From positions 1 through 52,423 of the IMG/VR virus record IMGVR_UViG_3300031957_002670: a stretch of DNA of 52,423 nt; one strand, written 5' to 3'. Origin of the DNA: a virus. Lineage: Duplodnaviria > Caudoviricetes. A model generated the notes under the pieces. That model was not told the origin of the DNA. It did not search any database and was given only the letters and a program-made list of their open reading frames with translations. Shown piece after piece: positions 1-52,423 of the stretch (its first letter is position 1; every line of letters starts with the position of its first letter). The translations under genes and the position numbers were made by a program.

Positions 1-132
1 CAACATGTGAAAGAGGTTGCAGAAGTTGTGATGGAAGACCCTTACCTTTCCGAAAAGGATAAGAAGACTATTCTTCGAAATCTTTTAGGAAGACATGGTA
101 TGGGTTGTATTTCAAGGGACGCACACGACTGA
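1..132 (+). CDS. 3' end of small hypothetical protein (partial)
   Basis: Frame 1 is open from the window edge (QHVKEVAEVVMEDPYL...ISRDAHD) to TGA at 130-132. Confidence 0.55.
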   Translation, partial: QHVKEVAEVVMEDPYLSEKDKKTILRNLLGRHGMGCISRDAHD

Positions 133-142
133 AGGAACGGGG
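116..142 (+). promoter_or_regulatory. 3' half of a probable glutamine-II (Downstream-peptide) riboswitch aptamer
   Basis: GGGACGCA...GGAACGGG matches the 3' part of the Gln-II consensus as I recall it; it lies directly upstream of a DUF4278-like gene; the 5' strand (CGTTCA...) is not in the window. Confidence 0.5.
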
Positions 143-175
143 ATTAAAACCCTCTACTACTTTAGGAGTAAACTC

Positions 176-343
176 ATGAACACACTTCAAATGATCAAGA
201 AGCAGATCAACAAAGCATCTGCCCTTCATGACGCACAAATCAATCACACTGCATATCGTGGTGTTGAGTATGATACACGTTGCGTGAAGTCAAGTGAAAC
301 CCATGGTACATTTTGTTACCGTGGTCGTACTTACAACAAGTGA
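176..343 (+). CDS. DUF4278-like small protein (YRG motif peptide)
   Basis: AGGAG SD at 164-168 and ATG at 176; two YRGxxY motifs (AYRGVEY, CYRGRTY). Confidence 0.75.
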   Translation: MNTLQMIKKQINKASALHDAQINHTAYRGVEYDTRCVKSSETHGTFCYRGRTYNK

Positions 344-346
344 CAC

Positions 347-375
347 TTGTCACAAGTTCAATTATCTGATAGACT
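347..375 (+). promoter_or_regulatory. sigma70-type promoter
   Basis: TTGTCA-N17-TAGACT; the -35 overlaps a GTGACA-CT-TGTCAC palindrome at 340-353. Confidence 0.55.
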
Positions 376-376
376 A

Positions 377-401
377 GGGGGACACAAGTCTCCCTTTTTT
401 T
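377..401 (+). terminator. Rho-independent terminator
   Basis: GGGGGAC-ACAA-GTCTCCC stem followed by T7. Confidence 0.75.
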
Positions 402-563
402 ATGGAAAAAGATAAACTTAAACTTATCACAAGAAATCTTAGACTTTTAGTTGACGCATTAGAATCAGAAGTGTATTCTGATGTTAAGTCTTACACAGAA
501 AAACTTGAGGAAACACTTCCTCCCCTTCCAGATTACGATGAGGTATTTGAAGATGATGAATGA
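402..563 (+). CDS. Small cyanophage hypothetical protein (53 aa)
   Basis: Read by hand, below the ORF-track cutoff: MEKDKLKLITRNLRLLVDALESEVYSDV...DYDEVFEDDE. Confidence 0.7.
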   Translation: MEKDKLKLITRNLRLLVDALESEVYSDVKSYTEKLEETLPPLPDYDEVFEDDE

Positions 564-795
564 TGATTGGAGATACTCTGAAGACCGAATGAAACTTCGT
601 CAGCAGTGTCTTGGTATCCTGTTAAATAAGTATGGAAGATCCAAGATAGAAGAAGAATCATATAGTACTCAAGACATCTATGAATGTGTAGACACTTGGG
701 TTTCACAAGGTAATCAATTAAGTAATGGAATAGTTTCTTATTTCAATACATATTTCAATCATGAAAACAAAAAAGGCAATCAAGTACATCCTTAA
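553..795 (+). CDS. Hypothetical protein
   Basis: ORF 481..795; likely start MMNDDWRYSEDRMKLR overlapping the upstream stop. Confidence 0.6.
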   Translation: MMNDDWRYSEDRMKLRQQCLGILLNKYGRSKIEEESYSTQDIYECVDTWVSQGNQLSNGIVSYFNTYFNHENKKGNQVHP

Positions 796-916
796 ACATC
801 CTGAACTTTTCAGTGAAGGCGAACGACTCTATGTCGAAAGAGTTAAACAAGAACGAAAACAATTAAAGTCTAGTAAAAAAGATGAATCAAGCCAAACTAA
901 TCTCAGTAACACCTGA
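761..916 (+). CDS. Small basic hypothetical protein (51 aa)
   Basis: Read by hand: MKTKKAIKYILKHPELFSEGERLYVERVKQERK...; fills the gap before thyX. Confidence 0.6.
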   Translation: MKTKKAIKYILKHPELFSEGERLYVERVKQERKQLKSSKKDESSQTNLSNT

Positions 917-1517
917 TGCAGAAAAACAGATTGCATACTGTGCTCGTGTAAGTAATCCAAACAATCAGGACAGTGAGAAGTTCGCAGGTCTTTTGAAGTA
1001 CTGTATTAAACATCAGCATTGGTCTATCTTTGAACAGGCATTTATGTCTATGGAGATTGAGACTACGAGAGGTATTGCAGCCCAAGTATTGCGTCATAGA
1101 AGTTTCACCTTTCAAGAATTTTCACAAAGGTATGCAAGTACTAATCTTTTGAACATTGAGATTGAACTTCCTGAACTTCGTCGTCAGGATGATAAGAACC
1201 GTCAGAATAGTATCGATGATCTTGACCCTGAGGTGGTCGATAAGATCAACCGTCAGATGATTACTCTATTCAGTTCTGCATCTAATCTTTATAGTCAGAT
1301 GTTGGAGGCTGGTGTCGCAAAGGAATGTGCTCGCTTTGTATTGCCACTCGCAACACCAACCAGAATGTATATGACTGGTTCAGTTCGCAGTTGGATTCAT
1401 TACATCGAACTTCGTTCTGCACACGGTACACAGAAAGAACACATGGATATTGCAAATTCATGTAAGGAAATTTTCAAAGAACAATTCCCCATCATTTCAG
1501 AAGCTCTGGAGTGGTAA
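882..1517 (+). CDS. thyX: FAD-dependent thymidylate synthase
   Basis: HWSIFEQA, RHRSFTFQEFSQRY (ThyX motif), KECARFVLP. Confidence 0.97.
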   Translation: MNQAKLISVTPDAEKQIAYCARVSNPNNQDSEKFAGLLKYCIKHQHWSIFEQAFMSMEIETTRGIAAQVLRHRSFTFQEFSQRYASTNLLNIEIELPELRRQDDKNRQNSIDDLDPEVVDKINRQMITLFSSASNLYSQMLEAGVAKECARFVLPLATPTRMYMTGSVRSWIHYIELRSAHGTQKEHMDIANSCKEIFKEQFPIISEALEW

Positions 1518-1523
1518 TAAATA
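1516..1523 (+). promoter_or_regulatory. T4-type late promoter
   Basis: AATAAATA (T4 consensus TATAAATA) about 25 nt before the next start. Confidence 0.6.
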
Positions 1524-1548
1524 TCAACACAAACATTATGGAGGTAAT

Positions 1549-1800
1549 GTGGCAACGTATCCCGTCAAACACAAAGACACTGGTGAGACTAAAGAAGTGC
1601 GGATGAGTGTTCATGATTGGTCTCAATGGTGTAAAGACAATCCAGACTGGTCAAGGTATTACACTCCAGATAATGCACCATGTTTAGGTATTGAAATGGG
1701 TGATCCCCTGAGTAAGATCTATACCAAACATCCTGGATGGAAGGATGTAATGACAAAGGCCAAGCAACAACCAGGTAGTACCCTAAAACATTACGATTAA
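1549..1800 (+). CDS. Cyanophage hypothetical protein
   Basis: GGAGG SD at 1540-1544 and GTG start; (M)ATYPVKHKDTGETKEV...WKDVMTKAK; sits between thyX and phoH. Confidence 0.75.
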   Translation: MATYPVKHKDTGETKEVRMSVHDWSQWCKDNPDWSRYYTPDNAPCLGIEMGDPLSKIYTKHPGWKDVMTKAKQQPGSTLKHYD

Positions 1801-1806
1801 CATCAT

Positions 1807-2571
1807 ATGCCAGTAAAAAAGAAAACGGGTATTGGTAACACCAACCCAGTACCATTTGGTATGAGCAACAAGACAATGAAGAGGAAGAAACCAATCAACC
1901 TTGATTATATCAAGAAGGTGGAACCGATTACAGAGAATCAAGAACTGTTCTTTGAGAAGTATAAAAGTCAACAGAACCTTGTTGCATATGGTTGTGCCGG
2001 TACAGGAAAGACCTTTATCTCCCTCTACAATGCCCTTATGGAAGTCCTAGACCCTAGGACACCCTACGAGAAGATCTACATTGTCAGGTCCCTTGTACCG
2101 ACCAGAGAGATTGGTTTCCTTCCCGGCGATCATGAGGATAAGTCATCTCTTTATCAGATTCCTTATAAGAATATGGTGAAGTATATGTTTGAGATGCCTG
2201 ATGATGCATCTTTTGAGATGTTGTACAACAATCTTAAGGCACAAGGTACTATTTCTTTCTGGTCCACGTCATTCATTCGTGGTACTACACTGGACAATGT
2301 GATTGTAATTGTTGACGAGTTTCAGAACCTGAACTTCCATGAACTGGACTCGATGATTACTCGTATTGGTGAACACTCTAAGATTATGTTCTGTGGTGAT
2401 GCAACTCAGTCTGACCTTACCAAACAGAACGAACGGAATGGTATCGCAGACTTCATGAGAATCTTGACGAACATGCCATCCTTTGATACAATTGAGTTTA
2501 ACGCAGAGGATATCTGCAGAAGTGGTCTTGTGAAGGAGTACATCATTGCTAAACTTGAACTTGGTATGTAA
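1807..2571 (+). CDS. phoH: PhoH-family ATPase
   Basis: Walker A GCAGTGKT, IGFLPG, FIRGTTL, VDEFQN, GDATQSD. Confidence 0.95.
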   Translation: MPVKKKTGIGNTNPVPFGMSNKTMKRKKPINLDYIKKVEPITENQELFFEKYKSQQNLVAYGCAGTGKTFISLYNALMEVLDPRTPYEKIYIVRSLVPTREIGFLPGDHEDKSSLYQIPYKNMVKYMFEMPDDASFEMLYNNLKAQGTISFWSTSFIRGTTLDNVIVIVDEFQNLNFHELDSMITRIGEHSKIMFCGDATQSDLTKQNERNGIADFMRILTNMPSFDTIEFNAEDICRSGLVKEYIIAKLELGM

Positions 2572-3254
2572 TGTTTAATCATCAGGATGTTCCTTTCGTT
2601 CCTATTGAACGAGAGAGTATTGACGGAGTTCGTTACTATAAAGTATTTGGAACTGAAGAACTTGTAAGAATGCCATCTATCACTTCGGTGATTAGTTGGA
2701 GAAACAAAGACAAGTTTAAACAGTGGAGAGCAAAGGTTGGTGAACAAGAAGCCAACAACATTACTCGTAAGGCTACCCATCGTGGTACTGATGCCCATAC
2801 GTTGATTGAGGAGTATCTGAACAACTCAGATACTTTCTCTGATGTTCTTCCCTTATCTCAGTTTCTATTCAAACAGGCCAAACCTGAACTGAATAGGATT
2901 GATAATATTCTATGTCAAGAGACTGCTTTATACAGTACAGAACTAGGTATTGCTGGTTCTGTTGACTGTATCGCTGAGTTTGATGGTGAGTTGTCTGTTA
3001 TTGACTTCAAAACATCAGCCAAACCTAAGAAAAGAGAATGGATTGAAGATTACTTTGTTCAGTGTGCAGCATATGCTTGTATGTTGTATGAGATGAAGGG
3101 TCTTATAGTCAAAAAATTTGTAATCATTATGACCTGTGAAAATGGGGAGGTAGAAGTCTATGAAGAATACGATAAGTCCAAGTATATTAAGTTACTTGTC
3201 CAGTACATCCGCGAGTTCGTGGAATCTAAACTCAGAGAATATGCAAAGCCCTGA
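2571..3254 (+). CDS. PD-(D/E)XK (RecB-like) exonuclease
   Basis: PSITSV, RGTxxH, GSVD...IDFKT, QCAAY motifs; usual position after phoH. Confidence 0.85.
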   Translation: MFNHQDVPFVPIERESIDGVRYYKVFGTEELVRMPSITSVISWRNKDKFKQWRAKVGEQEANNITRKATHRGTDAHTLIEEYLNNSDTFSDVLPLSQFLFKQAKPELNRIDNILCQETALYSTELGIAGSVDCIAEFDGELSVIDFKTSAKPKKREWIEDYFVQCAAYACMLYEMKGLIVKKFVIIMTCENGEVEVYEEYDKSKYIKLLVQYIREFVESKLREYAKP

Positions 3255-3510
3255 AGAGTTAAGTGTCGATAAAATTATAGAAAAGAAATTCTATAGTAGT
3301 CGAACTTTTGCAGAAGAGATTGAAGCCATTGTCAAGAACGGTAATGGAATGAAATACGTTGATGCAATTGTATATTTTTGTGAAAAGAATAGTCTAGACA
3401 TTGAATCTATTCCTAAACTGATTTCGAAACCTCTTAAAGAAAGATTGAAAGTAGAAGCAATGGAATTGAATCTACTGAAGAAAACATCTCACGCCAAACT
3501 TCCTATATGA
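3241..3510 (+). CDS. gp33: Late-promoter transcription coactivator gp33
   Basis: YVDAIVYFCEKN...KLISKPLKERLKVEA; order exonuclease-33-59-32. Confidence 0.85.
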   Translation: MQSPEELSVDKIIEKKFYSSRTFAEEIEAIVKNGNGMKYVDAIVYFCEKNSLDIESIPKLISKPLKERLKVEAMELNLLKKTSHAKLPI

Positions 3511-4118
3511 TACCTAAAGTGACACCCTTTGATACATACAAGGCATACCTTGGATTGAAAAATCACTTTACCAAATCTAACTACGACTACCATCGTTATG
3601 GTGGTAAGTCTAGAGCATCTTTACAATCTTTCTATAAGAGACGTGACCGGTTCTTTTTTGAAAAGCTGAGTAGACAAAAAGATGATAGTCAAGTTGTTGA
3701 ATTCTTCGTGTCTAATTTTGTTAGTTGTGATGATCCTCAGTCTTTGTGGATTGGTGAAATCGTTAGAAACGGAGAACAGAATTACACCGAGTGGAAGAAA
3801 CGCCTTCAATCACTATCTTATACGTTCAAGACTGAGATAGAGGATGTCTTTACAGATAAAGACTTTGATGGTATGTTTAAGATTGAGGGGACTCGACACC
3901 CCCAAATCATCAAAGAACATCTAGCAAAAAACATTTCATTAGAGACGATGGTTATCTTGAATAAGATAATCGGATTCAAAGATGATTTTGATAAGAATCT
4001 TTCAGACCCTGTGTGGAAATTCCTATCAATGAGAATCAATAAGTATAATTCGTTTATACATATTGATGTATTTAAATTCAAATCAATTTTAAGGGAGATA
4101 ATAATCCATGGCTCTTGA
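3507..4118 (+). CDS. gp59: Helicase loader gp59
   Basis: YKAYLGLKNHF...YDYHRYGGK...FYKRRDRFFFEKL; ISLETMVIL. Confidence 0.9.
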   Translation: MIPKVTPFDTYKAYLGLKNHFTKSNYDYHRYGGKSRASLQSFYKRRDRFFFEKLSRQKDDSQVVEFFVSNFVSCDDPQSLWIGEIVRNGEQNYTEWKKRLQSLSYTFKTEIEDVFTDKDFDGMFKIEGTRHPQIIKEHLAKNISLETMVILNKIIGFKDDFDKNLSDPVWKFLSMRINKYNSFIHIDVFKFKSILREIIIHGS

Positions 4119-4293
4119 CAATGCAACCGTACTTGAGAACCTACGGAAACAGCGAGTTGAAGTAGAACAAGGACTTGAAACTACCAGAGAGATGTACCTG
4201 AAACTTGTAGGTGCAATCGAAGTTCTGGAACAGATTGAAGAAGAAAATGCTCGAACCGAAACATCTGAAACTGAAGTTGTGGAAGGAGAATGA
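4108..4293 (+). CDS. Small acidic coiled-coil hypothetical protein
   Basis: 61-aa ORF overlapping both neighbours. Confidence 0.6.
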   Translation: MALDNATVLENLRKQRVEVEQGLETTREMYLKLVGAIEVLEQIEEENARTETSETEVVEGE

Positions 4294-4625
4294 GTTTCTT
4301 CGAGTCAGAACTAGTTCAACAAGAAATGAAGAAAATTTCTGAACTACAGGAAAAAATTTATCAAAAAGTTTTTTCCTTTGCATCGATGGATGATCAAGAT
4401 AAACTTGAACATATCGAAATGTTGGAAGAGTTGTTAAAGACACAACAAATTCTTTATGCTAGAATGAGTTTGTCTGATGACCCTAATGCAAAAGATATGA
4501 AAGAAAATATTATGAATTCTGCAGTCCAACTTGGATTTCCACCCGATGTAGATCTGACATATGTTTTTTCAAATATGACTAACATCATAGACAACATGAA
4601 AAAATCACTTGACAACCCTTCTTGA
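4290..4625 (+). CDS. DUF1825-like protein
   Basis: MSFFESELVQQEM...RMSLSDDP, typical of the family upstream of gp32 in cyanophages. Confidence 0.7.
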   Translation: MSFFESELVQQEMKKISELQEKIYQKVFSFASMDDQDKLEHIEMLEELLKTQQILYARMSLSDDPNAKDMKENIMNSAVQLGFPPDVDLTYVFSNMTNIIDNMKKSLDNPS

Positions 4626-4637
4626 GGGTCGTATAGT
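4609..4637 (+). promoter_or_regulatory. sigma70-type promoter for gp32
   Basis: TTGACA-N17-TATAGT. Confidence 0.8.
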
Positions 4638-4640
4638 AGA

Positions 4641-4672
4641 GGGGTCCCCAAGACACCCCACCCAAGTCTGGG
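4641..4672 (+). promoter_or_regulatory. Candidate H-type pseudoknot in the gp32 leader (translational operator)
   Basis: S1 GGGGT(4641-45)/ACCCC(4655-59); S2 CCC-a-AGAC(4647-54)/GTCTGGG(4666-72). Confidence 0.55.
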
Positions 4673-4706
4673 ACACAAGCCAAATACTAACTAATACGAG
4701 GTACAA

Positions 4707-5639
4707 ATGGGTTTTTCAGACCTTAAAAAGCAAAGTTCCCTTGGGAATCTGACTTCCAAACTGGTAAAGGAAGTCGAGAAGATGGAAAATAAAGGTGGGG
4801 GTCCAGATGAACGTATCTGGAAACCAGAAATGGATAAGACCGGTAACGGTTATGCTGTAATTAGATTCCTTCCCGCTCCAGACGGTGAAGATCTACCATG
4901 GGTGAAGTTGTTCTCTCACGCCTTCCAGGGACCTGGTGGGTGGTACATCGAGAACTCTCTGACTACCATTGGTGGTAAGGATCCTATCGGTGAACTCAAC
5001 CGTGAGTTGTGGAACACTGGTAATGAGAGTGATAAAGATACTGTACGTAAACAGAAACGTAAACTGTCCTTCTACGCCAACATCTATGTTGTCCAGGACA
5101 AAGCCAATCCACAGAATGAAGGCAAAGTCTTCCTGTATAAGTTTGGTAAGAAGATCTTTGATAAGATCATGGAAGCAATGCAACCTGAGTTTGATGATGA
5201 GACCGCAATCAATCCCTTTGACTTCTGGCAGGGTGCTAACTTCAAACTGAAACTGAAGAAAGTTGCAGGTTACTGGAACTATGACTCTAGTGAGTTTGAT
5301 CGTGTCTCTCCTCTTCTGGATGATGACGATGCGATGGAAGCAATCTGGAAGAAGCAGTATTCATTGACTGCTCTTACTGCACCAGATCAATTTAAATCTT
5401 ATGATGAATTGAAGAAGCGTCTAGACATGGTTCTAGGCAGTAAATCACAAGCACGTCAAGAAGCACAGGAGACCGAGTATGATAACTATGCAGCAACTGA
5501 ACAACGCGCTGTTAGTGAAGAGCAAGTCATGCAAAAACTTGAAGACTCTTACCAAGCATCAAAGAATGTTGAACCAACATCCTCTACTGATGACGATGAT
5601 GATCCTCTCAGCTATTTCTCAAAATTGGCCGAGTCTTGA
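4707..5639 (+). CDS. gp32: Single-stranded DNA-binding protein gp32
   Basis: DERIWKP, GNGYAVIRFLP, WYIENSLTT, FGKKIFDKI, acidic C-terminal tail. Confidence 0.97.
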   Translation: MGFSDLKKQSSLGNLTSKLVKEVEKMENKGGGPDERIWKPEMDKTGNGYAVIRFLPAPDGEDLPWVKLFSHAFQGPGGWYIENSLTTIGGKDPIGELNRELWNTGNESDKDTVRKQKRKLSFYANIYVVQDKANPQNEGKVFLYKFGKKIFDKIMEAMQPEFDDETAINPFDFWQGANFKLKLKKVAGYWNYDSSEFDRVSPLLDDDDAMEAIWKKQYSLTALTAPDQFKSYDELKKRLDMVLGSKSQARQEAQETEYDNYAATEQRAVSEEQVMQKLEDSYQASKNVEPTSSTDDDDDPLSYFSKLAES

Positions 5640-5661
5640 CTCATAACATATAATTTTTAAT

Positions 5662-5693
5662 AGGGTTGTAACTTTGGTTACGACCCTTTTTTT
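5662..5693 (+). terminator. Rho-independent terminator after gp32
   Basis: AGGGTTGTAAC-TTTG-GTTACGACCCT followed by a T run. Confidence 0.85.
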
Positions 5694-5775
5694 ATACCCT
5701 AGCGAAATCGCGGCCTTGATTCCAAAAAGGCCGACAAAAAAATCCGGGGGAAAAATGGCCCTATTACTTTTTTTA

Positions 5776-6444
5776 TTACTGGAAGAGTCTAATATTCTCT
5801 CCCCTTACCAGACTAGGAGACACATATTGTGAAGAACCCTTACCATAGGGCATTACTGTTTCAAGATCGTCAATAATCAACGCAAGATAGAATGGTTTAA
5901 TTACGAATATATTTCTTTTTTTGTTTTGTTCCGATACTTCATATTCGTAGTTTGATACGGGATATGCACCAGAACGAGTAATAGTCTGATCTAGACCCTC
6001 ATCGTAGAATGTAACACTATAGTCACTAGGTACAATAATACCCTGTGGAATAATAATTGTATTTTGACTGTCTCTTACTTGACTTGTAATATAGTATTTT
6101 GTAGTATATGCATTTTCATATGATCCATACTTATTGATTAAGTAGTTATTGAATGATTCCTGAGCCATAGGCCATTCATTCTCATAGTGAATAATATTAT
6201 TACACAACATAACTAACCAATCAAGGTTAGAATCACCATAAACCTTTTCTGCAACATTATCAGGTCTATCATCACCAACAACCTGGTATTTTGTAAAGAA
6301 ACCTAGATTGTTTAGAATATCATCTCTTATCTGGGCCCTTTTGAATAAATTCTTAACTTCGGTGTAATCAGAGATTTTCTGACCACTCGAAGTTCTATCT
6401 ACATATTCAAAATCTGGAATATATCTAAAATATGGTTTGGCCAT
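5776..6444 (-). CDS. gp53: Baseplate wedge protein gp53
   Basis: RPDNVAEKVYGDSNLDWLVMLCNNI...EWP (LysM-like gp53 motif); VSNYEYE. Confidence 0.85.
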   Translation of the reverse strand: MAKPYFRYIPDFEYVDRTSSGQKISDYTEVKNLFKRAQIRDDILNNLGFFTKYQVVGDDRPDNVAEKVYGDSNLDWLVMLCNNIIHYENEWPMAQESFNNYLINKYGSYENAYTTKYYITSQVRDSQNTIIIPQGIIVPSDYSVTFYDEGLDQTITRSGAYPVSNYEYEVSEQNKKRNIFVIKPFYLALIIDDLETVMPYGKGSSQYVSPSLVRGENIRLFQ

Positions 6445-8054
6445 TAGTAACCAGTGCCTCCTACTCCATCTTGTTCGTGTTGATATATGGGTTCAAGTTC
6501 ACTAAATGTCATAGCAATCTGGTATTGTGTCATTGAACCATCTTTATATGTCATGTAACTATTACCCGGTGTATAATTAGCACTAAAGTTAGTGAGAGCA
6601 CAAGGTTTAAAAAGATTCATGAATGGATGATCTTCCCCATTATTATGTATATACTTCAATTGAAAAATATCTGGTGTATACAGAAAAAGTCTTTGAGGTG
6701 CTATTTGAGGTGCCATTGATCTTTTAAAGAACCGTATAATTTCTTTGACGGTTGCTGCTTCAGTGTCAGTTCTTGGTGTAAATGTAAAATTAAAACTAAA
6801 CTGTCTTAGTTTTGGACCTTTAAATAACAATTCAAGATTTTTATTTAAAACCTGACCGGTAGATCTTCCTACTATATTTGCACCAACTGCTTGACCTGCA
6901 AAATATGCAGTAATGTATGCACCTAATCCTGGAGTTCTGAGAAGATCTTTTGCAGCCTCTCCTGCATTACCCAATACGTTTGCAATAACACTACCAAACT
7001 CTGTGGCTCCTGCGTTTCTAAACTTAGTGATTCCGTCAGCTGCAAGACCGGCTCCTATTTTTTGAAGTTGATTGATCTCATCCTGATTCCAATCAACAGA
7101 GTTAGATTCACTTAAATTGGGTTGCATCGGTAACTGTATTGTTCCCGTAATACGCCCCAATTTACCAAAAATACCCTTTCCGTTAGTGGTTGTGAAATCA
7201 TCAAGTTTCGGTGCAACAATCTTGCCGTCAACTATCTTATCTGTGAGGAAAGGATTGGTTTTATATTTGTGACCAACAATTTGAATATAATCGTATCCAA
7301 AGGATGTGAGGTCTGCTTCTGGATATTGTAGCATTAATTTGCTATTTTCACCTGCAAATCTTTCGATACTATCTGTATAATAGGGATTGTCTAATTTATT
7401 TACACTAGCATAACCTGCTTCAAAAGGAAGTGTATCATCTACCGTTCCTAAAAATGCATCACCATCTAACGATGCAAAGTCTGTAAAAGGCGAGTTGGAA
7501 CCAATAGAAAATCCATCAGGTGCTAAAAAACCACCAGTAAGAGTTCCATTACTTTCAGCACTACTATCCGAGTTTTGTTCTTCACCACCACTTAAAGGAG
7601 GTACTACTTCAAGTTTAACAACCGGTGATGGTTCTGCAGTATTTGATAGTGATTTATAACCAGATAGGTTTTGTAATTCTTGATATTCTTTTCTTGATGT
7701 ACTACCAGAAAGGTTCTCTTTTGCTAAATCTAAAGTTGCTTGTTTTACACCTCGATTCAGATTTGTGTATTGTTGACTATTTTTTTCTGCAAAAAAGTCA
7801 TCAAAATCTGCTTGATTTGTTATTGTGGGGTTGTTGTTTGAAGCATTATATTGATATATTAACTTGTTACCAAACAAAGTTTTTTTGTATACATCGTAAT
7901 TTCCATTTGATCTATTGGTTATGACAACAATCTTACTTTTGTTTTGCTTACCATCAGATCCGACAGTTCCATTATCGTAGTCAAAGGTTGCCTGATACTT
8001 TGTTGGATCATTTCCACCCAAACTTTGCCAACCTGAAGTATCTTTACTTGCCAC
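6444..8054 (-). CDS. gp48: Baseplate tail-tube cap gp48 with N-terminal extension
   Basis: NLELLFKGPKLRQFSFNFTFTPR, CALTNFSANYTP, FSELEPI. Confidence 0.8.
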   Translation of the reverse strand: MASKDTSGWQSLGGNDPTKYQATFDYDNGTVGSDGKQNKSKIVVITNRSNGNYDVYKKTLFGNKLIYQYNASNNNPTITNQADFDDFFAEKNSQQYTNLNRGVKQATLDLAKENLSGSTSRKEYQELQNLSGYKSLSNTAEPSPVVKLEVVPPLSGGEEQNSDSSAESNGTLTGGFLAPDGFSIGSNSPFTDFASLDGDAFLGTVDDTLPFEAGYASVNKLDNPYYTDSIERFAGENSKLMLQYPEADLTSFGYDYIQIVGHKYKTNPFLTDKIVDGKIVAPKLDDFTTTNGKGIFGKLGRITGTIQLPMQPNLSESNSVDWNQDEINQLQKIGAGLAADGITKFRNAGATEFGSVIANVLGNAGEAAKDLLRTPGLGAYITAYFAGQAVGANIVGRSTGQVLNKNLELLFKGPKLRQFSFNFTFTPRTDTEAATVKEIIRFFKRSMAPQIAPQRLFLYTPDIFQLKYIHNNGEDHPFMNLFKPCALTNFSANYTPGNSYMTYKDGSMTQYQIAMTFSELEPIYQHEQDGVGGTGY

Positions 8055-8089
8055 TATTGTATTTCTCCTAATAATGGTTACTAACCCGT

Positions 8090-8437
8090 TTAGTTATTTA
8101 TTCTGAAACTTTGATAAGGAATAGCACGAAGTGTTTTAAGTTCCATAGGGTCAACTACACGAAGAATTGATGATTCTTCCCAAGTATAATTCCTAAAATC
8201 ACCCCAATGATAGTTTAGACCACGAAAACCCCACTCATAAACACCAACACAAGCAATTAATGGAAATTGGTCGTATTCAACTCTTGGAGTTTTTGCTTGA
8301 TAGATGAATGTATAATAACCACCCACATCAGGAATGACTTCAGTTTCTGTTAGAATTTCCATGATTTCTAACATCATGTCATCAGGATCTGTCATACTTG
8401 AGATCCTATTTTCATCCTCTTCTTTAAATCTATTCAT
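8090..8437 (-). CDS. gp2-like DNA end protector (short form)
   Basis: GGYYTFIYQAKT...YDQFPLI...GFRGLNYHW resembles the gp2 core; adjacent to gp4. Confidence 0.55.
   Translation of the reverse strand: MNRFKEEDENRISSMTDPDDMMLEIMEILTETEVIPDVGGYYTFIYQAKTPRVEYDQFPLIACVGVYEWGFRGLNYHWGDFRNYTWEESSILRVVDPMELKTLRAIPYQSFRINN
8095..8102 (-). promoter_or_regulatory. T4-type late promoter for gp48
   Basis: AATAAATA on the minus strand about 40 nt upstream of the gp48 start. Confidence 0.55.
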
Positions 8438-8883
8438 TTCTTCCAGTGATAGAGTTCATCTTCGGTAATAATCTTAAACTCAATCAAATTATCCTTACAA
8501 AAATCAACTGCAGCCTTCCATTTTGCCTGATTGACTGCATAAGTCTTTGCTTCTAAAATAAATCCTTTAGTTACTCTTTTCTTTTTGACAGGTGGTAGAG
8601 TTTGTTTCTTGGGTTTGATTTCAATTACATACTTTTTTAGTTTACCACTCTTTTCTTTCACTTCAATCAGAAAGTCTGGATAGTATCTATGTGGTCTTCC
8701 ATCAACTGGTGAAATGTACCTTATTGCTAGTTCTTCACTCGCCCATTTTACTATACTGGGATTGGTGTCACAATATCGACAAAACTGTCGTTCCCAAGAA
8801 CTTCTACAAATGATATTATTTGAATTTCCAAGGTATTTTTCAGGATGTGATGGTTTATAAATTGACTTTATACTTTGACCCAT
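8434..8883 (-). CDS. gp4: Head completion nuclease gp4
   Basis: RSSWERQF, WASEE, YYPDF, EIKP, NQAKWKAA, FKIITE. Confidence 0.92.
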   Translation of the reverse strand: MGQSIKSIYKPSHPEKYLGNSNNIICRSSWERQFCRYCDTNPSIVKWASEELAIRYISPVDGRPHRYYPDFLIEVKEKSGKLKKYVIEIKPKKQTLPPVKKKRVTKGFILEAKTYAVNQAKWKAAVDFCKDNLIEFKIITEDELYHWKK

Positions 8884-8919
8884 CTAATATACATAGTATT
8901 ATAATGTAGAAATATTTAG

Positions 8920-9567
8920 ATGCCTGGACCATCTCCAAATTCAATTAAAACCTCGGCACTAAAGAGTAAAATTCTTCATGTTGCCCAGACATCGGTATAT
9001 CAAGTCAAAGTTCAACCTCCATCAAGAGTGATGAACTTTCTTAATAGTGGAACAAGAAATTTCAATTACTCTGCAGATGGTGAAAACGTTGAGTTGATGT
9101 GTTCTGCTGCATCTCTTCCTGGTGCAAACCTTTTTACTCATGAAGCAACAAATGACTTTGCTGGTATGTCAGAAAAAATGGCATATCGAAAGGATTTTGG
9201 AAACACTCTCGATTTGACCTTTATGGTGAATAATCGATATGATGTGATTGAACTATTTGATGGTTGGGTTGACTTTATTGCAGGTCAAAGTTCCGATAAC
9301 AGAGGATATTTTAATAGTGCAGTAAGTTATCGGATGAATTATCCCCAAACTTATAGAAGTAATGTATATTTGACTAAATTTGAGAAGAATGCCACAGCAG
9401 AAAGGAGAAGAAGTATATCTGACAGTTATCAGTTGCAATATACCTTTATAGATGCATTCCCAATTAGTATTGCACCAACTCAAGTGAGTTATGAAGCAAG
9501 TAATGTTTTGAAATACAACATCTCATTGTCCTATACTAGGTACATTAGAGAGCGTAAATATGCATAA
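8920..9567 (+). CDS. Tail-tube-fold protein (gp54/gp19-like tube initiator)
   Basis: LMCSAASLPG, LDLTF, FDGW, YTFIDAFPISI, ISLSY pattern of tube-fold proteins. Confidence 0.65.
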   Translation: MPGPSPNSIKTSALKSKILHVAQTSVYQVKVQPPSRVMNFLNSGTRNFNYSADGENVELMCSAASLPGANLFTHEATNDFAGMSEKMAYRKDFGNTLDLTFMVNNRYDVIELFDGWVDFIAGQSSDNRGYFNSAVSYRMNYPQTYRSNVYLTKFEKNATAERRRSISDSYQLQYTFIDAFPISIAPTQVSYEASNVLKYNISLSYTRYIRERKYA

Positions 9568-9573
9568 TAAATA
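9566..9573 (+). promoter_or_regulatory. T4-type late promoter
   Basis: AATAAATA about 25 nt before the gp26 ATG. Confidence 0.65.
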
Positions 9574-9598
9574 GTTTTACTTATATTATAAGTTTATC

Positions 9599-10318
9599 AT
9601 GCCTTTACCAAAGATTGTAACTCCTGAGTATGATTTGGTATTACCGTCAACCCAGAAGAAGATTACTTATAGACCTTTTCTAGTCAAAGAAGAAAAACTC
9701 TTGGTTCTTGCTCTCGAAAGTGAGAATACAAAACAGATTACGACCGCAATCAAATCTGTTCTGAAGAGTTGTATTCTTACTAGAGGTATTAAGGTAGAGA
9801 AACTTCCGACTTTTGATATTGAATATTTGTTCTTGAATATCAGAGCTCGGTCAGTTGGTGAAGAAGTTGAGGTAAACATTGTTGCTCCTGATGATGGAGT
9901 GACAAACGTAACAGTTACTATTGACCTTGAAGAAATTCAGGTTCAAACTAACGAAAACCATACTAATAAGATTAAACTTGATGATACCTTGGTGATGGAG
10001 ATGAAGTATCCTTCACTGGAACAATTCATTTCAAATAACTTTGACTTTGAAGACAACACTGATATCAATCAATCATTTGAATTGATTGCATCATGTATTG
10101 ATAAGATTTATAGTGAGGAAGAGGTCTGGGCAACTGAGGACTGTACAAAAAAAGAAGTTATTGACTTCTTGGAACAAATGAATTCAACTCAGTTTAAAGA
10201 CATTGAAGTTTTCTTTGATACTATGCCAAAACTATCTCATACAATTGAGATTACAAATCCAAACACTAAAGTAAAAAGTACTATCGTTTTGGAGGGTTTA
10301 TCCAGTTTTTTCGCATAG
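9599..10318 (+). CDS. gp26: Baseplate hub assembly protein gp26
   Basis: MPLPKI, YRPFLVKEEKLL, FDIEYLFLNIRARSVGE, FFDTMPKL, LEGLSSFF. Confidence 0.9.
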   Translation: MPLPKIVTPEYDLVLPSTQKKITYRPFLVKEEKLLVLALESENTKQITTAIKSVLKSCILTRGIKVEKLPTFDIEYLFLNIRARSVGEEVEVNIVAPDDGVTNVTVTIDLEEIQVQTNENHTNKIKLDDTLVMEMKYPSLEQFISNNFDFEDNTDINQSFELIASCIDKIYSEEEVWATEDCTKKEVIDFLEQMNSTQFKDIEVFFDTMPKLSHTIEITNPNTKVKSTIVLEGLSSFFA

Positions 10319-10320
10319 GC

Positions 10321-10500
10321 ATGATCCATATGGATCTAGAGAGTTATTTTAAATTAAACTTTGCGATGATGCAATACCACAAATACTCTCTCACTGAAAT
10401 TGAAAATATGATGCCCTTTGAAAGAGACATTTACGTTGCTCTCTTACAACAACATTTAGAGGAAGAAGAACAAAAACAAAAGGCAAGACAGAATGGCTAG
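10321..10500 (+). CDS. gp51: Short gp51-like baseplate hub assembly catalyst (59 aa), possibly made as a -1 frameshift fusion to gp26
   Basis: Read by hand: MIHMDLESYFKLNFAMMQYHKYSLTEIENMMPFERDIYVALL; no clear SD. Confidence 0.8.
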   Translation: MIHMDLESYFKLNFAMMQYHKYSLTEIENMMPFERDIYVALLQQHLEEEEQKQKARQNG

Positions 10501-13426
10501 AGATCCCAAAGTAACAAGAAAGGCTTATGAATATAAGTTAGGGAAGGATCTTGCCTCAAAATTGGATGATAAACAGATACATTTACTGTCAGAATACTAT
10601 AATTCTCTGAGTGATAAAGAGACGAGTGATATCGATAGTCAGATTGTTCAGGGAAGAAATAATACTGAACTACATGAAATGGCCATAGGTATGGTCGAAG
10701 AAAATGAAAGTAAAAAGACTCCACCAAAACCAAAAGCGAAACCAAAACCAAAGGCAACACCAAAGGCAAAGGCAAAACCAAAAAAGGTTTATGATGAGGA
10801 TAGATCAGTTGCATATAAGTTACCAGATCATATTCTCAAAGACCTTGACGAAGATCAGATAAAGGACTTATCTGCCGTATATAATATGATGTCGGCCGAT
10901 AAGAAAAAAGAATTTGCAAAGGGTAAGGGCGATTTGATGGATCTTGCCCGTCAGATGTCAGATCCATTACAAGAAAAATATAATACTGGAGGGTTAGATT
11001 CCTGGACTGGCAAACCCAAAGAAAATAGTAACGCAAAGCAGGGCCCAATGCCAATGCCCTCTGCTAAGAAAAAACCAGACAAGAAGGCTGTAACTGCCAT
11101 TGTCAAGAAGTTTAGTACAGAGAAGAAAGAAGATACTAAACAACCTGCTAATGAGACTATTGATCCAAAAGTATTAAGATTGTTGGGTTTAGAGGATACA
11201 TTTGACCTTGATTACGATACTTATAAGACTCTTCTTCGTGAGAAGATGGCTGCAGGCAGAATGTCTAAAAGTCAGATTCCAACTGAAGAGACTGAACTTC
11301 TCACTAATGAATTTAAGAGAGTAAAGAGTAAGACTGGTAGATTTAAACCAACTAAAAAGAAAGTTGTCAATATCTCCAAGGTAGTTCAAAGTGGTAGAAA
11401 ATATAACAAGTCTGCAGTTAACACTCAAAAACTTCTAAGTGGTTCTAAAGAAAGTGAATCAAATAAAATAGAGACGAAAGGTAAAGCAGTTACTGACTCT
11501 TTTGAAAATATCAATCAAACTCTGGTTGGTATTGATAGTCTTCTTGCTGATATACTAGGTGAAGAAAAGAAAGAGTCTGAACAAGAAGCAAAGACTGCAA
11601 GAAAGGCTGATCAAAAGGCAGAAGAAGAGAAGTCTGAAAAGAGTGCAAAGAAAGAGGCAACTAAGGCTCTAAAAGGATTCAAACCTCCAAAGATGGGTTT
11701 CCTTGATATGATCAAGAGATTCTTTGGAAATATCTTGGCTGGTGGTTTTGTATTAAAAATGCTTGACTGGATCCAAAACCCAGAAAATCAAAAGAAAATA
11801 CAGAATGTAGTTACATTTATTACGGACAATCTAGATAAAATTCTTATTGGTATTGCCGCAATAGTTGGAATTGGTATTGGTGGACAGATACTTGGTTTCT
11901 TAACATTGTTTACTCCTTTGGTAACTGGATTGTTTGGTGTACTTTCTGCAATGGCACCTATACTTGCACCTATTGTTGCTGCATTATTGCTTTGGAAGGG
12001 AGGTCAAGAAGGAGGAAAGGCACTTCAGGATCTCATTAACAGACAGAGAGGTGGTGGTCAAAAGGAAACAGAAGATGGAGTAAGGTATAGTGACAAATCA
12101 GTAGAAAGTCTTCGTCAAAATTTGAGTCTGTTATTACAACAAACAGATAAAAGAACAAATATTTTTGGACTTCCTGATTGGGCAAAACCATATAGTGAAG
12201 GTGAGAAAAGAGAATTTTTAGAAGACCAACTTGAAAAACTTAAGGAATTACAAAAGAGAATAAGAATTACCAAGTCTGTTAATGATGATTTGTATAGAAT
12301 CCAATTAAATTTGAAAAAAGGGAATGCAGAACTTGAACGATTAAGATCTTCCGGTGCTTCTGCAGACAAAATTGAAAGACAGGAAAAATTTGTCAAGGAC
12401 TTGGAAAAACAAGAAAAAACTTTTTCTATCAATAAAGAACAAAGTGTTAAAATAGAACAGAAACTAATTGGTGATATTGATTTTAATGAGTTACTTAAAG
12501 ATCCTAGAATCGCAAAGTTTATCCCAGATGAGATAAAAGACACTCTTAATAAAAGTGCCGATAATGTAAAAGTAACTCCAACATCCACACCACAGACACC
12601 AATGATGCCTTCTTCTGATGGTAGTGTGAAAAAAATTATTTTTGGTGCAGGTCATGCTGAGGATCCTAATCGACCGGGTAGTATGTTGGGTACAGATGGT
12701 AGACCTGTCCAAGGTACTGCAGATGACGGTTCTTCAGGTCTTAATACTCCAGCTAATGCAACTGGTGTGACAGAATCACAACTTTCGAGATTTGTTGTAG
12801 ACAACCTGAAAAAAGAAGTGGAGGCAAGGGGACTAACTGATAAGATTGGTTTCAGAGACATTTATAGTTGGGATGGGTTGAGAAAAGTACCCCAAGAAGT
12901 TGAGAGTACTGAAGGACATCAATATGTTGATATTCACGCTGATGCAAGAGGATTTGGTAAGGCAGGTGTTTTGCCATCGGCAAATGAATCCGCTACTGAT
13001 CGTTCTTTGATGAAAGAGTTTGGTAGGTATAGTGAAAGTTTTAAACCTTCCTCAAAAGGTGTTACTGCTGGTGGTGGCACTCTTCTTGAGATTGGTGCAA
13101 TCGATGACCCAAAACTTCGTAGTCTCTTGCTGGAAGCGAAGAGTGGTAATGCGGGACCGGCAACTCAAGAGATGATAAACAAAATTTTGAGGGGAGTTCT
13201 TCCCAGTGTTGGGCCAAAAATTGAACCAGTACAAAAACAAGAACCACCAAGACCACCTGGTAATCAGGCTTCTGCGACATTGCCGGTAGGTGGTGAAGGT
13301 GCTGGTGGTGATGAAATTGCAAGTGCAAGTGGTGGTCGAGCTGCCGCAGCATCATTCTCATCAACAGATAGGAATAACTCATCTCCACAATTGACCAGTT
13401 CAATTTTTAACCTTATGGCGGTATAG
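10493..13426 (+). CDS. Tape-measure-like virion protein with hydrophobic helices and a C-terminal Amidase_3-like Zn amidase domain
   Basis: Charged helical body, hydrophobic stretch ILIGIAAIVG...AALLLW; IIFGAGH / GVTE / VDIHAD / TLLEIG give the H-E-H-E amidase residues. Confidence 0.65.
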   Translation: MARDPKVTRKAYEYKLGKDLASKLDDKQIHLLSEYYNSLSDKETSDIDSQIVQGRNNTELHEMAIGMVEENESKKTPPKPKAKPKPKATPKAKAKPKKVYDEDRSVAYKLPDHILKDLDEDQIKDLSAVYNMMSADKKKEFAKGKGDLMDLARQMSDPLQEKYNTGGLDSWTGKPKENSNAKQGPMPMPSAKKKPDKKAVTAIVKKFSTEKKEDTKQPANETIDPKVLRLLGLEDTFDLDYDTYKTLLREKMAAGRMSKSQIPTEETELLTNEFKRVKSKTGRFKPTKKKVVNISKVVQSGRKYNKSAVNTQKLLSGSKESESNKIETKGKAVTDSFENINQTLVGIDSLLADILGEEKKESEQEAKTARKADQKAEEEKSEKSAKKEATKALKGFKPPKMGFLDMIKRFFGNILAGGFVLKMLDWIQNPENQKKIQNVVTFITDNLDKILIGIAAIVGIGIGGQILGFLTLFTPLVTGLFGVLSAMAPILAPIVAALLLWKGGQEGGKALQDLINRQRGGGQKETEDGVRYSDKSVESLRQNLSLLLQQTDKRTNIFGLPDWAKPYSEGEKREFLEDQLEKLKELQKRIRITKSVNDDLYRIQLNLKKGNAELERLRSSGASADKIERQEKFVKDLEKQEKTFSINKEQSVKIEQKLIGDIDFNELLKDPRIAKFIPDEIKDTLNKSADNVKVTPTSTPQTPMMPSSDGSVKKIIFGAGHAEDPNRPGSMLGTDGRPVQGTADDGSSGLNTPANATGVTESQLSRFVVDNLKKEVEARGLTDKIGFRDIYSWDGLRKVPQEVESTEGHQYVDIHADARGFGKAGVLPSANESATDRSLMKEFGRYSESFKPSSKGVTAGGGTLLEIGAIDDPKLRSLLLEAKSGNAGPATQEMINKILRGVLPSVGPKIEPVQKQEPPRPPGNQASATLPVGGEGAGGDEIASASGGRAAAASFSSTDRNNSSPQLTSSIFNLMAV

Positions 13427-13430
13427 GATA

Positions 13431-15545
13431 ATGGCATTACCACTATTACTCGGTGCAGCAAAAGGTCTAATTGGTTCTGGTAAAAAGAAACCAAAGTCCG
13501 GTAAAGAAGTTGCAGGAAAAATTGTTCAACGTAAAGAAAAACAAGATGCCGAAAAACCTTCGGCCCAGAAGAAACTTGCACCTGCACAAGTATCAAGTAC
13601 CAAGTTTTTTAAAGGTGGTTCATCGACTCCCAAGATAAAGACCCTAAAACCAAATACGGGTAATAGTCAATTAGATAATGTACTTGAATCAATTCAATCA
13701 TCGATATCTAAATTAACACGTACTATTAAGAATTTTATAAAGTTTAAGAGAAAAGATAATCAAGCAAAGACTCAAAGAAAAAACAAAATGTTAGCCCGTC
13801 TGAGAGAAGTTGGGTTTGGAATGATAGGCGGTGTTTTATCTTTAGGTAAAAAGTTACTCAGTAAAATTCCATTTTTTGATAGGATTAAAAACTTCTTTGT
13901 GAACATCCTACTTGGTGGTATCATACTAATGATACTTGATAATATCAAACCAATTATCGAAACTATAAAGTATGTTGTAGAAGAAGTTAAGAAGTTATTT
14001 GAATTACTCAACAAATATCTTTTCCAACCATTATTGGAAGCGGGTAAGTTTCTTATTGATACTGTACTGCCTATTATAAATGACATACTTAAATCTCCAC
14101 CGGTTGATTTTGTAAAAACACAAATTGAAAATCTAATTAAAACACTTCAGGACAATTTTCCTGGTCTTGAAAATATTAGTAATACCGTTCAAAATGCACT
14201 CAATCAGATTCAAGGTGTAGTCACTGGTGGTTCTAACAATGTATCGACAAACACTGATAGTTCTCAATATGATACATCTTCTGGTGGATTACTTGCATCT
14301 GGTGGTATAGAACGAGGCGCAAAGGCAAAAGAACAAGTATCTCAGGCTGGATTTGGTGAATCTGAATTTACTTTGTATAGGGATACTGTTGCACAGATTG
14401 AATCTGGTGGAAAATATGATATTCAGGGTGGTTCTAAGGATGAGTTTGGTGTTGGTATGTATGCCGGTAGATATCAAATGGGTGCAACTGCAAGAGAGGA
14501 TGCTGCAAGATTGTTAGGTGAAACATATCAAGGAGATAGTGAAGCAGCAAGAAAGACATTTAGAGAAGATAAACAAATGCAGGAAAGATACTTTGCTGCA
14601 TATACTCGTGCCAATCATCAGTATTTGATGAATCGTAGTCCCGAATATAAAGAACTACCTAAGGAGGAAAAACTTCAAGTTCTTGGTTATGCACATAACC
14701 TTGGATGGAGATCAGCAGCTGAGTGGTTATCCCGTGGAAGAACTAATAGTGGTGCTGATGGTGCAGGAACAAAATCAGACACATTTGCAAATAATATTAG
14801 AAAGGCACAACAACAAAGAAGACAATCAGTACCAATACCACCTTCACTAAGATCTGGTTCAATACCATCTCAAGCAGATTTACCACCACTACCACCTACC
14901 GGAACTGGTGGTGCAAGTTTGGCTGCTGCACAACAATATGGTGCATCAAGAGATGATGGAAATAGAAGACATGCAGGTCAAGATTTTGATGCAGGACCAA
15001 ATGGAACATTCTACTCAAGAATAGGTGGTGAAGTAATCTATGCAGCAAATGCCGGTGGTGGTTATGGTAATGTTGTTGATGTTTATAACAAAGAACTTGG
15101 TGTTACTGAAAGAGTTGCCGAGGGTGATACTAATTTGGTAAAGGCTGGTGATATTATTGCAGCAGGAACACCTTTACAAAAGGGGACTAGACAGACAGGT
15201 GTATTTCATTATGAAATAAGAAAGGGGAAAGCTACAAACTCTAGTAGTTTTGCAGGAACAGTAGACCCAATTCAATATTTGAAAAGTTTGAGTAGTCGAG
15301 CTTCTTCTCAGCCACAAGTTAGTGCACCACAAATTACTGCACCTTCGGAAAGACAAACTGCAGAAGAAATTAGTAGACAGACAGATTATGAAAGAATGAG
15401 AACTATATTCATGCCCATTGCAGTACCTACTGAAGGAGGTGGTAATACTAGTTCTGGTGGTGGACCTCCTGCTATTATTGGTGGTGGGTCTTCAAGAGAT
15501 ACATACTTACAGATTATGATGGAAAACAAACTGTATAAAGGATAA
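13431..15545 (+). CDS. Tape-measure-like virion protein with lysozyme-like and M23 peptidase domains
   Basis: AQIESGG...AGRYQMG...AHNLG (lysozyme fold); HAGQDF, GGYGNVV, VKAGD, FHYEIR, VDP (M23). Confidence 0.7.
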   Translation: MALPLLLGAAKGLIGSGKKKPKSGKEVAGKIVQRKEKQDAEKPSAQKKLAPAQVSSTKFFKGGSSTPKIKTLKPNTGNSQLDNVLESIQSSISKLTRTIKNFIKFKRKDNQAKTQRKNKMLARLREVGFGMIGGVLSLGKKLLSKIPFFDRIKNFFVNILLGGIILMILDNIKPIIETIKYVVEEVKKLFELLNKYLFQPLLEAGKFLIDTVLPIINDILKSPPVDFVKTQIENLIKTLQDNFPGLENISNTVQNALNQIQGVVTGGSNNVSTNTDSSQYDTSSGGLLASGGIERGAKAKEQVSQAGFGESEFTLYRDTVAQIESGGKYDIQGGSKDEFGVGMYAGRYQMGATAREDAARLLGETYQGDSEAARKTFREDKQMQERYFAAYTRANHQYLMNRSPEYKELPKEEKLQVLGYAHNLGWRSAAEWLSRGRTNSGADGAGTKSDTFANNIRKAQQQRRQSVPIPPSLRSGSIPSQADLPPLPPTGTGGASLAAAQQYGASRDDGNRRHAGQDFDAGPNGTFYSRIGGEVIYAANAGGGYGNVVDVYNKELGVTERVAEGDTNLVKAGDIIAAGTPLQKGTRQTGVFHYEIRKGKATNSSSFAGTVDPIQYLKSLSSRASSQPQVSAPQITAPSERQTAEEISRQTDYERMRTIFMPIAVPTEGGGNTSSGGGPPAIIGGGSSRDTYLQIMMENKLYKG

Positions 15546-15546
15546 T

Positions 15547-16860
15547 ATGGTATTAAATAACCCCCAAACAGGTCCAGGTAATCTAAAGAAATTCACTATC
15601 ACTTCGAATAAAGGTGGTAGACAGATTGATTTGTCTAACGGTGTTGTAGAATATCGTTATTATGAAAATGTATTGTCAAATTATATTACATCCAGTGCAA
15701 TTGTTGTAGAGACAGGTGAACAACTTGAAGGTTCTGCACCAAGTACATTAGACTTTCTACCAATCAGGGGTGGTGAAAAGACAGATATTATTATTGAAGA
15801 TGTTATTGGAAATGAGATAAAGATTGACCGTGGTATGTATGTCAATCGAGTAAAAAATGGAATTCCCGATACAACTAAAGATGTCTATCAACTCGATTTT
15901 GTATCTCAAGAATATTTTTTGAACGAACAGACAAGAGTTACTAAAAGATATGAGGGTAATATTGGTACAAATGTTGGAGTAATTTTAGCAGATGTATTAG
16001 GAACAGAAGAACTAATTGATATTGATGATACTTCAAACACCTATAATTTTATGGGTAATACTAGAAGTCCCTTTTATACTTGTACTTGGTTGGCTTCTAA
16101 ATCAATACCAACATCTTCTGGACAAAATAGTGGACCTGGTGGGTTCTTATTCTTTCAGACAAGAGACGGTTTATGTTTTAAATCAATTGACGGTCTTTTT
16201 TCAAAAGAACCAATAAAGAAATTTTTATATAATGATACTGGAAAATTAGTTGCTGGTTATGATGCAAGTATATTATCATATAATATTGAGAGTGATATTG
16301 ATATGACTCGAAATATAAGTATTGGTGCTTATAGTAATAATACGGTTTATTTTGATTTTGTTGGAATGATTCATAAAAAGATAGATTATAATATTGATAC
16401 TGCAAAAGATAGTGTAAAAACTGCTGGTAGAGATTATATCAATGTAAATGAAAAATTTATTAAAAGTCCGACTAGGTATTTTACATACCTTAAAGATATT
16501 GGTGTCAATCCAAATGGGACAGGTAATGAACAATTAGATACCTGGAAGAATGATAACACAAAACAGAATTTTGATTCTGAACAAGCACTTGTCCAGACAA
16601 TAATGAGATACAATCAAATGTTTACGGTTCAAACACATATTATGATTGCTGGTGATTTTTCAATTAAGGCAGGTGATATAATTGAATGTGATTTCCCTCA
16701 ACTAGAAACTAAATTAAATAAAGAAACTAACCAACAAAGTGGAGGTAAATATATGGTAGCAAGTGTATGTCATAGAGTGACTCCAAGAGAAACATATACG
16801 AGTTTGGGTTTGGTAAGAGACTCTTTCGGTAAAACTACAGGTTTTGGTGGTGCAATCTGA
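15547..16860 (+). CDS. Baseplate hub protein (gp27/gpD-like)
   Basis: Immediately before gp5; FLFFQTRDG, GDFSIKAGDII, GKYMVASVCH, GLVRDS. Confidence 0.55.
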   Translation: MVLNNPQTGPGNLKKFTITSNKGGRQIDLSNGVVEYRYYENVLSNYITSSAIVVETGEQLEGSAPSTLDFLPIRGGEKTDIIIEDVIGNEIKIDRGMYVNRVKNGIPDTTKDVYQLDFVSQEYFLNEQTRVTKRYEGNIGTNVGVILADVLGTEELIDIDDTSNTYNFMGNTRSPFYTCTWLASKSIPTSSGQNSGPGGFLFFQTRDGLCFKSIDGLFSKEPIKKFLYNDTGKLVAGYDASILSYNIESDIDMTRNISIGAYSNNTVYFDFVGMIHKKIDYNIDTAKDSVKTAGRDYINVNEKFIKSPTRYFTYLKDIGVNPNGTGNEQLDTWKNDNTKQNFDSEQALVQTIMRYNQMFTVQTHIMIAGDFSIKAGDIIECDFPQLETKLNKETNQQSGGKYMVASVCHRVTPRETYTSLGLVRDSFGKTTGFGGAI

Positions 16861-19370
16861 TGTTAGATCAAAGTATAATTAAGACACATTCAATAGGAAG
16901 AGATGGGTATATTTGGTGGGTAGGTCAAATTGCCAGTGAAGACTCGTGGAAAGAAAATAAACCAGATAATCCTAAAGAATCCAATGAACTTATAAGAGGT
17001 TTTGGTGAGAGATATAGAGTTGCAATTATAGGGTATTCACCTTATGATACTCAAGAAGTTACTGATGAAGAATTACAGTGGGCATATGTTGAATATCCAG
17101 TAACTGCTGGTGGTGGCGGTAGGTCATCATCACAAACTGCAAACTTGGCTCAAGGTGATTGTGTTCGTGGTTATTTTCTTGATGGTGAAGAAGGTCAAAT
17201 ACCCATCATCAGTGCGGTTATTGGAAGAAATGAATATCAGGCAATTGCGAAAAATAGACCAGATGGAGTAAGATTTAATAATTTTAGTGGATTCTTACCA
17301 GATGATTATGTACCTTTTTATACACAAAAAATAGCAAATGGTGGGGAAATTATTAATCCCGATCAGACTGAAGATAATGGTGGGAACATGTTTGTTCCCG
17401 GAACATCAGGAGGAACACCTAACAATCCCTTCTTGATGGAATCTGTTACTGGTTCTATATCAATAATAGATGCAGCATCTGAAGCTTCGAAGGATGAATC
17501 TACACAACCATTAGCAGTTCCATCTGATTGTGAACCTATACCCCTAGGTAAAATACAAAAAGAAATTCAGAATGTTGTTGTAGAAATCCAAAAAATTCAG
17601 AAGTCAGTTTATGACTATAGTCAAGCAGTACAAACTCAGGTTTCTGATATTCAAGATGCAATTGATAAACAACTTCAAAAGGCAACAAAATTTGTTGCAA
17701 GTGGAATAAAGTGGATTTTTACTGAAATTCAAAAGTTTGTCATTAAGACCACTAATAATGCACTCAAAAAGACATATTCTCTTCTATTTCCAAATGAAAG
17801 ACCTGAACTTAAAATTGCAGTAGAGGATATCAATGATTTGATTGCATGTCTTTTTAGAAATTTGATAAATCAGTTGTTGTCTATGATTGGTAATTTTCTT
17901 AAAGATGCTGCAAATAAAGTTATTAATGGACTAGAATGTCTGGTAGAAAATTTAATCGGTAATATTCTAGGAAAACTTATTAGTGGAATATCTGATATTA
18001 TAAACAATGCACTATCATCAATTACATCATTGGTTGGTCAGTCTGCTGGTATCGTTGGAGAGATTCTAGGTATTATTACTGATGTACTTTCATTCTTAAG
18101 TTGTGAGGAAAAACCGCAGTGTTCGAGAGTTGATGAGTGGAATATTTTAAGTGGTGCCAGTAAAGTATCTGCAGGAGATATTGAATCTATTATTGGTAAA
18201 GCAAAGAACATTGCAGCATCATTTCAAACTTCTGGAGAAAATATAGGAAACAGTATTGATAATGCATTCAACATGGATTTTGATGATGTATTCAACCAAT
18301 CTAGTTGTGATACTGGACCTGTATTTTGTGGACCACCAGTGGCACAATTCTTTGGTTCTGGTAGTAATGCTACTGGTAATCTTATTATTGGTTCCTTGGG
18401 TGAGGTTATTGGAATTGATATGATAAGTTTTGGATTTGGATATGATGACAAATCTTATGGAAAGGTATATGATAACTGTGGTAAGGGTAAAGGTGCATAC
18501 ATTAGACCTATTGTAGATACTTATACTGATGATGAGGGTAACACTCAAACTGGTATTACAGATGTTGAAATTGTAGAACCCGGAACTGGTTATCTTCCTG
18601 CACCTGATGGAAGTAGAGGTGGTAATGAATACACTTGGTCAGATCCAGATGATACCGTTATAAAAAACCCTGACGGAACATGGACACCTATCCCACCAGG
18701 TGAAGTAGTTACTGTTGATCCTGGTACTACTATTACTCTTCCTCCAGGTACAGTTGTAGTAACAGATCCACAACCAGGTGGAGATACTACAATAACACCA
18801 TTTGACCCTATAGTAGGTGAACCTGGTACTGGTGGAGATGGTGGCACTGGTGGTATTGGTGGTGGAACTGGTGGGGGAGGTAATGGTGATGGTAATAATG
18901 GTTCTACTGACGGTGGACAAGGTGGTGGTGAAACTATCCGAGGTGGTAATCCTGTTCTTATTGAACTACCTGGTGTCTTTACTACACCTAAACCTGAATA
19001 TAGAAGACCATCAGGTGACTATCCAACATCATCTAATGGTTCTTATCCTGTTATTCTATATCTTTGTGAAATCTTTATCGATGAAAGTGGTATCAATTAC
19101 TCTCCAGGAGACAAAATTGTTATTGAACCAGATATTGGTGCAGTTGCAGAACCTAAATTTGATGCACGAGGTAGAGTAACTTCTATCAAGGTTACTGAAA
19201 GTGGAGAAGGATTTACTGAATATCCAAGACTTTACATTCAGTCTGAAACAGGTTATAATGCGGTATTACGACCAAAACTTTGTATAGATAGAGTTGGTAA
19301 TGATGAACTCAAAGAACCAACATTCCAAGATAAAGTTATAACCGTTATTGATTGTGTAGGTAAAGTTTAA
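16860..19370 (+). CDS. gp5: Baseplate hub/spike protein gp5 (OB-fold N-terminus, no lysozyme domain seen)
   Basis: WWVGQI, RYRVAIIGY, LQWA, GDCVRGYFLDGEEGQIPII; Gly/Pro/Thr-rich linker. Confidence 0.75.
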   Translation: MLDQSIIKTHSIGRDGYIWWVGQIASEDSWKENKPDNPKESNELIRGFGERYRVAIIGYSPYDTQEVTDEELQWAYVEYPVTAGGGGRSSSQTANLAQGDCVRGYFLDGEEGQIPIISAVIGRNEYQAIAKNRPDGVRFNNFSGFLPDDYVPFYTQKIANGGEIINPDQTEDNGGNMFVPGTSGGTPNNPFLMESVTGSISIIDAASEASKDESTQPLAVPSDCEPIPLGKIQKEIQNVVVEIQKIQKSVYDYSQAVQTQVSDIQDAIDKQLQKATKFVASGIKWIFTEIQKFVIKTTNNALKKTYSLLFPNERPELKIAVEDINDLIACLFRNLINQLLSMIGNFLKDAANKVINGLECLVENLIGNILGKLISGISDIINNALSSITSLVGQSAGIVGEILGIITDVLSFLSCEEKPQCSRVDEWNILSGASKVSAGDIESIIGKAKNIAASFQTSGENIGNSIDNAFNMDFDDVFNQSSCDTGPVFCGPPVAQFFGSGSNATGNLIIGSLGEVIGIDMISFGFGYDDKSYGKVYDNCGKGKGAYIRPIVDTYTDDEGNTQTGITDVEIVEPGTGYLPAPDGSRGGNEYTWSDPDDTVIKNPDGTWTPIPPGEVVTVDPGTTITLPPGTVVVTDPQPGGDTTITPFDPIVGEPGTGGDGGTGGIGGGTGGGGNGDGNNGSTDGGQGGGETIRGGNPVLIELPGVFTTPKPEYRRPSGDYPTSSNGSYPVILYLCEIFIDESGINYSPGDKIVIEPDIGAVAEPKFDARGRVTSIKVTESGEGFTEYPRLYIQSETGYNAVLRPKLCIDRVGNDELKEPTFQDKVITVIDCVGKV

Positions 19371-19951
19371 TGGCAGAACTAAAGAATTATCATACTATTA
19401 GATATGGAACTGCTCAAGGTGAACTGCAGTTTGGACATATCACACAAGATAATGTTCTTTCTGCAGTATTGTTGAGAAACGGAAAAACAAAGAACCATTA
19501 TATTACGATGGATGCATCTGGTGCACCTCATCGGAAACACGGAACTATATGTCGTTCACCTGGTTCATTTCAGGTAAGGGCTGGTGATAATGTAGATGAA
19601 GATATTCCGGGTGTATATGTTGAAGCAGTCAGTGGTGATTTAGTTCTTAGAGCACCAAGTGGAAGAGTTAGAATAGATGGTGTCAACGTAGATATCATTG
19701 CAACAGGTGCTGATGGTGTAAATGGTAACGTTACTATCAGTGGTAATGAAAAGGTTATTGTCAAAGGACAGACTGTTGTTGTATCATCTGTAGTGTCTAC
19801 TAAGATCTTCTCGGAAAAAACAGTTGAACTTATTGGAAATGGAATCTTAAATATGTACGGTGGATTTATCGATTGTGCAGATGGTGCAACATCAATCAAA
19901 GGTTCACTCCTTCCATCAACAAATGAAATACAAAATCTACCGATAGACTAA
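19370..19951 (+). CDS. Spike beta-helix protein (gp5 C-terminal-like)
   Basis: Short alternating beta-strand repeats (GDLVLRAPSGRVRIDG, NVTISGNEKVIVKG) right after gp5. Confidence 0.5.
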   Translation: MAELKNYHTIRYGTAQGELQFGHITQDNVLSAVLLRNGKTKNHYITMDASGAPHRKHGTICRSPGSFQVRAGDNVDEDIPGVYVEAVSGDLVLRAPSGRVRIDGVNVDIIATGADGVNGNVTISGNEKVIVKGQTVVVSSVVSTKIFSEKTVELIGNGILNMYGGFIDCADGATSIKGSLLPSTNEIQNLPID

Positions 19952-20286
19952 TGACTTTAAATATTCCACATCCACAAAAGAAAGGAAAAAGACTTGAATA
20001 CTCTTCTTTACACGGTCCTGAACATGGTGTATACTATAGAGGTAGATTGAGAGGTCACGATAGAATTGAACTGCCTGAGGTCTGGAGAGACCTTGTAGAA
20101 GAACTTTCTATTACAGTATCAATTACACCAATTGGTATGGAACAAAGTATTATTGTGAAAGGTATTCAGAATAATGAGGTCATACTAGGTTCAAACCCAG
20201 GTATTCCTATTGATTGTTATTATCATGTATATGGTGAACGAAAGGATGTACCAAGACTTAAAACGGAGGGGAAGGTTAAATCATGA
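19951..20286 (+). CDS. Tail-associated protein, stand-alone IPHP/GPE/RG domain
   Basis: Shares IPHP..K.RL...GPE.GVY.RG, I.LP.W, ITVS.TPIG with the next two ORFs. Confidence 0.65.
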   Translation: MTLNIPHPQKKGKRLEYSSLHGPEHGVYYRGRLRGHDRIELPEVWRDLVEELSITVSITPIGMEQSIIVKGIQNNEVILGSNPGIPIDCYYHVYGERKDVPRLKTEGKVKS

Positions 20287-21059
20287 AGGTACCTGACTTA
20301 AATGTAGGTAAGAGATTATTTGTTGGACTAGGAAACCCAGAATGTTTGGGTAGAGGACCAGCAGAAATTCGTGGATCTGGTTTTATACAAGGTCCTACCA
20401 TTACCGGGACTCCAACTTTCCCTAATGTATGGGCCTCATCGATGATTGGCCCTCTTATCAATCCAGAGTCAACACCTCCTCTAATTCCTGGTGGATTCTG
20501 TTACGGTCCTCCATCGAATCCATTCTCTTTGGCTGTTGTTGGTTCGACAGCTTTGATGGGTATGGTCAATACCAACGCTTCTGTTGTTGTTGGTCAACAT
20601 GTGGCAGCACAAGGTGAAATAATTTCTAATTGTGGAGTTCATATTCTATCTCTTAAAAAGAACTTTGATATTCCTCATCCATCTAAAGATGGTTGGAGAT
20701 TGAGACATACTTGTCCAGAAGGACCTACCAATGATGTATACTTTAGAGGAACACTAAAGGATAAAGATTATATTGACCTTCCTATATACTGGAAGGATTT
20801 TGTTCATAGAGAATCTATCACGGTCAGTTTGACACCAATAGGAACTCATCAAGACATTATCGTGAAGAACATTGACGAAGATAAAATATATCTTCAATCA
20901 CGATCTGATGTCCCAATCCATTGTTTCTATCATGCTTATGCAGAGAGAAAAGATGGCGAAAGTTTGATTCCTGAGTATCCAGGTGAAACACCTGCAGATT
21001 ATCCAGGAAATAACGATCAATATTCAATTGTAGGATACCATTACGATATTAAATCATGA
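20283..21059 (+). CDS. Tail-associated protein with C-terminal FDIPHP domain
   Basis: KNFDIPHP...EGPTNDVYFRG...ESITVSLTPIG. Confidence 0.7.
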   Translation: MKVPDLNVGKRLFVGLGNPECLGRGPAEIRGSGFIQGPTITGTPTFPNVWASSMIGPLINPESTPPLIPGGFCYGPPSNPFSLAVVGSTALMGMVNTNASVVVGQHVAAQGEIISNCGVHILSLKKNFDIPHPSKDGWRLRHTCPEGPTNDVYFRGTLKDKDYIDLPIYWKDFVHRESITVSLTPIGTHQDIIVKNIDEDKIYLQSRSDVPIHCFYHAYAERKDGESLIPEYPGETPADYPGNNDQYSIVGYHYDIKS

Positions 21060-21769
21060 CAGACTCATTATTTGGTCCATTTAGGCCGGGCAACCCAGGA
21101 AAACAAGATTGTTCAGATGGTCAAGCCACAGGGTTACCATCAGGCAATTTCTCATATATTCAAAAGGCATTTAACAACTATGCCGAAGTTCCCACTCCCA
21201 ACCCATATTCAAAACCTCAGTGTCCACCATACTATCATTCTACTGCACAGATTGATCAACTTCGAGTTAATGCCACGTTAGCTGGTGCTACTGCAACTTT
21301 CTCCGGTACAGTTACTGCTCCTACATTCCAAGGAAATATCAACGTCCAGTCGTGGAAAGGATTTGATATCAAACACCCTAACAAAGAGGGTCATAGACTG
21401 AGACATATCTGTATGGAGGGTCCAGAGGCTGGTGTTTATATTAGAGGAAAGTGTACAGGCACTACGATTACATGTCCTACATATTGGCAAGGATTAGTTG
21501 ATCCTGAGTCAATCAGTGTCAATCTGACTCCAATTGGTTCTTATCAAGAACTTTTTATTGAGTCAATTGAATGGGGTAAGAGAATACAGATTAGAAACAA
21601 TCTGGGTGGTCCTATTGAGTGTTTCTATACGATTACCGCACAAAGAATTGATGGAGAACCATTGATTGTTGAGTATGAAGGTGATACTCCTGCCAAATAT
21701 CCAGGTAGTTCTGATCAGTTCTCTATTTCAGGATACGACTACGATGTCAGAGGCCAGAAGAAGAACTAG
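21056..21769 (+). CDS. Tail-associated protein with C-terminal FDIKHP domain
   Basis: KGFDIKHP...EGPEAGVYIRG...ESISVNLTPIG. Confidence 0.7.
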   Translation: MTDSLFGPFRPGNPGKQDCSDGQATGLPSGNFSYIQKAFNNYAEVPTPNPYSKPQCPPYYHSTAQIDQLRVNATLAGATATFSGTVTAPTFQGNINVQSWKGFDIKHPNKEGHRLRHICMEGPEAGVYIRGKCTGTTITCPTYWQGLVDPESISVNLTPIGSYQELFIESIEWGKRIQIRNNLGGPIECFYTITAQRIDGEPLIVEYEGDTPAKYPGSSDQFSISGYDYDVRGQKKN

Positions 21770-21809
21770 CACACACCCACTTGACTGAGGTACCCAGAAC
21801 CGTTATACT
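21753..21809 (+). promoter_or_regulatory. Early sigma70-type promoter with upstream quasi-palindrome
   Basis: GCCAG-N8-CTAGC, 10 nt, then TTGACT-N17-TATACT. Confidence 0.75.
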
Positions 21810-21830
21810 AGTAGAGTAGACAGGAGTTCA

Positions 21831-22049
21831 ATGACCTACAAACCACAAGAAGAAGATCAAGACTTTTTGACCCGTGTTGTGGTCGATGCAAGTCTTCGTA
21901 AGTTTTATCTTTACTCAAGTGATGGTAATAGTAAAACTATTGATTGTGAGAATGTAGACCAATTCATGAATGTCCTTGAATTGGTCCGTGCATTGATTAA
22001 AGAAGACGACATTGTTTACGCAGAACCTTTGGTTACTTCTGCAGAATGA
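21831..22049 (+). CDS. Hypothetical protein
   Basis: AGGAG SD; 72-aa ORF downstream of the promoter. Confidence 0.75.
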   Translation: MTYKPQEEDQDFLTRVVVDASLRKFYLYSSDGNSKTIDCENVDQFMNVLELVRALIKEDDIVYAEPLVTSAE

Positions 22050-22091
22050 ACCGTCCAGACCTTTACGAAGAAATTCTAAACTGTTACGAAT

Positions 22092-22247
22092 ATGAGACCA
22101 GAAACCCGTCAGTCTATGGAAATGTTGTTTGTTGCCAAATGGAATCTTCCCAAGGCAGCAAAGAATTGCAACTTAACTCAAAAGGAGATGAAAATTACCT
22201 TCAATGAGTATTGTGTTTTTCATCCACCAACTTGGAAGGGAGAATGA
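22092..22247 (+). CDS. Small hypothetical protein (51 aa)
   Basis: Read by hand: MRPETRQSMEMLFVAKWNLPKAAKNCNLTQKEMKITFNEYC; ATGA overlap with the next gene. Confidence 0.6.
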   Translation: MRPETRQSMEMLFVAKWNLPKAAKNCNLTQKEMKITFNEYCVFHPPTWKGE

Positions 22248-22537
22248 GTCAATTATTTGTGGTTGATATTGGTAAGGGTAGATGTGTTACTCATGATGGA
22301 CATGTCCAACTGGGTATCTTTAATCATACAGTAGAGAAACATCTTGAGTTATGTCCTGACCAAGAATGGCAGGTGACATACTGGATTCCTGACCCATTGG
22401 GTTTAAGATATAAGAGATCAAACTTTCAGCATACTATGAAAGCAAACGAAGGTTCTGCTAGAACTGATAATGCTGGTGATAGTCGTCCTAGAGACTTTCC
22501 TGACCAAGCAATAAACAGATTAGAACGCACATTATAA
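22244..22537 (+). CDS. Hypothetical protein
   Basis: GGGAG SD; likely start MSQLFVVDIG within ORF 22211..22537. Confidence 0.7.
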   Translation: MSQLFVVDIGKGRCVTHDGHVQLGIFNHTVEKHLELCPDQEWQVTYWIPDPLGLRYKRSNFQHTMKANEGSARTDNAGDSRPRDFPDQAINRLERTL

Positions 22538-22565
22538 AGATTACTATATAAAATAGAGGGGTCGA

Positions 22566-22736
22566 ATGAATATACAACTTTGGTACTCTGAACCTATGAG
22601 AGAATGGAGATGGTCTCTTGTATCTGATATAGATTCAAATGATCAACATTCTGGTGGACAGGAAGACTTACGAGATGCAATGAATGATATTGCAAATACT
22701 GTAGAATATTTACTTGACACAGATATGAATCCGTAA
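22566..22736 (+). CDS. Small hypothetical protein (56 aa)
   Basis: Read by hand, GAGG SD: MNIQLWYSEPMREWRWSL...LRDAMNDIANTVEYL. Confidence 0.7.
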   Translation: MNIQLWYSEPMREWRWSLVSDIDSNDQHSGGQEDLRDAMNDIANTVEYLLDTDMNP

Positions 22737-22742
22737 TATAAT
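22714..22742 (+). promoter_or_regulatory. Perfect-consensus sigma70 promoter
   Basis: TTGACA-N17-TATAAT. Confidence 0.85.
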
Positions 22743-22748
22743 ATAAGA

Positions 22749-22810
22749 ACCGTGTAAAGGAAGCACTCTATTGTGTTAATTAACCATCCAGTATTCTGGG
22801 TGGTTTTTTT
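22749..22810 (+). ncRNA. Candidate ~60-nt small RNA
   Basis: Bounded by a consensus promoter and a terminator, with no ATG-started ORF inside. Confidence 0.45.
22782..22810 (+). terminator. Rho-independent terminator
   Basis: ACCATCCAG-TATT-CTGGGTGGT followed by a T run. Confidence 0.85.
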
Positions 22811-22814
22811 ATGT

Positions 22815-22822
22815 AATAAATA
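22815..22822 (+). promoter_or_regulatory. T4-type late promoter
   Basis: AATAAATA before the endonuclease gene. Confidence 0.6.
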
Positions 22823-22845
22823 TCTAATGTCTCTTTAGTATTATT

Positions 22846-23391
22846 ATGATTTATTATACTTACGCATATCTTCGTGAAGATGGGACACCTTATTATATTG
22901 GTAAAGGAAAATCAAATAGAATACATAGTAAATTACATACGGTAAATCTTCCTCCGAGAGACAGAAGAATTTATTTGAAGAAGAATTTGACTGCTGAGGT
23001 GGCAGCAAAACACGAAATCTATATGATAAGTGTATTAGGAAGAAAGGATATTGGAACAGGAATATTGAGAAATTTGACTGATGGTGGAGAAGGCGTTCCT
23101 GGAAGAATTTTCAGTGAGGAGACAAGGAAGAAGATAAGTGATGGTATAAGAGGATATAAGAGAACACCAGAACATCAGAAAAACTATTCAAATTCCAGAA
23201 GGGGAAAACCTATTAGTGATTACCATAGACAAAGAATTGTTGAAGGACTGAAACCCAGAGATCAAAGTGGTGAGAAAAATTATAACTATGGAAGAAGATG
23301 GTGGAACAATGGAATAGACACAATGATGTCTGTAGAGTGTCCTGGTGAAGGGTATATTCTTGGTAGGTTATATAGGAGATGGAATAAATAA
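22846..23391 (+). mobile_element. Free-standing GIY-YIG homing endonuclease with NUMOD3-like repeats
   Basis: YYTYAY...PYYIGKG...R...H; RNLTDGGEG; FSEETRKKISDG; GEKNYNYG; WWNNG. Confidence 0.85.
23383..23390 (+). promoter_or_regulatory. T4-type late promoter
   Basis: AATAAATA in the last codons of the endonuclease, 27 nt before the next ATG. Confidence 0.65.
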
Positions 23392-23417
23392 CTCATAATG
23401 ACTAACGTGCCGGTAAG

Positions 23418-26400
23418 ATGCCTCTATCTCGATTAGATAACTTTCTAAAGAACGTAAAAGGAAATATTTTATATGTTGACCCTAGTAATCTAGACGCAAC
23501 AGATGGTATTGAGAACCAAGGTAACTCTTTTGCCCGACCATTCAAAACTCTACAAAGAGCATTGATTGAGGCATCTAGATTTTCTTATCAGAGAGGTCTT
23601 GATAATGATAGATTTGAGAAAACTTCAATCTATCTGTTCCCTGGTACACATTATATTGATAACAGACCGGGTTGGATTCCAACAGGGTCTAATACTTTCT
23701 TGTTGAGAAGTGGTGTTAACTCGAATGATTTTCAGTCATTCAGTAATACATCTAACTTTGATATTACCGATGGTAATAACATTCTTTATAAACTGAATAG
23801 TATTCATGGTGGAGTCATTATCCCCAGAGGTGTGTCCATTATTGGTCAGGATTTAAGAAAGACTGTTATCAGACCAATCTATGTTCCTAATCCAGAAAAT
23901 AATTTAATCGAAAGATCCGCAATCTTTAGATTGACTGGTGGATGTTACATGTTCCAGTTTACCTTGAAGGATGCTGATACCCAGAAACCCGCATATAAAG
24001 ATTACAGTCCTTCTACATTCACACCAACATTCTCTCACCATAGACTTACATCTTTCGAGTATGCAGATGGTAAGAACAATGTAAATATCAATGATGATTT
24101 CATTAACTATACTACAGATCGTACTGATCTAGAAATGTATTATGAAAAGGTTGGTATTGCATATGGTTCTGCAAGTGGAAGAGAGATTGAACCTGATTAT
24201 CCAAATGCAAACGTTGATATCCAACCCAAGATTGATGAATATCGTATTGTTGGGCCAGTATCTGGTTCAGTCGGTATCAGTAGTATCAAGGCTGGTGATG
24301 GTATTACTCCTTCTACTCAAGTCAACGTAAAACTTTCTGCTGGTATTTTTGGTCTAAACGTTGATACCAATGTTATCATCAACAATGTAAGTGATACAAG
24401 ATATAATGGTACGTATCTTGTAAACCAAGTGTTAGATACTAATGCTGACGGTGTTACAGAGTTTACATATGAACTTCCAGTACCTCCTGCTAATGCACTA
24501 CCAAATCCTCTAGGTTCTTCTGTAGAACTTTCTTCTGATACCGTAACCAGTGCATCACCATACATCTTCAACATCTCACAGAGATCTGTTTATGGTATGT
24601 GTGGCATGCATGCCGACGGTAGTAAGGCAGATGGATTTAAGTCCATGGTTGTTGCACAATTCACTGGAATTGGTCTTCAAGTTGATGATAGAGCTTTTGT
24701 AAGGTATAATACTACAAGTGGTTCATTTGATGACTCCAATGTAGTTGCTAATTTACATACAGATATTAATGCTGTATATAAACCACAATATGCAAATTAT
24801 CACATCAAGGCATCAAACAATTCTTTGATTCAGTTGGTTTCTATCTTTGCTATTGGTTATGCAGAACAATTCTTAACTGAATCTGGTGGTGACTTCTCGG
24901 TTACTAACTCCAATTCAAACTTTGGACAAACCGCACTTATTTCTAGAGGTTATAGAGATAAGGCATTTACTCAAGATGATGTTGGATATATCACACAAAT
25001 TATTCCACCACAATCACTCAAACCTGAATTTACTACAGTTGAATATCCCTCAATTGATATTACAAAAACTGTAGGTGTAGCAGATACAAGTAGAATGTAT
25101 CTCTATAACTATACCAATCAAGATGTACAACCTCCAAGTGTAGTTAACGGTTATAGATTTGGTGCAAACAATAACGAGACATTGAATGTTGTGATTCCAG
25201 TAGGAGGACAGACTGAAGTCTTTAGAGCAAGAGTCGTTATGGACGACACTGCATATGCAACAAAGAAAATAACTGGAAGAAAACTTGCAAGAGTTGGTAG
25301 AAATGTTTCTACTGGTAATAGTATTACAAACTCTACCCTAATGTTTACTGAGGATCATCAGTTCAAACAAGGTGAGACTATAAGAGCCATTTCAAATAAT
25401 GGAAGACTTCCTGATGGTCTTGATAGTAATAGAGTTTATTTTGCAATTGTTGACGGTCTACCATCAAACCAAATACAACTAGCACAGTCATTCAACGATT
25501 CTTTGACTGGTAACAAGGTTGGTATTAATAATCTTGGTGATACTATTATTGTAGAGAGTAGAGTTAATGATAAAGACCCTGGTGATGTAGGACATCCTAT
25601 TCAATATGATGTTGATGAATCTCAATGGTATGTAAATGTATCATCTGCATCAACAGAGAACAATTTGTTTTCTAAATTGAATGGTGGTGGACTTGGAAAT
25701 ATTACTTCTAGAACATATACCATTAGAAAGAAAGATTCTAGACAGTCTGATGATAGAATTGTACAGTTGAGATTTGTTATTCCTGCAAACACTGGAGTAT
25801 CTTCTGCAAGACAACCACTAGATGGTTTTATTCTTCAAGAATCAAGTGATGTTACTGGTTCAACTAATGAAGAAGTTGCATTGGAGTTTAATCCAGGTTC
25901 TGTGACAATGAGTAATGACTCTCAGATGAGAAACTTTAGTTTCATCTCGGGTGTTGATTATAAAGCAGGAATTACATACTATTCGACAGAACAACCACAT
26001 AGACTTTCTATTGGTTCTACTGTTGTTATTAATAATGTAAGAAGTACTTTGTTCCCAACGGTTGGTACAGGTAACTCTGGTTACAATGGTACATACGAAG
26101 TTACTGGTATTGCAAGTGCAAAGACATTTACTGTAAATTCCATTCCTCTTTCTGCCGGTACATTTATTAACGATACATCACAGAGAACTACTGAACTTCC
26201 AACTTTCTCTAGAAGAAACCTTGCGAAAGATTTTTATGTTTATGATGTACAAACTATCAATGAGTATATCAATGGGGAACAAGATGGTGTTTACCACCTG
26301 TCGATAATCAATTCTTCGAACGAACCAAAAGTTTTCCCATTCAACAATAATAATTATGCGTTCTCACAACCAATCACTAACTACTACCCACAGTTAGATA

Positions 26401-28307
26401 GAGATAACCCAGTCACAGATGCACCAGCATCCGCGTGTTATGCACTTTCTGATAATATTGGTTCGGTCTCAATCAATGACCCAAAAAATAGTATCACTAC
26501 TGAAACACTGGAAGACCTGTTCATTCAGGTTGGTGTTGCAATTACCGGAATTATATCGAACAATGTAGGAACTGCATATACTATCTTTACCCAATACGAC
26601 CATGGTTTGAATAGAATTACTGTTCCAACTATCAATAACCCTGGTGCAGGATATGGTGACGGTTCAAATACAATTCAATATTACTATAACGCAAAACTTC
26701 AAAACATTACAAGTGGATCGATCGGTGATTTTGGTACTGGACTAGTCACTATCGATGGAACATCTGCTGGTGAGATTATTGATATTCAGATTATGGATGG
26801 TGGTTCAGCTTTTGCTGCTGGTGATGAATTACGAGTCGTTGGTATTGCAACAACAACTGGATTCAGTGCAGCCACTGGTAGTGTAAACAAAATTTATGAT
26901 AACAGAGGAGACACTCTTTTGATATCTGGTATCGATAGTTATGATGGTAAGAAATATAATAGTTTCTATAGAATTTCTGCAATTTCAGAAACTAATGAGA
27001 TTGAAGTAACTCCAGTATTAGGTTCTCCTGGTATTAGTACGTTGGGATTAACTCCAGACCAGGTATTTGGTGGTGGTTTCACTATCATTGGACCATCTTA
27101 TGACACCGATAGTTTTGTTTATAATAAAAATGTTGGTATTGCAACGATAACAACTAAATTCAATAATAACTTTAGAGTTAATAATTCTATTATTGTGAGT
27201 GGTGCAGGACAAACATTCTATAACGGTTCGTTTGTTTGTATCGATAAGATTGGACTTACTACTGTAGTTCTTGATGTAGGTATCAATACAGTTACTCCTA
27301 CAATTGATGGAACTATCAGACTATTCCCATCCGGTTCTTCTGGAAACTTCGGCGACCTTATTTCAAGAAACGGAAGACTTTCTGGTAGAGAGAGTCAAAT
27401 CTACGCAGGTATCTCTACTACACTTTCTACAGCAGTTACTAGTAAAACAACTGATACTATTAATGTCAACAATATGACTGATTATGACTTTAGAATCGGT
27501 GATTTCCTTAGAGTTGATGATGAGTTGATGAGAATTAAAACTACAGTCAGTAGAATAGGTGGAACTACACAACTTAAAGTATTTAGAGGTGTATATGGTT
27601 CTATTGCAAACACTCATGTAAATGGTGCAGTTATTAATCGGGTTACATTCTACCCTGTTGAATTTAGAAGGAACTCAATTATTAGAGCATCTGGTCATAC
27701 CTTTGAATATATTGGTTATGGTCCTGGTAACTACTCAACCGCATTCCCAGATAAACAGACGAAGAGACTTACATTATCTCAACAAATCAATGCCCAATCT
27801 CAAACGATTTCAGGTGGTGTTGTCAACTATACCGGTATGAATGATAGAGGTGACTTCTTCATTGGTAACAAGAGAATTGCATCTAACACAGGTAGAGAAC
27901 AAGTATTTGATACTCCAGTTCAAACATATACTGGTGAAGACCCATATTCAAGTGGTATTTCTGATGATGTATCTGACTTCAACTATATTGAAGGTTCTAT
28001 CTTTAAGGTTGAAAGAAACATAATGGTTGATGGTGGTGATAAAGGTAATGTCCTTTCTCAGTTCAATGGACCTGTAGAATTTACTAAAAAGGTTATCAGT
28101 ACATCAGATGAAGGTTTTGAAACTAATAGTGTCTTTATTCAAGGTAATGCTCAAGTTTCAAGAAAGTTGACTGTTGGTATAGCTATCCCGACAGAGGCTG
28201 GTACTCCTGGTGATATTGTATTCAATGCCAATCCTACGAATAGTGGAACAGTTGGTTGGGTCTATACAACAAACAATCAGTGGAGAACCTTCGGAGTTAT
28301 TAGTTGA
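23418..28307 (+). CDS. Large virion structural protein (tail/baseplate; beta-helix-type N-terminal region)
   Basis: ILYVDP...GNSFARPFKTLQRAL, GVSIIGQDLRKT, QLVSIFAIG, SNSNFG, RASGHTFEYIGYGPG; late promoter. Confidence 0.75.
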   Translation: MPLSRLDNFLKNVKGNILYVDPSNLDATDGIENQGNSFARPFKTLQRALIEASRFSYQRGLDNDRFEKTSIYLFPGTHYIDNRPGWIPTGSNTFLLRSGVNSNDFQSFSNTSNFDITDGNNILYKLNSIHGGVIIPRGVSIIGQDLRKTVIRPIYVPNPENNLIERSAIFRLTGGCYMFQFTLKDADTQKPAYKDYSPSTFTPTFSHHRLTSFEYADGKNNVNINDDFINYTTDRTDLEMYYEKVGIAYGSASGREIEPDYPNANVDIQPKIDEYRIVGPVSGSVGISSIKAGDGITPSTQVNVKLSAGIFGLNVDTNVIINNVSDTRYNGTYLVNQVLDTNADGVTEFTYELPVPPANALPNPLGSSVELSSDTVTSASPYIFNISQRSVYGMCGMHADGSKADGFKSMVVAQFTGIGLQVDDRAFVRYNTTSGSFDDSNVVANLHTDINAVYKPQYANYHIKASNNSLIQLVSIFAIGYAEQFLTESGGDFSVTNSNSNFGQTALISRGYRDKAFTQDDVGYITQIIPPQSLKPEFTTVEYPSIDITKTVGVADTSRMYLYNYTNQDVQPPSVVNGYRFGANNNETLNVVIPVGGQTEVFRARVVMDDTAYATKKITGRKLARVGRNVSTGNSITNSTLMFTEDHQFKQGETIRAISNNGRLPDGLDSNRVYFAIVDGLPSNQIQLAQSFNDSLTGNKVGINNLGDTIIVESRVNDKDPGDVGHPIQYDVDESQWYVNVSSASTENNLFSKLNGGGLGNITSRTYTIRKKDSRQSDDRIVQLRFVIPANTGVSSARQPLDGFILQESSDVTGSTNEEVALEFNPGSVTMSNDSQMRNFSFISGVDYKAGITYYSTEQPHRLSIGSTVVINNVRSTLFPTVGTGNSGYNGTYEVTGIASAKTFTVNSIPLSAGTFINDTSQRTTELPTFSRRNLAKDFYVYDVQTINEYINGEQDGVYHLSIINSSNEPKVFPFNNNNYAFSQPITNYYPQLDRDNPVTDAPASACYALSDNIGSVSINDPKNSITTETLEDLFIQVGVAITGIISNNVGTAYTIFTQYDHGLNRITVPTINNPGAGYGDGSNTIQYYYNAKLQNITSGSIGDFGTGLVTIDGTSAGEIIDIQIMDGGSAFAAGDELRVVGIATTTGFSAATGSVNKIYDNRGDTLLISGIDSYDGKKYNSFYRISAISETNEIEVTPVLGSPGISTLGLTPDQVFGGGFTIIGPSYDTDSFVYNKNVGIATITTKFNNNFRVNNSIIVSGAGQTFYNGSFVCIDKIGLTTVVLDVGINTVTPTIDGTIRLFPSGSSGNFGDLISRNGRLSGRESQIYAGISTTLSTAVTSKTTDTINVNNMTDYDFRIGDFLRVDDELMRIKTTVSRIGGTTQLKVFRGVYGSIANTHVNGAVINRVTFYPVEFRRNSIIRASGHTFEYIGYGPGNYSTAFPDKQTKRLTLSQQINAQSQTISGGVVNYTGMNDRGDFFIGNKRIASNTGREQVFDTPVQTYTGEDPYSSGISDDVSDFNYIEGSIFKVERNIMVDGGDKGNVLSQFNGPVEFTKKVISTSDEGFETNSVFIQGNAQVSRKLTVGIAIPTEAGTPGDIVFNANPTNSGTVGWVYTTNNQWRTFGVIS

Positions 28308-28313
28308 TAAATA
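28306..28313 (+). promoter_or_regulatory. T4-type late promoter
   Basis: GATAAATA about 30 nt before ATG 28343. Confidence 0.6.
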
Positions 28314-28342
28314 AAAATAATAATTCCTGATTAGCAAGATAA

Positions 28343-30961
28343 ATGGCAGTAGATAAGGATTTTGTCGTAAGAAATGGCATTCAAGTCAATGAAAATTTAA
28401 TCTATGCTGACGCCGATAGTGACAAAATTGGTATTGGAACTACAACACCTGATAAGAAACTTGTAATTATTGGTGATAGTGAGGTTAGTAAACGACTAGC
28501 AGTTGGTACCACCATTACTGCACAGAGACTTGTAACTACGGGTGTATCTACTTCCAATATAGGTCTTGAAGTAGGTGTTGGTGGAACCGCATTTACTAGT
28601 TCTACTCTTACCAAAAAAATTGGAATTAACTCTTCAATTCCTGCATATACTCTGGATGTTATCGGACCAGTTTCGATTGGTCAGACTGCAGAGTATGTTT
28701 ATGGTGACCTGACAGTTACTGGTAATATTAAAGCAACATCTTTGGCAGGTCAAATTTCTGCTGGTGGAACTGTTGGCTTTACAAATGTCACAGTAACCAA
28801 TACATTACTTGCAAATAGTGCAGAATTATATACTAAATTTACAGTAGAAGAATTTAATAGTGATACCTATAGATTTATAGCTGGAACTGGAGACCCGGTA
28901 GGTGTTGGTTTTACGCAAAATACCGATAACCCAGACCTTTACTTATTGAGAGGAAATAAGTATGAATTCCATGTAGATTCTGGTGGTTTCCCATTCTATA
29001 TTAAGACTACACCTACTGCAGACTTGAATAATATCTACAATAATGGTGTAGATGGTAATGGTACTCAGGTTGGTATTCTGACTATCAGAGTTCCATTCGA
29101 TGCACCGAATAGACTTTTCTACCAGGCATCTAACGTTGCTGGTATGGGTGCAACAATATATCTACAGAATAATGGTACCGATATTGATGTTGGTTTTGCA
29201 ACAGTTAGAAGAAGATTAGATAGTGATGGTTATGCAGATTTTGAGAATATCTATGTATCGGGTATCGGTACAATCAATAACATCAAGAGTAATAACTACA
29301 GTGTAAGTGCTGGTATTGTTACAGTAAGACAGGACCAAACAGCGTTCATTGGTGTTTCTACTGGTGCGGATAGAGTTAGTGTTCAGACTACAAGTAGTAG
29401 TGCTACGCATCAGGTTTCTTTTGTAAACAATGTAGGTCTGGGTTCAAACTACCCACTGCACTTAATTGACTCCGATGTTAATCAATTAACCTATGTTCCT
29501 TCTACAAATGTACTATCTTGTACTAGATTTGTAGGTAATGTATCTGGTATTGCTACTGGTGCTGATAATATCAATGTAGATAAGATAAACACCAACACTG
29601 ATTATCAGGTCATCTTCAGTGAGCAAGGTGCAACTGATTATAAGAGGATGTATATCGATACTGATAGTAGTCATCTAACATATAATCCATCTACAGAAAC
29701 TCTTACTGTTGAAAATATCATTGGTAATCTCTTTGGTATTGCAACAAATGCGAACTTTATCAATGTAGATACCAATACACAGAACACCAACCATCAAGTA
29801 TTATTCAGTGCTAATCAAGGTGGTGGATTCCAAAGACCTTATATTGATTCTCAAAGTAATGAACTGACATATAACCCATCAACAAATACATTCTCTGTTT
29901 CAAACCTTGTTGGTGATTTGGTTGGTGATGTAACTGGTAATCTGACTGGTATTGCATTGAATGCAGACTTTATCAATGTAGATGAAACGGGTTCTAATGT
30001 AGATTACCAGGTATTGTTCAGTACCAATCAAGCTGCTGGATACCAAAGACCTTTTATTGATAGTGTTTCTGGTCAATTTATCTACAACCCATCAACTAAT
30101 CGACTGACCGTAGGAAACTTTACTGGTAATGGTGCAGGTCTTACTGATCTTGCTGGTGATAAGATTACTACGGGTACGATTTCTCCTGCAAGACTACCTT
30201 CCGCAACAAACTCAATTCAAGGTGCGGTTATTGTCAATAACACTTACCCACCCACAGGTACTTCTACTGTTCAACCTCCAAGTGTTGACGCATTTAGAAG
30301 ACTATATGATGCCGTAGGAAATTTTATTCCTTCTGGCACAAAAATGTTGTTCTATCAGGCTTCTGCACCAACCGGTTGGACAAAACTAACTGGTGATGAT
30401 AACAAAACATTACGTGTTGTTTCCGGTTCTGGTGGTGGTTCTGGTGGTACCAATTCCTTTACTAGTGCATTTTCTGAGAGAAGTGTTCCCCTCACGGCAC
30501 ATAATCATACTGGTAATGTAAGTGACCAGAGTAATAATCATACTCATAGTGGAAGTACTGGAAATCAAAGTTCCAATCATACTCACGGTGGAAGTACTGG
30601 AAATGCAAGTGCCAATCATAACCACCCTATGAACAGTGGTAGTGCCAGTGGTCAGTTTGTAGAGAATGTGGGTAAACAGAGAGCTGGATATCAGGGTGGA
30701 GATAGATCAGCTGTTGATGATATTGGTGTTGGTAGAGCTAGTGTAAGGTACACACAACAAAACACTAACTCATCAGGAGCAGCCCACACTCACAGTTTTA
30801 ATACCGGAAATAATAGTAGTAATCACAGCCATAGCTTCAATACAGGTGGGGTAAGTGCTAATCACAGACACAATCTCAGTATCTCTAATGAGGGCTCTTC
30901 TTCTGCAAATATGGACTTTAGAGTCCAATATATTGATGTGATTGTTTGTAAAAAGGACTAA
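28343..30961 (+). CDS. Tail fibre with four ~60-aa repeats, collar domain and HxH needle tip
   Basis: IGIGTTTP; repeats xVD..YQVxFS..YID...LTYNPST; IPSGTKMLFYQASAPTGW collar; seven HxH motifs. Confidence 0.8.
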   Translation: MAVDKDFVVRNGIQVNENLIYADADSDKIGIGTTTPDKKLVIIGDSEVSKRLAVGTTITAQRLVTTGVSTSNIGLEVGVGGTAFTSSTLTKKIGINSSIPAYTLDVIGPVSIGQTAEYVYGDLTVTGNIKATSLAGQISAGGTVGFTNVTVTNTLLANSAELYTKFTVEEFNSDTYRFIAGTGDPVGVGFTQNTDNPDLYLLRGNKYEFHVDSGGFPFYIKTTPTADLNNIYNNGVDGNGTQVGILTIRVPFDAPNRLFYQASNVAGMGATIYLQNNGTDIDVGFATVRRRLDSDGYADFENIYVSGIGTINNIKSNNYSVSAGIVTVRQDQTAFIGVSTGADRVSVQTTSSSATHQVSFVNNVGLGSNYPLHLIDSDVNQLTYVPSTNVLSCTRFVGNVSGIATGADNINVDKINTNTDYQVIFSEQGATDYKRMYIDTDSSHLTYNPSTETLTVENIIGNLFGIATNANFINVDTNTQNTNHQVLFSANQGGGFQRPYIDSQSNELTYNPSTNTFSVSNLVGDLVGDVTGNLTGIALNADFINVDETGSNVDYQVLFSTNQAAGYQRPFIDSVSGQFIYNPSTNRLTVGNFTGNGAGLTDLAGDKITTGTISPARLPSATNSIQGAVIVNNTYPPTGTSTVQPPSVDAFRRLYDAVGNFIPSGTKMLFYQASAPTGWTKLTGDDNKTLRVVSGSGGGSGGTNSFTSAFSERSVPLTAHNHTGNVSDQSNNHTHSGSTGNQSSNHTHGGSTGNASANHNHPMNSGSASGQFVENVGKQRAGYQGGDRSAVDDIGVGRASVRYTQQNTNSSGAAHTHSFNTGNNSSNHSHSFNTGGVSANHRHNLSISNEGSSSANMDFRVQYIDVIVCKKD

Positions 30962-30967
30962 ATATTC

Positions 30968-31288
30968 TTATTCACCCCCTATCATAGGGGGGTTAATGGG
31001 TGTTATTTGAGCAACATTGATTCCCTGTTGAAGGGCATGAGCATAAAGTTGTTGATTTTGATGATTTGCTTCTACTACTTCATTTCTGAAACTTTCTACA
31101 GCAGCTCCAGTTTGATTTGACTTTTGTGCAATCTCTACTGCCATCATAGGCATCCAAGACATGGCACATTTCCATTCATCAATTTCTTGACCGGTATTAG
31201 GATTTGTTCCTCTTACACATGTGTACCAAGCACACTTTTCTTCAACACACTTCTTTTGGATTAACGGACAGAATTCGCCTTTTTTCAT
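30968..31288 (-). CDS. Cys-rich fibre-associated hypothetical protein
   Basis: CPLxxxxCxxxxCAW...WKCxxxWMP, GAAVESFRNE; own minus-strand late promoter. Confidence 0.75.
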   Translation of the reverse strand: MKKGEFCPLIQKKCVEEKCAWYTCVRGTNPNTGQEIDEWKCAMSWMPMMAVEIAQKSNQTGAAVESFRNEVVEANHQNQQLYAHALQQGINVAQITPINPPMIGGE

Positions 31289-31311
31289 GATATATCATCA
31301 TACCTGAAAAA

Positions 31312-31336
31312 TATTTATATGTATCGGGTATAAATA
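31312..31336. promoter_or_regulatory. Back-to-back T4 late promoters
   Basis: TATAAATA on the minus strand (31312-31319) and on the plus strand (31329-31336). Confidence 0.8.
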
Positions 31337-31363
31337 AAAACAACGGATAAAACATTATAGATA

Positions 31364-34300
31364 ATGTCTTTACTTAGGGCCGACAAGATAACCAATAGGT
31401 TCAATAACAGTGGTCCTATTATTGTAGGTCCTTCTACGGTAAGTGGAAATTTTACTGTTACTGGAATACTTACCGCACTGGGTATTGGGGTAACGAACGA
31501 TGTCCTGGTTGGTGGGGGATTAACTACAAAGTTTCTTACCGCAACCAATAGTGCATCATTATTTAATTCATCTCTTACTGGCATCACCACTGCCGGTATT
31601 ATCACTAATGCAACTTATTTTGGTGATGGAGTAAATCTAACAGGTATTGTTACAACAATTGTTGCTGGTGATGGTATTCTAATCAGTCCGGTATCTGGTC
31701 AAGGTAGAGTCACTATTTCTGCGAACGTTGTGGCGTTTGCTGAGTATGCAGCAAACGCTGGTCTTGCAACTGATGTAAAGGGTGGGGCAAGTGGTGCAGT
31801 TCTGTATCAGGCGGCTCTTAACGATACTGGATTTACTGGGGTTGGTACTTCCGAGCAAATTCTTGTATCAACCGGAACTGGAGCACCTATATGGAAAGAT
31901 CTTGGGGCAATTGATACATATACCGATAAGGCGGGTATCGCAACAAATCTGGAGGGTGGTTCTGCTGGTAGAATTCCTATTCAAAGTGCACCTGATACCA
32001 CAATATTCCTTCCCGTTGGTGTCACAGGTAATATCTTGTTGGCACAGGGAACCTCAAATCCAATCTATATTGATCCTAAGACATCATTAGATGTTCGTAG
32101 GGCACAGTTTGCAGGTATTGCTACAAACTTACAAAGTGGTTACATCTCCTCTGCAACTTCATTGGAAGTTATTGGTATTACAACACTTACTGGTGGTAAT
32201 GTAGTTGTAGATAATGACCTTCGTGTTTCTGGGGTCACAACTACAGCCAATATGGTTGTCACTGGTGTTTCTACCATTGCAACTCTGAAGGTAGGTATTG
32301 TCGCAGGTAACCTTGGTGTTACTGGTGTTACCACTACTCAATTCCTTGAAGTAGCTGGTGTTACCACTACTCAATTCCTTGAAGTAACTGGAGTATCCAC
32401 AGTTGGTTTCTTAACTGTAACTGACAGTCTGTATGTCTCTGGTATTGCATCTGTCGGTGCCGCAGTTACAATGTATGGTAACACCGGTATTGTAAGTGCT
32501 ACAGCATTCTATGGTGATGGCTCAAACCTGACTAATGTTGTTGGTCTGGTATCTGTTACCAACCAAATCTATGTTACTCCTGATGGTAATGATGAGAACG
32601 ATGGTTATCTCCTTTCTACCGCAAAGAGAACTGTTGGTTCTGCTCTTACGATTGCAGAAGCAAGTACAGTCGTTAGAATTTCTGCTGGTAATTATTCAGA
32701 AAATAACCCAATCATTCTTCCAGAACAGGTCACTCTTCTCGGTGATAGTTTGAGAGAAGTTTCAATCATTCCACAAAATCCTGATGAGGATTTGATTTAT
32801 GTTGCGAATGGTAGTTATGTTGAGAATATGTCCTTCACTGGAACATTGAATGAAGGTAAGGCAATTATCTCCTTCAATCCCAACAAACCGTCTTATGTGA
32901 CACAGGGTCCTTACATTAGAAACTGTACAAACTTCATCTCCAACAGTATTGGTATGAAGATTGATGGTAGACATGTCATTGGTGACACCAGAGCAATGAA
33001 TGTTGACTCCTATACTCAACTCAATCAGGGTGGTATTGGTGTTTCAATCTCTAATGAAGGTTATGCTCAGTTAGTTTCAATCTTTACTATCTACAATGAC
33101 CAAAGTATTGTTTGTATCAACGGTGGTCAGTGTGACCTAACAAACTCCAACTCTTCCTTTGGTAGATTGGGTCTGGTTGCAGATGGTATTGGTCCCACAA
33201 ACTTTATTGGAACTGTTACTGAATTTACATCTGCGGGTTCAAATGTATTCCCAATTGACATTGGTGTTGATAGTGTCAATGTTACAAATGCAACATACGA
33301 TAATGTAACTGGTCTGACTACAATTACAACGGCAACCAACCACGATTTCAATGTTGGTATGTCAGTCTCCATGAGAAATCTGAAGTTCTCTTGTGACTCT
33401 AAAGATGTTGTAAGAGAAGTATCAACCGCACAACAGGTTCCATTTAGTGTTTCTGCAGTAACATATACCCAATCTACGGGTATAATGACTGTTACAACTA
33501 GTGCAGCACATAACTTCAACAGAAGGTCTGCAATTGATTTAAATCAACTGGTCTTCCAGTGTAACTCTGGTGGTGGTCCTTCAACCGCATTCTTCCCACC
33601 AGCTGGTGGTGATGGCAACGGCCCTTCTACGAGTAGATTTATTGTAGAAGAAATACCCGCAAACAATCAGTTTGTTGTTGATGTAGGTATCTCTACTATT
33701 GTACACACTTATGTTAATGGTGGTACATCAACACTGAGACCTTCACAGTTTGGTATCACAACAGCATCTTATACTGCATCAACCGGTATAATGACTGTTA
33801 CCACTAATTCAGACCATAATCTGAATTATAAAACGGCAGTCAATCTTAACAACTTGGTATTCAGATGTAATTCTGGTGGTGGATTCTCTACAGCGTTCTT
33901 CCCACCTGCAGCTGGTGATGGTAATGGAGCAACTACTTCGAGATTTAGTGTTCAGGAAATTCCTGATGATAATCAGTTTGTTGTAAATGTTGGTATTTCA
34001 ACTATTGTTCACGAATATGTAGAAGGTGGAACGACTACTAATACACCTTATTATGGTATTACTACTGCAACATATAATAACATCACAGGTGTTATGACAA
34101 TTTCTACTGATGTAGAACATAATGTTGTTGCTGGTATCAGTGTTACAATGACTGATTTGGTATTCAGATGTGACTCTGGTGGTGGTCCTTCAACCGCATT
34201 CTTCCCACCTGCATCTGGTGATAATAATGGAGTACCTAATCATGTGTTTGATGTTATCAGTGTAGGGGCAACAAATATTACTGTTAATGTTGGACCTTCG

Positions 34301-35167
34301 ACAATTGCACACAGTTATATTGATGGTGGTCAGGTTGCAATCAGTACAATCTCATCATTCCCCAATGGGTCATTTGGTAATATCTTTGCCGTAAATAGTG
34401 TTACATCACCAACTGAATTTACTTCTTATGTTGGTGTCTCTACATATCCATCACTTTATCATTCTGGTGGTCAAGTAGAAACATTTACATCATTACCTTA
34501 CGATGGTCAGATTGTATATTTTGATTCGATTTATAACTCTATTAAAGGTGTTATTATTACAAGTGGTGGTTCTGGTTATACAACACCACCAACTGTTACA
34601 TTCTCCGATCCTTCGGAATCATGGGGTATCAAGGCAACAGGTGTTGCACAACTGACTGATGGTTCTGTGACTTCTGTAGATATGATTTCTAATGGTAGGG
34701 GTTATACAGGAACACCTACGGTATCCTTCACTGGGTCTGCTACAGGCGCTCCTGATGTCTTGCCTACATACTATGTGGTCAGTAGTGCAACTCCAGTTGT
34801 TGGAGGTATCACTACTGTAACATTCACTGAAAATGTACCTTATGCGGTTGGTGTAGGAACAACAGTTCCATTCTTCAAACAAAGTAGAGTACTTGCTTCA
34901 TCTCAGGCATTTGAATATATTGGTTCTGGTAATACTGCACTTACTGCACTTCCGCAAAGAGGTGGTATAGCAATTCCAGAGAATGAAATTGTAGATAAAA
35001 ATGGAGGTTTGGTTGTCTTTACTTCTACCGATCAAGCAGGTAACTTCAAGATTGGTAAAGGAGTTATCATTAACCAACTAGAAGGATCTATTACTGGTAA
35101 TGCTTACAAGAGAAGTCTCTTTGCCAACATTACACCTTACATTCTCGCATTAGGAGGAGATTCATAA
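31364..35167 (+). CDS. Tail fibre/tailspike-like protein with beta-helix domain and ~100-aa repeats
   Basis: GITT/GVST shaft repeats; IYVTPDGNDENDG, GDSLREV, PYIRNCT, AQLVSIF; three Y...TGxMT...CxSGGGxSTAFFPP repeats. Confidence 0.75.
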   Translation: MSLLRADKITNRFNNSGPIIVGPSTVSGNFTVTGILTALGIGVTNDVLVGGGLTTKFLTATNSASLFNSSLTGITTAGIITNATYFGDGVNLTGIVTTIVAGDGILISPVSGQGRVTISANVVAFAEYAANAGLATDVKGGASGAVLYQAALNDTGFTGVGTSEQILVSTGTGAPIWKDLGAIDTYTDKAGIATNLEGGSAGRIPIQSAPDTTIFLPVGVTGNILLAQGTSNPIYIDPKTSLDVRRAQFAGIATNLQSGYISSATSLEVIGITTLTGGNVVVDNDLRVSGVTTTANMVVTGVSTIATLKVGIVAGNLGVTGVTTTQFLEVAGVTTTQFLEVTGVSTVGFLTVTDSLYVSGIASVGAAVTMYGNTGIVSATAFYGDGSNLTNVVGLVSVTNQIYVTPDGNDENDGYLLSTAKRTVGSALTIAEASTVVRISAGNYSENNPIILPEQVTLLGDSLREVSIIPQNPDEDLIYVANGSYVENMSFTGTLNEGKAIISFNPNKPSYVTQGPYIRNCTNFISNSIGMKIDGRHVIGDTRAMNVDSYTQLNQGGIGVSISNEGYAQLVSIFTIYNDQSIVCINGGQCDLTNSNSSFGRLGLVADGIGPTNFIGTVTEFTSAGSNVFPIDIGVDSVNVTNATYDNVTGLTTITTATNHDFNVGMSVSMRNLKFSCDSKDVVREVSTAQQVPFSVSAVTYTQSTGIMTVTTSAAHNFNRRSAIDLNQLVFQCNSGGGPSTAFFPPAGGDGNGPSTSRFIVEEIPANNQFVVDVGISTIVHTYVNGGTSTLRPSQFGITTASYTASTGIMTVTTNSDHNLNYKTAVNLNNLVFRCNSGGGFSTAFFPPAAGDGNGATTSRFSVQEIPDDNQFVVNVGISTIVHEYVEGGTTTNTPYYGITTATYNNITGVMTISTDVEHNVVAGISVTMTDLVFRCDSGGGPSTAFFPPASGDNNGVPNHVFDVISVGATNITVNVGPSTIAHSYIDGGQVAISTISSFPNGSFGNIFAVNSVTSPTEFTSYVGVSTYPSLYHSGGQVETFTSLPYDGQIVYFDSIYNSIKGVIITSGGSGYTTPPTVTFSDPSESWGIKATGVAQLTDGSVTSVDMISNGRGYTGTPTVSFTGSATGAPDVLPTYYVVSSATPVVGGITTVTFTENVPYAVGVGTTVPFFKQSRVLASSQAFEYIGSGNTALTALPQRGGIAIPENEIVDKNGGLVVFTSTDQAGNFKIGKGVIINQLEGSITGNAYKRSLFANITPYILALGGDS
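32322..32386 (+). repeat. 33-bp tandem duplication (GVTTTQFLEV x2)
   Basis: ctggtgttaccactactcaattccttgaagta occurs twice with period 33. Confidence 0.9.
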
Positions 35168-35168
35168 A

Positions 35169-35516
35169 ATGGCATTAGCCCTCAATAATTATCAGACAAT
35201 CACAGGGGTTGTCGGACTCAATACGGTAGGTATCTATACGGCACCTACTGGTTATAGTGCTATTGTCCTTTTAGCACAAACCGCCAACATTGGTAGTAAT
35301 ACACAAACTATTAATTTTTCTCACGAAAGAACTACTAATGCAGGTATTGCGGTAACTACTGAAATTTTAAAGGGTTTCCCGGTACCAGCAAATGATGCTG
35401 CTAATCTCCTTGGAGGTAAACTTGTTCTTGAAACTGGAGATTCTCTTGTTATATCTTCAAGTAGCAATACTGACGTGAAATTTATTTCATCTATCTTAGA
35501 GACACTTAATCAGTAA
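35169..35516 (+). CDS. Small virion structural protein
   Basis: GGAG SD; IYTAPTG...GKLVLETGDSL pattern seen in cyanophage tail proteins. Confidence 0.7.
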   Translation: MALALNNYQTITGVVGLNTVGIYTAPTGYSAIVLLAQTANIGSNTQTINFSHERTTNAGIAVTTEILKGFPVPANDAANLLGGKLVLETGDSLVISSSSNTDVKFISSILETLNQ

Positions 35517-35521
35517 TAACG

Positions 35522-38500
35522 ATGACAAAGTACACCAGTAAAGATTTTAAGGACCTTAAAGTAGGTATATCTTCTTTTAGTGATGGTAAAACTTCACTGG
35601 AGGTAATTGGTCGTATTGGAGTCAATACATCTACCTCAGAGAATGCAGTAGATGTAGTAGGTTCGGTTAATATTTCAGAAGATTTATATGTATCTGGAGT
35701 CTCTACATTCGTTGGTGTAGGAACTTTTGGAAGTGACTTATATGTTGGTGGAGATTTATATGTAAAAGATGATGTAGTATTTGATGAAATTGTAGCTAAA
35801 GATCTTAATATTACTGGTGTTGCTACAGTTGGTACGGCATTCACTGTCAATGGTCCTTCTAATTTAGTTGATACCTTTGTATCTGGTGCTCTTACTGCAA
35901 CCACATTTACTGGTGCTGGTACTGGACTGACAGGTATTACGAGTGCAACGAACGCAACTAATATCTACGGCGGAGCGACAGGTCAGTTATTATATCAGGC
36001 ACAACCAGGTATTACTTCAGCATTTGAGAGTGGAAGCACCAATCTTATTCTCGCATCAAGAGGACCAAATAATCCTCCACAATGGGTAGCTTCTGCACCC
36101 GCGGGAGCTGTTGAGGGTATTCTTATATTTGATGAAGGTGGCCAAGTAGGTTTAGGAACCACTTATTCTGGTCTAGACTTTAGAGGACTAGATGTTACTG
36201 TCACTGGTGGAAATAATGGTGGTATTGCAACAATTACTGTTTCACAACAGACTTATGTTGAGCAAGCTGGTGTATCGACCAGTGTAGTCGGTGGTGCAGC
36301 ATCAGTCACACAATTGAGTGTTAATAATACTGGTATTTCTACTTTAGGTGTTGTTGAAATCAATGCCGGTATCATAACCGCTACTGCTGGTGCTGCCGTC
36401 ACTGTTTATGGCGACCTAATTGGTACTGCTTCCACAGCATCATTTGCGACCACAGCATCATTTGCGACCACAGCATTTAACTTAGCCTCTCCTGGAGGTA
36501 TAAGTGTCGGATTTGCCACTATTGCAACGAATGTAATCGGTGGTATTGCTTCTGTTACTTCCTTAAGTGTTAATAATACTGGTATTTCTACTTTAGGTGT
36601 TGTTGAAATCAATGCCGGTATCATCACTAATACATTTGCTGGTGCTGCCGTCACTGTCTATGGTAATCTGATTGGTACTGCCTCAACAGCATCATTTGCG
36701 ACCACAGCATTTAACTTAGCCTCTCCTGGAGGTATAAGTGTCGGATTTTCCACTACTGCAACGAATGTAATCGGTGGTATTGCTTCTGTCACACAACTAA
36801 ATGTTGATGTAGGTATCTCATCCTTTGCCGACTTTAAGATTACCTCATCAGGAGTAGGTGCAACTGTTGGTGCATCTGTTGGTATTACGACATACTATGG
36901 TCGTGGTACTGAACTTACCGGTATTGTAACAACTATTACTGCTGGTCCATATATAACAATTGACCAATCGATTGGTAATGTTACAATCACCGGTATTGCC
37001 AATACTGCAAATGTTTTAACAGACTCAATAGTTGTTAGTGGTATTACGACACTCAATACGGTAAGTGCAAACTCACTTATTGTCTCTGGTATTACAACTT
37101 TAGGTGTTGTTACAGGTGCAACTTATTATGGGAATGGTAATAACCTAACGGGTATTGTTACCTCTCTTATTGCTGGAGCTAATATTTCTCTAAGTGGTTC
37201 TCAAGGTGAGGTCACAATTACTGGTCTTGCCTACACGGCAAATGTTGTAGCAGAATCATTAGTTGTTACTGGTGTTTCAACACTAGGTTTCATCACTGGT
37301 GCTGAATCAATCGGTGTTACTACAATATACACCGAGAACATTGTTGGTGGGACTGCTACATTCAGTGGTAATGTCACCATCGGTGGAACACTGACATATG
37401 AAGATGTATCAAGTGTAGATACTGTTGGTTTTGTAACTGCCAGAAGTGGATTAAATGTTGGTTACTCCACTGGACCATCTGGAATTGGTGCTACTATTCT
37501 TCCTGATGGTAATGCCACATTTGCTGGTACGGTAACAGCAACATCATTTGCTGGTATTAGTTCATTTGCAAAAGAACTTAGACAAGACGCAGACGGAAAT
37601 ATATTTGCCGGTGATGCAACGACTGGTGGTGGGTATGATCCTTCAACAGGATCTGCCTGCTTTAACATCTTTATGGGATGTAATGCTGGTAATAGTATTA
37701 CTGATGGATGTTATAATAACTTCTTAGGTAATAGTGCAGGAAGATGCAACACCACTGGAGGTTTTAATAACTTCTTTGGTGCTAATGCAGGACTCTCCAA
37801 CACCACTGGAGGTTTTAATAACTTCTTAGGTTCTAATGCAGGATCCTCCAACACCACTGGAAATTATAATAACTTCTTAGGTTCTAATGCAGGATACAAC
37901 AACACCACTGGAAAAAAAAATAACTTCTTAGGTCAGGATGCAGGAAGACGCAACACCACTGGAAATAATAATAACTTCTTAGGTTCTAATGCAGGATACA
38001 ACAACACCACTGGAACTCATAATAACTTCTTAGGTGCTAATGCAGGACTCTCCAACACCACTGGAACTTTTAATAACTTCTTTGGTTGTAATGCAGGACT
38101 CTCCAACACCACTGGAAGTGATAATAACTTCTTAGGTCGTAATGCAGGAAGATGCAACACCACTGGATGTTTTAATAACTTCTTTGGTTGTAATGCAGGA
38201 TGCTCCAACACCACTGGAACTGGTAATAACTTTATTGGTCAGGATGCAGGAAGATCAAACATCACTGGGACTTGTAATGTTGCTATAGGTCAGGGTGCGG
38301 GATATGGAAATACTACCGGAACTCAGAATATTTTCCTTGGATTTAGATCGGGATTTGCAGCAGGAGGATCTGGATCTTATAATTTCTTTGCGGGTGAATA
38401 TGCAGGACAATTCAACACCACTGGAGGTTGTAATGTCTTCATTGGTCGTCGCACAGGAAGATGCAACACCACTGGAGGTAGTAATTTCTTCGTTGGTTAT

Positions 38501-41500
38501 CTTGCAGGATTCTCCAACACCACTGGAACTTCTAATAACTTCATTGGTCGTGAAGCAGGAGGAAACAACACCACTGGAAGTAATAATAACATCATTGGGG
38601 AAGCTTCAGGAAGATTCAACACCACAGGAAGTGGTAATAACTTCTTTGGTCAATGTGCAGGAAGATATAACATTTCTGGGAATTGTAACAATTTCATTGG
38701 TTGGGGTGCAGGATTCTCCAACACCACTGGAGGTTTTAATAACTTCTTTGGTTCTAATGCAGGACTCTCCAACACCACTGGATCCTGTAACAATATGATC
38801 GGTCGTGGTGCCGGTCAATGTGCAACGGTCACTGGACAACATAATAACTTCTTAGGAACTTATGCCGGTAAGTGTGCTTCTGGTTCTGGAACTCATAATA
38901 ACTTCATGGGTTTTTGTGCAGGAACCTTCAACACCACTGGAGGTTCTAATAACTTCTTAGGTTTTAGTGCAGGAAGATTCAACACCACTGGAACTTCTAA
39001 TAACTTCTTAGGTAATTATGCAGGAAGATCCAACACCACTGGAAATTATAATAACTTCTTAGGTCAATTTGCAGGAAGATACAACACCACTGGAAATAAT
39101 AACAACTTCTTAGGTAATTATACAGGATTCTCCAACACCACTGGAAATAATAATAACTTCTTTGGTTCTAGTGCAGGAAAATGCAACACCACTGGAGGTT
39201 CTAATAACTTCTTTGGTCCTAGTGCAGGAAGATGCAACACCACTGGATCTTGTAATAACTTCTTAGGTCGTAATGCAGGATACGCTAACACCACTGGAAG
39301 TTGTAATAACTTCTTAGGTGCTAGTGCAGGATCCTGCAACACCACTGGAAATAATAATAACTTCTTTGGTTATCTTGCAGGATTCTCCAACACCACTGGA
39401 TCCTGTAACAATATGATCGGTCGTGGTGCCGGTCAATGTGCAACGGTCACTGGACAACATAATAACTTCTTAGGAACTTATGCCGGTAAGTGTGCTTCTG
39501 GTTCTGGAACTCATAATAACTTCATGGGTTTTTGTGCAGGAACCTTCAACACCACTGGAGGTTCTAATAACTTCTTAGGTTTTAGTGCAGGAAGATTCAA
39601 CACCACTGGAACTTCTAATAACTTCTTAGGTAATTATGCAGGAAGATCCAACACCACTGGAAATTATAATAACTTCTTAGGTCAATTTGCAGGAAGATAC
39701 AACACCACTGGAAATAATAACAACTTCTTAGGTAATTATACAGGATTCTCCAACACCACTGGAAATAATAATAACTTCTTTGGTTCTAGTGCAGGAAAAT
39801 GCAACACCACTGGAGGTTCTAATAACTTCTTTGGTCCTAGTGCAGGAAGATGCAACACCACTGGATCTTGTAATAACTTCTTAGGTCGTAATGCAGGATA
39901 CGCTAACACCACTGGAAGTTGTAATAACTTCTTAGGTGCTAGTGCAGGATCCTGCAACACCACTGGAAATAATAATAACTTCTTTGGTTATCTTGCAGGA
40001 TTCTCCAACACCACTGGATCCTGTAACAATATGATCGGTCGTGGTGCCGGTCAATGCGCAACGGTCACTGGACAACATAATAACTTCTTAGGAACTTATG
40101 CCGGTAAGTGTGCTTCTGGTTCTGGAGGTTATAATAACTTCTTTGGTCTGAGTGCAGGATTCTGCAACACCACTGGAGGTTCTAATAACTTCTTAGGTGT
40201 TCAGGCAGGATACTGCAACACCACTGGATGTTTTAATAACTTCTTAGGTAATGGAACAGGAATCTCCAACACCACTGGATCCTGTAACAATATGATCGGT
40301 CGTGGTGCCGGTCAATGCGCAACGGTCACTGGACAACATAATAACTTCTTAGGAACTTATGCTGGTAAGTGTGCTTCTGGTTCTGGAAATAATAATAACT
40401 TCTTTGGTTCTAATGCAGGACTCCTCAACACCACTGGAAGTTTTAATAACTTCTTAGGTCGTAGTGCAGGATACTTAAACACCACTGGAGGTTGTAATAA
40501 CTTCTTAGGTCATTATGCAGGACGAAACAACACCACTGGAGGTTATAATAACTTCTTTGGTTTTAATGCAGGACTCTGCAACACCACTGCATGTCATAAT
40601 AACTTCTTAGGTAGTTGTGCAGGACTCTCCAACACCACTGGAAGTTTTAATAACTTCTTAGGTAATAGTGCAGGACGAAACAACACCACTGGAGGTTATA
40701 ATAACTTCTTTGGTCAATTTGCAGGATGCTCCAACACCATTGGAAGAAAAAATAACTTCTTAGGTCATGATGCAGGAAGATTGAACACCACTGGATGTTT
40801 TAATAACTTCTTAGGTGCTTATGCAGGAAGATCCAACACCACTGGAAGTGATAATAACTTCTTAGGTCGTAATGCAGGAAGATCCAACACCACTGGAAGT
40901 GAGAATATTTTCCTCGGTAATGGTGCAGGATACTGCAACACCACTGGATGTAGAAATATTATAATGATGCGTGGTGCAGGTTCCTGCAACACCACTGGAT
41001 CTCATAATCACTTCTTTGGTAATTATGCAGGAAAATTGAACACCACTGGATCTTATAATAACTTCTTAGGTCTTAATGCAGGATTCTCCAACACCACTGG
41101 ATCTTATAATAACTTCTTAGGTCGTTATGCAGGAAGATGCAACACCACTGGAACTGATAATAACTTCTTAGGTCATGGAACAGGACTCTCCAACACCACT
41201 GGATCCTGTAACAATATGATTGGTCTTGGTGCCGGTAAATGCGCAACGGTCACTGGACAACATAATACCTTCTTAGGAACTTATGCCGGTAAGTGTGCTT
41301 CTGGTTCTGGAGGTTATAATAACTTCATGGGTTTTTGTGCAGGAACCTTCAACACCACTGGAAATTATAATAACTTCTTAGGTCTGAGTGCAGGAACCTT
41401 CAACACCACTGGAAATTATAATAACTTCTTTGGTAATAGTGCAGGATGCTCCAACACCACTGGAGGTTTTAATAACTTCTTAGGTAATATTGCAGGAAGA

Positions 41501-43282
41501 TACAACACCACTGGAGGTTCTAATAACTTCTTAGGTCAGAATGCAGGACTCTGCAACACCACTGGAAGTTTTAATAACTTCTTAGGTACTAATGTAGGAT
41601 GCTACAACACCACTGGAGGTTCTAATAACTTCTTAGGTTCTAGTGCAGGAAGATACAACACCACTGGAAATTATAATAACTTCTTAGGTCTTGATGCAGG
41701 AAGATCCAACACTAGTGGATCCTGTAACAATATGATTGGTCTTGGTGCCGGTAAATGCGCAACGGTCACTGGACAACATAATACCTTCTTAGGAACTTAT
41801 GCCGGTAAGTGTGCTTCTGGTTCTGGAAATAATAATAACTTCTTTGGTCTGAGTGCAGGATTCAATAACACCACTGGAACTTCTAATAACTTCTTAGGTG
41901 ATTATGCAGGATACAACAACACCACTGGAGGTACTAATAACTTCTTAGGTAATGCAGCAGGATTCTCCAACACCACTGGAACTCGTAATAACTTCTTAGG
42001 TCAGGGTGCAGGAAGATGCAACACCACTGGAAGTTCTAATAACTTCTTAGGTTGTGGTGCAGGATTCTCCAACACCACTGGAAGTTTTAATAACTTCTTA
42101 GGTGCTTATGCAGGATGCTACAACACCACTGGAGGTTCTAATAACTTCTTAGGTAATGGTGCAGGAAGATGCAACACCACTGGAACTCGTAATAACTTCT
42201 TAGGTGCTTATGCAGGACTCTCCAACACCACTGGATCCTGTAACAATATGATTGGTGTTGGTGCCGGTCAATGCGCAACGGTCACTGGACAACATAATAC
42301 CTTCTTAGGAACTTATGCTGGTAAGTGTGCTTCTGGTTCTGGAAATAATAATAACTTCTTAGGTTTTAGTGCAGGATACTGCAACACCACTGGAACTTCT
42401 AATAACTTCTTTGGTTTTTATGCAGGAAAATTCAACACCACTGGATGTTTTAATACTTTCATTGGACGTGAAGCAGGATGCTCTAATACTACTGGAAGTC
42501 ATAATGTCCATATAGGATGTCAGGCAGGCCAAAATGCCGACGCAGATTATAATATTTTTATTGGTCGTTATTCGGGCAGAAATTCGACTGGAGGTTGTAA
42601 TAACTTCTTAGGTCTTAATGCAGGATTCTCCAACACCACTGGAACTCATAATAACTTCTTAGGTCAATGTACAGGATACTGCAACACCACTGGAGGTTAT
42701 AATAACTTCTTAGGTCGTGATGCAGGAAGATCCAACACCACTGGAACTCATAATAACTTCTTAGGTTATCAGGCAGGATGCAATAATACAGCAGGTAGTA
42801 ATAACCTTGCATTTGGTCAAAATGCCGGTCAAACAACAGGCACTCCATCAGGACTGATTAATCTGACGACAAGTAGCAATTGTATTGTTATGGGTAATGC
42901 AAATCATTCATGTGCCGCAATACAAGTAGCATGGACAGTTATTTCTGATATTAGAGATAAGTGTGTTTATGGTGATGTACCTCATGGAAGAGGATTCTTA
43001 CAGAATATTAATCCTATCAAATATTCATTCAAGAATAGAGAAACGAATGAGGTTACTGATGAAAGAGTCAGATATGGATTCAGTGCTCAAGAGGTTGCAG
43101 AACTTGAAGGTGATGAAACAATCATTGCATCAAAATCTAACATAGATAAGTGGGGTGTCACTCATGAGCACTTACTTCCTGTTCTTGTAAATGCAATCAA
43201 AGAACTTGATGTCGAAAACCAAGAACTCAAAGAAAGATTATCTTCACTGGAAGAAAAAGTTAATTCTCTACTGAATAATTGA
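35522..43282 (+). CDS. Giant tail fibre (2586 aa) with ~100 17-aa beta-solenoid repeats and C-terminal S74-type intramolecular chaperone
   Basis: GITT shaft; NTTGxxNNFxGxxAGxx array; SDIRDK...YGFSAQEV...VLVNAIKEL coiled-coil end from 42944. Confidence 0.85.
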   Translation: MTKYTSKDFKDLKVGISSFSDGKTSLEVIGRIGVNTSTSENAVDVVGSVNISEDLYVSGVSTFVGVGTFGSDLYVGGDLYVKDDVVFDEIVAKDLNITGVATVGTAFTVNGPSNLVDTFVSGALTATTFTGAGTGLTGITSATNATNIYGGATGQLLYQAQPGITSAFESGSTNLILASRGPNNPPQWVASAPAGAVEGILIFDEGGQVGLGTTYSGLDFRGLDVTVTGGNNGGIATITVSQQTYVEQAGVSTSVVGGAASVTQLSVNNTGISTLGVVEINAGIITATAGAAVTVYGDLIGTASTASFATTASFATTAFNLASPGGISVGFATIATNVIGGIASVTSLSVNNTGISTLGVVEINAGIITNTFAGAAVTVYGNLIGTASTASFATTAFNLASPGGISVGFSTTATNVIGGIASVTQLNVDVGISSFADFKITSSGVGATVGASVGITTYYGRGTELTGIVTTITAGPYITIDQSIGNVTITGIANTANVLTDSIVVSGITTLNTVSANSLIVSGITTLGVVTGATYYGNGNNLTGIVTSLIAGANISLSGSQGEVTITGLAYTANVVAESLVVTGVSTLGFITGAESIGVTTIYTENIVGGTATFSGNVTIGGTLTYEDVSSVDTVGFVTARSGLNVGYSTGPSGIGATILPDGNATFAGTVTATSFAGISSFAKELRQDADGNIFAGDATTGGGYDPSTGSACFNIFMGCNAGNSITDGCYNNFLGNSAGRCNTTGGFNNFFGANAGLSNTTGGFNNFLGSNAGSSNTTGNYNNFLGSNAGYNNTTGKKNNFLGQDAGRRNTTGNNNNFLGSNAGYNNTTGTHNNFLGANAGLSNTTGTFNNFFGCNAGLSNTTGSDNNFLGRNAGRCNTTGCFNNFFGCNAGCSNTTGTGNNFIGQDAGRSNITGTCNVAIGQGAGYGNTTGTQNIFLGFRSGFAAGGSGSYNFFAGEYAGQFNTTGGCNVFIGRRTGRCNTTGGSNFFVGYLAGFSNTTGTSNNFIGREAGGNNTTGSNNNIIGEASGRFNTTGSGNNFFGQCAGRYNISGNCNNFIGWGAGFSNTTGGFNNFFGSNAGLSNTTGSCNNMIGRGAGQCATVTGQHNNFLGTYAGKCASGSGTHNNFMGFCAGTFNTTGGSNNFLGFSAGRFNTTGTSNNFLGNYAGRSNTTGNYNNFLGQFAGRYNTTGNNNNFLGNYTGFSNTTGNNNNFFGSSAGKCNTTGGSNNFFGPSAGRCNTTGSCNNFLGRNAGYANTTGSCNNFLGASAGSCNTTGNNNNFFGYLAGFSNTTGSCNNMIGRGAGQCATVTGQHNNFLGTYAGKCASGSGTHNNFMGFCAGTFNTTGGSNNFLGFSAGRFNTTGTSNNFLGNYAGRSNTTGNYNNFLGQFAGRYNTTGNNNNFLGNYTGFSNTTGNNNNFFGSSAGKCNTTGGSNNFFGPSAGRCNTTGSCNNFLGRNAGYANTTGSCNNFLGASAGSCNTTGNNNNFFGYLAGFSNTTGSCNNMIGRGAGQCATVTGQHNNFLGTYAGKCASGSGGYNNFFGLSAGFCNTTGGSNNFLGVQAGYCNTTGCFNNFLGNGTGISNTTGSCNNMIGRGAGQCATVTGQHNNFLGTYAGKCASGSGNNNNFFGSNAGLLNTTGSFNNFLGRSAGYLNTTGGCNNFLGHYAGRNNTTGGYNNFFGFNAGLCNTTACHNNFLGSCAGLSNTTGSFNNFLGNSAGRNNTTGGYNNFFGQFAGCSNTIGRKNNFLGHDAGRLNTTGCFNNFLGAYAGRSNTTGSDNNFLGRNAGRSNTTGSENIFLGNGAGYCNTTGCRNIIMMRGAGSCNTTGSHNHFFGNYAGKLNTTGSYNNFLGLNAGFSNTTGSYNNFLGRYAGRCNTTGTDNNFLGHGTGLSNTTGSCNNMIGLGAGKCATVTGQHNTFLGTYAGKCASGSGGYNNFMGFCAGTFNTTGNYNNFLGLSAGTFNTTGNYNNFFGNSAGCSNTTGGFNNFLGNIAGRYNTTGGSNNFLGQNAGLCNTTGSFNNFLGTNVGCYNTTGGSNNFLGSSAGRYNTTGNYNNFLGLDAGRSNTSGSCNNMIGLGAGKCATVTGQHNTFLGTYAGKCASGSGNNNNFFGLSAGFNNTTGTSNNFLGDYAGYNNTTGGTNNFLGNAAGFSNTTGTRNNFLGQGAGRCNTTGSSNNFLGCGAGFSNTTGSFNNFLGAYAGCYNTTGGSNNFLGNGAGRCNTTGTRNNFLGAYAGLSNTTGSCNNMIGVGAGQCATVTGQHNTFLGTYAGKCASGSGNNNNFLGFSAGYCNTTGTSNNFFGFYAGKFNTTGCFNTFIGREAGCSNTTGSHNVHIGCQAGQNADADYNIFIGRYSGRNSTGGCNNFLGLNAGFSNTTGTHNNFLGQCTGYCNTTGGYNNFLGRDAGRSNTTGTHNNFLGYQAGCNNTAGSNNLAFGQNAGQTTGTPSGLINLTTSSNCIVMGNANHSCAAIQVAWTVISDIRDKCVYGDVPHGRGFLQNINPIKYSFKNRETNEVTDERVRYGFSAQEVAELEGDETIIASKSNIDKWGVTHEHLLPVLVNAIKELDVENQELKERLSSLEEKVNSLLNN
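36317..36789 (+). repeat. Near-identical internal duplication (offset 249 bp) with a nested 18-bp tandem
   Basis: agtgttaataatactggtatttctactttagg... at 36317 and 36566; acagcatcatttgcgacc is doubled only in copy 1. Confidence 0.85.
37697..42832 (+). repeat. Coding tandem array of ~100 x 51 bp
   Basis: AACACCACTGGA-N6-AATAACTTCTTWGGT-N6-GCAGGA-N6; units counted by hand from the translation. Confidence 0.95.
38766..40056 (+). repeat. 618-bp tandem duplication, apparently exact
   Basis: 206-aa block repeated identically; identical antisense ORFs at 39118 and 39736 (offset 618); first mismatch seen at 40057. Confidence 0.9.
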
Positions 43283-43287
43283 TTTTA

Positions 43288-43296
43288 TGGTATAAT
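43288..43296 (+). promoter_or_regulatory. Extended -10 promoter candidate
   Basis: TGnTATAAT about 27 nt before the sulfotransferase ATG. Confidence 0.45.
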
Positions 43297-43322
43297 ATAT
43301 AATAGTATTGAATGATAAATGA

Positions 43323-44222
43323 ATGAATAAAACTTTTTACTTTATGGCAGGACTCCCCAGATCGGGGAGTACTTTGCTTTCATCAATTCTAAATCAGAAT
43401 CCAAGATTTTATTCTGGACCATCAAGTCCAGTTCTTGGTGCAATGTTTGCCGTAGAGCAAGACTTTATGGGTAATGAGTTGTATCATGGATATCCAAAAC
43501 CAGATCAAGTCAGAGAGATCATTGGTAGCATTCCACATCATTTTTATAGTGATGTTCAACAACCAGTTGTCTTTGATAAAAATCGTGCATGGACTGCAAG
43601 AGTTCCTTATATTGAAGGATACATTGGAGAACAGGCAAAGATTCTTGTTCCAGTTCGTAGAATAGATGAGATTCTAACTTCTATTCTGACAATGATTCAT
43701 CGAAATCCTTTTCAGGAAGGACAACCAAGAATTAATTTTATAGATGAACAATTAATCAAAACTGATATTCCTATTAATGATTTGAATAGATGTATGTATC
43801 TTCTTGGTGGAGGTGGTATTGTTTATGAGTCACTGAATGCGATTATGATGGGATTCCAACAAAATGTGCGTGACAAAATGCATTTTGTGGACTATAATGA
43901 TCTTGTAGATAATCCCGAAAAAATAATGGAAGACATCTATGATTTTATTGGGGAAGAGTTTTATGATCATGACTTTGGATCAATCTCAAATATTCATAGG
44001 GAAGATGATTTGATAACTTATGGACTAAGTGATATGCATCAGGTTCGTTCTAAGGTCAAGAAAACTTCTCCTCCACCAGCATCAATTCTCCCTGAAGAAA
44101 TTATCGATATTTATGAACAAAACAAAAGAAGACTTGAATTTTGGGGAACACCTGATATTGTTACGGTAACCCCTAAGGTAAAGGCACCACTTACAAAGGA
44201 TAATAATATTATCTTTAAATAA
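43323..44222 (+). CDS. Sulfotransferase-family protein
   Basis: PAPS-binding loop GLPRSGSTLL; DKNRAW; VRRIDEILTS; YNDLVDNP. Confidence 0.85.
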   Translation: MNKTFYFMAGLPRSGSTLLSSILNQNPRFYSGPSSPVLGAMFAVEQDFMGNELYHGYPKPDQVREIIGSIPHHFYSDVQQPVVFDKNRAWTARVPYIEGYIGEQAKILVPVRRIDEILTSILTMIHRNPFQEGQPRINFIDEQLIKTDIPINDLNRCMYLLGGGGIVYESLNAIMMGFQQNVRDKMHFVDYNDLVDNPEKIMEDIYDFIGEEFYDHDFGSISNIHREDDLITYGLSDMHQVRSKVKKTSPPPASILPEEIIDIYEQNKRRLEFWGTPDIVTVTPKVKAPLTKDNNIIFK

Positions 44223-44225
44223 ATA
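44218..44225 (+). promoter_or_regulatory. T4-type late promoter
   Basis: AATAAATA 22 nt before ATG 44248. Confidence 0.6.
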
Positions 44226-44247
44226 ATAGAGAGTTAACTAAAACAAA

Positions 44248-44586
44248 ATGGCAATTACACATACAAGAACAATTGAAAATCTTGAAGTCAGAAATGATGG
44301 AAACAATATAGTTTGTAATATTCAAGTTAAATGGGTATCCTCTGATGATTCTGATGTAGAAAGAACTACAATTGAAGGTTCTGAAACTTATCAAGTTAAT
44401 TCTGAAGATGTTACTCCAGATTCTGAAGGATTTGTTGCATTTGCAGACTTGACTGAAGAGATTGTATTGGGATGGATTGCAGATGAACTTGCAAATTCAA
44501 ATACAACTCAAAATAATGCTTCATGGATTGACTCTGTTCTTAATCCCCCAGCACCTGCTACAGTAAACAAAGAAACTCCTTGGTAA
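44248..44586 (+). CDS. Fibre-associated hypothetical protein
   Basis: FVAFADLTEEIVLGWI...TPW pattern, which I associate with small proteins next to phage fibres. Confidence 0.7.
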   Translation: MAITHTRTIENLEVRNDGNNIVCNIQVKWVSSDDSDVERTTIEGSETYQVNSEDVTPDSEGFVAFADLTEEIVLGWIADELANSNTTQNNASWIDSVLNPPAPATVNKETPW

Positions 44587-44590
44587 TTTT

Positions 44591-45490
44591 ATGGCAAAAC
44601 TTAAGTATTCTATATTTCATGTTCAAGGTGGGTTTGGTAAACATATTGCAGCAACAGCAGTAGCTAAATGTATTAAAAATAATCATCCAGGTAGACAACT
44701 TATTGTTGTTTCTGTCTGGTCTGAAATATTTCAAAATCTTCCATTTGTAGATAGAGTATATCAACTTGGTAATACAAGTTATTTTTACCAAAGTTATATT
44801 GAAAATGAGGACTCAATAATTTTTCATAATGAACCTTATTTCACTACTGATCATATTCATAAAAAACTGCCTCTGATTCAAACTTGGTCTAAGATGTATG
44901 GATTAGAATATCGTGGTGAAATGCCAGATATTAAATTCAATCCTTTACAGAAAAAGATTGCAAAAGAATTTTGGGCAAGTCGTGCAAACGAAAAACCGAT
45001 TATGGTTCTTCAAACTAATGGTGGAATGTATAATGAACAGAGACCATATCTATGGGCAAGAGATATGCCTGTGGCACTTGCACAAAAACTTGTAGATCAT
45101 TATTCTGATAAGTATCATATTTTTCAAGTCAAAAAACCTTCTTCTGAAGCATTGGATGGTGTGGAAGTGGTTCAAGATCCAATGAGTAATATGGAACTTG
45201 TAAGTATCTTACTGAATAGTGAGAAGAGAATACTTATTGATAGTTGCCTACAACACGCAGCAACAGCATTGAAATTACCTTCTGTGGTATTATGGAATGG
45301 AACTAGTCCAAAGGTCTTTGGATGGGATATACATACCAATATTCAAGCAGAGAAACCTGCCAACTTTAAACTTCCAAATAGTTATTTGTTTGACTTTGAT
45401 TTTACTGGAGTAGAAGCAGAGTATCCTTATGTGGATGAGGATGAAGAAATCTTTAACTTTGATAAAATTATAGAAGCAGTTGATAAATGA
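44591..45490 (+). CDS. GT9-like (heptosyltransferase-type, GT-B) glycosyltransferase
   Basis: GGFGKHIAATAVAKCIKNNHPGRQLIV and IDSCLQHAATALKLPSVVLWNGTSP parallel the GT9 GxGD...P and DSGxxHLAxAxxxPxVxLFGPTxP motifs. Confidence 0.7.
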   Translation: MAKLKYSIFHVQGGFGKHIAATAVAKCIKNNHPGRQLIVVSVWSEIFQNLPFVDRVYQLGNTSYFYQSYIENEDSIIFHNEPYFTTDHIHKKLPLIQTWSKMYGLEYRGEMPDIKFNPLQKKIAKEFWASRANEKPIMVLQTNGGMYNEQRPYLWARDMPVALAQKLVDHYSDKYHIFQVKKPSSEALDGVEVVQDPMSNMELVSILLNSEKRILIDSCLQHAATALKLPSVVLWNGTSPKVFGWDIHTNIQAEKPANFKLPNSYLFDFDFTGVEAEYPYVDEDEEIFNFDKIIEAVDK

Positions 45491-47169
45491 ATGTTATTGG
45501 ACTTTATGGTGCGATTGGATGGAACGTTTTAATTTCTGATAATCCTCGTTTGAGAGAACAAATGAATGAAAGTTGGACACATGGAGCAAGTGTGTCTTTA
45601 TTTTCTAATGGAAATCATGTAACTAGTATCAGTGAAGAAAGACTTACTGGTATTAAATATGATGGAAACTTTCCACGAAAATCGATAGACTATTGTTTAT
45701 CGACAGGAAATCTTTCCAAAGAAGATATTGATGTAGTTGTCGTTCCATCGATGGCAAATACAAACTTCTATAAGAATTATATTAATCAAACTCTTCAATC
45801 TAAAGTTAAAAGATATTTTCCAAAAGCAAAAGTTGAGATAGTATCACATCATATGTGTCATGCATATTCATCAGTGTTCTCTTCAGATTACAATGAAGGA
45901 ACATTTATTACGATGGATAATGCTGGATCTATTTTATTCAATTCTACTGGCAATGCTTTTTCTACAGAGAATCATTCTATAGGATACTTTAATAAAGAAA
46001 AAGGTATTTTTAGGTATCATCCCGGTATTCCTGAAATGAATAACTTTGGAAATTATTATTGGGCTTGGGCATATCAAATTTATGTTGAGATGGTTCAGAA
46101 ACAAATTGATATTACTGATCCAAAGTATCGTGAGACATTCTGTGGCAAGGTCATGGGTCTTTCGGCATATGGTAATATAAAGGAGTTTGAAAAAGATTAT
46201 CGACAAACTTTCGAAGGTATCCCTTCAGTTACATTCAATTCTTTTCCTGGACAGGACTATGTTTATGGGAACATGAGTCCAGAGAACAAAGCAAGAACTC
46301 TTCAACATAATTTTGAGCAGGGAATGCTTGTTTATATGAAGACACTCAAAGAGCAAGGATATATTGATGACAATCTTTGCCTTGCTGGTGGTGTGTTTCT
46401 GAATATTCTCACAAACTCTGTCATTCGTAAGAATGAAATTGTAAAGAATATGCACATCCCACCATTTCCTGACGATACTGGATTATCATTTGGTGCTGCA
46501 TGTTATGGTGTTTTTAAGACAAAAGAAAAAGTAACTCTCCCACATAATATTTCACTTCTTGGACGCACTTATAGTGACGAAGAGATTGAGAAAGCACTTG
46601 AAGGGAAAAACTATAAGAAGTTTGATAACTTTGAAGAACTGTGTGAGAAGGTTGCTAAACTTCTTGCTGATAATAAAATTGTTGGATGGTTTCAAAATCG
46701 TTCAGAGTTTGGACCTAGAGCACTTGGTTCTCGTTCAATTCTGATGAACCCATCATTAAAAGAAAATAAAAAGACAATCAATACTCGTATTAAACATAGA
46801 GAAGAGTGGCGTCCATTTGCGGGCATTATGCTTGAAGAATATCAAGAAGAATACTTTATAGATGTATATCCAAATGAATATATGCTATACTCTCTGGTAG
46901 TAAAACCACATCAAAGAAAGAAACTTGGTGCGATCACACATAAAGATTTCTCATGTAGAATTCAAACTGTAAATGAAAAATTGCATCCAGAAGTTACAAC
47001 ACTTCTTCAAAAATATAACAAAGAAACTGATTGTCCGGTTCTTTTAAATACTTCTTTCAATGATAATGGTCAACCAATTGTAGAGAATCCAAAAGATGCT
47101 ATTAAAACTTTTGAAAGTATTGATCTAGATTGTCTTGTAATTGGAAATTATTTTTTAATCGGAAGTTAA
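45487..47169 (+). CDS. O-carbamoyltransferase (NodU/CmcH/TobZ family)
   Basis: SEERL, HHMCHAYS, GKVMGLSAYG, LAGGVFLN, EFGPRALGSRSIL, KHREEWRPFA, LNTSFN. Confidence 0.93.
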   Translation: MNVIGLYGAIGWNVLISDNPRLREQMNESWTHGASVSLFSNGNHVTSISEERLTGIKYDGNFPRKSIDYCLSTGNLSKEDIDVVVVPSMANTNFYKNYINQTLQSKVKRYFPKAKVEIVSHHMCHAYSSVFSSDYNEGTFITMDNAGSILFNSTGNAFSTENHSIGYFNKEKGIFRYHPGIPEMNNFGNYYWAWAYQIYVEMVQKQIDITDPKYRETFCGKVMGLSAYGNIKEFEKDYRQTFEGIPSVTFNSFPGQDYVYGNMSPENKARTLQHNFEQGMLVYMKTLKEQGYIDDNLCLAGGVFLNILTNSVIRKNEIVKNMHIPPFPDDTGLSFGAACYGVFKTKEKVTLPHNISLLGRTYSDEEIEKALEGKNYKKFDNFEELCEKVAKLLADNKIVGWFQNRSEFGPRALGSRSILMNPSLKENKKTINTRIKHREEWRPFAGIMLEEYQEEYFIDVYPNEYMLYSLVVKPHQRKKLGAITHKDFSCRIQTVNEKLHPEVTTLLQKYNKETDCPVLLNTSFNDNGQPIVENPKDAIKTFESIDLDCLVIGNYFLIGS

Positions 47170-47172
47170 TTT

Positions 47173-47416
47173 ATGAATTTTAAAGTATACACAAAAGAAA
47201 ATTGTCCTCACTGTTATAAGATTAAACAAGTACTGGAGTTGACAGGAACACAGTTCGTATCTTATAATCTTGAAGAAGACTTTACGCGAGAAGAATTCTA
47301 TGCTAAATTTGGTAGGGGTTCTACTTTTCCGCAAGTAGTATGTGACAATAAAAAAATTAGGAGGATGTGTTGACACAATCAAATTCCTCAGAGAACAACA
47401 AGTCATCAAGTCTTAA
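47173..47416 (+). pseudogene. Glutaredoxin, frameshifted at an A7 run (47350-47356)
   Basis: CPHC and TFPQV present; removing one A gives ...KKLGGCVDTIKFLREQQVIKS*. Confidence 0.8.
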
Positions 47417-47594
47417 CATAAATAAAAATGAAGACCACATAAATCGTGGTGTTGAATTCTTGCTCAATGGAGGTAAGAGAAAGCAGACACAACCATTTCA
47501 TATTATCTTTGAAAAGATGGTCTGCTTTCTGAGACGGGAAGTAACTATCTATTTCGAATTTTCTATCAGAGCAAAGAGAAACATTGATTTCTAA
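47367..47594 (+). CDS. Cyanophage hypothetical protein (start uncertain, 3' end possibly chimeric)
   Basis: INRGVEFLL...REVTIYFEFS; follows glutaredoxin. Confidence 0.5.
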   Translation: MLTQSNSSENNKSSSLNINKNEDHINRGVEFLLNGGKRKQTQPFHIIFEKMVCFLRREVTIYFEFSIRAKRNIDF

Positions 47595-47709
47595 TGTTAC
47601 AACAGTTGATGAACTCAAAGGTCTTTATGAATCATCAGTGACTGGTATTGGTACTGAAGTAGTTGTAAATTCACCAGTAATGCCTGAGTGGCATTCTGTA
47701 AATATCTAA
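47566..47709 (+). pseudogene. 3' remnant of a tail-fibre-assembly-like gene
   Basis: SEQRETLISNVTTVDELKGLY...GIGT...MPEWHSVNI*; no ATG near its 5' end, in-frame stop at 47542. Confidence 0.45.
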
Positions 47710-47711
47710 AA

Positions 47712-47855
47712 TCTCATAATGGTAATATTTCATTTTATGGTGCTACTCCACTCAATTATTTTAGTTGTTATATTGGCGGAACTGCTTGGGGTACAGTTCT
47801 TGCAGATATCACTAATAAATACCTCATTGGCACTTTTCACTACAATGCTGACTGA
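47712..47855 (+). pseudogene. 3' remnant of a fibre-like gene
   Basis: SHNGNISFYG...YLIGTFHYNAD*; coding-like codons, no ATG or SD. Confidence 0.35.
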
Positions 47856-47859
47856 TAGG

Positions 47860-47916
47860 ACCACTTGACAAACTGTCACAACTGACCTCCACTTTTACGA
47901 GTGGGGGTCTTATAGT
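47860..47916 (+). promoter_or_regulatory. Early promoter with upstream quasi-palindrome and internal hairpin
   Basis: ACCAC-N8-CTGTC, 10 nt, TCCACT-N17-TATAGT; hairpin GACCTCCACT/AGTGGGGGTC at 47884-47909. Confidence 0.6.
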
Positions 47917-47937
47917 ATGTGGAGTTATACCAAGGAG

Positions 47938-48039
47938 ATGACCACTACTCATAAACTAATCTTCATTGTGTCATTCATGTGGATGATGAATTGGGGGACC
48001 AGAATTGTGTATCAAGGACTATCTCATGCATTGTATTAG
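47938..48039 (+). CDS. Small hydrophobic peptide (33 aa)
   Basis: AAGGAG immediately upstream; MTTTHKLIFIVSFMWMMNWGTRIV. Confidence 0.55.
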   Translation: MTTTHKLIFIVSFMWMMNWGTRIVYQGLSHALY

Positions 48040-48364
48040 TATCAACCTCCCAGACCACCCTATATCCGATTGTAGACCACTTATTGAGTGGTTCTTGATA
48101 GAATACCTATCTGACTATTCAGTAGACCTTACAGTAGTTTATATGGACCTATCTGATGAGGGTGTTGATGGTTGGTGTATGAGAGAAGATGACCATGAGT
48201 TTCTAATTCAAATTGATGAGAGACTTGATGGTGCAGAACACACCAAGACTATTCTACATGAATTGTATCATATGTTTCAACATTTGAAAAATATTCCTCG
48301 GTGTGAACGATGTGCTCGTATGAGTGAACAACAGAACCTTGACAGATATACAAAAGGTCTATAG
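48026..48364 (+). CDS. HExxH zinc metallopeptidase-like protein
   Basis: GWC...FLIQID...TILHELYHMFQ. Confidence 0.65.
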   Translation: MHCISINLPDHPISDCRPLIEWFLIEYLSDYSVDLTVVYMDLSDEGVDGWCMREDDHEFLIQIDERLDGAEHTKTILHELYHMFQHLKNIPRCERCARMSEQQNLDRYTKGL

Positions 48365-48367
48365 AAT
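48339..48367 (+). promoter_or_regulatory. sigma70-type promoter
   Basis: TTGACA-N17-TAGAAT. Confidence 0.75.
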
Positions 48368-48451
48368 AGGCTTGTCCCGGTTGATAGATGAGTTATAGGT
48401 ACAAAGTTACTCACCTTCAAATGACCACTGTATTGTAAGAGACACCACTCT

Positions 48452-48646
48452 ATGAAACCCAAATTCGTTTGTGTTGAACCAAAAAATAGTAAATCGAAGA
48501 ATCGATTTTACAATCTCATGCATGAACTTCATTCATGTCGTGTAGAACAAGAGACAGAAGACCAGATGTTTCTTTCTTCTATCAGTGGAAGGTATCACTT
48601 CTGGATGAACAAAACTAACGATGAAAACTGGAACGTAATCAAATGA
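48452..48646 (+). CDS. Hypothetical protein
   Basis: 64-aa ORF, ATGA-coupled to the next gene. Confidence 0.7.
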   Translation: MKPKFVCVEPKNSKSKNRFYNLMHELHSCRVEQETEDQMFLSSISGRYHFWMNKTNDENWNVIK

Positions 48647-48915
48647 CAAAATATGATGAGGTATGGGAACTTATGAATGACCTTGAACAGTCATTCAGTC
48701 ATATTGCTACCATTGAGTTTCTATCAGGTAAACTGGTAGAAGCATCTAATAGCAATAATCGTCAAGATGTTGTAGACATTAGTCACGCATTACTTGCATT
48801 TGTTCCTGTTTTTACTAAGAACTTTGACGAGAATTTTAAGAAATGTTGGGAAGGGGTAGTCACACCAGAACTCAAAGATTATAATTTGATAGATAAAGAT
48901 ATGACAGAGAATTAA
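48643..48915 (+). CDS. Hypothetical protein
   Basis: 90-aa ORF in a tightly packed run. Confidence 0.7.
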   Translation: MTKYDEVWELMNDLEQSFSHIATIEFLSGKLVEASNSNNRQDVVDISHALLAFVPVFTKNFDENFKKCWEGVVTPELKDYNLIDKDMTEN

Positions 48916-48918
48916 CAC

Positions 48919-49074
48919 ATGAGCCTACCATCAAACAGTAAAAAACTTAACAAAACACAAATCGAAAGTATTGAAAACGCTGTCAAAGATGTAGGCATCA
49001 AGGCTATTCATCCTGATAAGATGGAGGAGTTTGCAGCTTATCTTGTGGACAAGGTTAAAAACTCTAATGGATGA
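48919..49074 (+). CDS. Small hypothetical protein (51 aa)
   Basis: Read by hand: MSLPSNSKKL...AIHPDKMEEFAAYLVDKVK; fills the gap between neighbours. Confidence 0.6.
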   Translation: MSLPSNSKKLNKTQIESIENAVKDVGIKAIHPDKMEEFAAYLVDKVKNSNG

Positions 49075-49216
49075 AATGGAAACACTCACTCTTGCTATGC
49101 AACAAATTGAGACTACACTTGATCTAATCAAAGGTAATGACTACGAAACTTACATGAATCTCAAACTTATTTCAGTCTATTATGAGTTACAACGACAACT
49201 TGACAATCTCTCGTAA
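49067..49216 (+). CDS. Small hypothetical protein
   Basis: Likely start MDEMETL within ORF 49031..49216. Confidence 0.6.
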   Translation: MDEMETLTLAMQQIETTLDLIKGNDYETYMNLKLISVYYELQRQLDNLS

Positions 49217-49228
49217 CTAACTTATACT
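49200..49228 (+). promoter_or_regulatory. sigma70-type promoter
   Basis: TTGACA-N17-TATACT. Confidence 0.8.
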
Positions 49229-49250
49229 ATTAAGGTAATTCTCAAGACTA

Positions 49251-49481
49251 ATGAAATTTATCTACATTGTTGACCATTATGTACCATTTCCCTCATCAGA
49301 ATATGGTGGAGTGTGGAATGTTGTTGCAGAAAATGATGAAGAATGTTTTGACTTAATTACTGAAGAAGATGGTTATTACTCTCAGTATTTCAGTGAATTA
49401 AGACAGAATATCAACAAGGCCGATAAATATTCTTTGTTAGATGAACTACCATCTAAAGTTGTAACTTCGTTCCTAACTTAA
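49251..49481 (+). CDS. Hypothetical protein
   Basis: YIVDHYVPFPSSEYGGVWNVVA; directly downstream of a promoter. Confidence 0.75.
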   Translation: MKFIYIVDHYVPFPSSEYGGVWNVVAENDEECFDLITEEDGYYSQYFSELRQNINKADKYSLLDELPSKVVTSFLT

Positions 49482-49483
49482 TC

Positions 49484-49714
49484 ATGTCACAACCACGTCA
49501 ACGGGATGTTAATGATCCCCTCTATGACCCAAATGATAAGTACAATGCCTATAAGGTAGACTTGCATACAAATGAGACCCATTCTGATGATGAATGGGAT
49601 CCCACGACAGAGGGTAAGATTGCAGACCCATCAGAACGTCATAAAGATAAAATTCTAGACAAGTTCTGTGATGACCATCCTGGTTCACCAATGTGTAAAG
49701 TTTTCGATGACTGA
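49484..49714 (+). CDS. Acidic protein with a CP12-like C-terminal motif
   Basis: Ends LDKFCDDHPGSPMCKVFDD (C-x8-C-x5). Confidence 0.6.
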   Translation: MSQPRQRDVNDPLYDPNDKYNAYKVDLHTNETHSDDEWDPTTEGKIADPSERHKDKILDKFCDDHPGSPMCKVFDD

Positions 49715-49898
49715 TTCACAAAAAGACGCACTCAATCTTATGATTGAAAGTGTAATCAAACCTGATACTCGTCTCCGTGGTTGTGCATACAATCAGGGGT
49801 GTTATGATGAATTGATGGAATGGCGTCAAAAGATGCTTGACCTACTCTATAGTTATGAAAAAGATGGAATTTCCGCATCAGCCTCCACAGGGGTATGA
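49707..49898 (+). CDS. Hypothetical protein
   Basis: Likely start MTDSQKDALNLMIES, overlapping the upstream stop. Confidence 0.65.
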   Translation: MTDSQKDALNLMIESVIKPDTRLRGCAYNQGCYDELMEWRQKMLDLLYSYEKDGISASASTGV

Positions 49899-50145
49899 AT
49901 ATTGGACCGATGATTATTCAAAGACCGTCAAACGTATCTGGATAAGAAACATCGGTTATGATTTTGTTGGGTGTTCAGAAAAACATCCAAGTTCAGTATG
50001 GGGTTTCTTTTGTAGAAAGAAAGGAGTGTTTATGGCTCCTGTCAACTATAAGAAACCAGGTAAAATAGTAAATATTTTAGATACAACTCCATACTCAGCT
50101 ATGAAGTTAAATCTCAATCCACTCATGGCAGCATTCTTCTCATGA
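49864..50145 (+). CDS. Hypothetical protein
   Basis: MEFPHQPPQGYEY...VWGF...TTPYSAM...LNPL. Confidence 0.7.
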   Translation: MEFPHQPPQGYEYWTDDYSKTVKRIWIRNIGYDFVGCSEKHPSSVWGFFCRKKGVFMAPVNYKKPGKIVNILDTTPYSAMKLNLNPLMAAFFS

Positions 50146-50324
50146 ATCCAGACACAATAACATTATCTACTCCATCAAGGTCTTTTGCCTATGAAAGGGC
50201 ATCAAGAGATATTGATACTTGTGATGATATAAAAGAAATCAAAAATATGTTACGTTGTTATATCAAACTATATTTTAAACAACAAGAAACATTATCTTCT
50301 ATCGGTGTCCCCACAAAAGAGTGA
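50142..50324 (+). CDS. Small helical hypothetical protein (weakly NblA-like)
   Basis: 60 aa, overlapping both neighbours; ITLSTPSRSFAYE...YIKLYFKQQE. Confidence 0.65.
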   Translation: MNPDTITLSTPSRSFAYERASRDIDTCDDIKEIKNMLRCYIKLYFKQQETLSSIGVPTKE

Positions 50325-50329
50325 TTATT

Positions 50330-50587
50330 ATGTCTGATTATGTACCACAAGTGAATGATTATGTAAAATGGGAGACAACCGCAGGTATTCACGAAGGGTG
50401 GGTATATTATAGAGACCAAGAAGATGAATATATTACGATTGAACTTGGTACAAAACCAAAACCATATTGTACGGTAACTCGTAATCATATACACTGTAAG
50501 TACCACACTTTATTGTTATGTTATCAACGTGATTGGAAAAAGTTACGATACATAAAAAAGAGAGATTCAATTTACGATGAAGATTAA
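50330..50587 (+). CDS. Hypothetical protein
   Basis: YVPQVNDYVKW...EGWVYY...YITIE. Confidence 0.7.
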   Translation: MSDYVPQVNDYVKWETTAGIHEGWVYYRDQEDEYITIELGTKPKPYCTVTRNHIHCKYHTLLLCYQRDWKKLRYIKKRDSIYDED

Positions 50588-51239
50588 AGCTTTACTATTA
50601 AGTCTGATGATGTTTGGTACATTACCAGCAATTGCACAACCAGAAGTTGAACCATTTTCATACGATTCAATGGGTTGTATGTTACTGGAAGAGTGCACTG
50701 AAGGTGTAGAACCAGTTTGGGGTATTGATTATCTTGTACAACAATATCCTGACTCTGATTGGAACCCAGTTGCAGAAGAGTTCAGTCGTATTTTGAATGC
50801 ATTGACTCTTATTGATGTTCAAGTATATCTTGCGGATGAAAAATATTTTCCTGTCGGACACCGTGGTGTATATCATACAGTAGGAAATAATTTCTTCTTG
50901 AACCGAGCATTTATGCATCGTCCTAGTACTCTTATGTCTGTGATGAGACATGAAGGTTGGCATGCAGCCCAGGATTGTATGGCTGGAACGATTGATAATT
51001 CCATGATTGCTATTATCAAACCAGAGGAAGATGTTCCTATGTTGTGGCAAGAAATGGTAGAACGTACTTATCCAGTATCGGCACAACCATGGGAGAAAGA
51101 GGCAACTTGGGCAGGTAAAACTGAAGGTATGACTCAACTAGCACTTGAATCCTGTGCTCGTGGTACAATGTGGACCGATTATTCTCCCACGCCTATGACA
51201 AGGGAATGGTTGGTTGAGAATGGTTATATCAAAAATTGA
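50577..51239 (+). CDS. Signal-peptide-bearing HExxH metalloprotease-like protein
   Basis: MKIKALLLSLMMFGTLPAIA signal-like N-terminus; RHEGWHAAQDC; EKEA. Confidence 0.75.
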   Translation: MKIKALLLSLMMFGTLPAIAQPEVEPFSYDSMGCMLLEECTEGVEPVWGIDYLVQQYPDSDWNPVAEEFSRILNALTLIDVQVYLADEKYFPVGHRGVYHTVGNNFFLNRAFMHRPSTLMSVMRHEGWHAAQDCMAGTIDNSMIAIIKPEEDVPMLWQEMVERTYPVSAQPWEKEATWAGKTEGMTQLALESCARGTMWTDYSPTPMTREWLVENGYIKN

Positions 51240-51927
51240 TCCTAATATTATTGGTCGGTTTTGTGAGAATGAATTCCTCAATTCCGACGCATTAATAACT
51301 ATTCATAATTGGATAAGAAATCAAGAGTGGGAAGATGGAATAAAATCTTTACATTGGCTTGGTGATAGAAATCTACATGACCTGAAAAGAAATCAAGGAA
51401 CAAAAAAAGAACTTCCTGGTTATATTTTCTGGCCTCATGTAGATAACAATCAAAGATTTACTAGGTTTACAGAACCAAAACAGAGTTCATCTATACATTG
51501 TACAAGAACACCTACAGGTGGATATTATAAACCACATTTTGATGATTATAAGTTAGGACATTTTTCTACTACAATTTTTCTTAATGAACCTGATGAATAT
51601 GATGGTGGTGAGTTAGTATTATGGTTGGATGGTAAAGAACAATTTTTTAAACCAAAAGCAGGTCATGGTATAACATATGAGACTGGAATTGGTCATCGTG
51701 TTAATACTGTTACCAAAGGAGAACGATTAGCTATTGTTTTTTGGACAACATCTAGGTGGACTGATATTAATATGTTTAGAAAGTTCAAATATTATGATTA
51801 TATGACACAATATTCTTATGATGATAAAGTATATGACACATTAGATGGATATTGTAATAGTGCACAGACAGTAATTAGAAAACGAACAGAGAACATCCTC
51901 AATGGACAGTTTAGAGACTGTCCATAA
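51220..51927 (+). CDS. 2OG-Fe(II) oxygenase (PKHD/PiuC-like)
   Basis: YKPHFD, STTIFLNEPDEYDGGEL, HRVNTVTKGERLAIVFW. Confidence 0.88.
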   Translation: MVISKIDPNIIGRFCENEFLNSDALITIHNWIRNQEWEDGIKSLHWLGDRNLHDLKRNQGTKKELPGYIFWPHVDNNQRFTRFTEPKQSSSIHCTRTPTGGYYKPHFDDYKLGHFSTTIFLNEPDEYDGGELVLWLDGKEQFFKPKAGHGITYETGIGHRVNTVTKGERLAIVFWTTSRWTDINMFRKFKYYDYMTQYSYDDKVYDTLDGYCNSAQTVIRKRTENILNGQFRDCP

Positions 51928-51960
51928 GACCTTGACTTCTTGACCTAAATACCCTATATT
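51904..51960 (+). promoter_or_regulatory. Early promoter with perfect upstream palindrome
   Basis: GGACAGT-N6-ACTGTCC, then TTGACT-N17-TATATT. Confidence 0.75.
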
Positions 51961-51986
51961 GTATGGGTAGTCAATCAGGAGTTCTC

Positions 51987-52163
51987 ATGTCTGCCACCTA
52001 TTTTCCACGCAAAACCAAATACCGTGTAACTCTAGAGCTTGATGTCATGGATGATTTCAATGCACATAATCTAGATTGGGAAAAGATCCTTGACCTTCAA
52101 GGTGATGAACATGTTGAGACATATGTGGAAGATTTGAGTGTGCCTGACCACTTCTTCTCCTGA
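51987..52163 (+). CDS. Small acidic hypothetical protein
   Basis: AGGAG SD at 51977-51981; KYRVTLELDV...DWEKILDL. Confidence 0.7.
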   Translation: MSATYFPRKTKYRVTLELDVMDDFNAHNLDWEKILDLQGDEHVETYVEDLSVPDHFFS

Positions 52164-52177
52164 TAATATATGGAGGT

Positions 52178-52185
52178 GATAAATA
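52178..52185 (+). promoter_or_regulatory. T4-type late promoter
   Basis: GATAAATA 22 nt before ATG 52208. Confidence 0.55.
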
Positions 52186-52207
52186 TATTATATTGTCACC
52201 TCCACAA

Positions 52208-52399
52208 ATGACGTACTATCTCACTAAACCATGTTCGATTCAGTCATCAAAGACATTATATTACACTGGCAATAGTGTATGGTCTGATGACATTTCAGAC
52301 AAAAAGAATTTTCCTACTAGAGGACCATTAGACACACTAGTTGCAAATGCTGATGGTACATCTGGTGGTTTCAAAACATCAACAGTGGTGAAGTCATGA
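52208..52399 (+). CDS. Small late (possibly virion) protein
   Basis: MTYYLTKP...YYTGNSVWSDD; late promoter upstream. Confidence 0.65.
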   Translation: MTYYLTKPCSIQSSKTLYYTGNSVWSDDISDKKNFPTRGPLDTLVANADGTSGGFKTSTVVKS

Positions 52400-52423
52400 A
52401 GAATTTACAACTTTTTTTAGAAC
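52396..52423 (+). CDS. 5' end of the next gene (partial)
   Basis: ATGA overlap; MKNLQLFLE runs off the window. Confidence 0.45.

Follow-up and report, generated by a model that had tools for sequence, protein, structure and literature searches.

How can a coding repeat keep even its silent sites nearly constant over about 100 copies when a few codons of each copy vary widely? The question is raised by P0001, a giant fibre-like gene in the IMG/VR virus record IMGVR_UViG_3300031957_002670, analysed here over its whole length of 52,423 nt (the window). According to the ORF list and its translation, the gene is a single open reading frame of 2586 aa (35522..43282, + strand), laid out as an N-terminal fibre domain, about 100 units of 17 aa and a probable C-terminal S74 chaperone. 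The answer that we favour, with moderate confidence, is that diversifying selection on exposed slot residues, together with in-register recombination and exchange of units, shaped the array.

The repeat array, delimited with Tandem Repeats Finder, a motif count and a unit table, extends over 37697..42784 (+ strand) and comprises about 100 units of 51 nt or 17 aa. Tandem Repeats Finder reports one array (37705-42778, period 51, 98.7 copies), and 'NTTG' occurs 76 times in P0001, 62 of the 75 spacings being exactly 17 aa. The unit reads AAC ACC ACT GGA / slot A / AAT AAC TTC TTW GGT / slot B / GCA GGA / slot C in the DNA and NTTG xx NNF[LF]G xx AG xx in the protein. A previous sequence-only reading of this DNA had located the array as found here except for its end, given as 42832; the canonical units stop at 42784. 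For the statistics, 80 clean 17-aa units were extracted, 69 of them distinct at the DNA level, and every column was tabulated. Among the distinct units, the first block has AAC in 67/69, ACC and ACT in 65/69 each and GGA in 66/69; the second has AAT in 63/69, AAC in 55/69, TTC in 60/69 and GGT in 64/69, with a variable TTW codon (TTA 40, TTT 13); the third has GCA in 56/69 and GGA in 63/69. A perfect 33-nt scaffold is present in 38/71 units. Per-position entropy is 0-0.6 bits in most scaffold columns and 1.4-1.9 bits at slot positions 1-2, where all four bases occur; one of the 12 slot columns, position 1 of codon 17, is lower (0.87 bits). The third slot base follows another rule, codons 5, 6, 12 and 13 ending in T in 63, 64, 57 and 59 of the 69 units and codon 17 in C in 57/69; codon 16 has a final C in 36/69 units and reads AGA in 20/69. 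Cysteine makes up 72/1680 array residues (4.3%), all at slot positions, versus 0.7% in the other window genes and 0/700 in the N-terminal part of P0001. These counts bear out what had been noticed by eye, namely scaffold codons that are almost invariant including the wobble base, slots that vary at bases 1-2 and mostly keep base 3 (T/T/C, with AGA as the exception), and frequent Cys in the slots.

About 20 units are irregular, comprising one degenerate stretch and seven 'punctuation' modules. In the degenerate stretch (38207..38720, + strand) the unit list shows spacings of 34 and 35 aa and a partly decayed scaffold. The first punctuation module (38783..38896, + strand) has the conserved, Cys-bearing sequence SCNNMIG[RLV]GAG[QK]CATVTGQHN[NT]FLGTYAGKCASGSG; a 114-nt comparison places six more on the same strand (starts 39401, 40019, 40280, 41204, 41720 and 42236), with 0-8 differences per 114 nt between copies. 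A 618-nt block made of one punctuation module and nine units stands twice in tandem (38771..40006, + strand): 38771-39388 equals 39389-40006 with 0 differences, and the identity extends 50 nt into the next block. Since such a perfect duplicate comes from a short-read assembly, the order of units in the array has to be taken cautiously. The array is preceded by an 'initiator' segment (37583..37696, + strand; QDADGNIFAGD...CFNIFMGCNAGNS), a near copy of which (FEQDADGNLIAGG...CFNIFMGCNAGNSITEGDY) restarts the array between two array segments of the homologue at locus L014.

The choice of synonymous codon depends on the slot: TGT, TAT, TTT, AAT and TCT are used in A and B, and TGC, TAC, TTC, AAC and TCC in C. 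Codon bias was rejected as the cause because scaffold and slot-C codons are mostly rare in the other window genes (ACC 12%, GGA 26%, TTC 34%, AAC 32% and TTA 20% for the scaffold; TGC 5%, TCC 6% and TAC 21% for the slot-C type) and are position-specific. In 45 core units, slot pN is 0.555 versus a scaffold pS of 0.006. Moreover, the strictly synonymous T/C minority at slot third positions is only 13/349, close to that of the scaffold two-fold codons (14/260), versus a pairwise diversity of 0.61-0.63 at slot positions 1-2, which excludes neutral drift, as these T/C changes are always silent. Amino-acid change thus greatly exceeds silent change, as first surmised, and the present counts, expressed as pN/pS and site counts, point toward omega > 1 at the slot codons.

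The same asymmetry appears between phages. Comparison of the window with 103 IMG/VR loci (L-numbers) shows that the scaffold of this array recurs in 59 other IMG/VR contigs, and the pattern is present in sequencing runs of 10 studies. Two of the loci, L014 and L052, differ at 17/4200 positions outside the array; in their 22 orthologous units, slots differ at 25/264 positions 1-2 and 5/132 positions 3, and the scaffold at 2/242 positions 3 and 1/484 positions 1-2, so that the replacement excess holds also between near-identical phages. L058 and L059 differ by 0 silent and 1 replacement changes in 141 C-terminal codons, and slot pN in their last three units amounts to 20.8/44. Within L014, a duplicated super-repeat differs at 11 slot positions 1-2, 2 slot positions 3, 3 scaffold positions 3 and 1 scaffold position 1-2; six of the eight changed slots show a single-base difference, that is, steps of point mutation. 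A point against the favoured explanation is that not every lineage has an array changing measurably faster than its flanks: between L048 and L022 there are 12/5967 differences outside the array and 0/768 inside, and five contigs, each from another metagenome, show no difference either within the array (0/3039) or in the flanking sequence.

Units located by protein motif only were used to count how many scaffold codons equal the window consensus. The result was 353/372 for L042, 271/289 for L015, 87/100 for L044, 130/150 for L035 and 73/87 for L063, with a codon-usage baseline of about 0.39 (the mean of the window codon frequencies). The adjacent C-terminal domains of L042, L044, L035 and L063 have a pS of 0.56-0.74 relative to the window; scaffold codons are therefore 84-95% identical in genes in which the neighbouring domain is saturated at silent sites. 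These comparisons bear on the possibility that the array was recently amplified from one founder and that its slots are simply unconstrained, with neither positive selection nor homogenisation. The perfect 618-nt duplicate shows that amplification is ongoing, and the arrays form a continuum from frozen (window, L042 and L015, 94-95% consensus codons) to decayed (L051 and L069, 57-59%) that resembles ageing after amplification, slot third positions decaying together with the scaffold. Neutrality, however, predicts slot T/C changes equal to those at positions 1-2, contrary to the within-array counts, and the same holds for the orthologous units of L014 and L052. Nor can a young array explain the shared scaffold codons beside saturated domains, unless arrays move between phages. 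We regard recent amplification without selection as improbable. Movement of arrays between phages already belongs to the recombination part of the explanation preferred here.

Recombination was examined along the array and between relatives. A simple duplication tree, on which the sequence-only reading was to stand or fall, was rejected, slot distance being the same at all lags (8.8 of 18 nt) apart from the exact 618-nt duplicate; there is no effect of distance along the array. The test of linkage between slots gave 69 distinct triples in 70 units, with mutual-information z-scores of 2.1-3.6, slightly above shuffles; the near absence of linkage is uninformative because saturation predicts the same as free reassortment. 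Pairs of units sharing two of three slots number 46/66/58 versus 14/38/32 expected; the third slot in such pairs mostly differs at several bases, and with about half of the pairs being coincidental the test is weak. Between L014 and L052, the 30 slot changes fall in 13/66 slots, a clustering reached in 0/20,000 random placements, and of the new slot hexamers 9/13 come from the array's own vocabulary versus a baseline of 34/53, which does not discriminate. Differences between close relatives come as patches spanning 1-5 units. In one change, GGTTGT AAT has become TCCTGT AAC, so that the slot is copied along with an adjacent scaffold variant typical of punctuation modules. In the last units ahead of the C-terminal domain, a given set of slots exists as three alleles (L014; L052/L073; L047/L100). 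Super-repeats are present or absent among L014, L052 and L073, and the two copies of the duplicated L014 super-repeat agree completely in the final 204 nt, the preceding part having diverged. In L001, the N-terminal part has 14 differences from the window in 2175 nt, but the array is organised differently from the first unit; the L001 contig ends within its array. L042 has a tandem of several array genes, every one of which has a C-terminal domain of its own.

The proposal that constant blocks serve recombination or gene conversion, made from the sequence alone, stands as far as it concerns the patches, the gain and loss of super-repeats, the 204-nt identity and the scaffold shared past saturated domains. 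Its further part, the shuffling of individual 6-nt cassettes, gained no support: the compared loci yielded no donor for any of the variant slot junctions. Donor units for the variant patches were likewise not found among the 103 IMG/VR loci and the window, and conversion between units is for this reason deduced from patchiness, not observed. According to the explanation by selection and recombination, selection for slot amino acids would fix mutations at codon positions 1-2 far faster than silent ones, and the third slot base would retain the letter of the founder unit, T in A and B and C in C. The identical scaffold would serve as in-register homology for homologous recombination: unequal crossing-over would gain or lose units and multi-unit blocks, conversion-like patches would pass between units, and units would be exchanged between paralogous fibre genes and between co-infecting phages. 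Recombination would in this way keep the scaffold uniform (concerted evolution) and reassort slot blocks into new alleles.

A more specific version gives the scaffold a function of its own. The frozen scaffold of rare codons would be a maintained cis-acting handle of a virus-borne diversification free of retroelements, and aquatic T4-like phages would share, as a guild, a single library of circulating 51-nt units. A dedicated factor or the T4-type recombination machinery would then continually reassort and patch-convert slot cassettes in register, with exchange among the roughly 100 units, paralogous fibre genes and co-infecting phages otherwise too diverged to recombine. We consider this version rather unlikely; if true, lamprey VLR assembly or bacterial antigenic-variation cassettes would have in it a viral analogue at the level of populations. 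Direct selection on the scaffold nucleotides, the slots being free, is another reading, in which the codons ACC, GGA, TTC and AAC pace co-translational folding or form an RNA or DNA feature. Such codons are indeed rare in the genome, position-specific and conserved across diverged genes, and an unrelated archaeal virus (vir515), used as a control, has a frozen, GC-rich scaffold too, written in a codon dialect of its own. In the other control, roseophage CRP-1, the silent sites of this protein repeat are scrambled, and consensus codons are down to 57-69% in several decayed arrays; the scaffold codons are therefore not required for the fold. As this reading also leaves unexplained both the frozen third slot base, T or C by slot and lineage, and the excess of replacement changes, its probability seems to us quite low.

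Programmed, targeted diversification would be a different source of the slot variation: a DGR, or a recombination or repair system recognising the scaffold, would rewrite the 6-nt slots at a high rate, making the array an active library generator. DGRs are characterised by a reverse transcriptase, a template repeat and adenine-specific changes in AAY codons that avoid stops. The likeness to the DGR of the Bordetella phage Mtd type lies in variation of a (here putative) phage receptor-binding protein in codons unable to mutate to stop; NNY codons cannot become stops via positions 1-2, the property that DGRs exploit with AAY. Targeted rewriting would also suit the strong clustering of changes, 10 of the 13 slots that differ between L014 and L052 doing so at 2-4 of 6 bases, and the conservation of scaffold nucleotides across phages with saturated flanks, as expected of a cis-acting handle. 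The Mtd type differs, however, in that its single C-terminal variable repeat undergoes adenine-specific changes and depends on a template repeat and a reverse transcriptase; this array shows none of these features. A search for reverse transcriptase (PF00078, RVT_1) gave no match in the 52-kb record or in five larger related records of 76-160 kb, all incomplete (26-75%), and within the window all units are inside the ORF, with no template copy elsewhere. The adenines of the scaffold are conserved at 97-100%, and the variation, with all four bases in the slots, is neither adenine-specific nor paired with a template. We conclude, in agreement with the sequence-only reading, that the array is not a DGR, because no reverse transcriptase was found in these incomplete records and scaffold adenines are untouched. 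Against targeted diversification of any kind speak the clonal contigs of different metagenomes with identical arrays, the pieces of the same array allele recurring unchanged in run X6 of another study (30/30 at least 99% alike), and the slot-equivalent positions of the seven punctuation modules, which are mostly invariant. Moreover, a mutational process sparing each third base is hard to imagine, and the codon-position asymmetry points to selection on the protein. We give targeted diversification little credence.

Repeats assembled from short reads call for a further precaution. The array, or its mosaicism from contig to contig, might have arisen from mis-assembled reads of mixed strains: contigs often end inside arrays (L001, L019, L052 and L057), Logan contigs of four runs split the array into pieces of 150-350 nt with many false joints in X7, and short-read assemblies do not usually contain a perfect tandem duplicate of 618 nt. 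Per-unit statistics, however, require only 51 nt, less than a read; the pattern recurs in the other contigs and studies listed above; the ORF stays open across 7.7 kb; the same 3-kb array was obtained from five independent assemblies; and 109/111 Logan pieces of run X1 match the window at ≥99%. An artefact of assembly is thus very improbable as the source of the pattern. Metagenome runs were compared as Logan contigs, a format in which minority variants are invisible; neither the array parts left uncovered in X5 and X6 nor the numerous joints of X7 carry weight as evidence. Chimeric short-read assemblies of arrays could inflate the mosaicism seen between contigs, which is a point against the explanation by selection and recombination.

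What the array may build was approached by structure prediction. An AlphaFold2 monomer model of aa 1137-1289 (nine units), for which paralogous segments were aligned in 42 rows, shows a beta-solenoid in which every coil corresponds to one unit (pLDDT 95.7, pTM 0.89). Predicted strands recur every 17 residues, non-strand residues are mainly unit positions 11-16, and three of the nine coils are broken at positions 4-5. In this model the slots, each preceded by a glycine, sit mostly outside the strands. The best structural match by VIA-align is the phage Andhra upper tail (8egr_A, Z 12.9, rmsd 2.3, 153 residues aligned), followed by Ag43 (7koh, Z 11.2) and HMW1 (2odl, Z 11.1), and FHA (1rwr) is matched as well; the beta-helix matches span rmsd 2.3-2.9 Å over 142-153 residues. 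Z-scores of 11-13 are common among repeat folds. Foldseek at E ≤ 0.001 returned no match for the repeat model or for that of the C-terminal domain, a profile of the repeat sequence had 0 matches in the PDB, an ESM Atlas search with the repeat gave unnamed clusters only, and the repeat matched no Pfam family. In the favoured explanation, the array encodes the shaft of a giant fibre or adhesin in an aquatic myovirus of T4-like type. A 51-nt unit would form one 17-residue coil, with the constant N, T, T, G / N, N, F, L, G / A, G in the core and turns and the three two-residue slots outside; the slots, which in this model probably point outward from the solenoid, may form a combinatorial binding surface. 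Tail fibres decide which cells a phage infects, and the slots may bind receptors, variation of the host surface being the selective agent. A point against the favoured explanation is that positive selection would act on about 600 residues of a rod of about 48 nm, which is much for receptor binding alone.

Downstream of the canonical units, a last degenerate coil and a linker (42785..42943, + strand), delimited by coordinates and homologue alignment, precede a putative cleavage motif; should the chaperone be removed by cleavage, this segment would probably be the distal tip of the mature fibre. A probable intramolecular-chaperone (Peptidase_S74-like) domain follows (42944..43282, + strand), with an SDIRDK motif and a C-terminal coiled coil. 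PF13884, the sole Pfam match of P0001 at E ≤ 0.01, covers aa 2475-2527 with 20.7 bits (cut-off 22; E = 5.1e-4), and the match to phrog_4636 (tail spike) covers profile positions 608-760 of 763, its C-terminal end. In endosialidase work, the S74 catalytic dyad is a conserved Ser and Lys five residues apart; here, the Ser, Arg and Lys of SDxRxK are invariant in 17/17 homologues. The monomer model of this domain is poor (pLDDT 67.9) and in Foldseek gave only weak rows, such as the MyRF ICA (7dc3, E 0.13) and 3gw6 (E 0.57). Trimer formation and self-cleavage would be the roles of this putative C-terminal chaperone.

The N-terminal fibre domain (35522..37582, + strand; aa 1 to about 687, without Cys) connects P0001 to known phages. 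It is 63-72% identical (tblastn, over aa 1-675) to Synechococcus phages S-B05, RB11-B and RN05-S and 50-70% identical to the IMG/VR relatives L002-L013. No repeat unit occurs in any of these 12 loci, five of which (L004, L006, L008, L011 and L013) include at least 7 kb downstream; the domain is common to fibre genes without an array. Megablast of the P0001 start against GenBank phages gave no match, and tblastn of P0001 only distant relatives, each covering less than 80% of the protein. PHROG searches matched P0001 to phrog_23837 (1.6e-101), phrog_6002 (9.9e-68) and phrog_4636 (3.1e-64), and identified adjoining tail-fibre and baseplate genes, with baseplate hub, tail tube cap and tail fibres near P0001 as in a T4-type cluster; this T4-type baseplate and tail-fibre context recurs at other array loci. 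The gp48-like protein of the window is 37-46% identical to cyanomyophage proteins. Judged by these genes, the source of the array is an uncultured T4-like (Kyanoviridae-like) aquatic or marine myovirus.

Coding minisatellites of comparable design are known elsewhere. PRDM9 zinc-finger and TALE arrays consist of near-identical units that differ at two or three contact codons and evolve by unequal recombination and positive selection. The variable diresidue in the constant TALE repeat closely matches the slot layout of the phage array; PRDM9 and TALE arrays, however, read DNA, one base or triplet per repeat, with 10-30 units, whereas the phage unit has three diresidues and its ligand is probably a cell-surface structure. 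In Podospora, the WD40 repeats in the NLR genes het-d and het-e are kept near-identical in DNA by concerted evolution within and between genes, vary in number, are under positive diversifying selection at a few codons each, located on the interaction surface, and are reshuffled into new specificities, with RIP hypermutation proposed as an extra source of mutation (Paoletti, Saupe and Clave 2007, PMC1805685). On that description, the phage array resembles the fungal genes in its concerted near-identical repeats of varying number with few diversifying codons; it differs in that the fungal proteins are eukaryotic intracellular receptors with a beta-propeller fold and the phage array a virion fibre with a predicted beta-solenoid; its 17-aa units, about 100 to a gene, have six variable residues each and are apparently exchanged between different phages. 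The hallmarks of the NLR, PRDM9 and TALE type are found here: units near-identical in DNA including silent sites, a few codons per unit at which replacement far exceeds silent change, and, as signs of concerted evolution with exchange and variable number of units, codon sharing, gain and loss of super-repeats and a half-identical block, the exchange events being without a traced donor. By analogy, the best reading of the array is as a phage counterpart of fungal NLR, PRDM9 and TALE repeat evolution.

Among phage proteins, a close parallel is the T-even adhesin gp38, in which conserved glycine-containing motifs flank hypervariable host-recognition segments; exchanges within or near these motifs, or conserved motifs of gp37, give chimeric adhesins (Trojet et al. 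2011, PMC3157838, citing Tetart et al. 1996 and 1998). Both cases concern T4-type phages and glycine motifs beside hypervariable segments. However, gp38 is a small monomeric tip protein that has four such segments instead of a tandem array of 100 units, and its conservation is described mainly at the level of protein or motif, not of frozen silent sites; gp38 is also without sequence similarity to P0001. With the beta-helical adhesins and phage tail proteins 8egr_A, 7koh, 2odl and 1rwr the array shares, in its model, a single-chain beta-solenoid rod, and with chaperone-bearing spikes and fibres (3gw6) probably a C-terminal SDxRxK domain as in self-cleaving ones; it differs from the adhesins in having no sequence relationship and in the three G-x-x corners of its 17-residue coil. 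The full-text literature searched, subscription journals aside, nowhere describes this repeat, nor any frozen-scaffold array for a phage fibre.

How marine phages keep up with the diversity of host surfaces is the wider question addressed by this locus. The array separates framework from variable positions very cleanly, with about 600 variable residues on a rod of about 100 coils, and many T4-like phages of different waters have its DNA framework in common, also where silent-site similarity of the neighbouring domain is entirely lost. Should our reading be right, phages use a device of fungal immune receptors, PRDM9 and TALE effectors that is new for phage fibres in the literature searched; the diversification of fibres in natural populations would be directly measurable from short-read metagenomes, slot repertoires being readable from short reads because units are only 51 nt; and the coil would offer binder engineering a natural scaffold with three designable diresidues per turn. 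A conserved cassette (43323..47169, + strand) follows P0001, encoding a sulfotransferase-like protein (43323-44222, PF13469, 1.1e-13), a DUF7936 protein (44248-44586, PF25590), a 299-aa protein to which no function is assigned (44591-45490) and a carbamoyltransferase (45487-47169, PF16861, 1.4e-63). The same neighbours adjoin arrays at other loci, and the conserved sulfotransferase and carbamoyltransferase may point to chemical modification of the rod or of the host surface.

The repeat array of the window (37697–42784) has a period of 51 nt and 98.7 copies according to Tandem Repeats Finder (37705–42778), and the spacing from one NTTG motif to the next is exactly 17 residues in 62 of 75 cases. 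The whole array lies inside a single open reading frame (35522–43282, + strand) encoding 2586 residues, built from a cysteine-free N-terminal part (~690 residues, 63–72% identity to proteins of Synechococcus phages S-B05, RB11-B and RN05-S), a short initiator segment (37583–37696) between this part and the array, about 100 units of 17 residues each, and a C-terminal domain of ~110 residues with an SDIRDK motif and a coiled coil. The window is a whole IMG/VR record of 52,423 nt with a CheckV completeness of ~26%, and its genes correspond to the structural region of a T4-like myovirus, with a baseplate hub, a tail tube cap and several tail fibres by PHROG; the gp48-like protein shares 37–46% identity with its counterparts in Prochlorococcus and Synechococcus myophages. 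Peptidase_S74 is the sole Pfam family reported for the array protein (20.7 bits against a cut-off of 22), and its PHROG matches are to 'virion structural protein' families and to the C-terminus of one tail-spike family. Since, in addition, the Ser, Arg and Lys of the C-terminal motif are conserved without exception across 17 homologous C-termini, the C-terminal domain is probably a self-cleaving intramolecular chaperone of the endosialidase type; modelled as a monomer, it gave a poor model and weak fold matches.

Each unit consists of NTTG, slot A, NNF[LF]G, slot B, AG and slot C, where each slot is two codons and the remainder is termed the scaffold. Tabulation of the 51 columns over 80 clean extracted units, 69 of them distinct, confirms the frozen scaffold with variable two-codon slots described in the sequence-only reading. 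The scaffold codons are AAC ACC ACT GGA / AAT AAC TTC TTA-or-TTT GGT / GCA GGA, the majority codon being present at each position in 55–67 of the 69 units, apart from codon 10 (TTA in 40, TTT in 13). Slot codons 5, 6, 12 and 13 end in T in 57–64 of these units and codon 17 ends in C in 57, while codon 16 is NNC in 36 and AGA in 20; the first two slot positions have an entropy of 1.4–1.9 bits, with the exception of the first position of codon 17 (0.87 bits). The reported abundance of cysteine in the slots is likewise real: every one of the array's 72 cysteines (4.3% of its residues) is found there, compared with 0.7% of residues in the other window genes and none in the first 700 residues of the array protein.

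Codon bias does not account for the frozen scaffold, the codons of which are both rare elsewhere and position-specific. Indeed, the scaffold is largely built from rare codons, since in the other window genes ACC makes up 12% of Thr, GGA 26% of Gly and TTC 34% of Phe codons (TGC and TCC are 5% of Cys and 6% of Ser codons, respectively). Moreover, Gly is written GGA at unit positions 4 and 15 and GGT at 11, the two scaffold Thr differ in codon (first ACC, second ACT), and an identical amino acid takes an NNT codon in slots A and B but an NNC codon in slot C. Neutral or merely relaxed slots were assessed from changes between T and C at the third positions of slot codons. These are silent in every case, and the third bases would randomise as fast as positions 1–2 if the slots were free to drift. 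The minority pyrimidine was present at 13 of 349 such sites, close to the 14 of 260 in two-fold scaffold codons, and pairwise diversity at slot positions 1–2 reaches 0.61–0.63, which rules this explanation out. The proportion of silent differences in the scaffold (pS) is 0.006 against a proportion of replacement differences in the slots (pN) of 0.555 in the 45 units whose scaffold matches the protein motif perfectly, so that amino-acid change greatly exceeds silent change, as had been proposed. Replacement changes in the slots are thus preferentially fixed, because the third bases stay frozen while positions 1–2 vary.

A structure of nine units (aa 1137–1289) was predicted from an alignment of 42 in-register paralogous segments of the window and 11 comparison loci (pLDDT 95.7, pTM 0.89) and shows strands every 17 residues. 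Residues outside strands are mainly unit positions 11–16 (G x x A G x), and the strand is broken at positions 4–5 (G x) in three of nine coils; every slot, each of which follows a Gly, is therefore predicted to sit at or beside a turn. Foldseek with this model gave no match at E <= 0.001, and a PDB search with the repeat sequence profile found no relative. The VIA-align matches were β-helical proteins: the upper tail of phage Andhra (8egr_A, Z 12.9, rmsd 2.3 Å, 153 aligned), Ag43 (7koh, Z 11.2, rmsd 2.9 Å), HMW1 (2odl, Z 11.1, rmsd 2.3 Å), a bacterial antifreeze protein and FHA. Repeat folds often reach Z-scores of this size, and the matches indicate the fold class alone. The rise of a β-solenoid is usually ~4.8 Å per coil, at which 100 coils would form a rod of roughly 48 nm, presumably as a trimeric fibre with outward-pointing slots.

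The same DNA scaffold was found in other phages. An exact search of IMG/VR with the pattern AACACCACTGGA-NNT-NNT-AATAACTTCTT matched 89 stretches, and 59 contigs besides the window carry units with at most 5 mismatches to the 33 scaffold bases, giving 789 distinct units in all; no identical unit common to the window and any of these 59 contigs was found. In order to avoid circularity, units were detected by protein motif alone and their scaffold codons then scored against the window consensus. Agreement was 353/372 in L042, 271/289 in L015, 87/100 in L044, 130/150 in L035 and 73/87 in L063 (all comparison loci, mostly IMG/VR contigs), 82–84% in L018 and L074, and 57–69% in L051, L069, L049, L053 and L064, against about 0.39 expected from codon usage in other genes. 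The scaffold codons agree although the C-terminal domain directly after the array is saturated at silent sites relative to the window (pS 0.56–0.74 in L044, L042, L035 and L063). The scaffold must therefore be much younger than the genes containing it or be kept uniform across them, and in both cases units or arrays have to move between genes and between phages. Three further results fit such movement: twelve loci with a related N-terminal domain (L002–L013) hold no array unit, five of them with at least 7 kb downstream; L042 has several array genes in tandem with their own C-terminal domains; and in roseophage CRP-1, used as a control, a like protein repeat has fully scrambled silent sites. 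A virion protein of Caudoviricetes sp. vir515 (L106, 2306–3577), an archaeal virus with Methanosarcinales given as host, contains ten 17-residue units (NTTGxxNSFFGxxAGYx) with variable slots and a frozen scaffold in GC-rich codons of its own (ACG ACG GGC ... AAC TCG TTC TTC GGG). It is an independent instance, and the frozen-scaffold pattern has thus arisen more than once.

Close relatives differ mainly in the slots. Across the N-terminal part of the gene, locus L001 and the window have 14 differences in 2175 nt, and from unit 1 onwards nearly all slots differ with an identical scaffold; the first punctuation module, one of seven cysteine-bearing interruptions of the window array, comes after 8 units in L001 and after 20 in the window. 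Loci L014, L052, L073 and L047 carry genes of this same family, and the protein sequence of their C-terminal domain is 99% identical to that of the window. Compared with L014 outside the array, L052 has 17 differences over 4200 sites, and L047 and L073 have 53 and 55. Comparison of L014 with L052 over 22 orthologous units gives differences at 25/264 slot positions 1–2, 5/132 slot positions 3, 2/242 scaffold positions 3 and 1/484 scaffold positions 1–2. The slot changes are limited to 13 of 66 slots, a clustering seen in none of 20,000 random placements, and 10 of the 13 differ at 2–4 bases. They form two patches: the first precedes an internal linker, and the second covers the final six units ahead of the C-terminal domain and has three different alleles among these contigs, which also vary in the presence or absence of whole super-repeats. 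A duplicated 567-nt super-repeat of L014 has its last four units identical (0/204) and its first four diverged. The slots account for 11 differences at positions 1–2 and 2 at position 3, the scaffold for 3 at position 3 and 1 at positions 1–2; in six of the eight changed slots just one base is altered. Point mutation has thus proceeded stepwise, and the boundary is sharp, as left by conversion or crossing-over. Loci L058 and L059, which may be alleles or paralogues, have no silent and one replacement difference in 141 C-terminal codons, but in the three units next to these codons the slot pN is 20.8/44.

Arrays are nevertheless heritable and stable in the short term, not rewritten each generation: contigs with identical flanks from different metagenomes have identical arrays (0/3039), L048 and L022 differ at 12 of 5967 positions outside the array and at 0 of 768 inside, and in X6, a sequencing run of another study, 30 of 30 Logan contig pieces are at least 99% alike to the window array (including 38173–38474 and 39839–40034). 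All arrays are metagenome assemblies and contigs often end inside them, so that the perfect 618-nt tandem duplicate of the window array and the mosaics between contigs could partly be owed to assembly; the per-unit statistics are independent of unit order.

Only selection on the protein can produce the asymmetry between codon positions, and in-register homologous recombination is called for by the patchiness, the gain and loss of blocks and the identity of the scaffold across diverged genes. In the mechanism that we propose, many near-identical units would provide a high mutation supply, units would be exchanged within and between genes, and positive selection would act at few surface positions. 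On the present data a diversity-generating retroelement is ruled out, in agreement with the sequence-only reading: no reverse transcriptase was found in the window record or five larger related records, no adenine specificity of the slot variation was seen, and no template copy was found outside the reading frame in the window. The observation is thus real and striking, and the core of that reading was largely right. Its proposal that constant blocks act as recombination handles is partly supported by the same patches, block gain and loss and shared scaffold, but the shuffling of 6-nt cassettes is unproven: no donor for any variant slot junction was found among the fetched loci, and the slots are almost unlinked, with no distance effect along the array, as saturation also predicts. 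One change copies TCCTGT with the adjacent AAC, a combination typical of the punctuation modules, and looks like a short conversion tract. We conclude that the array evolves in the manner of fungal NLR repeats (PMC1805685). This kind of evolution has precedents in the receptor and DNA-binding arrays of eukaryotes and, in outline, in the adhesins of T-even phages, where chimeric adhesins result from exchanges within or close to conserved glycine-rich motifs (PMC3157838). No account of a frozen-scaffold array in phage fibres was found in the open-access literature and bioRxiv. The array is distinguished by a 17-residue solenoid unit with no Pfam family or solved-structure match by sequence, by three variable diresidues per coil over about 100 coils per gene, and by a DNA framework common to many aquatic T4-like phages.

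Several further features of the array gene and its surroundings were noted. A stretch of ~250 nt is duplicated within the N-terminal domain (36406–36800, aa ~300–420), with blastn self-matches at 36314–36555 and 36563–36789 (86.5% through L001); the domain also holds a short repeat of 18 nt, ASFATTASFATTA (TRF 36432–36476). A Logan contig of run X5 jumps 206 nt there, from 36458 to 36665, which suggests that the segment varies in copy number. The seven punctuation modules (38783–38896, the others starting at 39401, 40019, 40280, 41204, 41720 and 42236) are conserved, 36–38 residues long with three or four Cys each, and break the array every 5–18 units with a register shift of two residues; their slot-equivalent positions are mostly invariant, and the modules could serve the rod as disulfide-stabilised joints or as assembly marks. 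In L014, at about 16600–16900 (protein segment ...NTTGSNQLAIGVIANTWINGDSSFNVGFGTT...FEQDADGNLIAGG...CFNIFMGCNAGNS), a non-repeat linker interrupts the array and is followed by a second copy of the initiator; similar 'QLAIG...W[IV]NG[DN]S..NVGIGT' linkers occur in the Kyanoviridae fibre of L105, and arrays seem to be assembled from restartable modules. Five consecutive reading frames of L042 (5478–12717, - strand; 702, 392, 321, 289 and 605 residues), all made of 51-nt units and at least three ending in their own S74-like C-terminal domain, form a tandem family of short array fibres within one phage; T ends all six slot codons in this lineage.

A cassette downstream of the array gene (43323–47169) is its regular neighbour, recurring in L014 (17499–21345) and also in L016, L035, L044, L049, L053 and L063. 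It encodes a ~300-residue sulfotransferase-like protein (PF13469, phrog_27463), a DUF7936 protein, a ~299-residue phrog_8954 protein and a 560-residue carbamoyltransferase. Each fibre coil has an N-T-T motif (an N-x-T sequon) and the slots contain many Tyr, Ser and Thr; sulfation, carbamoylation or glycosylation may occur on the rod itself or on the host surface. Genes for 2OG-Fe(II) oxygenases lie near the fibre cluster in the window (51214–51927, PF13640, 9.8e-13) and in L053 (1448–2062, phrog_61), and could be auxiliary metabolic genes or encode protein-modifying enzymes.
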